DNA of 63,902 bases, the filler included, from Basidiobolus ranarum (Eukaryota): NCBI GenBank assembly GCA_040143965.1. It is 48 parts of 48 records of this genome, joined end to end, with 100 filler letters (N's around TTAATTAATTAA, not from the genome) between each part and the next. Parts side by side here need not be neighbours in the genome. Positions count along the whole stretch, not along the records: positions 30,737 to 31,970 come from JASJQH010005894.1; positions 32,071 to 33,303 come from JASJQH010005895.1; 46 more parts are not named here. The stretch is one strand, 5' to 3'. Position 1 is the stretch's first letter. The number at the start of each line of letters is the position of its first letter. Below are positions 1 to 63,902 of the stretch, piece by piece. A program made the position numbers and the translations under genes. A model generated the notes under the pieces. It searched no databases. It was not told where the DNA came from and was given only the letters and a program-made list of their open reading frames with translations.

Positions 1-290
1 TACTTAGTCAAATATCACTTAGCTGAAAATTGGAACATATATTATATATATATGTGAATAATGTGAGAATTAGCAATACCATAATGGAAATTTCAAACTT
101 GTCCAAATTGCCCCAAAGATAACTCATTTTACTCCCACAGATGTTCTGAACACAACCCCAGTGTTAGAGTTCTGTATTTCCACCAAAAAGTATAAATGCT
201 TTATTTCTGGACAATAAATAATTATCTCACAAAGCTATTCACAACTCCACTTTTCTAAAGTTCCTCCAAACAGCCCATATTTTCCCAATA
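1..290 (+). repeat. LTR family A, 3' portion, inserted in a CMC transposase copy
   Basis: Near-identical sequence at 2406-2577, 6692-7036, 22729-22838, 27908-27968(-) and 41189-41296. Family starts TGTTGAAG and ends CAATA. Confidence 0.85.
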
Positions 291-1239
291 GAGTAGACTC
301 CATTGATTTGACAAGATCTATGGCATGATAGTGGATTGTGCCTGCAAAAACCTCCAAGTTTACTGATAGCATCAGTGTCACCAATACATGATGATATTAG
401 CTTTAATATAATATTCACCTGCTTGTACCCCATTAGATGACTGTTCAAGTTCTGCAATTAAAGGTACCAAGAATCTATCTTTAAGCACTGGTGATTTAGG
501 CTCAGATGTAACGGATAGTATCAAAAAATTATGACTCTTATACCATTCAGAAGCAGGTATATTTAAGTGAATTAAATTTATTGGCCAGCAAGCCTTTCCA
601 AAGGTACATTTGTCTGGCAAGAAACAATCTAGAGCCAATGGAAGGGCATGATAATACATGCTCTCAAAGAAACCTTGACTTTTCAGACTCTGCTAGTGAT
701 ATCCATCAAGTATGTTAGAAATACCATCAGTTTTATGGTGAGTACTTTTGTATTAGATCAATGATCTATATTTGGGTGATTTCATCAAAACTCTAAGATG
801 GGGAGTCAATGGTATATAAAGCAATATGAACAATATTTTCCTGATTCATTGAGTGTCAATTGTATGCAAACAGTCCATGGCTTCAGATTTTTAGATCACC
901 TGTGAAAGCCAAACAACCATTTGGACATGAAGGTAGTTTAATAACTGAAGCATTATAGTCTTACAATTAACAGGTGTTTTCCACTTGTACCAGGTCTGTG
1001 GCAAGCAACAGTTGCCAATCAATTCTGGCAAAAGCGTAAGAAAACCAATAAATACCTGGTAGCTAAGATTGAATTGAACTCTCCACTCCTCAATAATCAA
1101 AGCTGCTTCCTTTGCAGTAAGTGCTATGAGAGGACTAATGTTTGCCAATACCATTGAGTCCATAACAAAGCCGTTGTCTTCTTCTTCAACTCCTGATATA
1201 CTACCATTGGTACTGGAATAATCAAGGTCAACATCTAAC
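291..1239 (-). mobile_element. CMC/EnSpm (tnp2-type) transposase fragment, decayed
   Basis: Motifs LALDCF, CWPINLIHLNIP and GDTDAISKLGGFCRHN..CHRSC; frameshifts and stops. Confidence 0.9.
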
Positions 1240-1339
1240 NNNNNNNNNNNNNNNNNNNNNNNNNNNNNNNNNNNNNNNNNNNNTTAATTAATTAANNNNN
1301 NNNNNNNNNNNNNNNNNNNNNNNNNNNNNNNNNNNNNNN
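1240..1339. other. Artificial contig spacer (first of 47): N44-TTAATTAATTAA-N44
   Basis: The same 100-bp unit with six-frame stops recurs every ~1335 bp. Flanking contigs are unrelated and shrink from 1239 to 1227 bp. Confidence 0.98.
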
Positions 1340-1959
1340 GAGCTGGTCAAGTTCTTTCTAGTCACACAGTAGCCTGTAACTGCCTCTAGTAGTCTCTCTT
1401 GAGCTTCCTCTTTAAAGGTCTCATAAGGGGTGATCACAAGTAGTAATTGTTAGTTGAAAACCAAGATGATTTTTAGTTGAAAAGATATGGCTCATATTTC
1501 TACTTTTCTGGTGGTAGATACGATTACTAATGAAAATTTCTGGAAAGTAACAGAGTATTCTATTGGTGCGGATCTGGGGTTATGAGATCATCATAAATCA
1601 TAAGATTAGTAAACCATGCAATGTTCTGGAAGATTGTAGAATAATTCATAAAGTCATGGAATGTTCCGGCAAAATCAAGTTTTGATTGGTCAAAACTTGA
1701 TCAATCATCAAATATTCCAAGAATCTTATGGAATGTTTGAGAAGATTGTAGAATTTTCCAGAAAATAATAGGGCTAATGTGGGGTAATACTGATAAATCT
1801 GAAATAATAGGGGATAATATTAATAGTGAGATATGATTGCTAGAAAATATAGGAAAGTCAAATAAGGATAATAAAATAGAAATTGTGCAATAGTAATGAT
1901 ATGAGCATGGAGTGGAGATAAGTCAACCTGCCAGTGGGTAGCAATGCTGCCCCACTACA
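1340..1959 (-). repeat. LTR family E (long, probably Gypsy), inserted in a CMC transposase 3' region
   Basis: Aligns to ~51080-51715. Both copies stop at ...CTACA (TGTAG on the minus strand) with different flanks. Internal GAAGATTGTAGAAT sub-repeats. Confidence 0.7.
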
Positions 1960-2405
1960 ATGCTGATTCTTGTAAACAATGGTAGAAAATGTCAGCTATT
2001 TACAAAGCATTAGTGCTATTCCAAATTTAGATGTTCAGCAATTGTTCCACCATTAATTTACTGGCAAAGCATATTGCTATTGTTGGGTTATATGTGATTA
2101 GTCAGGTATGTGCATATATAAAGACTAAACACAACAAGATTCTTGTATTTTCTGATTCTCATTATGGCTGGAACATGAAGCCTGAATTATGTTATACTAG
2201 GCATGTATTTTAGTTTGAGTCCCTGTAGCAGTAAAACTGGTATTTGGCCAGTTGTAAATTGGTTTTTCCAAAATATTGTTAGAAAATTGAATAACACATG
2301 ACACATATGAAGAAACAATATTTCAACATTTGTGATTACTATTGCAATACTGTTAAGAAGTTGCTATCATACCATCAAAATATCTGGCAGAATACAAGAC
2401 ATCAA
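1960..2405 (+). mobile_element. CMC transposase C-terminus and right subterminal region, diverged subfamily
   Basis: Homologous to 15470-15840 and 48300-48740(-); peptide HNKILVFSDSHYGWN. Confidence 0.8.
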
Positions 2406-2577
2406 TGTTGAAGTTTATTGTCTTTATCATATTTGTTATCTCTATCTTTATATACCTAACTATTTAATATATCACATATAAGTTAGTTAACATTACTTAG
2501 TCAAATATCACTTAGCTGAAAATTGGAACATATATTATATATATATGTGAATAATGTGAGAATTAGCAATTCCATAT
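2406..2577 (+). repeat. LTR family A, 5' end
   Basis: Starts TGTTGAAGTTTATTG exactly as at 41189 and overlaps the sequence at 1-85. Confidence 0.85.
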
Positions 2578-2677
2578 NNNNNNNNNNNNNNNNNNNNNNN
2601 NNNNNNNNNNNNNNNNNNNNNTTAATTAATTAANNNNNNNNNNNNNNNNNNNNNNNNNNNNNNNNNNNNNNNNNNNN

Positions 2678-3915
2678 TTGATTCCCCATCTTAATATTTT
2701 GATGAAATCACCCAAATATAGATCATTGATCCAATACCAAAGTACTCACTGTATAGCTGATGGTATTACTAAGATACTTGATGGATATCACTACCAGAAT
2801 CTGAAAAGTCAAGGTTTCTTTGAGAACATGTATGATCATGCATTTACATTGGCTCTAGATGGTTTCTCACTAAAAAAATATACCATTGGAAAGGCTTGCT
2901 GGCCAATAATTTTAATCAACTTAAATCTTCCTCCTGCTGAATGGTATAACAGTTATAATATCTTGATGCTATCCTTCCTATCTGCACCTAAATCACCTGT
3001 GCTTATAGATAGCTTTTTGGAGCCTTTGATTGTGGAATTTGAATGGTTATCAAATGGGGTTCAGATGGGTGAATATTTTATTAATGCTAATATTATTGTA
3101 TGTATTTGTGACACTCCTGCCATCAGTAAACTTGGAGGTTTTCATGGGCACAATGCATTATCTTGCTGTTGATTTTGTCAAATCGATGGAGTTGACTCTA
3201 ACAGGCATATGCATTACTACTATCCAAATACAACACTAAACTACATGATTTTACTGTCAAGAGCCTGGTCAGATTTTAACATGATCACTGATATCAATTC
3301 ACCAAATAGTTAGTCTAATATCAAACTTGACATTAGCCATAAACCTAAGATTATGTTGCAAAATGGGATCAACTGGAGTCAGAACTTCCCATTAGGCACT
3401 ATGCACTTACTATTGAGCAACGTTAAGATACTACTTACTCAGCTATATAGTGGAAAATTCAATATGAATGAGCCATTCAAAACAGGATCAAGGTTTGAAT
3501 CAATTGGGAAAATGCTTACAAATATCTAGATACCATCATATTTTACCAGGACTCCCATCAATGTCCGCTCATCTAGGCATTTATTTGAATGCAAAGATTA
3601 GAAATATTGGATTTGTATTTATTAAAAGTGAAATTTGGAAAAGATTTCTGCCTGATGAGTATTGGCAACATTGGGATTGGTTTGTGGATATTATTCATAT
3701 ATTCTTATGGCATCAACTCACATTGGCAGATCTAAGACAGATACAGCTACTGTGCAAAGATTTTGTAATTGGATATGAAAAACTTTATTACAGGTTTAAA
3801 GAAGATATACTGAATCTATGCCAGTATTGAATACATTCCCTGCTGCATCTTTCACAATGCTTAGAGATTATAGGCCCTTGCAATACATTCTGGGAGTTCC
3901 CAATGGAGTGCACCT
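2678..3915 (+). mobile_element. CMC/EnSpm transposase catalytic core, decayed
   Basis: ALDGF (D1), NLPP, DTPAISKLGGFHGHNALSCC (D2), PLGTMH and WEFPME (E) in the order expected for tnp2-family transposases. Confidence 0.92.
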
Positions 3916-4449
3916 NNNNNNNNNNNNNNNNNNNNNNNNNNNNNNNNNNNNNNNNNNNNTTAATTAATTAANNNNNNNNNNNNNNNNNNNNNNNNNNNNN
4001 NNNNNNNNNNNNNNNAGATATTATAGTTTGAGGGAGCTTATGTAGGCAGAAGATGTTTTGAGTTACCAATTCTGCTGTTTGTTTTGCATTAATTGACTTG
4101 TTGCAGGGCACAAAGAGGGCCATCTTTGTTAGATGGTCAACAATTACCAGAATTGAATCAAATTGGCAGACAAGGGTAGATCAGTTATGAAATCCAGGGA
4201 TATGGATTTCCACTGCTGATGAGGATTGGGAAGTGGCTGTAGGAGGCCATATGGCAGAAATCTTGGAGTCTTTACTCCAGCACAAGTATCACATGTGGAA
4301 ATATAAGTCTTGACAAATGCAAACATTTTGGGCCACCAATAATCCCTGGATGCCAACATATATGATTTGGCAATACTAAAGTGTCCTGCTAGTGGTGAGT
4401 CATGTCTTTCCTGCATGATTTTGAGTCTGGAAGTGTGGACTGGAATATA

Positions 4450-4731
4450 TATTGAAATTATTTAGGGATAAAAATTGGTCTGGCCAGGGTTTGAACCTGG
4501 GGCCTCCTTCACTCTAGCAAGGTGCTCTAACCACTGAGCTACCAGTCCTTGTATGCTATGCCTATGTTGCTAGGGAACCTTAACCTAGTCTGTCAATGTA
4601 TAGTACTTTGGCATTTCAGCTATTCAAGCAACTGATTGGTCTTAGACTTTGTGTTGAGATGCAGTCACTATACTCCATATTTTACTCTTTAGAAATTACT
4701 GCTTGTACCACAAGTCACCAGACTTTCAACA
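4450..4731. mobile_element. 282-bp solo LTR carrying a tRNA-like sequence (Helenus-type TRIM LTR candidate)
   Basis: Termini TATTGAAA...TTTCAACA; flanking 5-mers ATATA (4445-4449) and ATGTA (4732-4736). The empty site TGGA-ATGTA-AGGG is present in the paralog at 59431-59443. Confidence 0.85.
4476..4548 (-). tRNA. tRNA-like gene or pseudogene (73 nt, AGA at the anticodon position, short variable loop) inside the solo LTR
   Basis: GGACTGG TA GCTC AGTGGTTA GAGC A CCTTG CTAGAGT GAAGG AGGCC CCAGG TTCAAAC CCTGG CCAGACC A folds as a cloverleaf with one mismatch in each of the acceptor and anticodon stems. A and B boxes are present, followed by ATTTTT. Confidence 0.85.
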
Positions 4732-5353
4732 ATGTAAAGGTGCTTCTTATAAAACAAGAGAACTTTGATGATAGAGAAATGGCTGTATAGGTTCAAGCTT
4801 GAGAGGTCTTTTGGTGTTTCCTGGGCCTTCTTAATTGATATTACCAATGGGTCTTCAGATTGGAGTTTGTGAATGTCTTCATGTAATGTGCTAGAACTAA
4901 GCAGAGAAAGGGCAGTTGCACTGATTTGAAGTTGGTGAGGCTTTGGTATGGAAGTATTTTGTTGGCCAAAGGCCTCATCCCCTGCTTTAGACTGATATTC
5001 TGTTCTAGGTGATAAGGCACCAGGCTTTTCATGCTGGCTACCTGGTCAATATATAATCACAAAATCAAAGCTGTCAAGAAATAATGACCATCTTGCTTGA
5101 CAATGGTTGAGAACTTTGATGCTAAAGATTCTTGTGATCACAATAAACTGTGATTTTATGATTTGCTCCATTCAAGTATTGTTGCCATTGTTCAAACCCA
5201 GCAATAATTGCTAATAGTTCCTTGTCATAGATGGCATAGTTGATTTATGCGTCNNNNNNNNNNNNNNNNNNNNNNNNNNNNNNNNNNNNNNNNNNNNTTA
5301 ATTAATTAANNNNNNNNNNNNNNNNNNNNNNNNNNNNNNNNNNNNNNNNNNNN

Positions 5354-6591
5354 ATTTACTTACCATCATAAATCATCAAGTTAGATTTAATTTTAATCAA
5401 TTTTTTCAGTTTCAGGAGTGAAATTTCAAGATCTTGCAAAATAGTTTCACATGATTAGCCACAATCTCAGCAAAGTATGGATCAATGCATGTGCAAAACA
5501 CACAACTCAAATTTTACATATATACCATTTGAATGCTAACTTGTCATCTTCAAAATTCCTAGTTTCTTTGATATGTTCTCCTGAATATTTTTATATTGTT
5601 CTTCATACCCAAGGTTTACCTCATATCCAACATGAGTTTGTATCAATATCTCCATTAAAGCCCACCATTGTATTAATGTTGCTGAATCAACATTCTTCCA
5701 GCTATCTGGTGGATACCCTGTGATATTGTGCCACTCTGTCTTATATTCTTCCCTGATTTCTGCATGGTCAACACCAGACTGAATGTTAAGTTGAATGTTC
5801 TTCTTCTGAAGCCACTTTCTGCATACTTGCACTGCATTTTCCCTTCATACTTTTGAAAATACTCCTCAAGTACTTTTACTATTTTCATATGTCCTTGTAG
5901 TGTGACACTACTGAGGGTGCTTTGCAGTGTTTGTGTGGCTTTTTGCTTGCCTTTAACTTTGGGGCTAATTTCAGCTCTTTGAAAAGTACCGGTTGAGGTT
6001 GGAGAGCAGTGATTTTATTTGCTAGTATTTTGGCTTGTTCAGAGGTGCAAGGTGTTGGATCAACTTCTGAATGTAGCACTCTTCAAACTAGTGTACCAGG
6101 TTCATGATGAAATTGAGCTTTTTTTCCAGTATATTTTACTCTGGAAATGCAGATCTTTGCAATCATGTGAAGAATTTGGTAAGTGGGACAGTAGGGCCTA
6201 AGCTAGCTAGCTTCTTTACTTTTCCCTTGGGTTTACTAATTTCCTGCTCCTTGAGTACTTCTTTAGCTGCTTTTCTTTTTTTTTCCAAATTGGTAATTGC
6301 ATACATTTTTGAGATGATTCATAAATAGGCCTATACTAGCCCAATTGCCATTTGCTTGCAAAGACTCAGGATAAGCAACATGAAATAAGTCAAGAACCTT
6401 CAGAGTACTGCCTGGTTTTTGGTTATTCAACAATTGGCCCAAATCCAGGTGATTTTGGGCAAGATTCCACATGGTTTCCAAAATGTTAAACCACTCATCA
6501 TCAGAGCAAGTGACAGCAGCTCTGACATTCAGAGTCTTTTGATTTGCCGGTTTTCCTATGCAATATCTACTTTCATGTGCCCAAGCAATTT
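5354..6591 (-). mobile_element. CMC element ORF2 (unknown protein), C-terminal half and left subterminal region
   Basis: Repeated in many contigs (QANGNWASIGLF, GYPPDSWKNVDSATLI). Its sequence leads into the CCCTAACAG terminus seen at 11442 and 43451. Confidence 0.85.
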
Positions 6592-6691
6592 NNNNNNNNN
6601 NNNNNNNNNNNNNNNNNNNNNNNNNNNNNNNNNNNTTAATTAATTAANNNNNNNNNNNNNNNNNNNNNNNNNNNNNNNNNNNNNNNNNNNN

Positions 6692-7036
6692 CTCTATCTT
6701 TATACACCTAACTATCTCATATATCACATATAAGTTAGTTAACATTACTTAGTCAAATATCACTTAGCTGAAAATTGGAACATATTTCATATATGTATGT
6801 GAATAATGTGAGAATTAGCAATTCCATATTGGAAATTTCAAACTCATCCAAATTGCCTCAAAGATAGCTCATTTTACTCCCACAGATGTTCTGAGCACAA
6901 CCCCAGTGTTAGGTTTCCGCATTTCCACCAAAAAGTATAAATGCTTTATTTCTGGACAATAAACAATTATCTCACAGAGCTATTCACAACTCCACTCTTC
7001 TAAAGGTTTCTCCAAACAGCCCATATTTTCCCAATA
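6692..7036 (+). repeat. LTR family A
   Basis: Aligns with 1-290; ends CCCAATA. Confidence 0.85.
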
Positions 7037-7095
7037 GTTTGCTCCTGTAGCAAAGTATAATTCCATCAGAATTGTACTTCCAGTGGCAGCAAAAC

Positions 7096-7413
7096 TGTTG
7101 GAGGATCTTGACATAATGGGGATAGACTTTGAGTATTAGAAGCAACTTATGATCATGCATTTTTAGCTACTTTATTCTTAAGAGTATATGGTGACTTTTA
7201 TAGTAGAAAAGTAAATCAGTTGTTTGAGATATTCAGGAGTTTGTGTAATAAGATATAATAGATAAGTGGGGGTAATAAGACATACTTGTTATATAGATAT
7301 AGAGATATTCCTATTTAGAAGACAGGAGCTATAGATATGTTGCATTCTGTTTCTGATATATGTATCAAAACTAAAGTTAACTATGATGTTAAATAAAGAT
7401 TAGTTATCTAACA
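7096..7413 (-). repeat. Copia 3' LTR (family D) with PPT at 7414-7422
   Basis: On the minus strand the PPT AAGGGAAGG is followed by TGTTAG...CCAACA. Second copy at 50504-50612. Confidence 0.85.
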
Positions 7414-7422
7414 CCTTCCCTT

Positions 7423-7928
7423 AATTCTTATTCAGCATTGTGCTTATATTCACTAATGCCTATTCCTGCTCTGAACCTCTCAAAGCTTGAAGTTTTGAGT
7501 GGTTTTGTCAGTATATCTGCAAGCATGTTTTCAGTATTACAATAAATAAAGTTCACTTCTTTGTCTTGAACTTTCTTCTTGTATATAATGATGTCTTATG
7601 TCAACATGTTTCATCCTTGAGTGATGCTCAGGATTCTTGGTGATCTGAATACCCCTGATATTATCTTGATATGTTGTGGTAGGATTAACTTTATCATATC
7701 CTAGTTCCTTGAGAAGACTCCTTACCATATAGCTTCTTGAACAGCCATAGAGCTTGCCTCCTACTCTGCTTCTATAGTTGTTGACATGACAATATGTTGT
7801 TTCTTGCTACTCCAGCTTATTGGCCCACCTGCTAGCTTAAACACATATCCAGTTCTGGATTTATGGTCTTCTGTATTATTAGCCCAGTCTGCATCAGCAT
7901 ATCCTTTGAAATAAGTGACATGTTGTAC
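7423..7928 (-). mobile_element. Ty1/Copia RNase H fragment
   Basis: GYADADWAN, KNPEHHSRMKHVDIRHH and MLADILTKPL motifs. Confidence 0.92.
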
Positions 7929-8028
7929 NNNNNNNNNNNNNNNNNNNNNNNNNNNNNNNNNNNNNNNNNNNNTTAATTAATTAANNNNNNNNNNNNNNNN
8001 NNNNNNNNNNNNNNNNNNNNNNNNNNNN

Positions 8029-8325
8029 CCTAGCTATCTCATATTACACTAAGATATTACCCATTATTCTCAATTGGAATTTACTTAGAATACTTTTACC
8101 AACTTAGAAGTTCACAGATATATAGATTTTTCAAACTTGTGCTAAAAGCCCCAAACTTTGCACACATGTTCCTGGGACGTTTTTTAGCACGTTTTGCGCG
8201 TTAGTTTGCTTACATCTTGACAAAACTTTAAATGTCAACTTCATACTCAATAAATCAATAAGTGAAAACCACCAATTTCTCTGATTCTCCAAACCACTTC
8301 CAACAGGCTCCCAAATACTTTAACA
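8029..8325 (+). repeat. Copia LTR family B, 3' part
   Basis: Matches 9388-9539, 42499-42627(-) and 63386-63729(-); ends TTTAACA. Confidence 0.8.
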
Positions 8326-9094
8326 ATATACAAATATTTGCATCCTCCCTTTCACCAATCTAGTACATTTAATGCAAACTAGCCATCATAATTACTTCAT
8401 TGAGTAGATCAATTTTTGATGCATATATACTTGCTGCTATGTGGAAGACAAAACATAACCCCTTCAGGATTTATTTCTGATCTAGACATGGTTTTTCACT
8501 AACATTGTACAAATTATGAAAGTTTTGGGGGAAATATTGCTTCAAAAGTTGCTGCATTGATGCCTTCAGGATTGGTGGAATCACTTTCATAACATAAAGA
8601 ACTGTTCAAGGAAAAAATTAAGGATTCAGTAAAATGTTTCTCTTCACTTACTTAAAGATAGGTATATGTGCTCTTGGTCTCATTTGAATGATTCTTTGAA
8701 ACTATCTTACTTAAGATTACTATACATGAACTTCACTTGATACACATTTACTATGTTTACCATCTCAGCAAAGATGGAGCACCTCAGTCAGTCAAATAGA
8801 GCTTTAATATTGGTCCATAAGGTTAATTACGCCGTCAATGATAATAATGATAGAATATATTGCCCAAGTATATAGCAGTTAGACTTGGCTATATAATTGA
8901 GTACTTGATCTTCATCATGTAATATTTTACTTAAATACGTGATCCATGCCGGTTACATTTGTCATTAAAAATCACTCAAATTCATGTTACAACTAAGCCT
9001 CAACATAAGAAATGATTTTGGTCTTTATTATTTATCATTCCAAAACAATATTTCCATGGTATTCTTTAAATTCATTAAGCCAATAAGAGTTACT

Positions 9095-9265
9095 TTATTG
9101 GTTGGAGTTGAAAACCAAAAGATTGGGAGTGGTACCCTTCAATCCAGTGATTAAATCCTTGGTAGCCTTAGAAACAAGTGCGGAGTATACCTCGGCTGGA
9201 GTGTTCAATCCTCCTTGGGATAGATACAAAGCGGCAACACCAGCAACATGGGGACTGGCCATACA
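9095..9265 (-). CDS. Subtilisin (S8, proteinase K-like) serine protease, C-terminal fragment
   Basis: MASPHVAGVAALYLS...KATKDLITGLKGTTPNLLVFNSNQ*; not in the ORF track. Confidence 0.92.
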   Translation of the reverse strand, partial: CMASPHVAGVAALYLSQGGLNTPAEVYSALVSKATKDLITGLKGTTPNLLVFNSNQ

Positions 9266-9387
9266 NNNNNNNNNNNNNNNNNNNNNNNNNNNNNNNNNNN
9301 NNNNNNNNNTTAATTAATTAANNNNNNNNNNNNNNNNNNNNNNNNNNNNNNNNNNNNNNNNNNNNTGACTATTTAGTTGAGGGAGAG

Positions 9388-9539
9388 TATTGATATTAGC
9401 ATTGCCTAAACACCTATATAGTCATATATAGCTTAGTATTTAGTTATGTCAACTTTCTACTCAATAAATCAATAAGTGAAAACCTCCAATTTCTCTAATT
9501 CTCCAAACTACTTCCAACACGCTTCCAAATACTTTAACA
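9388..9539 (+). repeat. Copia LTR family B, internally deleted 3' LTR with PPT (GAGGGAGAG, 9379-9387)
   Basis: 152 bp versus 344 bp at 63386-63729; both ends retained. Confidence 0.75.
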
Positions 9540-10702
9540 ATAAGTATAGAAACTTCCAAAATGATTGCACTTAAAACTGATTTAGCAACGTGTTTAACGT
9601 TCATAGCAAATGATACTGCAATCGATCAAGTTACCAACATTTTAGTCTTTCCAACGTGTTTTATCCAAACAAGCAAGCTCACCATGAAATAAGATCTTTA
9701 GAGCAGCTTTTCCCACCACCAAGAATTCATTTCTTTTGAGTTGAACACTTTCTGATTAATACCGATACTGCAATCATTATAATTATAAGAACTTTTACAA
9801 GATCTGACTCCATATACGCATAGGAGAATAAAACGATAATTCCGGTGACTTTAAAGGTACTTCTCGAAAAGATTTGCGAGAGTAGATATATTATGCACCG
9901 CTAATACAAATGGAATAGCAGCCAATAGACAAATACCAAAGATAAAATGTACATTGGAATAATTCTAGTTGGCGACTCCCCATCCCTGTTATCTCTAACC
10001 ACCTCAAAGAGGCAGTAGGACTAGTTCCAAAGAAACTGCTCATTGCTTCAATTAAGGGCAATATCAATGAACAAAATAAAATCATAACATTTATTCTTCT
10101 TACTCGCTAGTTATGTTTTTACTGGCTTAATATGAGTATCTCTATACAAAAATGTGGGTTTTCTCTAGGCTCTCGCTTTTTTGTTTGTCACCGACCAAAG
10201 TACAGGTGACTCAGCAATTCGGTTCATCTCTTTGGATTAGTTGCATCACACTATGACCTACTTTACTTTCGACTATAGTAAGACTCATCGTCAGTTGACT
10301 AGAGCGTGAAAGTTTTTAGTATAAAGAGGCAAGAATCATGCATCAATAGATTGGCAATATTTACCCCGCAATCGTCTAAATCATCACTCCTAGAATTCGG
10401 GCAAAGGGGCAATACACATAAGTTTTGGCGGGAAGAGAGAGGATTGAGAGAAATATCGAAAGGGGAGTCAGACAAAGATTGTTAGTGAATTCGCTTGGAG
10501 TATGCAACGGAATTAAGTAGAAATTACATTTCACCCAGTGATATCTGTAATCCTCGCACTCGCTGCTTCAATTGTTGTTTGGTGATCTATAGATGTTGTA
10601 TANNNNNNNNNNNNNNNNNNNNNNNNNNNNNNNNNNNNNNNNNNNNTTAATTAATTAANNNNNNNNNNNNNNNNNNNNNNNNNNNNNNNNNNNNNNNNNN
10701 NN

Positions 10703-11441
10703 CAGGTGTTGGATCAACTTCTGCATTTAGCACTCTTCCAACCACTGTACCCAGTTCCATGATGAAATTAAGCTTTTTTGCCAGTATATCTGACTCTGGA
10801 AATGCAGATCTTTGTAATGGTGTGAAGAATTTGGTAAGTGTTACAGTAAAGCCTAATCTCCCTGGCTCCTTTGCTTTCCTAGGGTTTACTAACTTTCTAC
10901 TCCTTGAGTACTTCTTTAGCTGCTTTTCTTTCTTTTCCAAGTCAATAATTCCATACATTTTTGAGATGTTTCATAAATAGGCCTATACTAGTCCAATTAC
11001 CATTTGCTTGCAAAAACCCAGGATAAGCCACATGAATCAAGTCAAGAACCATCAGAGTAGTGCCTGATTTTTGGTTTTTCCACAATTGACTCAAATCCAG
11101 GCAATTTCAGGTTAGATTCCGCACAGTTTCCAAAATGTTAAACCACTCATCATCAGAACAAGTGAAGGCAGCTCTGATGTTCAGAGTCTTTTGGTTTGCT
11201 GGTTTTTCTATGAGATTTCTACTTTTGTGTGCCCAAGCAATTTTGGGTTTTTGTGTAGGCTTAATGGTCCAACACCTATTCTGCTCTGCTTGATTGTCAT
11301 GGTGACAATTGTTTGTATGGTGTGGAATTGATTGAAATCCCATATGAGAATGGATGGAGGGAGCAGCATGTTGCTGTAGCTCAAGTACAGCATTTTGAAG
11401 ATCTTGTATCATTATCAAGTGACTCTCTAACTGTTGACTAG
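10703..11441 (-). mobile_element. CMC element ORF2 fragment, target of a nested insertion
   Basis: Homology to other ORF2 copies ends abruptly at 11441. Confidence 0.85.
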
Positions 11442-11939
11442 CCCTAACAGAGATTTGAGGATTGTTATTGTAGGAAAACTGTCTCAATTTTAATCCATTT
11501 GGGATTCACCATTTACTTAATGTCATAAAATCATCAAGTTATATTTGACTTTAAACAATTTTTTCAGTTTCCGGAGTGAAATTTCAAGATCTTGCAAATT
11601 AGTTGTGCATGATTGGCTAAAATCTCACAGAACTATGGATCAACACATGTGTGAAAAACATAACTCAAATTTTACACAATTACCACTTGAACACTAATTT
11701 GTCACCTTCAAAATCCCTAGTCTCTTTGATATATTCTTCTGAATATTTTAATGGAGTTCTTTATACCCAAGGTTTAGCTCATACCCAACACAAGTTTGTA
11801 TCAACATCTCCATCAAAGCCCACCATCATATTAATGTTGCTGAATCAACATTCTTCCAGCTATCTGGTGGATACCCTGCAATATTGTGCCACTCTGTATT
11901 AAGTTCTTCCCAGATATCTGCATGGTCAACACCAGACTG
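11442..11939. mobile_element. CMC element left end (TIR CCCTAACAGAGAT) and ORF2 3' end
   Basis: Same start as 43451 and as the reverse complement ending at 56902. Confidence 0.88.
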
Positions 11940-12835
11940 NNNNNNNNNNNNNNNNNNNNNNNNNNNNNNNNNNNNNNNNNNNNTTAATTAATTAANNNNN
12001 NNNNNNNNNNNNNNNNNNNNNNNNNNNNNNNNNNNNNNNATAGTGCCATATTGTTCCTTATAGTGTCTGATTGCGCGTGATAGGACCCAGCCATGGTTAT
12101 TGACAGATTGCACCAGATGGTGTGCTAGCAGGCTGGATCAAGTGGCACAATCTGACCTGGTCCAATGGAACAAGTCTGTTAAACCAGTATGTCTCTCTAG
12201 TAGCATGCTCCTTGGAGCTGACTCTTCTCCAGATGTAAAAAGCCCACTGGTTGGTTTGATTGAATCAGGTAAATTGCATGCTATGATGTGTGAGAATGCA
12301 GGCGTCCTCTTTCTGGTTCTTCATCAACAGCTTGCTCTTCACCAAAAATGGGGGAAACAACACAGACTCTTCCAAGCTGGCATTGCGGTCAATGTGTACT
12401 ACTAGCTGATGAACCAACTTGTTGGGCTCTTGCCATTGTTGGAGATGTTACCTCAATTCTAGTTTTTGAGTTGTGTAGACTCTTCTTGTGAAGTAAATAC
12501 CTTGTCAGGAGTCTCTTTGATTTGGAGTAATCTAGTACATCTCTGCAATGGTTTAGACTGCTCCAATTTGAGTGATCTAGTATGTCTGTGCAACAGTCTG
12601 GACTGCTCTAATTTGCCTTTGGGAACATCCCATAATTAAATAAATTGTCTTGCTTTTCTCTTTACATCTCTGTAGATTACTCTAGCCATAGTGTCCCTAA
12701 ACAATGTTTGAACTCTGCAACCTTCATCAACAGTTGCTGCAAAGTCTCATTGAGTAGTGATAGATATCAATTAGAAGATGCTTTATCTCTAATGTTGAGG
12801 CTGCCATCGTTGTTACTGGTCTATACAAGCCAAAA

Positions 12836-13276
12836 ATGCTATTGATATTGTGTCTTTGCGGACTCAAAATCACAATTCCTATTTCTCAGTTCATGCTTTC
12901 TCTCCTCATGAGTCTTTTTGTATATTTTCTTATAAACTTCTGTAGGCATGAAGATATAGTATTCTCTCCAAAGCAGAGTCAAAAGCTGCTTCCACTTTGG
13001 TTTAATGCCCCCTTCCCCAGCTTCTGTCAAGTTTATCAATAAATCCCATATATCCAAGCAAGAATTCACAGTGGATACCTGACATCTGTACAATCATTAG
13101 ATGTCCACTGCTTTGTGACACCCACATCTTCATTGAACTGCATGCATGAAATTTTGGAAGTGATGGTTTCCTGTACCAAAGTAGGTTGTGAATGAGGAAG
13201 AATCTGTTTTGACATGATACATAACTATCATATATATCTATGGTGTTAGACTTTATTGGTTTCAATCAGAAGTAGG
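12836..13276 (-). mobile_element. Possible degenerate non-LTR (LINE) ORF2 C-terminus
   Basis: CpG-depleted, broken frames with RFFLIHNLLW..C..HL..C..IW..LWRE, resembling the C-terminal Zn region of LINE ORF2. Weak. Confidence 0.3.
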
Positions 13277-13376
13277 NNNNNNNNNNNNNNNNNNNNNNNN
13301 NNNNNNNNNNNNNNNNNNNNTTAATTAATTAANNNNNNNNNNNNNNNNNNNNNNNNNNNNNNNNNNNNNNNNNNNN

Positions 13377-14028
13377 GCATGTTAATATACTCTGGAGTCT
13401 CCTTAACCCATCACATTACATCCATCACTGATTTTGCTGATACATGGTTAATCAGATTAGCATACAGTAAGACTGACAATTTCACATAAAGCATCATTTC
13501 ACCACAGGTGCACTACTTTGGGAACTCCCAGAAAGTATAGCATGGGCCTAAAATCTCTAACCAATGTGAAAGATGCAGCAGGGGATGTATTGTATACCAG
13601 CATAGATGAAGTCTATTTTATTTAAACCTGTGTGAAAGTTTCACATATGCAATCAAAAAATCATTCCATATTTGCTGTATCTGTCTGATATCTGCCAATG
13701 TGAGTTCAAGCCATAAGAATAAATTAACAATATCCACAAACAACTCCCAATGTTGCCAATACTTATCAGGCAGAAATCTTTTCCAAATTCTACTTGAATA
13801 TATACATATCCAATATTTCCAGTCTTTGCATTTGAATAAACACCTAGATTAGTGCTGTTGATGGGAGTCCTGGAAAAATATGATGGTATCTTGATGTTTT
13901 CAAGCATTTTCCCAATTGATTCAAACTTTGAACCTATCCTGAATGGTTCATGTATATTGAATTTTCCTCTTTATAGCTGAGTAAGTAGTATTGCAATGTT
14001 GTTGAATAGAAAGTGTATAGTGCTTAAT
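13377..14028 (-). mobile_element. CMC transposase fragment, target of a nested insertion
   Basis: Homologous to 3395-3915 and 15016-15150. Confidence 0.88.
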
Positions 14029-14613
14029 CCCTAACAAAAATAAAATCAATTTGATCTGGATTGGTTCCACCTTTCTAAATCACAAACCATTAGAGAACCG
14101 TCACAATATTGGTGACTTGCATTCTGGCAGGGATTATGATGGCGTCATGACAGTTTCTCAACAGTATTACAATGGTATTCATACATGTTAAATATTGATC
14201 CACATATTTGGCAGGCATTATTAATTTGTGGCAATTTTTGCAAATTATAATTTTTGAATGGCAAATTTCTGGGTTTACTGTTGTAGGTATTGAAATTAAT
14301 ATGCATGCCTTTATTTAGATATTTCAGGTTTTGTATTCAAGCCATGATGAGAATCAAAGAATACAAGAATCTCATTGTTTTTAGTCTCTAAATATGCACA
14401 TACTTGCCTGATTAGACATAACTCAACAACATCAATATGCATAACCAGCAAACTAATGGTGGAAAAATTGCTTAACAACTGAAATTTTGAATAGCACTTA
14501 GACTTGGCAAATAGCTGAATCTGGTTACTGATCATAATGAGAATAAGCTTTTGGATTTTGGCAAATTTCCGTAAAGAATTCAGCCAATATATGATCTATA
14601 CTTGGGTAAGTTC
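14029..14613 (-). mobile_element. CMC element right end (TIR CCCTAACAAAAAT) and transposase C-terminus
   Basis: Same start as 48224 and 53092. Confidence 0.88.
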
Positions 14614-14713
14614 NNNNNNNNNNNNNNNNNNNNNNNNNNNNNNNNNNNNNNNNNNNNTTAATTAATTAANNNNNNNNNNNNNNNNNNNNNNNNNNNNNNN
14701 NNNNNNNNNNNNN

Positions 14714-15841
14714 GGATTTGTATATATTAAAGTTGAATTTTGAAAAGATTTCTGCCTGATAAATATTGGCAACATTGGGAGTTGTTTGTGGATATTGTTA
14801 ATATATTTTTATGGCATCAACTCACATTGGCAGATCTCAGGCAGATACAGCAACTGTGCAAAGTTCTTGTAATTGGATATGAAAAACTTTATTACAGGTT
14901 TAGAGAAGATAGACTGAATCTATGCTAGTGTTCAATACATTCCCTGCTGCATCTTTCACAATGCTTAGAGATTATAGGCCCTTGCTATATTTTCTGGGAA
15001 TTCCCAATGAAGTGCACCTGTGGTGAAATGATGCTCTGCGTGAAATTGTCAGTATTACCATATGCTAATCTGATTAACAATGTATTAGCAAAATCAGTGA
15101 TGGATGTAATGCAATGGATTATGGAGGCTCCAGAGTCTATTAATCTGCCAACAAAGGGCTCTTTTCAATGTGCCCACAAGTTTTTACATTTTTTGAGCAC
15201 AATAACAGCAACAAAGCCCATCCATGGACACAGAGTAAATACCTCTATAATTAGACTTATTTGCTTGTGTGATAATCTCATTGTATTTTTGGGATAGCTG
15301 CAAGACAGACTTCTTGGTGTGTTAGATCTAGATATGCAGTATTAATGTTTTAGCCATGGGTTAATCTATTCAAGAAATGACACATCTACTTTTGGCAGGA
15401 CATTTGTTGACTGCAAGTTGGGGATATATTGGCTGAATTCTTTATGGAAATTTGCCAAAATCCAAGAGCTTATTCTAATTGTAAATGGCAACAAGTATCA
15501 GCTATTTGCCAAGTGTCAGTGCTATTCAAAATTTCAGATGTTCAGAAATTTTTCCACCATTAGTTTGCTGGTAAAGCATATTGATGTTGTTGAGTTATGT
15601 CTAAAAGTCAAGTATGTGAATATGTAGAGGCAAAACACAACCAGATTCTTGTATTTCTTGATTCTCATTATGGCTGGAATACAAAGCCTAAAATATCTAA
15701 ATAAAGGCATGCATATTATATCAAATTCCTACAGCAGTAAACCCAGTAATTTGCCATTCAAAAATTATTTTATTGCAAAAGTAGCTGGATATTGAATAAT
15801 GCATGCCAAATTTGAGGATCAATATTTTAACATGTATGAAT
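14714..15841 (+). mobile_element. CMC transposase C-terminal half, decayed
   Basis: YWQHWELFV..YEKLYYRF..IHSLLHL..GPC..WEFPM. Confidence 0.9.
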
Positions 15842-16049
15842 AGCTTCAAAATACCCCAATGGAACCATTTTTAGCCTTAGTTTTAATGATAGCATAATCA
15901 ATTAGTGAAGATGAAGAGTTAAAGTTGAAATTACCTCCAATTTGATAAGNNNNNNNNNNNNNNNNNNNNNNNNNNNNNNNNNNNNNNNNNNNNTTAATTA
16001 ATTAANNNNNNNNNNNNNNNNNNNNNNNNNNNNNNNNNNNNNNNNNNNN

Positions 16050-17285
16050 TTGTACATCCTTGTAGTGTGACACTACTGTTGGTGCTTTGCAGTGTTTGTG
16101 TTGCTCTTTGCTTGCCTTTAAGTTTGGGGCTAATTTCAACACTTTGAAAAGTACCAGTTGAGGTTGGAGAGCCATGAGTTTTATGTGCTGGTGTTTTGGC
16201 TTGTTGAGAGGTGCCAGGTGTTGTAAATACTTCCAAATTTAGTACTCTTCCTACTGGTGTGCCTGGTTCCATGGTGAAAATAAGCTTTTTAGCCTGTATA
16301 TGAGACTCTGGAATTGCAGAGCTTTGTAATGGTGTGAAGAATTTGGTAAGTGGGACAGTAAAGCCTAAACTCACTGGCTCCTTTGCTTTTCCCTTGAGTT
16401 TACTAACTTCCTGCTCCATCAGTACTTCTTTAGCTGCTTTTCTTTCTTTTCCAAGTTGATATTTGCATACACTTTTGAAATAATTAATTAATAGGCCTAT
16501 GCTAGCCCTGTTGCCATTTGGTAGCAAAAACCCAGGATAAGCCACATGAAATAAGTCAAGAACCTTCAGAGTAATGCCTTGTTTTTGGTTTTTCTATAAT
16601 TGGCTCAAATCCAGATGAGATTGGGCAAGATTCCACACAGTTTCCAAAATATTAAACCACTCATAATCAGAGCAAGTGACAGCAGCTCTGACAATCAGAG
16701 TCTTTTCATTTGCCAGTTTTCCCATGAGATTTCTACATTCATGTGCCCAAACAATTTGGGTTGTTGTGTGGGCTTAATGGTCCAAAACATATTCCGCTCT
16801 GCTAGATTGTCACGGTGACATTCATATGTATGGTGTGGGGTTGATTGAAATCCCATATGAGAATAGACAGAGGGAGCAGCATGTTGCTGTAGCTCAAGTA
16901 CAGCATTCTGAAGGTCTTGTATCATTGTTGAGTGACTCTCTAACTGTTGACTAGTTGCTTCTGAGTGCTGCATTATTTGCAATATTGCAGCATTATTGCT
17001 TGTCATGGCCTGTATAGCAACTTCATAGCTTTTACTTATGATTGCATACAAATCATTATGATGTGTTGCCTGCAATTCCATTGTTGTAATAATTCTATCC
17101 AAATTTCTATGGAGGGTGGTTCAATAGGGGGCAAAGTAGCCATTTTGGAAGTTGATGGTCTTGACAGTGTTTTGATTGAACTTTGCTCAACTATTGATTT
17201 ACTACATTATTGGGGAATTACAATCTCTTCACTTGCACTTTTGCTGGAAAGGAACAAATGTGGTAAATTGATCAATGCTACATCA
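16050..17285 (-). mobile_element. CMC element ORF2, central part
   Basis: MIQDLQNAVLELQQH and NGNRASIGL; multi-copy. Confidence 0.85.
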
Positions 17286-17385
17286 NNNNNNNNNNNNNNN
17301 NNNNNNNNNNNNNNNNNNNNNNNNNNNNNTTAATTAATTAANNNNNNNNNNNNNNNNNNNNNNNNNNNNNNNNNNNNNNNNNNNN

Positions 17386-18621
17386 TTTGGCTCTCACCAG
17401 TGATATGAAAAATCTAAAATTATGTACTGTTTGCACAACATTGGCAATCACTGAATCTGGTAAATATTGTTCATATTTGGCTTACAAACTGTTGATTCCC
17501 CATCTTAAAGTTTTGATGAAATCACCCAAATATAGATCATTGATCCAACACCAAAGTACTCACCATAAAGCTGATAGTATTACCAAAATATTTGATATGA
17601 TATCACTACCAGAATCTGAAAAGCCAAGGTTTCTTTAAGAACACATATGATCCTGTGTTTGCATTGGCTCTGGATGGTTTCTCACTAAACATAGATACCG
17701 TTGGAAAGGCTTGCTGGCCAATAATTTGAATCAACTTAAATCTTCCTCCTTCTAAATGGTATAAGAGTAATAATATTTTGATACTGTCCATCATATCTAG
17801 ACCTAAATCACCAGTGCTTATGGATAGCATCTTAGAGCCTTTGATTGTGGAATTTGAACAGTTATCTAATAGGGTTCAGATGGGTGAATAATTTATTAAA
17901 GCTAATATCATTGTATATATTGGTGACACTCCTGCCATCAGTAAACTTGGAGGTTTTTGCAGGCACAATGCACTATCTTGCTGTGGATTTTGTCAAATCA
18001 ATGGAGTTTACTCTAATAGGCATACACATTACTACTTTCCAAATACAGCACTAATCATGGTGATTGTACCATCAAGAGCCTGGTCAGATTTCAACATGGT
18101 CATTGATATCAATTCACCAAATAGTCAGTCTAACCTCAAACTTGGTATTAGCCATAAGCCTAAGATTATATTGCTAAAGGGGATCAGCTGGATCCAGAGC
18201 TTCCCAATAGGCACTATACACTTACTATTCAATAACATTCCAATACTACTTACTCAGCTATGTAGTGGAAAATTCAATATGAATCAGCCATTTGAGATAG
18301 GATCAAAGTTTAAATTTATTGGGAAAATGCTTGAAAACATCAAGAAACCATCATATTTTACCAGGACTCCCATCAATATCCACTCATCTAGGCATTTATT
18401 CAAATGCAAAGACTGGAAGTATTGGATTTGCATATATTCAAGAAGAATTTTGAAAAGATTTCCGCCTGATAAGTATTGGCAACATGGGAGTTGTTTGTGG
18501 TTATTGTTAATATATTCTTACAGCATCAACTCACATTGGCAGATCTCAGGCAGATACAGCATCTGTGCAAAGAATTTGTAATTGAATATGAAAAACTTTA
18601 TTAGAGGTTTCAAGAAGATAG
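17386..18621 (+). mobile_element. CMC transposase core, decayed
   Basis: ALDGF, GDTPAISKLGGFCRHN and KCKDWKYW motifs. Confidence 0.9.
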
Positions 18622-18721
18622 NNNNNNNNNNNNNNNNNNNNNNNNNNNNNNNNNNNNNNNNNNNNTTAATTAATTAANNNNNNNNNNNNNNNNNNNNNNN
18701 NNNNNNNNNNNNNNNNNNNNN

Positions 18722-19957
18722 TGCCTAAGTCCTTGAACAGTTTCCTTAACCACATAGCCTCCTTTGTTGTATGTGATGCTGCCATGTACTCTGCTTCAGT
18801 TGTTGAAAGTGCTATAGTGGGTTGTTTCTTGCTATTCTAAGATATGGCTGCTTCACTGTAGAGAAAGGTATATCCAGTGATAGATCTTCTGTCCTCAATA
18901 TCACGTCCCCAATCTGCATCACTAAACCCAATTAGATCCTTGTTCTTATAAAAACATGTGTATTTTATTCCCAGATCAATTGTCCCCTTCAAATAGCTGA
19001 AAATCTGCTTAACTGCTGCATAATGCTCAAATCCTGGGTTTTGCACATATTGGCTGACTACTCCAACTGCAAAAGAGATATCTGGCCGGGTTCCAGTCAT
19101 AGCATAGATCAAACTGCCTACCATAGATTGATAAGGGAACTCAGGGCCTTCCAATGATGTATTTGGAGCCATATTTGGCCAATTTTCATCATTTTGGATG
19201 GGATTTTTGACAAGTTTCACACCTGGATCCATGGGAGTTGCTACTGGCTTAAAATTCTCCATCCTGTAACGTCTGAGGATATCTGAGATGTATTTAGATT
19301 GATTCAGAGTGATAGATTTACTCAATAGATCTGTATGGAAGTGCTGACCTAAAGAATATGTAAGTTTACCTAAATTGGTCATCTTGAATGGGACTGATAG
19401 ATCTCTTTTGGTGTTCCTGAGAGCTTCATCATTACTGGTAGCTATAATCAGACCATCTACATTTAAGGCAGGTACCACATTACTGTCCTTATCTGTCTTA
19501 AAGTAGATCCCAAAATCCACCGTACCCTTTTGGAAATCAAGTGATTCCAAGTAAGTATCTATCTTAGTGTACCAGGCCCTGGGTGATTGTTTAAGTCCAT
19601 ATAGTGATTTTTGTAGCTTAAGCACATCCTCAGGGTGCTCAGGATTCACAAAACCATCTGGTTGATCCATGAATATATCTTCTTCCAAGTCCCCATTCAA
19701 AAAAGGAGTTTTGACATCTATTTGATGGAGTTTTAAGCTGTGTTTTGCCACCACTGCTAGTATGGTTCTGTTGGAATTCAACTTTGCTACAGGAGCAAAA
19801 GTTTCATTGTAGTCCACTCATTCCATTTGAAAGTATCCTTGAGCCACAAGTCTGGCTTTATATCTCTCTACAGATCCATCAGCTTGCTGCTTAACTTTAA
19901 ACACCCATATGCATGCAATTGATTTTTGGTTATCAGCTAACTTACCCAAAGTCCAAG
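18722..19957 (-). mobile_element. Ty1/Copia reverse transcriptase-RNase H
   Basis: YNETFAPVAK, QIDVKTPFLNG, KSLYGLKQSPRAW, degenerate YVDD (NVDG), TRPDISFAV, FSDADWG. Confidence 0.95.
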
Positions 19958-20057
19958 NNNNNNNNNNNNNNNNNNNNNNNNNNNNNNNNNNNNNNNNNNN
20001 NTTAATTAATTAANNNNNNNNNNNNNNNNNNNNNNNNNNNNNNNNNNNNNNNNNNNN

Positions 20058-21293
20058 TTATACTCCACAGCAAAATGCAGTTGCAGAACATGCTAACAGG
20101 ACCATAGTGGAGATGGCAAGATCAATGTTACATGATCAAAAGTCAGATTACCCATTTTGAGCTGAATTGGTCTCCACTGCAGTGTATATCAAAAACAGAT
20201 GCCCAACAAAATCACTACAAAGTTCTACTCCATATGAAGCCCTATATAGATCAAAAACAAGTGTGAATCATCTCAGGATCTTTAGTTGCGCAGCATATTG
20301 CCTAATACCAGCCAAAAACTCTCAAAATTGGAACCCAAAAGCAGAAAATTTATATATCTTGGTTACTTTGATGGTTCCAAGGCCTACAGACTGTTTGATA
20401 TCAAAAATCAGAAGTTAATTAAGTGCGGAGATGTGATTTTTGATGAAAAGCAAAACTTTCACATCAAATCACAGTTCTTGATCCAGAAAACACAAACAGC
20501 TCTTTTCAGGAAGTGTCTGACAAAATTCCATCTGTTTCTGAGCCCTATTTACCAAAATTTCAGTCCCAATTACATCAAAGGTTGATTCAGGACCCAGAAG
20601 ATCATCCAGAAGGAGAAATAAGGCAGGAAACTGGTGGAACACTTCCAATGATGACGTATATGCTTATTGACCATTCTATGACAAGCCACAGACTCTAGAT
20701 CAAGTATGGAGTGTCTAGAATCAAAATTATGGGAAAAAGCAATGTCAGATGAGTTTTCTTCACTTCATGGCAATAAAATGCAATTTTTAAGTCCTCTTCC
20801 ATCAGGGAGAAAGCCAATAGGTTGCAAATGGGTCTACAAAGTCAAAAACCAAGCTGATGGAACCATAGAAAGGTACAAAGCAAGATTGTTTGCCAAAGGC
20901 TATTCCCAGATTCCAGGAGTTGTTTTAGTGAAACTTTTGCTCCAGTAGCTAAGTTTAGCTCCATTAGATCAATCCTGGCACTCTCAGCCATCCAAAACCT
21001 TGATCTACATCAAATGGATGTAAAAACAGCCTTTCTGAATGGAAATCTAGAAGAAGAGTTCTATATGGAGCAACCAGATGGATTTATTGACCGAAAACAT
21101 GGTGGAACACTTCCAATGTTGAGATATATACTTATAGATCATTCTATGACAAGCCACAGACTTTAGATCACACTTTGGAGTATCTAGAATCAAAATTATG
21201 GGAAAAAGCAATATCAGATGAGTTTTTTTCACTTCATGACAATAAAATGCAATTTTTAAGTCCTCTTCCATCAGGGAGAAAGACAATAGGTTG
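20058..21293 (+). mobile_element. Ty1/Copia integrase end and RT start, with an internal duplication
   Basis: TPQQNAVAE, KLEPKSRKFIYLGY, IGCKWVYKVK, RYKARL. Confidence 0.93.
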
Positions 21294-21393
21294 NNNNNNN
21301 NNNNNNNNNNNNNNNNNNNNNNNNNNNNNNNNNNNNNTTAATTAATTAANNNNNNNNNNNNNNNNNNNNNNNNNNNNNNNNNNNNNNNNNNNN

Positions 21394-22070
21394 TGGCTCA
21401 AAGTAAATACTAAAAATGTCACTGGGTATTGTTCCCTGTGCGAAAAGAGTGTCAACGACGGTAGGAATAATGGATGAACTATCAGGTGATAATGTTCCAA
21501 GAGTCAAATCAGCTGGCCCTAAGCCTAATACACCATCAAATCCACTGAACCCTTGCGACTTAGAGGCAACTCCTATGGATTGCTTTTGAAGTACCAAATT
21601 TTGACCGATTGTCACCGTATCAGTGAACTCGGTTCCAGAGAATGAACCGCTATCATAACTAACCGAAACCGAGTTCGAGGTCTTGACAGAGGTACTTGTG
21701 GGAACGTAGGCTTTACCAGCGCCGATCCACGTATTAGCGGAGTTGGTGTCAATTAACACTTCATAGGACGTGGGAGGACTTCCAATGCCGATAGAAGTAG
21801 TATACTATTCAGATAAAGGAGGGATTAGTTTTAATTCAAACTTGTTTAAGCAAGACAATTGCTTACATGAGTGAGCATATTTGTAGCCGGGATATTTTCT
21901 ACTGCTCTAGGATTCAACCTTCTCCTATGATGGGTGTCGGGGACATAGACAATGGAGCGACGAATTGGTAGAGTATAAACACCATTACTGGAACAACCAT
22001 GAGGAATGACGACTCCAATCGTAGGATGAACAAGAGCCAAGGCTAAGACCAGGGCGATTAACTTTGCCAT
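21394..22070 (-). CDS. Secreted A1 aspartic protease, polyporopepsin-like (5' part; intron 21805-21866)
   Basis: Signal peptide MAKLIALVLALAL; GTAAGC..AG intron; YTTSIGIGSPPTSYEVLIDTNSANTWIG, FDGVLGLGP. Confidence 0.92.
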
Positions 22071-22728
22071 GACTATTGGGATAGTGTCGTAACGACTTTT
22101 GGAGAAAAGCTTTGACTTAAATACTTTAGAGGGCATCGGGGGTAGGAGTTCTCTCCTGCAGAGTCTACGGTATATAGAATCCCCTACAATTTAACCAGAA
22201 AGATTTTCCCTCATTCCAAATGTGCTGGGAGCCGACGAAGATGCATATATTGTCTGGGAGTAATTTCTGCAGCCCAAATAATCGGAGCCATAAAATAACC
22301 AAGACTGCACCAGAATCATTATATTGGAGGCAATCCCAAGTTTTTGCCAACTAACATGTCAATCAGCCGTGTATGGAGATAAGTGTGCATCCGCATCTTG
22401 GTCCCTAAATTACTAGTAGACCATTCATTTGAGCACACTCAGATAAAAAATGTTTGTCACGATTGATTGGTACTAAATCTAAGGATATGCCTATACTAGC
22501 ATTCTTGCATTGAAATTCTCTTAAATTCCCCTGCCTGTATTCACACCTGGGGAATTTTAAGCGATGAGTTGATCTACAATAATTACTGATAATTCAGCCT
22601 TGAATCAGGCCTCAAGCTCATCTAGCAANNNNNNNNNNNNNNNNNNNNNNNNNNNNNNNNNNNNNNNNNNNNTTAATTAATTAANNNNNNNNNNNNNNNN
22701 NNNNNNNNNNNNNNNNNNNNNNNNNNNN

Positions 22729-22838
22729 CACCAAAATGTATAAATGCTTAATTTCTGGTCAATAAATAATTATCTCACAAAGCTATTCACAACTCCACTT
22801 TTCTAAAGTTCCTCCAAACAGCCCATATTTTCACAATA
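22729..22838 (+). repeat. LTR family A, 3' end
   Basis: Aligns with 180-290; ends CAATA. Confidence 0.85.
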
Positions 22839-23963
22839 GCATATTCTTCCAAAGTAAGTGACATGTTGTACTCTATACTAAATTGAATTCCATGAAGTAC
22901 TCTTCCTTTCAGATAGTGTATTATCTGTTTCACAGCTATCCAATGTTCCATTGCAGGATTTTCCATATATTTGCTTACTATGCTTATTGCTGTAGCAATA
23001 TCAGGTCTATTACCAGTTGTTACATATATGAGAACTCTGACTGCACTATGGAAAGATTTATATTACATGATTTCAATATCTTCAGAGGTTTTTGGTTCCA
23101 TATCCTTAAACAGTTTCAACATACAAAGTGGATTTGAAGCTGTTTTACATTCTGACATATTGAATCTGTTTCAAACATCTCCGATATACTTTTTTTATGT
23201 AATACAGAGTGTTTCAATAGTGAAATTTTGATGTATGAGCATTCCAAGACAATATGCTAGCAATCCAAGATCTTGCATTTCAAACTTGGTAGATAGCTAG
23301 GTCTTAGTTTGTTTCATCAGATTTGGGCAATTACTAACTGTTATGATATCATCAATATAGAGAGCAATATTCACTTTGGTGGCTTTGATAGTCTTAAAGT
23401 ATATGCAGTCATCAGCTTTGCTATGATGGAAAAGTGGTCTCATGAAGATCTGATTGTGTTTGGTATTCCATGGATGAGGAGACTGTTTCAGACCATATAG
23501 ACTTCTCCATAGTTTGTATATTTGTTGTTCTTTATCTTATCAGTTTTTCCATTAAGAAATGCTATCTTGACATCCTTTTGTTCAATCATCATTCCTTGGT
23601 GGGTGTGAATGGCTAGGATTACTCTGATTGAGGTAAACTTAGCAATGGAAGAAAATGTTTCATCATAGTCAATGGCGTGTTTCTGAGCATAGCCATTTAT
23701 TACTAATTTTGCTTTGTACTTGTTGATAGATCTATCTGAGTTAAGTTGCAGTTTCTGCACCGATCAATCATCAAGAGTTTTTCCTCCTGTAGGTAAGTCC
23801 ACATGGATCCATGTGTTATTCTTGGTAAGGGAGTGAATTTCATAATCAGTGGCTTTTCTCCATTCTGTTGCTTCATCAGATTTGAGAGCTTGTGTCAAAT
23901 TTTCTGGTTCAGAAAATGCTATATGTGCAGATATATTCCACCCTTTTTCTGAATTGAAACTGT
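22839..23963 (-). mobile_element. Ty1/Copia RT fragment, decayed
   Basis: YKAKLV..GYAQ..IDYDETFS..DVKIAFLNG. Confidence 0.9.
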
Positions 23964-25126
23964 NNNNNNNNNNNNNNNNNNNNNNNNNNNNNNNNNNNNN
24001 NNNNNNNTTAATTAATTAANNNNNNNNNNNNNNNNNNNNNNNNNNNNNNNNNNNNNNNNNNNNTGTGTAGAATTGGTGAGTAGTTCGTTAGTACTGACAT
24101 AAGGGTAGAAGGCCTTGTTCGCCTTGTCGGGTGAGAGTTCGGCAAACCCAGGAGTGAATTGAACTTATGAGTATTCAATCATGGGGAATCAACCATTCAC
24201 TTTGAGTGCACGAGTAGTATTTTACTGCTTTTCCGAAGCCGTCACGAACTCATTTTGAGCAGACTTGTTTTGTACACCAAAGACAATACCATACTCGTAG
24301 TCAAAGAATAAGTGGGCAGTTTATTTCTTACCGAAAATCAATGCAACAAGAAAAGTGAAAGTAGTCAGCAAAACTTTTTTCTTGATAAACCAACTAGTTC
24401 TAGGCTATTTGCACTTTGTGAGCAATCTCGACTGAGGTAACGGATTTGGTAAATCTGTTTCAAAATTTGTGACTTCTGATCGTTTGGGTAAACCTAATGC
24501 AAAAAAGATATGCATATAGTACAAATAAGATGCTAAAATAGAAAGATACAGTGTCCAGAAGCAGATATGCCAGTATCATCTTTGGAAGTAAAACTTGAAT
24601 CGACAGGTTATAGTCAAGCTAATAGCAAGTATGTAGCTTAAAGACATTGTCGGCTATTCATTGTTGGCCTTCTTTGTCATGTTGTCGGATTATTACTGTA
24701 TTGTTTACAAATAGCAGTACTCATGTTAGTTAGGGTAGAGACATATGTATATGGCGAGAAATAACAGGAATGGGAAAAGTAATGTCAAATGTACTTAATC
24801 AGTCTGTGTATTTGGATAATCTTACACGGGCAACATCTTCAAGTCAACAAAATTAGTCACTATTTCTCCACCGCTTTTTTATACATCACCTGCTACATTT
24901 ATAATACAGTAGTATCCACAGTAGTATCCCTATTCAATGTGAATTGTGAAAATTTACCAAATGCGCTTGATAACCGTCTACTGTTAGAGTGCTCCAATAT
25001 ATGACCCATTATCTCAAATTATGTTTTCAAATTAATCTTTATTAAATATATATATTTACGCAGTTTAATTTCAATGGGAGTACGTAGGAGTTATCTAGAA
25101 AATTTTAACTTCAAATAACAATAAAT

Positions 25127-25297
25127 CTATTGATCGCAGTCTGCTTCACCATTACTATTTCCGCCCTTTCCCGAATCATAGGCACCAGCTCCATTACCGC
25201 CGTTGCCATTATCACCGCCACCATTTCCAGCACCGCCATTACCACCACTGTTTCCGCCATTTCCAGAGTCATAGGCACCAGCTCCATTGCCACCGTT
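25127..25297 (-). CDS. Gly/Asn-rich repetitive protein, C-terminal fragment
   Basis: NGGNGAGAYDSGNGGNSGGNGGAGNGGGDNGNGGNGAGAYDSGKGGNSNGEADCDQ*; synonymous variation between repeats. Confidence 0.7.
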   Translation of the reverse strand, partial: NGGNGAGAYDSGNGGNSGGNGGAGNGGGDNGNGGNGAGAYDSGKGGNSNGEADCDQ

Positions 25298-25399
25298 ANN
25301 NNNNNNNNNNNNNNNNNNNNNNNNNNNNNNNNNNNNNNNNNNTTAATTAATTAANNNNNNNNNNNNNNNNNNNNNNNNNNNNNNNNNNNNNNNNNNNNA

Positions 25400-25600
25400 G
25401 AGTACGAAGAGAAGCAAAAGGAATTGGAAGGTGTTGCTAACCCGATCATGACCAAGATGTACCAAGCTGCTGGTGGCGCTCCTGGCGGTGCCCCTGGTGC
25501 TGCTCCTGGTGGTTTCCCCGGTGGTGCTCCTGGTGCCGCCCCTGGTGGTTTCCCTGGTGCCGCTGACAACAGCGAACCCAGCATTGAAGAACTTGATTAG
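25400..25600 (+). CDS. HSP70: Cytosolic Hsp70 (SSA-type), C-terminal fragment
   Basis: [30 protein letters not shown] repeats, ends PSIEELD*. Confidence 0.95.
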
Positions 25601-26356
25601 ATAATAATATCCAATTAGAGAAACATTCTATCTTTCCCAGTAACCGTGTATTTTTAGAAAATAATTCACTACACATGTTCCTCTTCGAATTCTACACACA
25701 ATGTCCATAATTTCCTAATTCAAACTTTAAATTACAGCATAGTTTTATAGGATAAATAAATTATTCATTACATCAAATATAGCATTGATTCTTTTGCTGA
25801 TAAACAATCATGAACTCATTTATGACCATCCACTGTCCAGTGATTAATTCGGGAGCCTGGGCAATGGCTTATTAGTAAACCGAGTGGAACAATCTGCTGA
25901 TAATATTAGGGAATTCGCATTCTTCCACAACGTAAGCAAACACTCCGAAGTATATTTAATTAACAGGGAGTATCCGACAGAAAATGCTATAATTCTCCAG
26001 GGTAAACCAGTCCAGCTATAGGTCAGTATGTCGGAAAACAACGTGGGCACAGTTAGTTCCAAAGATTAAAAACAACTAATACTGCCATGGTATTGAGAAG
26101 AAAAGGCATCAAAACTAAGTGTGGGTAAGGCTTAGGGTAATACTTATATACATAAAATTCTATGGAAGATAATGGTCGAGATGTTGCAGGAAATAGTCAC
26201 AAATTGTATTTCTCACCGTCACGACAAAAGATCATGATGACTGAGAGGGAATGTTAAAGCATAAGACAAAGGAACATATCAGTTGAGTGTTGTAAGCGCT
26301 CACGTCAGAATATTGTGAGGAGCAGTTGATTGGCCCAACTACTTACAAGCTCAATG

Positions 26357-26411
26357 CTCTAGAATTTTCCTGAGACAAGAGCATTGCCCAAGTTTCGTAC
26401 TTGAATATAAA
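26357..26411 (+). promoter_or_regulatory. Putative heat-shock element and TATA box of Hsp70
   Basis: CTCtaGAAttTTC (imperfect alternating nGAAn units) at 26357-26369 and TATAAA at 26406-26411, ~85 bp before the ATG. Confidence 0.5.
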
Positions 26412-26493
26412 TTGTGTGAGCATTTACCGCTGATCTGTATTTTGTGTATTTCGTTGATTCCTATCTTCTATAAACTCTATCTATATAACAACT

Positions 26494-26633
26494 ATGTCTA
26501 AAGCTATTGGAATTGATTTGGGTACCACCTACTCTTGCGTTGGTGTCTGGCAAAATGATCGTGTTGAGATCATTGCCAACGACCAAGGTAACAGCACTCC
26601 CCCATCCTATGTTGCCTTCAACGACTCTGAACG
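26494..26633 (+). CDS. HSP70: Cytosolic Hsp70, N-terminal fragment
   Basis: [33 protein letters not shown]. Confidence 0.96.
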
Positions 26634-26733
26634 NNNNNNNNNNNNNNNNNNNNNNNNNNNNNNNNNNNNNNNNNNNNTTAATTAATTAANNNNNNNNNNN
26701 NNNNNNNNNNNNNNNNNNNNNNNNNNNNNNNNN

Positions 26734-27907
26734 CTCCTGGTTGGATTCTTACAAGACTCTAAGCACCTCTAAAGTCAGTCTTTGTAAATACCTAGGCTAC
26801 AGCAAACTAATCACAGAGTGAGTCAGGTGATAGGTCACATGATAAAGTCACTGGATAAGGTCAGGTGACTAGTTAGCAATATAAACAGATATTCAAACAA
26901 GTTGTATAGATATGGCATAAGTTTAAACAGCTTTGTATGTTGGTGCACAACAATCACTACATATATTTCAAGACCATCATAGCCACCAAAGACACAATTG
27001 CTCCCTATGTTGATCAAATCATAATAGTTAGCAATTGCTCAAAGCTCATGTAACAAACTAAGACCTGACTATCTACCAAGTTTGAAATGCAAGATCTAGG
27101 ATCACTAGCATATTTTCTTTGAATGCAGATACATCAAAATTCTGATATTGGAACATGCCATACTACACACAAAAAATACATTGGGGATCTTTTAAACTGA
27201 TTGAATATGTCATAATGTAAGACATCTTCAAATCCACTATCTATGCTGAAACTCTCTAAGGAATTGCAACCACAAACCTCAGAAGATATTGAAAAATAGG
27301 AAGCATATACCTTACTTTTGTGCAGTTGGAAGTCTGATAAAAGCAGTAACTGGCACTAGGCCTAATAATGTGACAGCTGTAAGCATGGTATGTAAATATA
27401 TGAATATTTAGCAATGGAACATTAGATAGTGGTCATACAGATAATATGCTATCTGAGAGGAACAAGACATCATGGAATTCAATATAGTCAGCTATACAAC
27501 ATAGCACTCATTTTGCAAGGATATGCTGAAGCAGACTAGGCTAACAAAATAGCAGACCATAAGTCCAGAACTAGATATGTGCTTAAGCTAACTGGTGGAC
27601 TAACAAGCTGGATTAGTAAGAAACAACAAACTGTTGCATTATTAACTACAGAAGCAGAATATATAGCAAGCTTTATTGCTGTTCAAGAAGCTATATGGCT
27701 AAGGAGTCTTCTCAAGCAATAAGGATATGATCAAGTTAATCCTACCCCAATATATCAAGATAGTATCAGTTATATTGAGATCACCCAAAATCTTGAGCAT
27801 CACTCAAGGATGAATGATATTGACATAAGAGATTGTTTTATATGAGAGAAAGTTCAAGATAAAGAAGTGAACTTTATTTATTGTGATGTTGAAAATTTGC
27901 TTGCCAA
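26734..27907 (+). mobile_element. Ty1/Copia RT-RNase H, heavily decayed; ends at an LTR-A insertion (27908-27968, minus)
   Basis: GYAEAD, SWISKKQQTVAL.TTEAEY; same family as 7423-7928 and 22839-23963. Confidence 0.9.
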
Positions 27908-29176
27908 TATTGGGAAATTATGGGCTGTTTGGAGGAACTTTAGAAAAGTGGAGTTGTGAATAGCTTTGNNNNNNNNNNNNNNNNNNNNNNNNNNNNNNNN
28001 NNNNNNNNNNNNTTAATTAATTAANNNNNNNNNNNNNNNNNNNNNNNNNNNNNNNNNNNNNNNNNNNNTATCATAGCTATTGCTCAATATTTCCTCGTCA
28101 AAAATATATTTAAATTTGAGATCATTTCGTGTTCAAAAATGCCTGACAATCATTAATGGGTTTTACTATGTTATCCAGATCACTCAGTAACTCCTCCATA
28201 TAAAACATCGTTCTCTTCATATCAATAACAGCGATGGTCTTAATAACACAAGTATAAGTTAAGGAAAGAATATCTATATATCACATGAAAACTTCTGATC
28301 CCAAACATCACCTATTACTACTGCCTGTGAAGGTCTTCCATTTGATGCAACATTGTGCCAATGAAATTATTCTTTATTACATGCCATGTCCAATAGTATC
28401 CAGCTATACCTCATCTTACTATGATCGATTGTTAGTTTGTTACTGATGTTTCTTCAAACTATTGAGTATGCATGAAGTACAAGACTTCACCAGACACATT
28501 CTGGTGTTTACCATATGACCATCAATGTTACGCTTACTTAGAGGGAGTTGCAGTAAAGAATTGAACTCACACCCGTCAACTCTCTAAATACTCATAAATA
28601 TAGCCAAGTAACAGCCAAAATGAACATTTATAGAATCTTACAATGTCCGTTTAAAGCTATAAAAGTAAAGAAAAGGCCATGTAATTCGTTCTCAAAGTTG
28701 TATGCAACTGATCTATGACAATGGCAGATCAATTATCGAGATATTCTCTACTTGGGAAGATTGACGCTTATCGTTCTGGGATTATGTGTATTCCTTAGGT
28801 TGTAGATTCAAATCCGAAAACCGCTTGCAATACCTCTATATTATTAGGGTTGATCATTTTTAGGGAGAGGGAACCATGAGACAAGTATCTGATTGTTTCG
28901 GAAGGAGATAATATCAAAGCTTAAGATACGAGAGCGTTACAATTTTTTATGTTTGACGTTAAGCCGTGCTACACATGATACAGTAATTTATATTTGGGGT
29001 TGCTGGAACATCGTATTCTGAGACACGTTGCGTGATATCTGTTGACCCTGTTTCCAACTCCTAGATTTCTATTCAGATTTAAAAGAGGGCAAGAGACTTG
29101 AGTCAAGCTAAAAGTTACCATTAAGTAATTGCACCTTCTAACTTTTGTCAGAGTCCGCACATAATCAAATCAAACA

Positions 29177-29302
29177 ATGGGCTTTCCAATGCGCACCTTT
29201 GAGTCGAATCGAGCATCTGGCTGTCACGAACAGTTAGGGGCGTCTACTCCAAGTCAACCACCCATCTCAGTCAGACCTGAAGCAAATCTTGAGTTCTATA
29301 CC
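29177..29302 (+). CDS. Possible N-terminus of an unidentified host gene
   Basis: CAAACAATGG start context; frame open to the contig end (MGFPMRTFESNRAS...); CpG-rich context. Confidence 0.3.
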
Positions 29303-29402
29303 NNNNNNNNNNNNNNNNNNNNNNNNNNNNNNNNNNNNNNNNNNNNTTAATTAATTAANNNNNNNNNNNNNNNNNNNNNNNNNNNNNNNNNNNNNNNNNN
29401 NN

Positions 29403-30636
29403 GTAGTGTGACACTACTGAGGGTGCTTTGTGGTGTTTGTGCGGCTTTTTGCTTGCCTTTACCTTTGGGGCTAATTTCAACACTTTGAAAAGTACCAGTT
29501 GAGGTTGGAGAGCTGTGAGTTTTATTTGCTGGTGTTTTGACTTGTTGAGAGGTGCCAGGTGTTGGATAAGACCTTTGTAATGGTGTGAAGAATTTGGTAA
29601 CTGGGACAGTTGAGCCTAAACTGACTGGCTCATGTACTTTTCCCTTGGGCTTACTATGTTCCTGCTCCTTCAGTACTTCTTTAGCTGCTTTTCTTTCTTT
29701 TTCAAGTTGATAATTCCATACATTTTTGACATGCTTCATGAATAGGCCTATACTACCCCAATTGCCATTTGCTTGCAAAAGCCCAGGATAAGCCACATGA
29801 AATAAGTCAAGAACCTTCAGAGGAACATCTGGTTTTTGGTTTTTCCACAATTGGCTCAAGTTCAGGTGATTTTGGGCAAGATTCCGCACATTTTCCAAGA
29901 TGTTGAACAACTCATCATTGGGGCAAGTGATGGCAGCTCTGACCTTCAGTGTCTTTTGGTTTGCTGGTTTTCTTATGATTTCTACTTTCATGTGCCCAAG
30001 CAATTTTGGGTTGTTGTGTAGGCTTAATGGGCCAACACACTTACTGCTCTGCTAGATTGTCATGGTGACATTTATATGTATGGTGTGGGATTGATTGATA
30101 TCTCATATGAGAATGGATGGAGGGAGCAGCATGTTGCTCTAGCTTAAGCTCAGCATTCTGAAGGTCTTGTATCATTGTTGAGTGACTCTGTAAATGTTGA
30201 CTACTTGCTTCCAAATGCGGCATTAATTTTGATATTGTGGTATTATTGCTTGTCATGTCCTGTATAGCAACTTCATAGTTTTTACTCATGATTGCCTGCA
30301 TATCATTACAGTGTTCTGCCTGCGTTTCCCTTGTTGTGATAATTCTATCCAAATTTCCTATGGAGGGTTTTTCAATAGTGGGCAAAGTAGCTTTTTTCGA
30401 AGTTCATGGTCTTGATGGTGTTTTGGTTGAACTTTCCTCAACTATTGATTTACTACATAATTGGTGGATTACAATCTCTTCACTTGCACTATTGCTAGAA
30501 AGTAACACATCTGGTAAATTGATTAATGCTTCATCATAACTTGATTAGTTTCTGGCATGTTAATACCTTCCAAAGTGGATAGTGGATTGCTAGACTGCTC
30601 ATCAATTAATTCCTCTGTTCTTGCTGGTTTTTTTCC
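29403..30636 (-). mobile_element. CMC element ORF2 with a 90-bp in-frame deletion
   Basis: Multi-copy ORF2; TPLQRS is joined directly to YPTP. Confidence 0.85.
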
Positions 30637-30736
30637 NNNNNNNNNNNNNNNNNNNNNNNNNNNNNNNNNNNNNNNNNNNNTTAATTAATTAANNNNNNNN
30701 NNNNNNNNNNNNNNNNNNNNNNNNNNNNNNNNNNNN

Positions 30737-31703
30737 GAGATGTTTCATGAAGAGGCCTATACTAGCCCAATTGCCATTTGCTTGCAAAAACCCATGATAA
30801 GCAACATGAAAGAAGTCAAGAACCTTCAGAGTAATGCATGGTTTTTGGTTTTTCCATGATTGACTCAAATCCAGGTGATTTTGGGCCAGATTCCACACAT
30901 TTTGCAAAACGTTAAACCACTCATCATCAGAGCAAGTGATGGCAGCTCTGACATTCACAGTCTTTTGTTTTGCTGGCTTTCCTATGAGATTTCACTTTCA
31001 TGTGCTCAGGCAATTTTGGGTCATTGTGTAGGCTTAATTGTCCAAAACACATTATTTTCATGGTGATGTTCATATATATGGTGTAGGATTGATTGAAATC
31101 CCATATGAGAATAGATGGAGGGAGCAGCATGTTGCTGTAGCTTAAGTACAGCATTTTGAAGTTCTTGTATCATTGTTGAGTGACTCTCCAACTGTTGACT
31201 ACTTGCTTCCAGATTCTGCATTAATTGCAATATTGTGGTGTTATTGCTTGTCATGGCCTTTATGGCAACTTCATAGCTTTTACTTATAATTGCATACAAA
31301 TCATTATGGTGTTCTGCCTGCAACTCCCTTGTTGTAATAATCTATCCAAATTTTCTATGGAGGGTTGTGCAATAGTGGGCCATGTAGCCATTTTGAAAGT
31401 TGATGGTCTTGATGGTGATTTGGTTGAACTTTCTTGAACTATTGATTTACTACGTAATTGGCAGATTACAATCTCTTCACTTGCGCTATCACTGGAAAAG
31501 AACACATCTGGTAAATTGATTAATGCTTCATCATTACTTGAATTGGTTTCCAGCATGTTATTGCCTTCCAAAGTGGATAGTGGATTGCTATCCTGCTCAT
31601 TAATTAAGTCGTCTGTTCTTGCTGGTTTTTTTCCTTTTGTGCCAGCAGGCTTTGGCTTGGAAGCTAATTTTGATTTATATTTTGAATGCTTTTTGAATGG
31701 CAT
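30737..31703 (-). mobile_element. CMC element ORF2, N-terminal part with start codon
   Basis: MPFKKHSKYKSKLASKPKPAG (basic N-terminus) continuing into shared ORF2 sequence. Confidence 0.85.
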
Positions 31704-31915
31704 TGAAATTTTCAGATGGTAAACTTGGTGTAATGAAATTGCTTAGAGACAGCTTGTCATAAACCAAAATTGCCATCCATTACCACAGATATCTTGTAAA
31801 TCCCCTGATGAATCATCTGTGACATTGGCACAGAATCAGCTAATGATCTTGATGGGATATACCTAAAATACCATCCTTATTTAGGCGGCGTTCATTTTAC
31901 CACACTATCCTTCTC
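31704..31915. promoter_or_regulatory. Putative bidirectional promoter of the CMC element
   Basis: 212 bp between the ORF2 ATG (31703, minus) and the transposase ATG (31916, plus); partly repeated at 57055-57155. Confidence 0.65.
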
Positions 31916-31970
31916 ATGCCACCACATAAATGTTTAAAGAAGTGCTGCTTTTATTGTCACAAATTCTTGT
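31916..31970 (+). mobile_element. CMC transposase start (MPPHKCLKKCCFYCHKFL)
   Basis: 31884-31970 aligns with the reverse complement of 33215-33303, which leads into the transposase. Confidence 0.8.
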
Positions 31971-32070
31971 NNNNNNNNNNNNNNNNNNNNNNNNNNNNNN
32001 NNNNNNNNNNNNNNTTAATTAATTAANNNNNNNNNNNNNNNNNNNNNNNNNNNNNNNNNNNNNNNNNNNN

Positions 32071-33303
32071 CTAATACATACAATGCTATTAGCTTTAATA
32101 AAATACTCACCCATCTTAACCCCGTTAGATAACCATTCAAATTCCTCAATTAAAGGCTCCAAGAAGCTATCTATAAGCACTGGTGATTTAGGTCCAGATA
32201 TGATGGATAGTATCAAAATATTATGACTCTGATACCATTCAAAAGGAGGAAGATTTAAGTTGATTAAAATTATTGGCCAGCAAGCCTTTCCAACAGTACA
32301 TTTGCTTAGTAAGAAATCATCCAGAGCCAATACATGTGCATGATCATACATGTTCTCCAAGAAACCTTGACTTTTCAGATTCTGGTAGTAATATCCATCA
32401 AGTATGTTGGTAATACCATCAGCTTTATGGTGAGTACTTTGGTATTGATCAATGATCTATATTTGGATGATTTCATCAAAACTTTAAGAAGGGGAATCAA
32501 TGGTATGTAAGCCAAATATGAAGGATATTTACCTGATTCAGTGATTGCCAATTGTGTGCAAACAGTACATGACTTCAGGTTTTTCAGATCACCGGTGAAA
32601 GCCAAACAACCATTTGGACATGAAGGCAGTTGAATTATTGAAGGATTATAAGTCATACAATTGACAAGTGTTTTCCACTTGTACCAGGTCTGTGGCAAGC
32701 AACAGTTGCAAATCAACTGTGGTAAAAGTGTAAGAAAATCTATAATCACCTGGTTGCTAAGATTGTATTGAACTCTCCACTCCTCAATAATCAAAGCTGC
32801 CTCCTTTACAGTAAGTGTTATGAGTGGACTAATGCTTGCCAATAACAAGAACTCCGTAACAAAACCATTGTCTTCTTCTTCAACTTCTGATATACTACTG
32901 TTGGTACTGGAATAACCAAGGTCAACATCTAGCAGCAAGTTCTCAAAGTTGTCTGGATTACTGGTTTGACCAAAGTTGCATTTTGACCTACATCATTCTG
33001 GTCATATAACCGTGGTAACTCCATGGCATCTTGACTTTTGGCAGTGTTACCAAAACTTTGAGGCAAACTACAGTCAGTGGACTCAATGGGCAAAACTAAA
33101 GTTGATTTAGTACACTTATTACTGTTGTTATACACCAGGCTTTGTGCAGCTGGTGGCTTTGTACAGTGACCATGCTTGTGATTATTTTTTCTATGAAGCC
33201 TCCAGGTTTCATTGCACAAGTATTTGCAACAATAATAGCAGGGCTTCTTTAAATGTTTGTGTTGCAGGATGAGAAGGATATTGTAGAAAAAAGAACACCT
33301 CCC
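32071..33303 (-). mobile_element. CMC transposase N-terminal half
   Basis: SCPNGCLAF..CTVC Cys cluster, YIPLIP, LALDDF, NLPP. Confidence 0.9.
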
Positions 33304-33403
33304 NNNNNNNNNNNNNNNNNNNNNNNNNNNNNNNNNNNNNNNNNNNNTTAATTAATTAANNNNNNNNNNNNNNNNNNNNNNNNNNNNNNNNNNNNNNNNN
33401 NNN

Positions 33404-34636
33404 TATGCAGATCCCCAGGGACTCCCTTCTTTGATGGAACTAAAGTTCAAGCAGTCATCAGGAGATGAAAACTTTTCTGCCAAGCTTACAATGTTCCTCA
33501 AGACAGAATGGCTGAGGAACTACCACCTTACTGTGATGATGATATTGTGTTAGCACTTGAACACAACCCTTCCATACTACGAGACTGGAGCCTTATGAAA
33601 GGACACTTGCTAGAAAACTATGGAGAACCCTGCTGTACCTACTAAACCTATGACTTGGAGGACTTTGCCAACACCAGAGTCTCAAAGATGCTACCAAACA
33701 ATTTTTCCAAGAACTTGAAAGTATTGGAGCACCTTTGATCCAACAAGGTGTTATCACTGAAGTTACCCTCACTATTTACCTATTGAATACCTTACCCCAA
33801 CACCTACTGACAAACGTAGACCAAGAAACCATAGCCAATCAACCACCAATATTCCCTCTCTTGCCAGTGTGAAGAAAGTCCTCCTAGCAAGTCAGGAGAA
33901 CTCAGCACTCATGAAGATGCTCCAGAAGAGCAGGGAACAACAACAGCCAAGACCAGAAGAACCATTGACAAAAAGCAGAACAGTTGATGTTGAGGAAGAA
34001 CTATCCAACATTAGCAAGAAACTTGAATGTCTCACTTTGAAGATTGAGAGCAAGTCCTACCAAGGAGGAACCTATCAATCTTCCTACCCATCTAATTGTG
34101 TATGGTATGACTCAAACAAGCATTCCAAGAAGGACTATCCTGAATTGAACAAACTACTTGACAAAGGAGAGCTCCAATTGGACTCAAGAGGGTTTATACT
34201 TGATCACAATGGCAGAAATGTCAGGCCAAACTTTGGAAGAGGAGGTATGAAAGCAACTTACCACCCACCAGTTAACAACACCAGAAGAATAACTGTTGAA
34301 GACCCTGACCCAAACACCCAGCACTTTGCTGTTGGCAAACACCAGAACCAAACATTGGAATCTGACAATGAAGATGCATTTTCTCACTTAGCTGAAGCTT
34401 ATGCAACAAAGAGAGCTTCTCCACCTGAGGATCTAAGACCTACTGGTATACAAAAGGCAAGATTTTCTGAGCCAGAGGTTGTTATTGAGAACTTTCCAAA
34501 ACCAACACCAAGAACCACTGAAGGTGGACCTTGACAGCCTAACTATCAGATGCAATCCAAGATTAGCAAGAAGGCAGATCCTGAGACACTGACTGAGAGG
34601 ATCTTAGACTCTTGCCTCTCTGTGACAATTGGGGAA
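33404..34636 (+). mobile_element. Gypsy gag of a second lineage (DUF4100-like Zn knuckle), decayed
   Basis: PFFDG start; degenerate CX2CX4HX4C (CVWYDSNKHSKKDY); 3' end overlaps 60088-60185. Confidence 0.7.
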
Positions 34637-34736
34637 NNNNNNNNNNNNNNNNNNNNNNNNNNNNNNNNNNNNNNNNNNNNTTAATTAATTAANNNNNNNN
34701 NNNNNNNNNNNNNNNNNNNNNNNNNNNNNNNNNNNN

Positions 34737-35030
34737 AATTGCCTTCATACCGGTGCTTTCCCATTCGTCAATAGTTTCTTTGCTTGCAGTTAGAAGCGAG
34801 CCAGACCGCTCAGAGGGAAAAGGTTCGATTTCATTCAGAAGTTCAACTTTCTGGTTAGCGATTTTGTTATAAATGCGGTTGATCAAAGAGGGGTCGATAT
34901 CTTTGAGTTGAGCAACTAAAGACTGTTGCTCCTCGGTGGAAAGATCGTCGAAGAAAGTGAATACATGTCCCTGCCCAGCGGCATTATAAAACTCCCTAAG
35001 GCTCTGGATTTCATCAATAGAGACTGGCAT
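34737..35030 (-). CDS. UAP1: UDP-N-acetylglucosamine pyrophosphorylase, N-terminal fragment
   Basis: AGQGHVFTFFDDLS.EEQ..L..QL..ID, IEP, and WESTGMKAI at the contig end. Confidence 0.88.
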
Positions 35031-36069
35031 CTTGGTATACACAAAGGAAAGCAGAATATGAACAAGGACGAATGGATGTGAAAAGAATGCTGTGAACAGA
35101 CTTTGGTTTATAAGTAAGTTGACACTCAGCACCTGACTTGATAATCCCTGGGCTACTGAATACGAATGACTATACAAGTTTGTAATAGAAATCATTAAAA
35201 TGCTACCAACTAGCTAACCTAATCTTTTCCATATATAGGAAGCATAGAAGGTATTAGAGGTAGAAACTTCCAGATCAGAGAATCTAATATTGTTACTCTG
35301 TGCTATTTTTAATATTCCCATAATCAACAACATATTCTCATCCCACACACCAATCACTGACAAATCCATATTTTCTAGATCTACTCTTGAGTCAGTTTAT
35401 CGATTTACTAGATATGGAATTGCCAATATCGTCATGACTCTTGCAGAGAGATAAGTTCCAATCAATAGTCCGCTCTGTTTACCTCAACAACATGAGCTTA
35501 AGGTCACGGAGAAAACCTAGCTACTACGCTCAAGTCATGATTGGGCCAATGCTTGGGAGTTAATTACATCAACAACACCAGCCTAAAGAAGATAATCTTA
35601 CTTAATTGGTGAGCTATATGTGGTTAGGGTTAGGGTAGATTCCCTCTTCATAACTGTAAACAGTGATAAAGAGTGGTTTGGTTCTGTACCATACAGTGCA
35701 CAACAAATCACTGAAGTATTGTTTATTTTTAACCACTTTGGGCGGTAGAAATACGAGGCTTTTTTCAAAGTCAATGCATCTAATGCATACCCTATTTAGG
35801 AAAGGTATGACGCGTGCCATAGCGCGTGGGTTCGTGACGCGACTTTTAAAGTATGTTTACAAGAGAGCCAAGGAACCCTTGTAGACATAGCTTAATCTCA
35901 AATAAGAGCAGAGATTATCCATAACAAACAAGCTATTGCGACAGTAACGTTCAAGATGGAATGATTAACNNNNNNNNNNNNNNNNNNNNNNNNNNNNNNN
36001 NNNNNNNNNNNNNTTAATTAATTAANNNNNNNNNNNNNNNNNNNNNNNNNNNNNNNNNNNNNNNNNNNN

Positions 36070-37093
36070 GGAGGCAGCAATTGAAGTGCTAGTAATTCCA
36101 GTTCCCCATTTAGCGGTCTTTTCAGCACCGATGATATAACGAAGTACTTGAAGTCTGAGGTACTCAGAAGAAGAAAGAGGAGCACCTTCGAATGCCAAAG
36201 CGAGGGCACCGTGTTCTCCAGAGAACTCTAAACGAGATTCACCACCATAGTATTTTGAGGAGGCTGATTTTGCCTTAACACCTTGGTCAAGTTTACCGAA
36301 GTGTTGTTGAACAAGACCATCAAGTTGTTCTTTCTCGACTCCGGTACCAACAACACTAATATTTGATCCAACGTAACTTTGGTTCACGAATTGCATTAAA
36401 TCTTCGTAAGTGGCTTTAGATCCAGCCTTGGAGTAAAGAGAGTTACCAAGGCCATTACGGAAGGCAACACTATGAAGAGCCTCGAAGACCTTTATCTCTG
36501 GGTTAGACAAAGATTGCTTGGCTTGTTCTTGAACAAATTTCTTGACATCAAGGTACTCGTATTTGGCAAAATTGGTTTGAGAAATAACATCGGAAAGAAG
36601 CTGTACAAAATAGGGGCTAAGATGGTAGAACGATTAAGACCAGTTAATATCTGACATAATATATATTCGTTACTTACAGATCTTGAGAGAGGAACTCAGC
36701 AGAATATACAAGACTTTCGCGGCCTTGGGATACACTTAGTTGCGCACCTTGAAGCTCAGCTTCACGAGTAATGCGGAAAGCAGAGCGTTCACGAGTATTC
36801 TAATAATTACAAACATAAACCTCGATTCAGACGAAGCATTTCGATTTATATCTTCAATATTATACCTTAAAAGCAAAAGATTTCAAGACTTGGGAAACAC
36901 CAAAGTTGTGAGGGTTCTCGAAACGAGAACCAGCACCAACAACAACTGACAAAGAAGAAACGGGAGAGCTCTCCTCGGAAGCGGCAATACGTACACCATT
37001 AGAAGCAACGGATGTTGCTACAGTGTATGAAGCTCTTTGGATCAAAGGAGCAGTAACAGAAGTAGCTTTCTTTAAGAGAGTGGTTCTGAGCAT
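36070..37093 (-). CDS. QCR2: Cytochrome bc1 core subunit 2, partial (exons 37093-36866, 36799-36678, 36616-36070)
   Basis: Mitochondrial presequence, VGAGSRFE, NTRERSAFRITREAELQG, LHSVAFRNGLGNSLY, YYGGESR; GT..AG introns restore the frame. Confidence 0.93.
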
Positions 37094-37401
37094 TATGAGG
37101 CAAGTTTATAGGATGTGAATTAAGAAAAAAGGGATTCAGAAAGGCTAAGGTGTAATTTTCCTTCACGCCAAGTAAGGGTATGGAAAAGAAGAAACTGTCG
37201 CTACGCCTTGTTGTTTGTGTAAACGGAGTATTACACACAGATTTCAAACTTCGTGAATGTGTTTTCGGTGCAAAACTCATCAGATCACGTGCGAGAGTCA
37301 TNNNNNNNNNNNNNNNNNNNNNNNNNNNNNNNNNNNNNNNNNNNNTTAATTAATTAANNNNNNNNNNNNNNNNNNNNNNNNNNNNNNNNNNNNNNNNNNN
37401 N

Positions 37402-38633
37402 ATATTGGCTTCATAGATGTTTTTAGGAGTTGGGCTGATGATGAGTTGCATACTTTGCAGGTTGGCCAATATTAACTAGGAGGTGGAGTTTGCTTGAATG
37501 TGATAATCTTCTTCTGCCAATTGATTACTGGTTTGTGCTGCATGAGCCATGTGATATTAAGGATGATTGGGTGGTGAGGTGAAGAAATGATATTAAAGCT
37601 ATTTCTTCTTGATGAGCAGTGGACATCAGTGTCATAATGATTGTCTCATGTGTTACAGCATCTGATGATAGCAGCCTTCCATTAATTACTTCTATGAGAA
37701 CTGAATTAGATTTCTTGATTGTTGGGATAGAGTGGGATTTCACAAAGGTAGAGTCAATATAATAGTAGGCAGCACCTGAAACAAGAAGTGCAGTTGTTTT
37801 TATTGACTTGGAATTTGGTAGCAGGAGTGCAATGGGCAGCTTTAGTGATTTGTATGACTGCAGAGATTGCAATCTATGGTGAAGTTACATTTTTGAAAAT
37901 GTTTTGCCCAACTGCATGCCTATTGTTTCAGCTGGGCATTGAGGTTTTCCAAATGTTGGGAAGAGTTCCCTTCTACTTGAATATTGTTGATCTTAAATTC
38001 ATGATTCTTTTTTGGACAGGTTCTTGCTACATGTTCAGGAGCTCCACAATAGAAGCATATATTCACTTGTTGGTATCAATATTTCTCCTCAGGGCTAAGC
38101 TTTCTGAAGCAAGTTCCAACAATTAGCATTGGGTCATCATGTTTGAGCTGTATTTTGTGTTTGCTGGAAAAGAGGTCTGAAAGTAGATGATGAAGGAGAG
38201 AAGAAAGGAGCCATATTTCTGGTTGTTGTCTGTCAAACAACCGGTTGTCACATTAAACTGCCTGGTGGATAGCATCAGTCAAGGTCACTGGGCCAGCCAT
38301 AGTGAGTAAAAGATCCTTAATATTTTCTCGGAGTCCATATTGGAATTGGTTGATAAGGGCAGATTCTCCACAATTGAGATCACAGGCAAGAAGGTGGAAT
38401 TCTGCAGCATAAGTTGATGCAGGTTTTGTCCCATGTATAAGTGCATGGATCTTGGTGGCTGAAGTTCTTTCCTTATCTGCATTTCCAAATGTGGCTTCCA
38501 ATTCATCAACAAAGGCAAGGAAGTTTGATACAAGTGGTGATTGACTTTCCATCAAAGGAGCAAACCAAGCTAGAGCTGTTCCTGATAATAGTGTTCCCAC
38601 TAGGCCTACTTTTGTTTGGTCAGAGAGGGAGCA
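37402..38633 (-). mobile_element. Ty3/Gypsy gag, zinc knuckle and protease, decayed
   Basis: LLSGTALAWF, FQYGL, CFYCGAPEH..C, ALLVSGA (degenerate DSGA). Confidence 0.9.
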
Positions 38634-38733
38634 NNNNNNNNNNNNNNNNNNNNNNNNNNNNNNNNNNNNNNNNNNNNTTAATTAATTAANNNNNNNNNNN
38701 NNNNNNNNNNNNNNNNNNNNNNNNNNNNNNNNN

Positions 38734-39712
38734 TTGGCACTATATGTGGATGACTTAATCATAGCCACAAATGATCTAGAAGCACTTAATCAGACAAAAA
38801 GCAGCTTATCAAACCAATTTCAGATGACTGATATGGGTGAATTAAGTTATTTTCTTGGAATCCAAATCAAGAGAGATAAACCCAATCAGAAAATCATGCT
38901 GAATCAATCTAGATACTTCCTAGACATTCTAAAATACTTCTACATAGAGAATAGCCAGCATGTATCATCACAAATGGCTTCCAATATGAAATTAATTAAA
39001 ATTTCATCTGATTTGGCCCAAAATGACTCAGATCAAAGTCTGGAGTTCCCTCATCAATCCAAGGTGGATAGCTTAATGTATACAATGGTTGGAACATGTC
39101 CAGACATTGCTGTGGCAGTGGGAACTGTCAGCTAATATCTCAAAAATCCAGGATCTGAGCACAAAACAGCAGTAAAACAAATATTCAGGTATTTGAGAGG
39201 AACTGTAGTTCTAGTTCTGGAATACTCTGCCACTCCTGATGCATGAAATTTTGAAGGCTACCGTGATGCACACTGGGGAAGAAACCTTGATTATAGAAGA
39301 TTAACCACTGGATACACTTTTCTCTGTGGTAATGGAACCATAAATTGGAATAGTAAGAAGCAACCAACTATAGCACTTTTCACTATAGAAGCAGAGTATA
39401 TGGCTATCTCTGCCACTACACAAGAAGCTATGTGGCTAAGGAAGTTATTGACAGACTTTGGATGCATGCAAAAATGTGCTATTACAGTATTTGAATATCA
39501 TCAGATTTGTATTTCATTAGCTTAAAACCCTACATTTAATGATAGAACCAAAAAAATAGATATTAGGCATCATTTTGTTAGAGAAGCCATAGAGAATGAT
39601 ATAATTGGACTTGTCTATTGCCCTACTGAAGAAATGATAGCTGATATCTTAACTAAACCTTTTGTTAAAGCACAGTTTGAATTATTAAGATATAAGTTAG
39701 GTTTAAAATAAA
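38734..39712 (+). mobile_element. Ty1/Copia RT-RNase H, 3' end
   Basis: [35 protein letters not shown]. Confidence 0.93.
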
Positions 39713-39737
39713 TAGAAAACAATTAGTAGAGTGGGAA

Positions 39738-39965
39738 TATTGAAAATAGGTAAACAACAACTCATTATTTAGTAGTTAGTGTATTTATATTCTGATAATT
39801 TAGCACTCAATTCTGCCATGCAAAAACATGTGTTTATTGCTCTAATTGATTGAAATATCAATTAGATCACTTTTACCAATTTTCACTATTTTCTCAAAAC
39901 TTCTCCAAATCACCTCAAATTTTCACCCATGCTCAACAGGCATGTTTGTTATGATCATGAAACAC
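39738..39965 (+). repeat. Copia 3' LTR (family C) after the PPT AGAGTGGGAA
   Basis: Homologous to the solo LTR at 41914-42256(-). Confidence 0.85.
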
Positions 39966-40065
39966 NNNNNNNNNNNNNNNNNNNNNNNNNNNNNNNNNNN
40001 NNNNNNNNNTTAATTAATTAANNNNNNNNNNNNNNNNNNNNNNNNNNNNNNNNNNNNNNNNNNNN

Positions 40066-41188
40066 TACTAAAATATTGAAGATTTTTGTGATCACAAGAA
40101 ACTGTGATTTTATGATTTGCTCCATCCAAGTATTGTTGCCATTGCTCAAACGCAGCAATAATTGCTGAAAGTTCCTTGTCATAGATGTCATAGTTGATTT
40201 CTGTGGCAGAGAACTTTCTTGAGTAAAAGGCAACAGGGTGCAGTAAGTTGTCATCATCAAACTGTGATAGTACTGCCCCTAGAGCAAAGTCGGATGCATC
40301 AGTTTCAACAATAAATGGCTTGTCTAGCTTGGGATGTGCCAGGATTGGTGCTGAGGTAAAAGCACTCTTTAAAGTTACAAATGCTTGCTGATAAGATGGG
40401 TTCCAGTCAAATGGGAGTTCTTTCTTTGTGAGGTTTGTTAATGGAGCAGATATTTTGGAATAGTTCTTGACAAACCGTTGGTAAAAGTTTGCAAATCCAA
40501 GGAAAGATTGGACATCTTTCACATTCTTGGGAATATCCCAAGACAGAACAGATTCAACCTTCTTAGGGTCCATGGAGATGCCTGATGGGCTGATGTTATA
40601 TCCAAGGAATTCAACTTGAGCTTGATCAAATTCACATTTCTCAAGTTTAGCATAGAGCCCAGAGGTTTTCAACTTTTCTAGGACTTGGGAAACATGAATA
40701 TTATGTTCTTCTTGAGAGCTTGAGAAGATCAAGATATTGTCAAGGTAGATTACCACAAATTGGTCAAGATACTCTCTGAAGATATCATTCATCATGTGTT
40801 GAAAGACTGCAGGGGCATTAGTAAGTCCAAATGGCATGACATTGTATTCAAAGTGTCCATATTGAGTTCAAAAAGCAGGTTTCCATTGGTTTCCAGGTTT
40901 GATTCTTACAAGATTGTGAGCACCTCTTCAATCAATCTTTGTAAATACCTTGGCTGAAGCAAACTGATCCAAGAGTGAGTTGATTAATGGCAAGGGGACC
41001 AATTTTTGACTGTAATGCTATTTAGGCCTTGATAATCAACACAGAAATGGAGGGATCCATACATTTTCTTAACAAATAAGATTGGACAGCCTGCTGGGGA
41101 CTTTGAGGGTTGGATAAATCCTTTCTCCAGATTTTCTGTAATATACTCTTTCAGAATCTTGAGTTCTGGTTGGGTCAGCCCATATATA
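40066..41188 (-). mobile_element. Ty3/Gypsy RT-RNase H; interrupted at 41189 by LTR-A
   Basis: [56 protein letters not shown]. Confidence 0.96.
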
Positions 41189-41396
41189 TGTTGAAGTTTA
41201 TTGTCTTTATCATATATGTTATCCCTATCTTTATACACCTAACTATTTCATATATCACATATTAGTTAGTCAACATTATTTAGTCAAATATCACTTNNNN
41301 NNNNNNNNNNNNNNNNNNNNNNNNNNNNNNNNNNNNNNNNTTAATTAATTAANNNNNNNNNNNNNNNNNNNNNNNNNNNNNNNNNNNNNNNNNNNN

Positions 41397-42494
41397 CCAG
41401 AAGTCTGCCAATTACATAATTTATGGTCAATTTTTGGTTCTTGATTCTAGCGCCATTACTAGACTCCAAAACCTGTGTGGCAGGCTATTCAGGCCTGTAA
41501 TAGCCTATTAAAACATTTTCTTCATTCTTTTGGTTGAGTCCTGATTTGTGTAATTCTTCATCCAGAAGTCTGCCAAATACATAATTTAAGGTCAAATTTT
41601 CAGTTCTTGATTCTAGAGCCATTACTAGGCTCTGAAACTTGTGTGGCAGGCTATTCATGACTGTAACTATGAAATCTTGATTAGTGGTAGGTACTCCAAT
41701 GCATTCCATTTCATCCACTAAAATAGTGACTTTGTTAATTAGCAATTCATTGTCTTCTCCTGGCTTTATCCTTTAGTTAATCAATGGTCTTATTAGGAAC
41801 ATCTTGTTGGCAGCAGAACTTGTTTGGTAGGTGTCTTCCAAGGCTTTTGATATCATCTTGGCATTTTAGCTCTTGAACATCAAAGTAGCAATTTGTCTTT
41901 AACATTAAGACAATGATAAAAGTGTTTGGGGGATTTGGAAGTTTTTGGACAAGATTTAGATTTGTAAATTAGACACTTAAGTTTTATTGAATTGAACATG
42001 TCCTATTTATAGTTTACTATGAAATAGGACTATTGGACATGCTTGGATCATAACAAATATGCCTGTAAAGCATGGGTGAAAATTTGAGGTGATTTGGAGA
42101 AGTTTTGAGAAAATAGTGAAAATTGGTAAAAGTGATCTAATTAATATTTCTTTCAATTAAACATGTGTTTTTGAATGACAGAATTAAGTGCTAAATAATC
42201 AGAATATGAATAAACCAACTACTAAGTAATGAGTTGCTATTTACCTAATTTCAACAGACAAAATGTGTTAAAGGCACTTTGTCCTTTTTTAACTTGAAGG
42301 AAAAATTTGGTTTCAGATAGCTTTGCATTGTTTTCTCCTTCAACAATAGTGTCACCAAGTCCTTTTCCTTGCAGCAGCTTTTTCATATTAATTTTCCAAA
42401 CTTGATAATTGGTTCCATCCAATTTTTCAGAAGAGAGAAAATTTTCATAAATTTGAGAAGTAGACATTACAGAGAGTGCAAGCTTGGGGCTCAT
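41397..42494 (-). mobile_element. Ty1/Copia gag, split by a solo LTR
   Basis: KLDGTNYQVWKINMKKLL and NSLPHKFQSLVMALE; preceded by a PBS and LTR-B. Confidence 0.9.
41914..42256 (-). repeat. Solo LTR family C with perfect 5-bp TSD GACAA
   Basis: GACAA at 41909-41913 and 42257-42261; TG...CA termini. Confidence 0.88.
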
Positions 42495-42498
42495 AACC
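42487..42498 (-). promoter_or_regulatory. Copia primer-binding site GGTTATGAGCCC (initiator tRNA-Met anticodon arm)
   Basis: Directly follows the LTR-B end TTTAACA (LTR at 42499-42627); complementary to GGGCUCAUAACC. Confidence 0.85.
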
Positions 42499-42727
42499 TG
42501 TTAAAGCATTTGGGACCCTGTTGGAAGTGGTTTGGAGAATTAGAGGAATTGGTGGCTTTCACTTATTGATTTATTGAGTAGAAAGTTGACATTTATAGTT
42601 TTGTCAAGATGTAAACAAACTAACATGNNNNNNNNNNNNNNNNNNNNNNNNNNNNNNNNNNNNNNNNNNNNTTAATTAATTAANNNNNNNNNNNNNNNNN
42701 NNNNNNNNNNNNNNNNNNNNNNNNNNN

Positions 42728-43450
42728 TAAATTTAAGCTATATTCCTCAGATGTAGCTTTACTCACTGATAACAAGTTTTTTGCTATGCAGGCACATATA
42801 GCATGTTTTTCAGTGTCAAATACATGTCCCCCAAGATGCCCCCAAGATCCACTTCAATTTCTCCCACTCTCAGAGCTTCTAGTGGCCAGTCATCACCTGT
42901 CTAACCTTCTTGTTTATGTCAGTGATGATTGTATTAAACCTGTTTTTTTGTTTAGAGAAATGTTGAGAGGCTAATCAATATATCACAACCTACAGTCTGG
43001 TTCAGAGGTCACCAGCAGGGCAGAAATGAATAAAACTCCCTCTTTAGTTGAAACCTGATTTGCTTGTTTAGACTTCTCATTTTGGTTGTAATTTCTTGAT
43101 TTGCAATCTTTTAACTAGTGTCCTGGTTTGTTAAAACCATAGCATAAACCTAGTTTCCTTCTTTTGGCATAAACCTGCTTTCCTTCTTTTCTAACCTTAG
43201 TAATTGCCAAAGCTACATTTTCCAACTCCAAAAAGAGCCACTTCTTCAGATTCTTTTTCCAAAATCTTACTTTTGAGGTGTTGATCCATTAGCCTTGCCA
43301 CCACAAACTCTAAAGACAACTTGTCAGATCTTGCTTCCAAACCTGTGACTAAGCTTGAATACTGCTCTGGTAGACTACTTAGAAGAGTCACAATAACATC
43401 TTTGTCCTCTAAAGTTGCACCAATATTTTCCAGTTGTGTTGTTAAAGATC
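42728..43450 (-). mobile_element. Ty1/Copia gag, Zn knuckle and protease, decayed
   Basis: TLLSSLPEQYSSLVTGLE; CY..KPGH..KDC; paralog of 44059-44440. Confidence 0.85.
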
Positions 43451-43958
43451 CCCTAACAGAAATTTGAGGATTGTTATTGTAGGTAAACTGTCACATTTTA
43501 ATCCATTTGAGATTGACCATTTACTTACCGTCATAAAATTGTCAAGTTAGATTTGATTTTATTCAATTTTTTCAGTTTCAGGAGTGAAACTTCAAGATCT
43601 TGCAAAATAGTTGCAAATGATTGGCTAAAATCTCAGAGAACTATGGATCAACAGATGTGCAAAAAACGTAACTCAAATTTTACACAATTACCACTGTAAA
43701 GCTAATTTGTCACCTTCAAAATCCCTGCTCTCTTTGATATATTCTCCTGAATATTTTTATAGAGTTCTTCATACCCAAGGTTTAGCTCATACCCATCACA
43801 AGTTTGTATCAATATCTCCATCAAAGCCCACCATTGTATTAACATTACTGAATCAACATTCTTCCAGCTATCTGGCAGATACCCTGCAATATTGTGCCAC
43901 TCTGTATTAAGTTCTTCCCAGATATCTGCACGGTCAACACCAGACTGAATGTCAAGTT
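43451..43958. mobile_element. CMC element left end (TIR CCCTAACAGAAAT) inserted in Copia gag
   Basis: Same start as 11442. Confidence 0.88.
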
Positions 43959-44058
43959 NNNNNNNNNNNNNNNNNNNNNNNNNNNNNNNNNNNNNNNNNN
44001 NNTTAATTAATTAANNNNNNNNNNNNNNNNNNNNNNNNNNNNNNNNNNNNNNNNNNNN

Positions 44059-45289
44059 ATAACAGGTTTCAAACAAAGAGGAAGTTTAATTAATTTCTGC
44101 CTTATCTGTGACCTCTGAGCAAGACTGTAGGTTGTGTTATAGTGATTCTGGAGGCTCTCAACATTTCTATAATCATAAAAACTGGTTTAAGACACTCAAA
44201 ACTGACATAAAGAAGAAAATGTATATGTGAGATGACCAGCCACTCATAGCTATGGGAGTGGGAGAAATTGAAGTGGCTCTTGGTGGCATCTCTGAGGACA
44301 TATGTTTGACACCAAAAAACATGCTACATATGCCTGCAATAGCAAAAAATTTGTTATCAGTGAGTAAAGTTACATCTGAGGGATATAGCTTTAATTTTGA
44401 TCAAAATGGCTCTACAATCAGGGATCAAAAAGGAAATTAAGTAGCTTCTGGAGCTAAGCAAAGTAACTTGAACAAACTTCATTGTATTAGGCCAATATAT
44501 GAATAAGTCAAAGCAAATGTGGAAAAAGGTATTTTATGACCTTTATTGCTGTTAAGACAAATTATACTTAGGTGCACTTTCTGGCCAGCAAGGATGAAGC
44601 CTTTGATACCTCCAAGATTATCTATACTGAAAATGGAGGGGGATGTATCTCAAAACTCTTCTCTAACTTCTACTCAACACACGGGATAAGTCAGCAGACT
44701 ACAGTACAATATTCTCCTCAGCAGAATGGAGTAGCAGAAAATGCAAACATATCAATAATAGACAAGGCAAGATCAATGCCTCATGATCAAGATTTACCAA
44801 AACTGTTGTGGGCCAAATTGGTTGCAACTGCGGTATATATTAGGAATAGATGTCCTTTTCAGGAGTCTATTGGCTATGACACCTTATCAAGCCTGGTTTA
44901 GAAGTTAACTTGATGTGGCTAATCCCAGAGTTTTTGGAAGTACTGCATATGCAATGATTCCAGACCAGAAGAGATCAAAATTAGACCAAAAAAGCCAGAA
45001 ATGTCTTTTTTTGGGATATTGTGATGGGACAAAAGGGTACAGACTGTATGACACTGAAAATAAGAAGCTAATCAAGTCAAGGGACGTGGAATTTGCTGAA
45101 GAAGAAAAATTTTCAATCAAAACAATCCAGGATCAAGAAAAACAACCAAAAATTGATGAAAATTCTTCTTTTTCTCACCAGATCCTGATCAGTGAGAAAA
45201 ACATTGAAAATCTCTCACCAGCAGTGTCCTCAACCAAGCCTGAGGTGGTTTCATTGCCTAAATTGGTACCAGAAGTTGTAGTGCCAATT
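44059..45289 (+). mobile_element. Ty1/Copia protease-integrase, decayed
   Basis: DSGGSQH, NLLSVSK, YSPQQNGVAE, KLDQKSQKCLFLGY. Confidence 0.92.
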
Positions 45290-45692
45290 NNNNNNNNNNN
45301 NNNNNNNNNNNNNNNNNNNNNNNNNNNNNNNNNTTAATTAATTAANNNNNNNNNNNNNNNNNNNNNNNNNNNNNNNNNNNNNNNNNNNNTGATTGGATTT
45401 CCTAGTAATGATGGCTCGTGAATGCTCTAAAATCAATATTAAATCAATGATCCTGATTATTAGCAATTGAGGGATATTTGCTTAGGTTCTCGGTTAGATA
45501 TCCCAATTATGATTTATTCAGATTTGCGAATCAATTTCAACTGATTCTTTCGCAATTGGTTAATCTGTCAGAGCCAATAAATGACTATCATGATCTTTTA
45601 AAGAAATGAGTCCACGACTACTACCAAAACTCCTAGTGTGTGAGTAATTACTGACAGAAACCACCTACTATCACAACAAACTACACCAAAAA

Positions 45693-46620
45693 ATGGCTAT
45701 GGCAGTAAGAATACCTCTAATATAATCCCTCTTCGTCCTCAACCCCTTCTTTAAGAAACGTTGAGAACACCTTAAATACGTCTCAATAAGTGAACTTATT
45801 TTCTTTCTAGAGCTTATTCGGTTTAACTCCTCCTGGGGACATCGAAATCACTTTAGATGGCGAAGACCAACGTAAGATGGTTGAAGCGAAAGTAGATAAA
45901 GATCGACGTGAGAAGTTTCCCCTTTATTTAGATGGAGAGTCGGTTTCTGGAAAGGTAAATCCAGTAACCTCTTGTTATTAATTTACCTTAGATTTGTTCG
46001 AATCACATTATAACTAAGTCAGATAATCAGCTCTTGAAAAATCATGTTGAAGTGCCTTCTTTATCCCTCCCTCTCTCTTATTCATTATTCTCGGCTTTAT
46101 TGACACCTTGTCACCACATACAGTTAATTCTAGTTTGAAACACTTGACACACATTTTAACCAAAGTTCATTTAACCTTAGGTTACGGTCAAAGTCAAGAA
46201 CGGTAAACGTTTCGAACACAACGGCATCAAAGTGGAATTTGTGGGAAATATTGGTAAGAATTTATGCCAACAAAGTACTTCAAAATAGCCCCACAACCTT
46301 TTCTGATTAGCACGCACTTCTTCACTTTGATTAGAGTTGTTTTATGACAGAGGTAATCATTACGAATTTCTGTCCTTGGTCCAAGAATTAGCTGTCCCAG
46401 GAGAGATTCGAGAGACTACATCCTTCGATTTTGAATTTAAAAATGTCGAAAAACAATATGAAAGTTATCACGGTATCAATGTCAAATTGAGGTAACTCAT
46501 TGATTCATGCCAAAATATACATAGTAATAATGATACTAATATCAGTCGTTTCTCTTTCCCCCCCCAAGATACTTTATTCGTGGTAGTGTCTCCCGTAGAC
46601 TATCGGATCTCGTTAAGGAG
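45693..46620 (+). CDS. VPS26: Retromer subunit Vps26, partial (exons 45693-45704, 45811-45954, 46181-46253, 46335-46491, 46569-46620)
   Basis: FPLYLDGESVSGKV, EHNGIKVEFVGNIELFYDRGNHYEFLSL, FKNVEKQYESYHGINVKLRYF; GT-AG introns. Missed by the ORF track. Confidence 0.95.
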
Positions 46621-46720
46621 NNNNNNNNNNNNNNNNNNNNNNNNNNNNNNNNNNNNNNNNNNNNTTAATTAATTAANNNNNNNNNNNNNNNNNNNNNNNN
46701 NNNNNNNNNNNNNNNNNNNN

Positions 46721-47951
46721 CTTTTACCACAGTTGATTGGCAACTGTTGCTTGCCACAGACCTGGTACAAGTGGAAAACACTTGTCAATCATATGACTTA
46801 TAATCCTTCAGTAATTAAACTGCCTTCATGTTGAAATGGTTGTTTGGCTTTCACCGGTGATCTGCAAAACTTGAAGTCATGTACTGTTTGCACACAATTG
46901 GCAATCAATGAATCAGATAAATATTGTTCATATTTGGCTTACATACCATTGATTCCCCATCTTAAAGTCTTGATGAAATCACCAAAATATAGATTGTTGA
47001 TCCAATACTGAAGTACTCACTGTAAAGCTGATGGCATTACCAATATACTTGATGGATATCACTACCAGAATCCAAAAAGTTAAGGTTTCTTTGAGAACAT
47101 ATATGATCATGCATTTGCATTGGCTCTGGATGGTTTCTCACCAAACAAATACACCTTTGGAAAAGCTTGCTGGCTAATAATTATAATCAACTTAATTCAT
47201 CCTCCTTCTGAACAGTGTAAGAGTCATAATATTTTGATACCATCCATCATATCTGGACCTCAATCACCAGTGCTTACAGATAGCTTCTTGGAGCCTTTGA
47301 TTGCAGAATTTGAATGTTTATCTAATGGGATTCAGATGGGTGAATAGCATATTAAAGCTAATATCATTGTATATTGGTGACACTCCTGCCATCAGTAAAC
47401 TTGGAGGTTTTTGTTGGCTCAATTCACTATCTTGCTGTAGATTTTGTCAAATCAAGGGAGTTGATTCTAACAGGCATATGCATTACTACTATCCAAATAC
47501 AACACTAAACTTCATGATTTTACCATCAAGAGCCTGGTCAGATTTCAACATGATCACTGATATCAATTCACCAAATAGTCAGTCTAACATCAAACTTGGT
47601 ATTAGCCGTAAGCCTAAGATTATATTGCTAAAGGGGATCAGCTGGTACCAGAGCTCCCCATTAGGCACTATGCACTTACTATTCAACAACATTTGGATAC
47701 TACTTACTCAGCTATATAGTGGAAAATTCAATATGAATGAGCCATTTGAGATAGGATCAAAGTTTGAATCAATTGGGAAAATGCTTGAAAATGTCAAGAT
47801 ACCATCATATTTTACCAGGACTCCCATCAATATCCACTCATCTAGGCGTTTATTCAAATGCAAAGACTGGAAGTATTGGATTTGTATATATTCAAGTAGA
47901 ATTTTGAAACAATTTTTGCCTGATAAGTATTGGCAACATTGGGAGTTGTTT
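46721..47951 (+). mobile_element. CMC transposase core, decayed
   Basis: ALDGFSP, IGDTPAISKLGGF..CCRFCQIKGV, PLGTMHLLFNN. Confidence 0.92.
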
Positions 47952-48051
47952 NNNNNNNNNNNNNNNNNNNNNNNNNNNNNNNNNNNNNNNNNNNNTTAAT
48001 TAATTAANNNNNNNNNNNNNNNNNNNNNNNNNNNNNNNNNNNNNNNNNNNN

Positions 48052-48223
48052 AGTTCTCTGGTACTTGCATATTGTTGATCTTAAATCCATGATTCTTCTT
48101 TGGACAGGTTCTTGCTATATGTCCAGGAGCTCCACAATAGAGGCATAAATTCTCTTGTTGGCATCAATATTTCTCCTCAGGGCTAAGCTTTCTAAAGCAA
48201 GTTCCATCAATTTGCATTGGGTC
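48052..48223 (-). mobile_element. Gypsy gag Zn-knuckle fragment, target of a CMC insertion
   Basis: CLYCGAPGHIARTCP; aligns with 37970-38136. Confidence 0.85.
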
Positions 48224-49282
48224 CCCTAACAAAAATAAAATTAATTTGATCCGGATCAGATCCACCCTCTGAAATAGCAAAACTGTCAGAGAACCATCAC
48301 AATATGGTTGGCTTGCATTCTGCCAGCGATTTTGATAGTGTGATGGCAGCTTCTTGACGGTATCTTAACAGTATTCATACATGTTAAAATATAGATCCTG
48401 AAATTTGGCATGCGTTATTCAATATCCAGCAATTTTTACAAAAATATAATTTTGAATGGCAAATTACTGGGTTCACTGCTGTAGGAATCCAAATTGATAT
48501 GCATGCCTTTATTCAGATATTTTAGGCTTTGTATTCCAGCAATAATGAGAAACAAAAAATACAAGAGTCTTGTTGTGTTTAGTCTCTACATATGCACCTA
48601 CTTGACTGATGAGACATAACTCAACAACACCAATATGCCTTACCAGCAAACTAATAGTGGAAAAATTGCTAAACATATAAAATGTTGAATAGCACTGACA
48701 CTTGGCAAATAGCTGACTCTTGTTACTGTTCACAATGAGAATAAGATCTTGGATTTTGGCAAATTTCTGTAAAGAATTCAGCCAATATATCCCCAACTTG
48801 CAGTTAACAAATATCCTGCCACAAGTAGATGTGTCATTGCTTGGATAGATTACCCCATGGTTTAAATGATAATATTGTGTATCTCCATCAATCTCAACCA
48901 AGAAGTCTGTCTTGCAGCCTTCCTAAAAATACCATCAGATTATCACACAAGCAAATTAGTCCAATTATAAAGGTGCTTACTCTGTGTCCATGGATTGGGC
49001 TTTGTTGCTGTTATTGTGCTCAAGCAATGTGAAAACCCATGAGCACATTAAAAAGAGCCCTTTGTTGGCAGGTTAATATGCTCTGGAGTCTCCTTAACCC
49101 ATTGCATTACATCCATCACTGATTTTGCTGATAAATTGTTTATCAGATTAGCATACAGTAATACTGATGATTTCACATGGAGCCTCATTTCACTGCAGGT
49201 GTGCTCCATTGGGAACTCCCAGAATGTATAGCAAGGGCCTATAATCTCTAAGCATTGTGAAAGATGCATCAGGGAATATATT
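48224..49282 (-). mobile_element. CMC element right end (TIR CCCTAACAAAAAT) and transposase C-terminus
   Basis: Junction defined by the empty site at ~38130 (GGGTC|ATC); WEFPMEH motif. Confidence 0.92.
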
Positions 49283-49382
49283 NNNNNNNNNNNNNNNNNN
49301 NNNNNNNNNNNNNNNNNNNNNNNNNNTTAATTAATTAANNNNNNNNNNNNNNNNNNNNNNNNNNNNNNNNNNNNNNNNNNNN

Positions 49383-50061
49383 TAGTATAGGTGCATTGGC
49401 TAATGATTCAAGGGTCTACGGGAAATATAGCCACGCCATAATCATTGAACACAACCAAATGATAGAGTTGGTAATCAACAATTGGGATGGTGATAGTCAC
49501 CCATTTCATCTACATGGACATCAGTTCCAAGTGATGGAGCGTAGCGAGGAGAATGCGGGTGGATACGACTACACCAACAAGCCGGTTAAAGAGCAGGCCA
49601 ATCCCATACGTAGAGATACTGTTCAAGTACCTGCTAACGGTTATGTGGTTATCAGATTTCGCGCTGATAATCCCGGAATATGGCCATTTCATTGTCACAT
49701 TGAATGGCATTTCGAGGCTGGATTGGCTGTAACCATTATTGAAGCACCACAACAAATTCAAGAGCGCATAAAAATCCCCCAACAACTCTTCGATAATTGC
49801 AACGTGTACGGGATTCAAACCACTGGAAATGCAGCCGGTAAACAAGGATTGGACTTGAGTGGCTATTTGGCTGGGCCGAATCCGTTACCTGGTAAATTTA
49901 CCGCCAAAGGGATCTGGGCAATGGTGGGATGTATTTTATCAGCGCTGCTCGGAATAGGCACATTGATATGGTTTTCCAAAGACGAAGCTGCCCCAGTTGA
50001 CACTAGTACGATCGAACATGAAAAAAAGGGAGCTACTGTCGAAGAAGTTCAGGGATCCTAA
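49383..50061 (+). CDS. FET3: Fet3-like membrane-anchored multicopper oxidase, C-terminal fragment
   Basis: HPFHLHGH, RRDT, ADNPGIWPFHCHIEWH and a C-terminal TM helix (GIWAMVGCILSALLGIGTLIWF). Confidence 0.88.
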
Positions 50062-50503
50062 AACGAATTGAAAACACATAAAAAGCTTTATTTATGAATC
50101 AAATAGCACACCATCTGTTCATGATCATTTCCATTCATTCAATTATTTACATACCTGATTGGATGTTGTGTATAGTTTCTCTTCCACAACAAGAAGTGCA
50201 GAGTAAATATTTTGAACTTACAATTAGAGTTGAGTCATACTAGGAATATTGGGCTCCAGAAGTAGCCTAACTTGTAGTCTCATGAAATAACACCTATTGC
50301 AATTTCAACATAACCACTACTTACTAGGTGAAGTTAAAGTATACTTTTTTAAATTCCATGTTCCATTCAATGTTCAATCAGTAATAATCCTACCTCATTT
50401 CACTGTGAATTAATATACCAAATTGGTGTCATGATTCTGATCTTGGCATACTCATCTACTGCAAATAGAACTCTTCTATTATTAGATTATGACATCATAT
50501 CTG

Positions 50504-50612
50504 TGTTGGAGGATCTTGACATAATGGGGTAGACTTTGAGTATTAGAAGCAACTTATGATAGTGTGTTTTAGTTAGTTTATTCTTAAGAGTATATGGTGA
50601 CTTATATAGTAG
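50504..50612 (-). repeat. LTR family D end, ~440 bp downstream of the oxidase gene
   Basis: Aligns with 7096-7206. Confidence 0.8.
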
Positions 50613-50725
50613 NNNNNNNNNNNNNNNNNNNNNNNNNNNNNNNNNNNNNNNNNNNNTTAATTAATTAANNNNNNNNNNNNNNNNNNNNNNNNNNNNNNNN
50701 NNNNNNNNNNNNACTCTGGATGTGC

Positions 50726-51715
50726 TGTAATATGGGTCTGTCTCTTGCCTCTTGGGTCTTTGTGACAGGGAATCAAGCCTCTAGAAATATCTAAGGACTG
50801 ATAAACCACAATGCAACATCCAGCTTTCCAGCTTTCCACTGAATAATATGCTGGTGCCTGACAAAGAATATACTGGCTTCCATATCCTTTGAGAATGATC
50901 AGATAAAAAGGGCTTATCCAATTAAAAGCAACTGTAAACTCAGCCAGCATGGTCTTGAACAATAATACACTAGTAGTTACTTACCCAAGGACATGAAAAG
51001 TCCCTTGCCTATGGAGACAAAGCTAGGAAAAAACTATAAAGTATTAGAAATACAACACCTACCAGTCAGTACTTCCTTTGAGCCAGTCAAGTCCTTTCTA
51101 GTCAAACAGTAGCCTGTAACTGTCTCTAGTAGTCTCCCTTGAGCTTCCTCTTCAAAGGTCTTGTAAGCAGTGATGAAACTAAGTGATGATCACAAGTAGT
51201 AATTGTTAGTTGAAAACCAGGATGATTTTTATTTGAAAAGATATGGCTCTTATTTATACTTATCTGAAGGCAGATATGATTACTGATGAGAATTTCCAGA
51301 AAGTTCCAGAGAATTCTTTTGGTGAGGATCTGGGAGTATGCTATCCTCATAAATCATATGATTAGTAATCTATGGAATGTTCTGGTAGATTGTAGAATAA
51401 TCCAGATAGTCATGGAATGCTCCGGTAAAATCAAATTTTGATTGGTCAAAACTTAATTAATCATCAAATGTTCCAGGAATCTTGTGCAATGTTCTGGAAG
51501 ATTGTAGAATTTTACAGAAAATAATAGGGCTAATGTGGGATAATACTAATAAATCTGAAATAATAGGGGATAATACTAATGGTGTGATATGATTGGCTTG
51601 AAAACATGGGTAAATTAGATATGGATAAAAAAACAGAAATTGTTCAATAGTAATGATATGAGCTTGGAGTGGAAATCAGTCAACCTGCCAGTGGTTACCA
51701 ATGCTACCCCCTACA
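50726..51715 (-). repeat. LTR family E, possibly complete (~990 bp)
   Basis: Aligns with 1340-1959. Right boundary CTACA is clear; left boundary (TGTAAT) is tentative. Confidence 0.6.
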
Positions 51716-52042
51716 GTGGTAATTTCAAAAACTCTGCTATTAGCCACATCAGAGTTACTTCCAAACCAAGCTTGATAAGGTGTCATAGCCAATAGAGACC
51801 CAGAAGGATATCTATTCCTAATTTATACTGTAGTTGCAACCAATTCAGCCCAGAATTGTTTTGGTTAATCTTGATCATGAAGCATTGATCTTGCCTTTTC
51901 CATTATTGATCTGTTTGCACATTCTGCTACTCCATTCTGCTGNNNNNNNNNNNNNNNNNNNNNNNNNNNNNNNNNNNNNNNNNNNNTTAATTAATTAANN
52001 NNNNNNNNNNNNNNNNNNNNNNNNNNNNNNNNNNNNNNNNNN

Positions 52043-53091
52043 TAATGACCAAAAATTGGTCTAAATTTGATCCAAAAGGTAAGAAATGCATATTTCTGGG
52101 TTATTGTACTCAAACTAAGGCCTACAGTCTCTATGATACCAAAATTTCCAAGATAATCAAGTCCTGGGATGATTTTGTATAATGAAAATGAAATATTTGC
52201 ACCCAAAATGTTTTCAGATGATTACAGAAATCAATTTTGTCCTGATCCAATCATTCAAACTAATTCATATCAAAATAATGATGAAAATAGCATTCCTGTG
52301 AACCCTTCAACCAAATTTTGGCCTACTGAAGTGCCCAATACAATGCCAGAAATTTTATTACCGTTATTCTAAACCAGGAAATCAAATTGGATCAGAAATA
52401 GCTCTGTTTACTACATCAATGAGTCCCAAAATTGGGCCTATGCCTGCACAGCTCAAATACATGAACCCCAGACTGTAAAAGAGGCCCTAAATGGCTCTCA
52501 CACTACATTTTGCAGTTCTGCAATGGCTGATGAGTACCAGGCTTTGACTAATAATCAAACTTAGGTTTTAACCAACTTACCTGATGATAGAAAATTAATT
52601 GGCTGCCTGTGGGTGTTTGAAGTTAAGTACAACTCTGATGGCAATATAGAAAGGTACAGGGCTAGACTAGTAGCCAAAGGCTATTCCTAAGCACCAGAAA
52701 TAGATTATACAGAAACTCTTGCTCCTGTAGCAAAGTTTAATTTAATTAGATTTATTTTGGTAATATCAGCTAAATATCGGTTTATTAAACATCAAATGGA
52801 TGTTAAAGCTGCTTTTTTGAATAGTGAGCTTGCCAAAGAAATCTATATGGACCAGTCAGATAGATTTGTGGACCTAGAAGATCCTAAAAGAGTTTGCAGA
52901 CTCCTGAAAACACTCTGTGGCTTAAAACAATCTCCAAGAGCTTGGAACAGCAAGACAGATGCTTTTTTGGAAATGCTCAAACTTCAAAAGAGTAATGCTG
53001 ACTATAGTATCTACTCAAGGCCAGATAAGAAAAACCCAGGTCTATTAGACTGAGATGTAGATGACTTTAATATAGCACCCAATGACTTGAA
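52043..53091 (+). mobile_element. Ty1/Copia RT, decayed; interrupted just after the VDD motif
   Basis: RYRARLVAKG, HQMDVKAAFLNS, LKQSPRAW. Confidence 0.92.
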
Positions 53092-53272
53092 CCTTAAAAA
53101 AAATAAATTTGATTTGATCCAGATTAGATCCACCCTCCAAAATGGCAAAACTATCAGAGAACCATCACAATATTAGTGGCTTGCATTCTGCCTGGGATTT
53201 TGATGGTGTGATGGCAGTTTCTTGACAGTATTTTGATGGTATTCATTCATGTTAAAATATTGGACTTGTTCC
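53092..53272. mobile_element. CMC element right end (degenerate TIR)
   Basis: Aligns with 48224-48400 and 14029-14200. Confidence 0.85.
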
Positions 53273-53372
53273 NNNNNNNNNNNNNNNNNNNNNNNNNNNN
53301 NNNNNNNNNNNNNNNNTTAATTAATTAANNNNNNNNNNNNNNNNNNNNNNNNNNNNNNNNNNNNNNNNNNNN

Positions 53373-54602
53373 TCTGTATGCAAGGCCACCTCAGAAGGGC
53401 TAAAATTCAATTTTGATAAGTCAGGATGCACCATCACTGATCAAAATGGGAATTATTTAGCTTTGGGAGAAAAGGATCAGAACTTATACAAACTTACATA
53501 TAATCCAAGAGGTTTATGTGTAAATATAAGCTATTCCAATCAAGAAACTATTCAATTATGGCATAAGAGGTTTGGCCATATTGGATATGATTATTTGAGC
53601 AAAATAATCAAAAATTGCCAAATTTCTGGAACTCAAATTAACACCCCCAACCAAAATGGAAATTTGTGAGGGTTGTATATATGGAAAACAAGCCAGGCAA
53701 CCATTCAAGAGCTCTGGTTTAATCAAATCTGTCAAAAAATTGGATCTAATTCATTCAGATTTGTGTGGACCTATGCAAAATTTATCTTTAGGCAGAAAAA
53801 TATATTTAATCACATTTATTGATGATTATACAAGATATACTTGGGTCTACTTTATGGAAAGAAAAAAAGAAGCTCTCTCTATCTTTAGAGATTATAAAAC
53901 ACTTGTGGAGACTGAAACTGGAACTAAAATCAATAAATTACAAATTGATAATGGTGGAGAATATACTTCAACACTATTTGAACACTTTTGCAAAGTTCAT
54001 AGAATTAAGCAAGAAACTACTGGCCCCTATTCACCTCAACAAAATGAGTTGCTGAAAGAGCTAACATGACTATGAAAGAAATGGCAAGATCTATGATAAA
54101 TGCACAATATTTATCTCATAACTTTTGGGTGGAATATGTTGCCACAGCTGTATATCTAAAGAATAGAAGCTTCACTAGAAGTCTGTCTAACTCTACACCA
54201 TATCAAGCTTGGTTTTCAGTTAAACCTTATGTAAAACATTTGAGGATCTTTGGATGCATTGCTTATGTCAAAATTATGATCAAAAATTGGTCTAAATTTG
54301 ATCCAAAAAGTGAGAAATACATATTTTTGGGTTATTGTACTCAAACTAAGGCCTACAGACTCTATGACACCAAAATTTTTGAATCAATCAAGTCCAGGGA
54401 AGTTTTGTTCTATGAAAGTGAAAATATTTCACCTAAAATGAGCTCAGATGATGAAAAAAATCAATTTTCTCCTGATCCAATCTTTCAAATTGATCAAACC
54501 AAAACAATGAAAAAAATGGCATTCCTGTGGACCCTTTGACCTACATTTTGCCTACTGAAGTGCCCAATACAATGCCAGAAGTTGTAGTACCTTAATCCCA
54601 AA
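53373..54602 (+). mobile_element. Ty1/Copia integrase (HHCC and core)
   Basis: LWHKRFGH, CEGCIYGK, LIHSDLCGP, DNGGEY, YSPQQN. Confidence 0.95.
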
Positions 54603-54730
54603 NNNNNNNNNNNNNNNNNNNNNNNNNNNNNNNNNNNNNNNNNNNNTTAATTAATTAANNNNNNNNNNNNNNNNNNNNNNNNNNNNNNNNNNNNNNNNNN
54701 NNATTACTCTCCGTAACTTTATTCTTCATG

Positions 54731-54812
54731 GTTGGTCATTTGCTCATATTCAATCACTAGAGTTAGTGTTCGTTGGTCATTTGCTCATATTCAATCACTA
54801 GAGTTAGTGTTC
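54731..54812. repeat. Exact 41-bp tandem duplication
   Basis: GTTGGTCATTTGCTCATATTCAATCACTAGAGTTAGTGTTC occurs twice in tandem. Confidence 0.95.
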
Positions 54813-55755
54813 GAAATGCATATATCCTCCAAATGGTAGGAAAATCTAACCACTGCATTATGGCCAGTACCCATTGAGCGGAGATATTACTATAATGTGC
54901 CAACGCTAAGTTCATTCATCAATGGAATTGCCAGGTAAGCAACATTACTAATATATTCATACACAACCCTGGTCAGGGATTTTTCGAGTGAGAGCTAGGG
55001 TTGCAGCTGATTTAGCGAATCAGCTTAGCGTATTAGTATACAGGAATAAAGGAAATACTTGATCAATCTTTCGGAACACTTACCGTTGTGAAGTATTTAG
55101 ATCGGAGTAAGAGAAGTCACCTAAATTTGGTACCTTCTTCTAGTTTAGAGAAAGAATTGATTATCCAAAAGTAGAGGTTGAGGGCTCAGTTAATGACTAA
55201 CGGTGGCTTACGACATTCCATGAGATTTCCTAAATATATCCAAAAATATGTGGAGATTTTGACTACTCCTGGCAACATTGGTCATGTTACATTCATGGCG
55301 TACAATTAAGATGGTTTCCTCGAATTTAACTTTCTAAATCCAAAATCGAAGCTCACTCTAGTCCGCCCATTTGAATGGAAAGAGATTCCGCAAGAATATT
55401 CATCTGACAATAGATCCAACCAAAGGTGCTTGACAAGTAATGGTTGACCCTCCAATAGTTCAATCACAGGATAAGTGACTGCTTGAACGAATATATCCAC
55501 TTCAATCGGAGGTAACTCCTTTGGGAAAGAAGGAGCAATATCCGGCAAATCTAGTTTATTCAGCAGCCCTTCCGATATCTGAGCTTTCGTGAGAAGAGTT
55601 GCCTAGTCCTCTGGCAGAGATTAACTAATTGTACATGTTTTGAGATTTCAAGTTCGACTTACATTTTCTCGTCGAGTATAAATAATCCCATCTGCACTTA
55701 AACCAAAACTCATTCAATACTTCTCCGCTCTTTCAAAGGACAATCAACAATTATC

Positions 55756-55896
55756 ATGGTTGGAGTCAAGCTTCTTACCTCCATCTCTCTTCTAGCCACT
55801 TCTACCATGGCTTGGGTTTGGCCCATGCCTCAGCAGATGGATGTTGGCAGTGACATCATTCGTCTTGACAGACGCCTCAGGATTAAAAATAATTTC
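55756..55896 (+). CDS. Secreted protein N-terminus, probably beta-N-acetylhexosaminidase (GH20)
   Basis: Signal peptide followed by WVWPMPQQMDVGS, matching the (L/V)WPxP start of fungal GH20 enzymes. Confidence 0.65.
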
Positions 55897-56032
55897 GTAA
55901 AGTTCGAATTAGGAATAAAAAAATAAAATCCCNNNNNNNNNNNNNNNNNNNNNNNNNNNNNNNNNNNNNNNNNNNNTTAATTAATTAANNNNNNNNNNNN
56001 NNNNNNNNNNNNNNNNNNNNNNNNNNNNNNNN

Positions 56033-56902
56033 TATGTAGCTTATCAATAGTTGAGCAAAGTTCAAAGGAAACATAGTCAAGAGCATCAACTTTCAAAATG
56101 GCTACTTAGCCAAGCATTGAAGACCACCTAGTGGAAAATTTGGATGGAATTATTACAACAAGGGAATCTCAGGCAGAACAGTATAATGATATGTATGCAA
56201 GGATAAGTAAAAAACTACAAAGCTGCTATACAGGCCATGAAAAGCAATAACTCTGCAATATTGCAATTAATGCAGTGTTCGGAAGCTACAAGGACATATC
56301 AAAATGGTAAAAGTGCCTGAGAAGGATTTTCTAGAGTTGGACGGAAAACATGTGATGCAAGTGTGCAGAAAGTGGCTTTGGAAGAAGTACATTCAACTTG
56401 ACATTTAGTCTGGTATTGACCATGCAGTATCTGGGAAGAACTTAGAACAGAGTGGCACAATATTGCAGGGTAACTGCCAGATAGCTGGAAGAATCCTGAT
56501 CCAGCAACATTAATACAATGATGGGCTTAGTTGGAGATATTGATACAAACTTGTGCTGGATATGGGCTAAACCTTGGGAGTGAAGAATTCTGCAACAATA
56601 ATTAGGCAAATATATTAAAGTAACCAGGGATTTCAAGGGGAACCAATTAGTGTTCAAGTGGTTAAGGTGTAAAATTTGAGTTATATTTTTTGCACATTTG
56701 TTGAATCACAGTTCTGTGAGCTTGTAGCCAACCTTGGTCAGCTATTTTGGCAGCTCTTGATATTTCACTCCTGAAACTGAAAAAATTGATTACTTTAAAA
56801 TCTAACTTGACATTTTTAAGACAATAAGTAAACTGCCAATCCAAAGTGGATTAATACTGTGACAGGTTTCCAAAAATAACAATCCTCAAATTTCTGTTAG
56901 GG
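56033..56902 (+). mobile_element. CMC ORF2 deletion derivative ending in the left TIR (ATTTCTGTTAGGG)
   Basis: ~0.9 kb of ORF2 is missing at ~56285; the terminus is the reverse complement of 43451. Confidence 0.85.
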
Positions 56903-57155
56903 GCATGTTTATGCCTTTCAAAAGTGGATAGTGGATTGTTAGGCTGCTCATCAATTGAGTCTTCTGTTCTTGCTGGTTTTTTTTCTTTTGTGCCAGTAGA
57001 TTTTAGCTTGTAAGCCAATTTTCATTTTAATTTTGAATTCTTTTTGAATGGCCTTGATATATTGAGATAGTAAACTTGATGTAGTGAAATTGCTTAGAAA
57101 TTACTTATAACAAGCCAAAATTGCCATCCACTACCAAAAATTTCTTTTAAATCTC
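56903..57155 (-). mobile_element. CMC ORF2 N-terminus and part of the intergenic region (insertion target)
   Basis: Aligns with 31553-31805. Confidence 0.8.
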
Positions 57156-57361
57156 CTCTGTTAGCTATGGAATCGAAGGCCTTAGTAACTACCGTAGCTT
57201 ACTTTGTAAAGAGTTTCGTCCCAAATGGATGTTTGGAAGCAAGTGATTTTCAGAGGCTCTGNNNNNNNNNNNNNNNNNNNNNNNNNNNNNNNNNNNNNNN
57301 NNNNNTTAATTAATTAANNNNNNNNNNNNNNNNNNNNNNNNNNNNNNNNNNNNNNNNNNNN

Positions 57362-58590
57362 TAAGCCAAATATAAACAATATTGATCAGATTCAATGATT
57401 GCTAATTGTGTGCAAACAGCCCATGACTCTAGATTTTTTGACCATATTGGAGTGAATTTTCAAGATGTTGCAGAACAGTTGCGCATGATTGGCCAGAATC
57501 TCAGAAACCTGTGGATCAACATATGTGCAAAAATGTAACTCAAGTTTGGCACATTTGCCACTTGAATGCTAATTTGTCACCTTTGAAAACTTTAGTTTCT
57601 TTGATATATTCTTCTGAATATTTTTAAAGAGTTCTTCATGCCAAAGGTTCAGCTTATATCCAACACAAGTTTGTATCAATATCTCCATCAAAGCTTACCA
57701 TTGAAGTAATACTGCTGAATGAATATTTTTCAAGCCATCTGGTGGATACCCTGCAACTCTGTGCCACTCTGAATCAAGTTCTTCCCATATATATGCATGC
57801 TGAACAATACCTTAGCAGATTGTTATTGTAGGAAGGCCATCACAATTTTAATACTTTTGAAATGACTGTTTACTTGCTATCTTAAAATTGTCAATTTAGA
57901 TTTCATTTTATTCAATATTTTCAGTTTCCAGAGGTAACTTTGAAGATCTCATAAAGTAGTTGCACATGATTGGCTACAATGTCAGAAAACTATGGATCAA
58001 CACATGTGCAAAGAATGTAACTCAAATATTGAACATTTACCACTTGAATGCTAATTTATCACCTTTGAAATCTCTAGATTTTTCAATGTATTCTCTTATA
58101 TATTTTCATAGAGCTCTTCAAACCCAAGGTTTAGCTCATATCTAACACAAGTTTATATTAATATCTCCATCAAAGCTCACCATCCTATTAACATTGCTGA
58201 ATCAACATTTTTCCAGCTATCTGGCAGATACCCTGCCATATTGTGCCACTCTGTATCAAGTTCTTCCCAGATTTCTGCATGGGCAACACTAGACTGAATA
58301 TCAAGTTGAATGTTCTTCTTACGAAGCCACTTTCTGCAAACATGCACTGCAGCTTTTCCTTCATAATTTTGCAAACACTCCTCAAGCACTTTAACTATCT
58401 TTATATGTCAATATAGTGTGATACTAATGAGAGAGCTCTGCAGTATTTGTGTGGCTCTTTGCTGCCTTTAATTTTGGGGCTAATTTCAACACATAGAAAA
58501 GTACCAGTTGAGGTTGGAGAGCCGTGAGTTTTATTTGCTGGTGTTGTGGCTTGTTGTGAGGTGCCAGGTTTTGGATAAACTCTCAAACTT
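57362..58590 (-). mobile_element. Mosaic of CMC pieces: transposase scrap and two tandem left-end/ORF2 segments
   Basis: 57362-57445 transposase; 57446-57809 ORF2 3' end; a new degenerate left end starts at ~57810. Confidence 0.8.
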
Positions 58591-58799
58591 NNNNNNNNNN
58601 NNNNNNNNNNNNNNNNNNNNNNNNNNNNNNNNNNTTAATTAATTAANNNNNNNNNNNNNNNNNNNNNNNNNNNNNNNNNNNNNNNNNNNNATTTCACCTT
58701 CTACTTTGCACACTTTACACTCTTTTTGAATGGACATTATTAGATTCACCGTTTTGCTGATACATTTTTATTATTTTTAATTTTCCCCCTCCATACCAA

Positions 58800-59712
58800 C
58801 CGTAAATTCAACTAGAGGCCAGAGTTGTGTCCAATTTTCCTGCTTATAATTGATGGTGCATTGCAAATATAGTTCCAAAACTTGATTGACTCTTTCTGTT
58901 TGGCCAACAGATTGGGGATGGAAAGCAGTGGAGAGATTGACAGAGATACCCAAGGTATGGAGGCAACATTTCCAGAATTAGGAAGCAAACCAAGGTCCTT
59001 GGTAAGAGATGATAGTTTCAGGGAGTCCATGTAGGTGGAAGATGTTTTAAGTTACCAATTCTGCTGTTTGTTATGCATCAATTGACTAGTTGCAGGACAC
59101 AAAGTGGGCCATCTTTGTTAGACAGTCAACAAGTATTTGAATTGAATCATATTTGGCAGACAAGGGTAGATCAGTTATGAAATCCAGGGATATGGATTTC
59201 CACTGCTGATCAGGAATTGGAAGTGGCTGTAGGAGGCCTTAGGGCTGATGTGTTTGAGTCTTCACTCAAGCACATGTATCACAGGTAGAAACAAAAGTCT
59301 TGACAAATTCAAACATTTTGGGCCACCAATAATCCCTGGATGCCAACATATATGATTTGGCAACACCAAAGTGTCCTGCTAGAGGTGAGTCATGTCTTTC
59401 CTGCATGATTTTGAGTCTGGGAGTGTTGTCTGGAATGTAAGGGTACTTCTTATAAAACAAGAGATCATTGATGATAGAGAAAAGGTGGTACAAGCTCAAG
59501 CTTGAGAGGTCTTTGGGTGATTCCTGGGCTTTCTTGATTCATACTACCAATGGGACTTCAGATTGAAGTTTGTGGATGTCTTCATGGAATGTGCTTGTAC
59601 TAGGCAGAGAAAGGGCAGTTGCACTAATTTGAAGTTGGTGGGGCTTCAGTAGAAAATATTTTGATAGCCAAATGCCCCATCCCCTTCTTTAGGCTGATAT
59701 TCTGCTCTACAT
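58800..59712 (-). mobile_element. Ty3/Gypsy integrase, decayed
   Basis: [39 protein letters not shown]; new sequence starting TGTAGT at 59713. Confidence 0.92.
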
Positions 59713-60087
59713 TGTAGTATGGGATAGGGGTGTTAACTTAAATATTCAGTAATAAAGCTTAATCCCACTACAAATCTCCAGCAAAGCTGAATTTTTTATA
59801 CTGGAAGTTTAAAAATATCAATAGGAGATATATTCTTCACTCTATCTTTAAAGGGTAAAGACACACTTCAGTATGTCAATAGCTTGAAGACTTTATGAGA
59901 AAAGATTATTTCTGATAATNNNNNNNNNNNNNNNNNNNNNNNNNNNNNNNNNNNNNNNNNNNNTTAATTAATTAANNNNNNNNNNNNNNNNNNNNNNNNN
60001 NNNNNNNNNNNNNNNNNNNCCAAGTACTCTCCTGCCTTCTAGCCTCTTGTCGTTGTTTCCAGTCCTTGTCCAGTTCCTTATTGTGAC

Positions 60088-61247
60088 ACTATCAGATGCA
60101 ATCCAAGATTAGCAAGAAGGCAGATCCTAAGACAGTTAATAAGAGGATCTTAGACTCTTAGCTCTTCATCACAATTGGGGAACTTAATAGTGTTTCACCT
60201 GCAGTCAGAAAGTGTCCTGATAACAACGTACATACTAGGAGACAGCCTATTGATCAACCTTCTGCATGAACTCTATAGACAACTCATGATGAACCACTTC
60301 CCAAGATGAAAAAGGAAACACCTACATTTACATCCTACTCAGTGGCCACAGCCATAGTTAGTGAGTTTACTCATGCAGATCTTACATGCTGCCATATTGA
60401 AAGTGGGGCAGAGATTTATGTGATGCCAATGGGCTTCTATAAGCCATTATCATGCAAACACTTGCTCCCAGTGGATACCAGCATACACTGGCATATGCAT
60501 GATGCCAACACTAGAGTCTCCTCACTCTTAGGAGTCACTCATGCACATCCCATCAACATACAAGAAGTAGAGCACACTTTATCTGTCTTCATCTGTTAAA
60601 AAGCAAACCTCAACTTACTACTTTGAAGACCTTGGGAGACAAAAGCAAGAGCAATAGTCATGAATTACCCTGATGGATCTGTTTGGTACACCATTTACAA
60701 AAGCAACCCAGGACTACTTGCCAGTTTTTGTGGAGCACCACCTACTTACCATAGAACTCAAACTGAGTGCAGAATCACTATCAAAGAAGATACTCACTAC
60801 CAAATACATTTTACATTTGACTCCAACTTAGCTTGGGGAACTGCTTTAGGACCTAAAGTGCAAGAACTCATTGTTAGGACCAAGTACAAGATATTTACTA
60901 CTAAAGTAAAAACTACCTTTGATTCACTCACTGATGGAACCAGAGCAGCCAATCTAGAAAGGGAGCCACTATATAATAGCACAAGTGTCAGACTAACTCC
61001 AGAGAGACTAGCTACTGTTAAGATTGGAAATGGCAAACTCAGCTCCAAGGAGGTTAAACAATTCAGTGCTATGATTGTAAGACATGACAGAGGCTTTGCA
61101 TACAATGACCAAGAATTGGGACTATTATTGCCCTCAGTTAAGGAACCAATGAAAACTCACACCATAGAATCCACACCATGGTCTTACAAACCTTGTCCAT
61201 GACCAAGAGGCCTGCAACCAGATGTGCATGCACTTCCTAAGAGTAAG
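60088..61247 (+). mobile_element. Gypsy (second lineage) protease and RT start, decayed
   Basis: IESGAEIYVMP (degenerate DSG), LLL.RPWE, ELGLL..EP..HT...PW; overlaps 34545-34636. Confidence 0.75.
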
Positions 61248-62283
61248 NNNNNNNNNNNNNNNNNNNNNNNNNNNNNNNNNNNNNNNNNNNNTTAATTAAT
61301 TAANNNNNNNNNNNNNNNNNNNNNNNNNNNNNNNNNNNNNNNNNNNNTGGATGCTACAGCGGGTATGGGGTTTAAAATCAAGGATATGTCCATTTTGTCA
61401 GAATTTTACTGTTGATGCTACGATGAGATCGAGCGACCTTTTATAGTTTCGCGGCGGCAGATCGTTGGAGATCGTACCCATGTTGAGATGGCATGGTTGG
61501 TCCATACAATCCGCCGATGGCATGATCACCAGTGTCAGCGCCGATGAAAATAAATCAAGATCTGACGCAGTCTTGAAGGATAAAAATGAGTGAATGCTAC
61601 ATGGAGCCAGGAAAGACAAGTTCTCCTCGCATTTTCCTTCCAATCTACGGAGATCTACCGCATGCCATATAGGTGAGGGGTTGAATATTAATTTGATTAT
61701 TATAGCCATGAGTCACACCAGGCTCTTGCTGCCAATGCTGGTAACTGTATAGCTGGTTCAATCTCGACTCTCGATTCATTATTTCAGATTCAAGTGGTAG
61801 ATGCAGCTATAGACAAATGGCTCATCAGGATATGGATAGGAGTATATACTTTTGCCGCACACTTGTCGGAATCTTGGATATTAGATTTTTAATTACAAAG
61901 ATTGCAACTGAGGTAATTTTCCTATGTTGCCATAGCTGTATAAATTCGTATGTTTATCTCTATGGGTACTGGTTTAGCAGTTTAACTATTATTCTAATTA
62001 TACATCAGTTTGGTTACTTTAGCTACTGTAGATTCTAACATACATTTGCCTTGGACTGCTCAATATAATGAAGCTGATTAATCCTCTTACAGTAATGGTA
62101 AGAACAATATTCCGTCTTGAGTTGCTACACTGAGCTCTGTTATATTTAGGAAAGCGGTGTGACATCAAAATCGAATACATTGAGTAGAACAGAAAATAGG
62201 TATATAAAAGTGTATTCACAGGAGTTGGTCCGAGCTTGTTTGAGGTGGGTAGGGTACAGTATACAATAATAAGTGAAATCAAT

Positions 62284-62575
62284 TTAAACGTATTTATCCG
62301 ATACTTCTAAGTTTTCTATTTCCACTTGTACCAAGTGTTGGCCAGGAATCATTACGAGACCGACGAATCTCTTTTCATCTAAATAAATAAAAAAAGGAAT
62401 TATTATAAATATACACCAACGTTGGTCTAAAAGTATACTTGAATTACCTCCACGATATTCATCTGTTTGTGACAAAATGATATTCTTGCCTTTATCAATG
62501 CACATAAACGTTCCAAGAAAAACTCGACCATCCGTTGCCTTAACCCTGGCTTTAAGATTTAAATATGAGCGTAAG
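62284..62575 (-). CDS. NAA38: Sm-like NatC auxiliary subunit (Naa38/Mak31), partial; intron 62379-62447
   Basis: LRSYLNLKARVKATDGRVFLGTFMCIDKGKNIILSQTDEYRG and EKRFVGLVMIPGQHLVQVEIE. Confidence 0.8.
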
Positions 62576-63385
62576 NNNNNNNNNNNNNNNNNNNNNNNNN
62601 NNNNNNNNNNNNNNNNNNNTTAATTAATTAANNNNNNNNNNNNNNNNNNNNNNNNNNNNNNNNNNNNNNNNNNNNGAAATTGCTGACAATGACTCCTATA
62701 GCACTTCTACACAAGTATAACCATCCATGTTCCAACTAAAAGTCAACCAGTTCAAACCCAACCTTGGCAATAATCTGTTTTATATATAATATTGCTGGAA
62801 ATCTCACCATGTATTAGAGCAGATACAAATGTAGACCAGTTATTTAACATTTCAATGCTATAAATAGAGTTACCTAGTACTAGGAGTGTTTTCTGAACAG
62901 GTATAGGCTGAACAGAGGTTGTAGAAGTTTCTACATCATGGCTTTATGATTATTACTATTTGGAGATTCAACATCCTCCATCATTGAGATATTTTACTTC
63001 AGATCCCATCCAGTAATATATAAGCACAATTCTAGTGTGATCAAACACAATTTGACAAAATTAATGGCACTGTTAAATTTTGGTGTTGATAAGTACCCAG
63101 CCATTATAACTGCTGAAAATTCCTACAGGAAAGAGAACAATAAGTTATGGAGGCATAGTTGAAGCTAAGACTTGGTGGAAATCAGGCAATTGGCTTTGGG
63201 GAATCCTCCCAGCAGCAAGCAAGTTTATATGAAATAATTGGAAACAGTTTACCATAGGAATGAGACATAGGTGGCAAGGGGTAAAGAATTTGGTAAGCAC
63301 AAATTGTTAGTCTGAGCTCAGCAACTGCTAAGAAGCACCAAAGTTGGCAAGTAGCAGGAAGCATGAGAAAATAGAACCACTTGAC

Positions 63386-63729
63386 TGTTGAGGTTTTTGG
63401 GAGCCTGTTTGAAGCGGTTTGGAGAATCAGAGAAATGGGTAGTTTTTGCTTATGATTTATTGAGTAGAAAGTTGACATTTATAACTTTGTCAAGATGTAA
63501 ACAAACTAACATGTAGAATGTGCTAAGGAAGGTCCCAGGAAAATATGTGCAATGTTTGGGGCTTCTAGCACTAGTTTGAAAGATATATATATCTGAGAAC
63601 TTCAAAGTTAATAATAATCTAAGTAAATTTCTCATGATAATGATGGGTAATATCTTAGTGAAATAGAAGATAACTAAGCACTAAGCTATATATGACTGTA
63701 TATGTGTTTAGGCAATGCTAATTTTAACA
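63386..63729 (-). repeat. Solo LTR family B (344 bp) with decayed 5-bp TSD TTGAC/CCGAC
   Basis: TG...CA termini; homologous to 8029-8325 and 42499-42627. Confidence 0.85.
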
Positions 63730-63902
63730 CCGACAAGGTTTATACCAGCTATAAACATGGGCTTGAAAAAAAGGAAACTTGTGTTTACACAACCCCCTGG
63801 AAGGGGGGGGGGATTTGCAGGAGAGGCCAGTGGCAACAGGAAATAAGGGGGGTTGGCTCCTGGCTTGATTTGACCCCGCCCCGCCCCCCGGCCGCGGGGC
63901 TC

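Follow-up and report, generated by a model that had tools for sequence, protein, structure and literature searches.

What is the 282-bp segment that interrupts a Ty3/Gypsy pol gene in this fungal DNA, and why does it contain a complete tRNA-like sequence? The segment lies near the start of the window, by which we mean the whole stretch of 63,902 bp that was analyzed. An initial annotation had read it as a solo LTR from a Pol III-driven, non-autonomous element, possibly of a new family or from a new host lineage. We considered in turn the insertion, the tRNA-like unit, the anatomy of the segment, its relatives and its host.

A 282-bp insertion in a Ty3/Gypsy pol gene

A 282-bp insert between ATATA and ATGTA had been proposed for the Gypsy pol, and the alignment to a paralog together with a scan of indels confirms it. 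In a BLAST search of the window against itself, positions 4016-4449 align with a paralogous copy at 59005-59439 (89.2% identity), and 4731-5007 align with 59434-59709 (86.6% identity). Six paralog bases are common to both flank alignments, and 281-282 bp at 4450-4730/4731 have no counterpart in the paralog. Among all self-hits of the window, six indels were candidates for insertions, and a flank overlap of at least 5 bp was found solely at 4450-4731. The paralog near 59.4 kb likewise proved to be the empty site that had been described, with a single ATGTA. The target site duplication (TSD) is 5 bp with four of five bases matching, and the junctions can also be read as a perfect duplication of 3 bp (AAT) or one of 6 bp (5/6). 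Under the 5-bp reading, the inverted termini of the insert, TATTGAAA...TTTCAACA, abut the TSD directly. The coordinates of all features are collected in Table 1.

A pol ORF in the paralog, 59266-59538, runs uninterrupted across the target site, and the frame is broken in the copy at 4016-5253. A microhomology-mediated deletion in the paralog, instead of an insertion, was rejected because the integrase ORF is unbroken there with the same residues on both sides, and because the tRNA-like unit is foreign to pol. Relative to the paralog, the Gypsy flanks have accumulated 42 transitions and 40 transversions, and a RIP-like bias as the source of the two TG>TA changes is thus unsupported. Several Copia fragments (RVT_2, rve, SH3_retrovirus) are also present in the window and are, along with Gypsy, possible helper elements. 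A fragment of a CACTA/tnp2-type transposase is located near the insert, at 2678-3169.

Table 1. Features of the insert, its target site and the interrupted element
Feature	Position	Strand	Remarks
Ty3/Gypsy pol fragment, integrase zinc-binding region	4016..4449	-	pol-downstream side of insert; Integrase_H2C2 E 6.7e-19 at 4144-4449
Left TSD copy	4445..4449	.	ATATA, one G>A relative to target ATGTA; flanks both align onto paralog 59434/5-59439
Insert read as solo LTR, 282 bp	4450..4731	-	minus-strand reading 5' TGTTGAAA...TTTCAATA 3'
Putative U5-like tail, 20 nt	4450..4469	-	from T5 run to LTR 3' end
T5 run, Pol III terminator-like	4470..4474	-	one base past the tRNA-like 3' end
tRNA-like cloverleaf, 73 nt	4476..4548	-	anticodon AGA, short variable loop; putative Pol III promoter and R region
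B box GGTTCAAACCC	4487..4497	-	tRNA positions 52-62; GGTTC present
A box TAGCTCAGTGG	4531..4541	-	tRNA positions 8-18; fits TRGCY...YGG (TAGCT...TGG)
Putative U3-like part, 183 nt	4549..4731	-	upstream of tRNA-like unit; similar to nothing else found
Right TSD copy	4732..4736	.	ATGTA
Ty3/Gypsy pol fragment, RNase H to integrase N-terminus	4737..5253	-	pol-upstream side of insert; RT_RNaseH E 1.2e-10 at 5122-5244
Empty target site, paralogous Gypsy copy	59435..59439	.	single ATGTA

A tRNA-like unit with Pol III signals

The insert had been described as holding a 73-nt minus-strand cloverleaf with an A box, a B box and a T5 terminator, and ARAGORN, Rfam and the pairing pattern agree on the cloverleaf; both boxes and the T5 run can be read in the sequence. 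ARAGORN finds the unit as the sole tRNA in the whole window and calls it Ser(aga). The Rfam tRNA model gives it 56.3 bits (E 3.5e-11), the gathering score being 29. No other Rfam model matches at E<=0.1 in the whole window, and in 4000-5200 the tRNA model alone lies above its gathering score at E<=1. Of 21 stem pairs, 19 are formed; the acceptor stem has an A.A mismatch and the anticodon stem a G.G mismatch. By free energy, the 73-nt unit folds no better than shuffled sequences do (z 0.22; 112 of 200 shuffles fold equally well), so that the cloverleaf call rests on the covariance model, thermodynamic folding not singling it out. In its own sense, the unit occupies bases 184-256 of the 282, which leaves 26 nt between it and the end of the LTR.

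In eukaryotes, the variable arm of tRNA-Ser is long. Because the AGA anticodon here comes with a short variable loop, the sequence argues against a working tRNA-Ser and suggests a tRNA derivative instead, and the two stem mismatches point the same way. An 8-nt repeat, ATTGGTCT (4474-4481 and 4635-4642), was considered as a TSD that a later insertion of a tRNA might have left. It was rejected because it overlaps the acceptor stem, would place the tRNA at the 3' end of its insert, and occurs at chance-level frequency.

Anatomy of the insert

The LTR strand of 4450-4731 was assumed from the sense of the tRNA-like unit. The 8-bp inverted termini of the insert are of the TA/TG...CA type and complementary at seven of eight positions, with one G>A at the TG end. 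To gauge chance, 200,000 mock 282-bp 'inserts' were drawn from the window. A TSD matching at four or more of five bases was seen among these at a frequency of 0.023, inverted termini matching at seven or more of eight at 0.00054, and both together at 2.5e-5. The insert has no poly(A) tail and no internal repeat pair, its longest direct repeat being 12 nt; for want of an internal LTR pair, we rejected the possibility that it is a complete 282-bp miniature TRIM of the SMART-like kind. The TSDs lie directly at both ends of the unit, as expected of a solo LTR. The initial reading as a solo LTR thus stands as regards anatomy, namely the inverted TG/CA-type termini, the 5-bp TSD and the lack of a poly(A) tail or internal repeat pair; from these features we infer that the segment is an LTR.

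Likeness to Helenus elements

The initial annotation had pointed to Helenus, a family whose LTRs bear tRNA-like sequence and whose fungal members make TSDs of 5 bp. That family is real (Kojima 2024, Biology 13:119, PMC10886601). Helenus elements are miniature LTR retrotransposons (TRIMs, termed 'TRIMp3') of 311-1263 bp in total, in which two LTRs of 120-323 bp surround a short non-coding internal region with a PBS and a PPT; box A (TRGCY...YGG) and box B (GGTTC) of the tRNA-like sequence are conserved (PMC10886601). Fungal members have 5-bp TSDs, carry Copia-type PBSs of the anticodon-loop kind, are helped by Copia elements, and commonly occur as solo LTRs (PMC10886601). As a rule, the isotype and anticodon of the tRNA-like part disagree and it does not function as a tRNA; it is often miscalled as tRNA-Ser-AGA, with such calls frequent from Helenus-9_PSt, Helenus-2_UVF and Helenus-6_CroRib (PMC10886601). 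Where a tRNA type is over-represented among the predicted genes of rusts, as tRNA-Ser-AGA is, Helenus accounts for most of those predictions (PMC10886601). Kojima proposes that such tRNA-LTR chimeras are born repeatedly, through SINE insertion into the LTR of a TRIM (PMC10886601).

The segment shows every structural feature of Helenus that a solo copy can display. Tallied against the published description, it carries tRNA-derived sequence with A and B boxes inside an LTR whose length, 282 bp, lies within the published range. Its TSD is 5 bp, as in the fungal families (ATATA/ATGTA, 4/5), and its short inverted termini are of the TG...CA type (7/8 complementary). The AGA anticodon is shared with several rust families, and the tRNA-like part may not be a true tRNA of the isotype that this anticodon suggests. 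The element differs in its host, a Basidiobolus-like early-diverging fungus and not a member of Pucciniales or Agaricomycetes, and in that it is known from one solo copy, which shows neither a PBS nor a PPT and is likened to Helenus by described features. By those features, 4450-4731 is probably a Helenus-type solo LTR.

Comparison with other known systems

Small-RNA modules within LTRs are also known from Cassandra, a group of plant TRIMs described by Kalendar and co-workers. The Cassandra LTR holds a 5S unit with promoter and terminator, which in ferns can lie 8 nt from the PBS (PMC7215508). Cassandra is the sole experimentally validated Pol III-transcribed TRIM (PMC10886601). The likeness consists in a small-RNA module with Pol III promoter and terminator in the PBS-proximal part of the LTR, 26 nt from the LTR end in our case. 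The module, however, is 5S there and tRNA-like here, and the hosts are vascular plants as opposed to a fungus. Rfam gave no 5S match in 4000-5200 or in the whole window. Cassandra and the 282-bp unit are certainly of independent origin.

In a SINE, the tRNA head comes first and the element closes with a tail that is rich in A or derived from a LINE; insertion depends on LINE enzymes, and the TSDs are variable. The segment resembles the tRNA-derived ones (SINE2) in that its putative Pol III promoter derives from a tRNA and that both are short, non-coding and interspersed. It differs from them in the position of the tRNA-like unit near the 3' end, in the inverted TG/CA termini and in a TSD of about 5 bp. 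Fungal solo LTRs of Ty1/Copia and Ty3/Gypsy elements, such as yeast delta and sigma, arise from LTR-LTR recombination and have TG...CA ends and 5-bp TSDs. LTRs of the delta and sigma type contain Pol II signals and often lie beside tRNA genes, none of which they contain. The segment is like these ordinary solo LTRs in size, ends and TSD, but unlike them holds a full tRNA-like cloverleaf with a terminator.

Weighing the alternatives

Taken together, these observations lead us to favor, by a modest degree, a solo LTR of a Helenus-type element with a tRNA-derived Pol III unit, integrated into a dead Ty3/Gypsy copy. In the nearest competing reading, the solo LTR stems from a conventional LTR retrotransposon driven by Pol II, be it autonomous or a non-autonomous derivative, and simply includes a sequence of tRNA origin. 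All members of the family might carry that sequence, with no part for it in transcription, or it might have been gained by this copy or lineage alone. Such an LTR would be expected to have identical LTR-type ends and TSD, and 'not a few' LTRs in Repbase contain tRNA-like sequence, TRIMs being only some of those (PMC10886601). The T5 run adjoining the tRNA-like unit also speaks against efficient full-length Pol III RNA. However, the unit is no mere fragment but a complete cloverleaf with both boxes canonically spaced and a terminator of its own, and a length of 282 bp falls inside the 120-323 bp of Helenus LTRs. If the piece had come in by secondary insertion, a SINE or tRNA retro-insertion should have left a TSD or an A-rich tail, and neither brackets the tRNA segment; the sole flanking repeat is the 8-mer discussed above, part of which lies in the acceptor stem and which is no more than chance would give. 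We regard a Pol II-driven origin as unlikely, though it deserves serious attention.

Other readings would remove the segment from LTR elements altogether. A MITE-like non-autonomous DNA transposon, or some unclassified element, with 8-bp TIRs, a tRNA-like segment and a TSD of 3 bp (AAT) or 5-6 bp strikes us as improbable. TIRs with a TSD mark MITEs as well, the junctions can be read as a perfect AAT duplication, and the CACTA/tnp2-type transposase fragment is close by. Yet a 3-bp TSD would make the inverted termini asymmetric about the junctions, those termini are TG...CA-type and not CACTA-type, and the 282-bp unit contains no long TIRs or subterminal repeats. To our knowledge, Transib is the sole superfamily associated with 5-bp TSDs, and its ends differ. 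An origin as a SINE of tRNA descent, or from a genomic tRNA locus that was captured or retro-copied, is more improbable still, even though a tRNA gene, or the head of a SINE, would show such a tRNA-like unit with A box, B box and T run. Against a SINE, the tRNA-like unit, read in its own sense, starts not at the 5' end but at base 184 of the 282; the 3' end (...CCCTAAATAATTTCAATA) lacks a tail, whether A-rich or of simple repeats; the TSD has a short, fixed length; and the ends are inverted and of the TG/CA type. For a captured tRNA locus, inverted termini abutting the TSD would be unexpected.

A possible life cycle of the parent element

For the Helenus-type reading, the following course of events can be envisaged. 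An LTR retrotransposon would have entered an already dead Ty3/Gypsy copy, duplicating 5 bp of the target, and LTR-LTR recombination would then have left the solo LTR of 282 bp. Helenus-type TRIMs have just this build, with a tRNA-derived Pol III unit in the LTR, and the parent was therefore most likely short and non-autonomous, an autonomous LTR retrotransposon mobilizing it in trans. In a copy with both LTRs, Pol III would be recruited to boxes A and B in the 5' LTR, and transcription would begin at, or just before, +1 of the tRNA-like unit. It would continue past the weak T5 run through U5, the PBS, a short internal stretch, the PPT and U3 of the 3' LTR, until the T5 run of that LTR ends it. 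The tRNA-like unit, about 78 nt, would serve as the R repeat for strand transfer, with a U3 of 183 nt and a U5 of about 20 nt. Directly following the tRNA-like unit, a T5 run would end most Pol III transcripts at about 80 nt, and the model of a Pol III-made genomic RNA therefore needs read-through. A terminator right behind the promoter unit makes this element a concrete test case for Pol III-made RNA as the genome of an LTR element.

Searches for relatives

A second copy of the 282-bp unit was not found in the 64-kb window, the best non-self match being 23 nt with E 0.63 (BLASTN, word size 7). ARAGORN and Rfam found no second tRNA-like unit there either. A 49-aa ORF within the unit (4584-4730, plus strand) served as a proxy query for copies among predicted proteins. 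It gave no candidate in a word-indexed protein library at lengths of 26-86 aa and no match among 1.84 billion representative proteins. Exact-pattern scans with short stretches of the unit returned no matches in viral contigs (two scans) or in prokaryote genome contigs (two scans), and a scan of metagenome contigs with a 22-mer from the unit was likewise blank. An 18-mer from the unit matched eight metagenome loci, each over 18-21 nt only, and we attribute these to chance because the similarity spans merely that length. The blanks in the viral, metagenome, prokaryote and protein collections weigh little, since none of these is expected to contain this fungus; they lend no support either.

Host lineage and reach of the finding

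The products of two host genes in the window share 76-81% identity with proteins of Basidiobolus. A rust host, which the likeness to Helenus had led us to expect, was rejected on these two markers. Since the host genes are closest to Basidiobolus, the host is an early-diverging fungus and lies outside the reported fungal range of Helenus, which consists of the rusts (Pucciniales, 113 families) and three Agaricomycetes only (PMC10886601). In the portion of the literature available to us, we found no report of Helenus/TRIMp3 or of other tRNA-bearing LTRs in Basidiobolus or other early-diverging fungi. Zoopagomycota and Mucoromycota go unmentioned in the available main text on Helenus, the supplementary Table S1 of which lists the genomes screened (PMC10886601).

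The suggestion of a new family or a new host lineage therefore survives in its second half. With Basidiobolus set against Pucciniales and three Agaricomycetes, the Basidiobolus lineage is likely a new host lineage for Helenus-type elements. The 282-bp unit is probably a new host record and not a new kind of element. A fuller claim, which we advance tentatively and with somewhat more doubt than confidence, would be that this is the first trace in the Basidiobolus lineage (Zoopagomycota), far outside the reported Dikarya hosts, of a Pol III-driven LTR retrotransposon with a tRNA promoter (Helenus-type TRIMp3), in which the tRNA-like unit with its leaky T5 forms the R repeat.

If this is true, tRNA-LTR chimeras either arose independently once again or are much older and more widespread in fungi than described. 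A member in the Basidiobolus lineage would extend the range of Helenus to early-diverging fungi and would bear on the repeated birth of chimeras. As a single decayed solo copy within a Gypsy element that is itself dead, the segment does not evidently affect its host. Part of the predicted tRNA genes in such genomes would, if the claim holds, be transposon debris. Because Helenus-type elements raise the number of predicted tRNA genes, spurious tRNA-Ser(AGA) calls, such as that made by ARAGORN here, are to be expected when TE-rich zygomycete genomes are annotated.

An insertion in a Gypsy pol gene

The sequence broken by the 282-bp insert (4450-4731, minus strand in the sense of its tRNA-like part) is a Ty3/Gypsy pol. 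In a self-BLAST of the window, 4016-4449 aligned with 59005-59439 of an uninterrupted paralog at 89.2% identity and 4731-5007 aligned with 59434-59709 at 86.6%. These flanks are contiguous in the paralog, overlapping there by 6 bases, and nothing in it corresponds to the 281-282 bp at 4450-4730/4731. The paralog ORF (59266-59538) runs unbroken across the insertion site with the residues, FYKK...RLKIMQERHDSPLAGHF, that flank the insert on both sides, which rules out a deletion in the paralog and indicates insertion into the Gypsy copy. Self-BLAST, pol domains and the paralog ORF thus agree with the initial annotation, which had described an interrupted Gypsy pol and an empty paralog site.

The junctions read ...GGAATATA/TATTGAAA......TTTCAACA/ATGTAAAGG, slashes marking the boundaries, and the empty site reads ...GGAATGTAAGGG. 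They are most naturally read as a 282-bp unit bounded by inverted termini of 8 bp (7/8 complementary; one G>A change from TG...CA) and flanked by a target-site duplication, TSD, of 5 bp (ATATA vs ATGTA, 4/5 matching). A perfect 3-bp (AAT) or a 6-bp (5/6) TSD is formally possible, but either leaves the inverted termini asymmetric. Among 200,000 mock inserts drawn from the window, an equally good TSD occurred at a frequency of 0.023, equally good termini at 0.00054 and both jointly at 2.5e-5. The 5-bp TSD proposed earlier holds as the natural reading. Six candidate insertion-type indels were found among all window self-hits, and only 4450-4731 has a flank overlap of at least 5 bp.

Across 704 aligned bases the two Gypsy copies show 82 differences (42 transitions, 40 transversions). 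The Gypsy copy hosting the insert is old and sets an upper bound on the age of the insert. The pol containing the insert lies between the two copies of a 292-bp direct repeat (93.5% identity, spacing 6.7 kb). These copies may be the LTR pair of this Gypsy element, the left one being truncated at the window edge. The end sequence of the repeat, ...CCCATATTTTCCCAATA, is found again at ~22.8 kb and ~27.9 kb.

Positions of the main features in the window
Feature	Position	Strand	Remark
Integrase_H2C2	4144-4449	-	E 6.7e-19
RT_RNaseH	5122-5244	-	domain match in interrupted Gypsy pol
T5 run	4470-4474	-	one base past 3' end of tRNA-like unit
B box GGTTCAAACCC	4487-4497	-	canonical
A box TAGCTCAGTGG	4531-4541	-	canonical
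292-bp direct repeat	1-291 and 6746-7037		
Transposase_21 (tnp2, CACTA-type) fragment	2678-3169	+	E 2.7e-13
Aspartyl protease fragment	21394-21804	-	Pfam Asp, E 6.9e-20
Cytochrome bc1 complex subunit 2 fragment	36070-36633	-	Peptidase_M16/M16_C
Fet3-type multicopper ferroxidase, C-terminal exon	49384-50058	+	transmembrane tail

A tRNA-like unit within the insert

Over the full 63,902 bp ARAGORN calls a single tRNA, Ser(aga) at 4476-4548 on the minus strand. The same segment scores 56.3 bits against the Rfam tRNA model (gathering score 29) and is the sole Rfam match at E<=0.1 across the window. The cloverleaf forms 19 of 21 stem pairs, with an A.A mismatch in the acceptor stem and a G.G in the anticodon stem, and has a short variable loop. 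Together with the A box, B box and T5 run, this confirms the minus-strand cassette noticed initially. Energy folding did not distinguish the cloverleaf (z 0.22); its support comes from the covariance model. Eukaryotic tRNA-Ser is a long-variable-arm tRNA. The AGA anticodon on a short-variable-loop scaffold therefore suggests a tRNA derivative rather than a working tRNA-Ser. In the element's own sense it occupies bases 184-256 of 282, preceded by 183 nt and followed by 26 nt.

Identity of the insert

The initial annotation named Helenus, a group of miniature LTR retrotransposons (TRIMs) with tRNA-like sequence in the LTR, and this family is indeed described in PMC10886601. Helenus elements have conserved box A (TRGCY...YGG) and box B (GGTTC) motifs, LTRs of 120-323 bp, numerous solo LTRs and, in fungi, 5-bp TSDs; the predicted isotype of their tRNA-like parts is usually at odds with the anticodon (PMC10886601). 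Most predicted tRNA-Ser-AGA genes in rusts are Helenus: 28/44 in P. striiformis, 90/95 in U. viciae-fabae and 154/160 in C. ribicola (PMC10886601, Table 2). Apart from the isotype disagreement, each of these features that one solo LTR could show is found in the insert; from this one copy, four features support membership and none contradicts it. Cassandra, the validated Pol III TRIM of plants, is similar in that its 5S unit lies inside the LTR together with both promoter and terminator, down to 8 nt from the PBS (PMC7215508). The insert differs in carrying a tRNA-like unit and no 5S match (Rfam), and Cassandra-like content was rejected.

We somewhat favor a Helenus-type solo LTR. The solo LTR of a Pol III-driven non-autonomous element proposed at the outset is supported in part, by the LTR-type ends, the TSD and the Helenus-like features. 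An ordinary LTR merely containing a tRNA piece is a rather unlikely but still serious alternative. Within the insert the tRNA segment is bracketed by neither a TSD nor a tail, hence there is no sign that a SINE or tRNA entered this copy late. It is improbable that the insert is a MITE-like element, and a SINE or captured tRNA locus is more improbable still; SINE identity was rejected because the tRNA-like part lies away from the 5' end and the insert lacks a tail. A complete miniature element was also rejected, the longest internal direct repeat being 12 nt. The 282-bp unit is single-copy in the window, and searches of viral, metagenome and prokaryote contigs and two protein libraries returned nothing beyond 8 chance 18-mer matches.

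If the insert is a Helenus-type LTR, the A and B boxes in the 5' LTR of a full copy would recruit TFIIIC and Pol III, and transcription would start at the tRNA-like +1. To yield a replicable RNA, the polymerase would have to pass the first T5 and continue through a U5 of ~20 nt, the PBS, a short internal region, the PPT and, in the 3' LTR, the 183-nt U3 before ending at the second T5. Five Ts terminate Pol III only weakly in yeast, and read-through would thereby be permitted; this putative step is the weakest in the model. For the most part, initiation would yield only a ~80-nt tRNA-like RNA, and this would apply to a solo LTR such as 4450-4731 as well. The tRNA-like unit (~78 nt) could serve as the R repeat for first-strand transfer, with reverse transcriptase and integrase supplied by an autonomous element, putatively Copia. 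Several Copia fragments are present in the window, and the helper of fungal Helenus is Copia (PMC10886601).

Host lineage

The Fet3-type exon, set among transposon fragments, has its best matches in proteins of Basidiobolus ranarum (76% identity) and B. meristosporus (75%), with the next best at 58%; Basidiobolus paralogs are 71-73% identical among themselves. For the bc1 subunit 2 fragment, identity is 81% to B. meristosporus, followed by 51% (B. ranarum) and ~40% (Glomeromycotina), which suggests a source closer to B. meristosporus. These identities show that the host is no rust but a fungus of the Basidiobolus lineage. In the main text of PMC10886601, the fungal hosts reported for Helenus are limited to Pucciniales, Agaricus, Coprinopsis and Amylostereum, and neither Zoopagomycota nor Mucoromycota is mentioned. 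We found no literature report of Helenus in Basidiobolus or other early-diverging fungi, a result that the supplementary genome list and consensus sequences of that paper could alter. The insert is thus probably a further representative of the kind described in 2024, and probably in a new host lineage, a possibility raised in the initial annotation.

Rest of the window

The remainder (window G+C 34.3%) is a mosaic of transposon fragments, namely Gypsy, Copia (RVT_2, rve, SH3_retrovirus) and tnp2/CACTA-type transposase, and three host-gene pieces: the ferroxidase, bc1 subunit 2 and aspartyl protease. The protease fragment is eukaryotic, lies beside Copia debris and is apparently a host gene piece. 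Transposase_21 has paralogs at ~17.5 kb, 32.1 kb and 47 kb, so this DNA-transposon family is also abundant in the genome. Filler consists of paired 44-N blocks around TTAATTAATTAA about every 1,338 bp (e.g. 1240-1283, 1296-1339; 94 blocks, 4,136 N). The blocks do not resemble assembly gaps. None touches the insert; they cut several repeats and make it difficult to delimit LTR pairs. A direct repeat of ~200 bp (20628-20824 and 21095-21293; 92% identity, 467 bp apart), whose second copy meets an N block, was rejected as a miniature LTR pair, since its position within coding sequence for Copia RT makes it a tandem duplication of that sequence. Three stretches, 63479-63669 (191 bp), 7037-7512 (476 bp) and 27528-27907 (380 bp), are missing from paralogous copies with flank overlaps of 1-3 bp, and none has TG...CA ends or a 5-bp TSD. 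A small insertion that duplicated AT/ATA may account for the 191-bp stretch.

Follow-up and report, generated by a model that had tools for sequence, protein, structure and literature searches.

Pieces of an abundant fungal CMC DNA transposon that probably carries two genes reading outward from a short spacer

The window analysed here, a 63,902-nucleotide stretch of Basidiobolus ranarum DNA, comprises 48 contigs of 1227-1239 bp each, separated by N/TTAATTAATTAA spacers. Its key contigs are contig 24 (30737-31970) and contig 25 (32071-33303). In contig 24, two genes start back to back. ORF2 opens with an ATG at 31703 on the minus strand (MPFKKHSKYK...), and its 5′ two thirds occupy 30737-31703 in several frames, with 85% identity to contigs 23 and 13. 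The transposase opens with an ATG at 31916 on the plus strand, reads MPPHKCLKKCCFYCHKFL, and runs off the contig after its first 18 codons (31916-31970). Between the divergent start codons lie 212 bp (31704-31915). The original prediction had placed both ATGs at these positions and this distance apart, and its coordinates proved correct.

The N-terminal third of the transposase lies on the minus strand of contig 25 (32071-33303), where the start of the PF02992 region is included, the ATG has been lost (ATC) and frameshifts are present. As predicted, the plus-strand segment of contig 24 aligns with the transposase 5′ end found there: local positions 1148-1234 of contig 24 match local positions 1232-1146 of contig 25, the reverse complement of window positions 33216-33302, over 87 bp at 78.2% identity (E 1.95e-14, searched against the window's contigs). 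A protein search with the N-terminal 124 aa of the contig 25 transposase returned nothing of similar length, so outside proteins gave no confirmation of the link between the two contigs.

Two contigs, 24 and 43, reach upstream of the ORF2 start, and one of the two contains the junction. In contig 43, a host copy (56903-57157, plus strand) comprises the ORF2 5′ end and, upstream of it, 103 bp of the spacer before diverging from contig 24. Neither the tail of contig 43 nor positions 1061-1160 of contig 24 matched any contig beyond chance, and the 77 bp from the divergence point to the contig 25 match (31807-31883) are unique within the window. A search of the whole of contig 24 for motifs like the terminal inverted repeat (TIR), allowing up to three mismatches, found none. 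Of the two observations that the original prediction had named as counting against it, one applies within the window: the divergent junction is peculiar to contig 24.

ORF2 can be tiled over contigs 24, 23, 13, 5 and 33 to about 580 aa, one third of the element. Its central part lies on the minus strand of contigs 23 (29403-30636), where the longest open piece is 216 aa (29404-30051), and 13 (16050-17285). Contig 5 (5354-6591, minus strand) carries the C-terminal half and joins the central domain to the left-end region. The left end itself is seen in contig 33 (43451-43958, plus strand), where a TIR, CCCTAACAGAAAT (43451-43463), is followed by ~250 bp of non-coding subterminal sequence and the ORF2 C-terminus (43705-43956, minus strand).

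Searching 1.84 billion representative proteins with ORF2 gave nine matches and a single distant homologue, P0003, encoded on a 1793-bp contig (158 aa, 35% identity, E 3e-22). We take ORF2 to be coding on the basis of this match, which is the sole indication of selection on it; codon-position rates are flat. Pfam searches of the ORF2 pieces and P0003 returned no family at E ≤ 0.01 beyond chance-level matches, and TnpA-type families (PF03004/PF03017) had no match in either. A sequence search of the PDB gave best E values of 0.2 and 0.4, P0003 as query retrieved itself only, and an ORF2 alignment run against metagenome contigs produced 249 pattern matches and no relatives. An Atlas search found unnamed clusters only, the nearest, as weak evidence, in Basidiomycota. 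The description of ORF2 as an orphan therefore stands. AlphaFold models of its central and C-terminal domains (mean pLDDT 42 and 56) were too poor for fold searching.

The remainder of the transposase is represented on the plus strand by its middle part in contigs 36 (46721-47951) and 14 (17386-18621), its catalytic part in contig 3 (2678-3915) and its C-terminal part in contig 12 (14714-15949), which stops ~40 bp before the right terminus. A further piece, in contig 1 (289-1239, minus strand), is truncated by another repeat, the break lying at local position 289. A PF02992 (Transposase_21) profile check, proposed along with the original prediction, gave scores above the gathering cut-off of 28.6 bits for contig 3 (50.1 bits, at 2678-3169), contig 25 (43.8 bits) and the outside relative P0010 (60.3 bits); contig 1, at 24.3 bits, lay under it. 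P0010, a 698-aa protein from a 5233-bp contig of an ENA assembly, shares 84% identity with the piece in contig 3 and is collinear over contigs 25 (reverse complement), then 36, 14 and 3, then 12, 11 and 37. Its motifs occur in the order LALD260GF, GD344TPA, C363-x2-C366, H585-x3-H589 and FPME609R. The D, D, C(2)C, H(3-4)H, E catalytic pattern set out in section 3.1.5 of PMC12730594 is thereby present in order (260, 344, 363-366, 585-589, 609), with the catalytic D/D/E read from the motifs rather than from an alignment with a characterised enzyme. A second, weaker match of P0010 is to PF06869 (DUF1258; 40.4 bits against a 33.1-bit cut-off). The use of P0010 as a query yielded 588 pattern matches among metagenome contigs and 75 among viral contigs, with no relatives in either set. 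Judged by its sequence, the transposase belongs to the known CMC/EnSpm superfamily, of which the element would be a new member.

Six termini are present, three left and three right, of two kinds only and with differing flanks in five of the six. The left CCCTAACAGAAAT and right CCCTAACAAAAAT form a 13-bp inverted repeat identical at 12 of 13 positions, which agrees with the TIRs predicted at the element ends. With at most one mismatch, CCCTAACARAAAT occurs five times against 0.34 expected, a count reached in none of 100 shuffles; the sixth terminus is a degenerate right end, CCTTAAAAAAAAT, with two mismatches, at 53092 (contig 40, 53092-53272, minus strand). Besides contig 33, left ends occur in contig 9 (11442-11939, plus strand; TIR CCCTAACAGAGAT), where ORF2-type sequence of another copy adjoins at 10703-11441, and in contig 43 (56043-56902, minus strand; TIR 56890-56902). 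The other right ends, both on the minus strand, are in contig 37 (48224-49282), with the TIR CCCTAACAAAAAT at 48224-48236, 288 bp of non-coding sequence and the transposase C-terminus at 48512-48922 and onward, and in contig 11 (14029-14613; TIR 14029-14041), adjoined by another copy's transposase-type sequence at 13377-14028. All six ends begin CCCTA (four of five positions as in CACTA) or CCTTA. Three of the six (contigs 9, 11 and 43) adjoin sequence of the same family. Self-targeting is unnecessary as a cause, for the family makes up 19,018 of the ~59,200 contig bases (~32%, about one third of the window) and such flanks are expected by abundance alone.

Left ends adjoin the 3′ end of ORF2, whose stop lies ~250 bp from CCCTAACAGAAAT in contigs 5 and 33, and right ends adjoin the 3′ end of the transposase, whose stop lies 288 bp from CCCTAACAAAAAT in contig 37. 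Each gene thus runs out to its own end, as had been predicted for both, and the two are divergent if they share one element. The tiled layout reads left end CCCTAACAGAAAT, ORF2 leftward, 212 bp, transposase rightward, right end CCCTAACAAAAAT. Tiling gives an element of ~5182 bp, an ORF2 of ~580 aa and a transposase of ~896 aa, sizes that are approximate because the tiles come from different copies, 80-90% identical and with indels; they match the ~5.2 kb, ~580 aa and ~900 aa first estimated. The element had been called reconstructable, and it is so by tiling decayed, non-identical copies, with no intact copy in the window. Each contig, at ~1.2 kb, holds one end at most, so neither a target-site duplication, which is 3 bp long in CACTA/EnSpm proper, nor a full copy was seen. 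K-mer counts and a repeat search for subterminal arrays, run over 300 bp at the left end and 337 bp at the right, found only isolated two-copy matches, although weak arrays could have been lost as the copies decayed.

BLASTN of the tile set against all 48 contigs found element pieces in 18, exactly the number predicted. Sixteen of these are ~79-91% identical to the tile set; contig 2 is 76% identical, and the match of contig 40 is confined to its terminal 169 bp. Eight contigs lie mainly on the ORF2 side and eight mainly on the transposase side. A Fet3-type multicopper oxidase is also encoded in the window, a weak pointer to a fungal host. All copies seen are decayed, with frameshifts and stops. 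Substitution rates are flat across codon positions in ORF2, in the transposase and in non-coding controls alike, and so speak neither for nor against coding. CpG is nearly absent from the copies, a near-total loss that points to methylation-driven decay.

Rearrangements are frequent among the copies, as seen in contig 43, in contig 44 and in the outside protein P0001. In contig 43, a deletion derivative that has lost element positions of about 618-1496 fuses the left-end region to mid-ORF2. Contig 44 (57362-58590, minus strand) has 77 bp of transposase sequence in inverted orientation, a left-end region partly duplicated in tandem and then the ORF2 C-terminal region. In an outside protein from another assembly, P0007, antisense transposase sequence (contig 25 local 498-572) runs into sense ORF2 (contig 13 local 385-161), with no room for a terminus between the two parts. 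By its collinearity with the layout, we regard P0007 as a deletion derivative that has lost element positions of about 985-2833.

We consider it likely that a single, abundant fungal DNA transposon of the CMC (CACTA/EnSpm-Mirage-Chapaev) superfamily gave rise to these contigs, which would be broken pieces of its many old and inactivated copies. The full element would be ~5.2 kb long, with 13-bp TIRs and two apparently intronless genes whose starts are separated by 212 bp and which both read outward. The most likely arrangement is that the transposase gene and the second gene point apart from a short common spacer. One direct junction (contig 24) and indirect evidence (the two kinds of ends, the lack of a terminus motif in contig 24, and P0007) carry this one-element layout. 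In such an element, the DDE transposase (PF02992) would cut at the inverted repeats and the element would move by cut-and-paste. ORF2, with a predicted basic N-terminus, helical/coiled region, conserved central domain and helical C-terminal domain, may be an element-encoded accessory protein in the role of the second protein of plant CACTA elements. Purely by inference, the 212-bp spacer is a putative bidirectional promoter that would drive both genes.

Since rearranged copies are common, the lone junction could itself be a rearrangement. ORF2 and the transposase would then come from separate transposons, or ORF2 from a non-autonomous relative, and contig 24 would be a one-off join produced by nested insertion, rearrangement or assembly chimera. 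This would fit a junction seen in contig 24 alone, the departure of contig 43 at 103 bp upstream of ORF2, the unique 77 bp, the shortness and 78% identity of the contig 24/25 overlap, and the rearrangements in contig 44 and P0001. The three termini abutting same-family sequence would fit as well, but these are already expected from abundance. Yet such a join should leave at least one terminus between the genes, where contig 24 has none at up to three mismatches, and a chance event must have set the two 5′ ends 212 bp apart in the sole orientation compatible with the ends. Separate elements also predict four kinds of ends; seeing two in six termini has a ~1.6% chance if the kinds are equally common. 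Further, the two gene regions appear with matching order and orientation in P0007, which comes from another assembly. We therefore judge separate elements decidedly unlikely. That the normal layout is co-directional, with contig 24 an inverted copy, is extremely improbable. Maize En/Spm, with TnpA and TnpD produced from one transcription unit, offers a precedent, and contigs 43 and 44 do contain inverted fragments. However, ORF2 reads toward the left terminus in five contigs (5, 9, 33, 43 and 44) and in contigs 12, 37 and 11 the transposase reads toward the right one; with one gene per end, both outward, a co-directional layout is impossible.

Within a single element, ORF2 might instead be a passenger that plays no part in transposition, having been captured or having arisen de novo, and the spacer would then be no shared promoter. 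The lack of a Pfam family or of a PDB match better than E 0.2, the one distant homologue in 1.84 billion representative proteins and the absence of subterminal arrays to bind all suit a passenger, and fungal DNA transposons do pick up extra genes, TET/JBP and alpha-kinase being among the examples in PMC12730594. On the other side, ORF2 occupies one third of the element, is as frequent as the transposase in the window and is conserved at the protein level in the diverged P0003; moreover, a poorly conserved second protein is the rule in CACTA elements (PMC4158355, PMC8978399). We regard a passenger ORF2 as rather unlikely. Returning to the divergent two-gene element, we speculate that it represents a CCC-ended lineage among fungal CMC transposons, in which the single En/Spm unit has been replaced by two outward genes from a compact 212-bp bidirectional promoter. 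ORF2 would found an unnamed protein family that stands in for TnpA without subterminal arrays; its members would have a basic tail, a coiled coil and two helical domains, and P0003 would be among its relatives in other Basidiomycota. This fuller proposal is possible but tentative.

Should this layout prove correct, the fungal CMC transposons, so far thinly described, would gain a well-defined family of great abundance. Its ends, gene map and deletion forms would be useful for annotating a repeat-rich fungal genome, and ORF2, as a putative orphan accessory protein, is a candidate for end-binding tests.

The element resembles plant CACTA transposons (En/Spm, Tam1, CAC1, Caspar) in its PF02992 (tnp2) transposase, its short TIRs, its second, poorly conserved ORF beside the transposase and the commonness of internal-deletion derivatives. 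In maize En/Spm, TnpA and TnpD arise from one transcription unit by alternative splicing; here, as read from the sequence, two genes lie on opposite strands with separate starts 212 bp apart, and the transposase is apparently intronless over at least 698 aa, unlike those of maize En/Spm and plant CACTA elements. The termini are CCCTA rather than the CACTA...TAGTG or CAC..GTG of CACTA/EnSpm proper. Unlike in plant CACTA elements, ORF2 has no TnpA-type Pfam domain, and subterminal arrays of 10-20-bp direct or inverted repeats were not found in these decayed copies. At the superfamily level, the DDE transposase is also related to those of the Mirage, Chapaev and Plavaka branches of CMC, and P0010 has its weaker PF06869 match; unlike our element, members of those branches would mostly carry a single gene. 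A second, poorly conserved gene next to the transposase is described for CACTA elements in PMC4158355 and PMC8978399; the literature searched yielded no description of a divergent transposase/ORF2 pair among them. The EnSpm/CMC families of Basidiomycota and Mucoromycota (Repbase EnSpm entries; Muszewska 2017, PMC5751038; Kojima 2025, PMC12730594) have a fungal host in common with ours, along with PF02992, by which fungal CMC elements are diagnosed, and the motifs C(2)C and H(3)H. The EnSpm families of Kojima 2025 have 5′-CAC..GTG-3′ ends and TET/JBP genes in the account of PMC12730594, whereas ours has CCC..GGG and an orphan ORF2, a comparison by description under which ours may equal a deposited Repbase/Dfam family. 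The same account describes, for IS3EU in rust fungi, DNA transposons that carry several genes in opposite orientations. As divergent gene pairs in fungal DNA transposons have thus already been described, the present family would refine the catalogue and leave the picture unchanged.

BLASTN of the tile set against all 48 contigs (1227–1239 bp each, with N/TTAATTAATTAA spacers between them in the 63,902 bases of the window) assigns 19,018 of about 59,200 contig bases, or ~32%, to the transposon family. Family sequence occurs in 18 of the 48 contigs, the same number as in the original prediction. The end motif CCCTAACARAAAT, allowing at most one mismatch, occurs five times in the window against 0.34 expected, and a sixth terminus is a degenerate right end at 53092. 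With the element oriented so that the transposase reads rightward, tiling places the left terminus in contig 33 (local 724, counted within the contig), contig 9 (local 740) and contig 43 (local 870, reversed). A left-end region of ~617 bp runs on into contigs 5 and 44, followed by contigs 13 and 23, contig 24 (element 1027–2260), contig 25 reversed (2173–3405), contigs 36, 14 and 3, contig 12 (3907–5142), and a right terminus at element position ~5182 in contigs 11, 37 and 40. ORF2, the second gene, has its ATG at ~1993 and stops ~250 bp from the left terminus (~580 aa), and the transposase (~896 aa) begins with an ATG at ~2206 and ends, in contig 37, 288 bp short of the right terminus; these element and gene sizes are approximate because the tiled copies are only 76–91% identical. 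One piece of contig 2 (local 652–1071, window 1991–2410) corresponds to the transposase 3′ and right subterminal sequence in contigs 37, 11 and 12 but shares only 76% identity with it, and probably represents a diverged sister subfamily.

The head-to-head arrangement is seen directly in contig 24. Here, a minus-strand ATG at 31703 (MPFKKHSKYK...) opens ORF2 and a plus-strand ATG at 31916 (MPPHKCLKKCCFYCHKFL) opens a frame that continues off the contig, leaving 212 bp between the two divergent starts. Contig 24 (local 1148–1234) matches contig 25 (local 1232–1146) over 87 bp at 78.2% identity (E 1.95e-14), and in contig 25 the transposase ATG is changed to ATC. Everything the original prediction had observed in the sequence, including both ATGs, the gap and the match between these contigs, was recovered. 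The 212-bp spacer may be a putative shared promoter.

Do the two genes belong to one element? Within the window, only contig 24 contains both 5′ ends. Contig 43 aligns with local 817–1070 of contig 24 at 83.5% identity, over the start of ORF2 plus 103 bp of upstream sequence, and then departs from it; neither the 104-bp tail of contig 43 nor local 1071–1147 of contig 24 has another match in the window. Rearranged copies are common, as in contigs 43 and 44 and in P0001, an ORF2 fragment from another assembly, so that a single junction proves little alone. Two separate elements would require four kinds of end, and the six termini are of two kinds only, one leading to the ORF2 3′ end and the other to the transposase 3′ end. 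Since each gene reads outward to its own end, head to head is the sole arrangement available within one element. Contig 24 has no terminus-like motif, even allowing three mismatches, so its two genes are not separated by an element boundary. The outside protein P0007 (100 aa) begins as antisense transposase (contig 25 local 498–572, E 4e-8) and switches within two residues to ORF2 in sense (contig 13 local 385–161, E 1e-29), an order and orientation that would fit an internal deletion of element ~985–2833. ORF2-side and transposase-side contigs number eight each. We therefore consider a single element with divergent genes likely, its direct support thin (contig 24) and its indirect support stronger. 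The interpretation originally proposed largely holds, but its head-to-head junction is one contig with indirect support around it.

The transposase of the original prediction carries PF02992 (Transposase_21, tnp2) above cut-off in contigs 3 and 25. P0010, an outside protein of 698 aa from an ENA assembly, shares 84% identity with the piece in contig 3, scores 60.3 bits for PF02992 and 40.4 bits for PF06869, and is encoded by contigs of up to 5233 bp. Aligned to the window by tblastn, P0010 follows a single collinear path from contig 25 (reverse complement) through 36/14/3 to 12/11/37, with no introns across its 698 aa, and the interior of the tiling is thereby confirmed. Its motifs, in the order LALD260GF, GD344TPA, C363-x2-C366, H585-x3-H589 and FPME609R, fit the EnSpm pattern as quoted in section 3.1.5 of PMC12730594. 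Together, the profile scores, collinear path and motifs make the predicted membership of the CMC/EnSpm superfamily sound.

ORF2 is more isolated. No piece of it matches a Pfam family, and PDB sequence searches gave no match (best E 0.2). Exhaustive HMMER searching of 1.84 billion representative proteins with a 216-aa piece returned nine matches. Six are short fragments of 67–86% identity, probably from the same or close species, and P0006 and P0009 look like low-complexity or chance matches. P0003 (299 aa) is a true distant homologue, 35% identical across 158 aa (E 3e-22) that span the coiled region and conserved central domain; no further relatives of P0003 were found at similar length. The nearest Atlas clusters, a weak lead, are unnamed Basidiomycota proteins, and AlphaFold models are all-helical and unreliable (pLDDT 42 and 56). 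On this evidence, ORF2 is a real coding sequence and an orphan. CACTA elements as a rule carry a second, poorly conserved gene, according to PMC4158355 and PMC8978399, and by this analogy ORF2 may be an accessory transposition protein. No subterminal repeat arrays were found at the element ends, which argues against simple TnpA-like binding by ORF2. Other assemblies supply two ORF2 fragments, P0001 and P0005, in which segment order is swapped or duplicated (in P0001 the RKAAKEV...PLQR block precedes the PANQKTLNV block), so rearranged copies are widespread beyond the window.

Three of the six termini adjoin DNA of the same family: contig 9 passes from ORF2 region into a left end, contig 11 from a right end into transposase region, and in contig 43 a left end lies within an ORF2 5′ region in opposite orientation. 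Special targeting of same-family DNA is unnecessary to explain this, given the family's ~32% share of the window. The inserted copy in contig 43 lacks element positions ~618–1496. An insertion in the other copies could leave the same gap, but the missing part lies inside the coiled region that is continuous in P0003, and the difference is therefore a deletion, of 880 bp. Mapped onto ORF2, this deletion ends (56278–56295) within 3 bp of the point where the left end of contig 9 was inserted (following GACTAG; 11433–11454), which could reflect a hotspot or linked events. In contig 44 (57362–58590), 77 bp of transposase in inverted orientation, equivalent to contig 25 local 438–514, are followed by an incomplete tandem duplication of the left-end region (132–490, then 19–498) and next by ORF2.

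Every copy in the window has frameshifts or stops. Substitutions between copies are spread evenly across codon positions in ORF2, the transposase and non-coding controls alike, and drift of the copies after they inserted has been neutral. Pairs of copies differ by ~10–20%, with transitions to transversions at ~1.1–1.9 to 1. The observed/expected CpG ratio is 0.08 across 15 family contigs versus 0.28 in the other 33. A ratio this low is what methylated cytosines are expected to leave behind, and the loss looks like methylation-driven decay of repeats.

We take the host to be a fungus rich in repeats. The window is part of a fragmented, length-sorted assembly; its GC is 32–43%, and Pfam matches among its 73 open frames of 90 aa or more include copia and gypsy retrotransposon pieces. 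Copia-type pieces (RVT_2, rve, gag_pre-integrs, Retrotran_gag_2, SH3_retrovirus) lie in contigs 15, 16, 18, 30, 32, 33, 34, 40 and 41 (e.g. 18840–19817, 52691–53050, 53373–54536); in contig 33 the transposon left end is inserted beside copia gag. Gypsy/Ty3-type pieces (RVT_1 and RNase H, Integrase_H2C2, Retrotrans_gag) lie in contigs 4, 29, 31 and 45 (e.g. 40067–40867, 4147–4461, 38256–38633, 59269–59538). Likely host gene fragments encode a multicopper oxidase similar to fungal Fet3/FetC ferroxidases (49384–50058, plus), an aspartyl protease (21394–21804, minus), an M16 peptidase (36070–36633, minus) and an LSM protein (62287–62574, minus). The transposase copy of contig 1 is cut off at local 289 by another repeat (window 1–291), which recurs at 93–99% identity in contigs 6, 18, 2 and 21 and is a younger repeat family.

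CMC/EnSpm elements bearing PF02992 occur in Basidiomycota, Mucoromycota and other fungi, as PMC5751038 records, and PMC12210899 includes CACTA elements in its list of rust-fungus TIR superfamilies. Kojima 2025 (PMC12730594) describes rust fungus EnSpm families whose termini are CAC..GTG and whose duplications are 3 bp long, as well as multi-gene IS3EU DNA transposons with genes in opposite orientation. The literature that we searched contains no account of a CACTA element whose transposase and ORF2 are divergent. The element has CCCTA instead of the strict CACTA terminus and departs, as far as its sequence tells, from the single transcription unit of En/Spm; we therefore file it under the CMC superfamily rather than under CACTA in the narrow sense. 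The significance of the finding is modest: relative to the literature compared here, the family is new, a decayed member of the known CMC superfamily with an orphan second gene.
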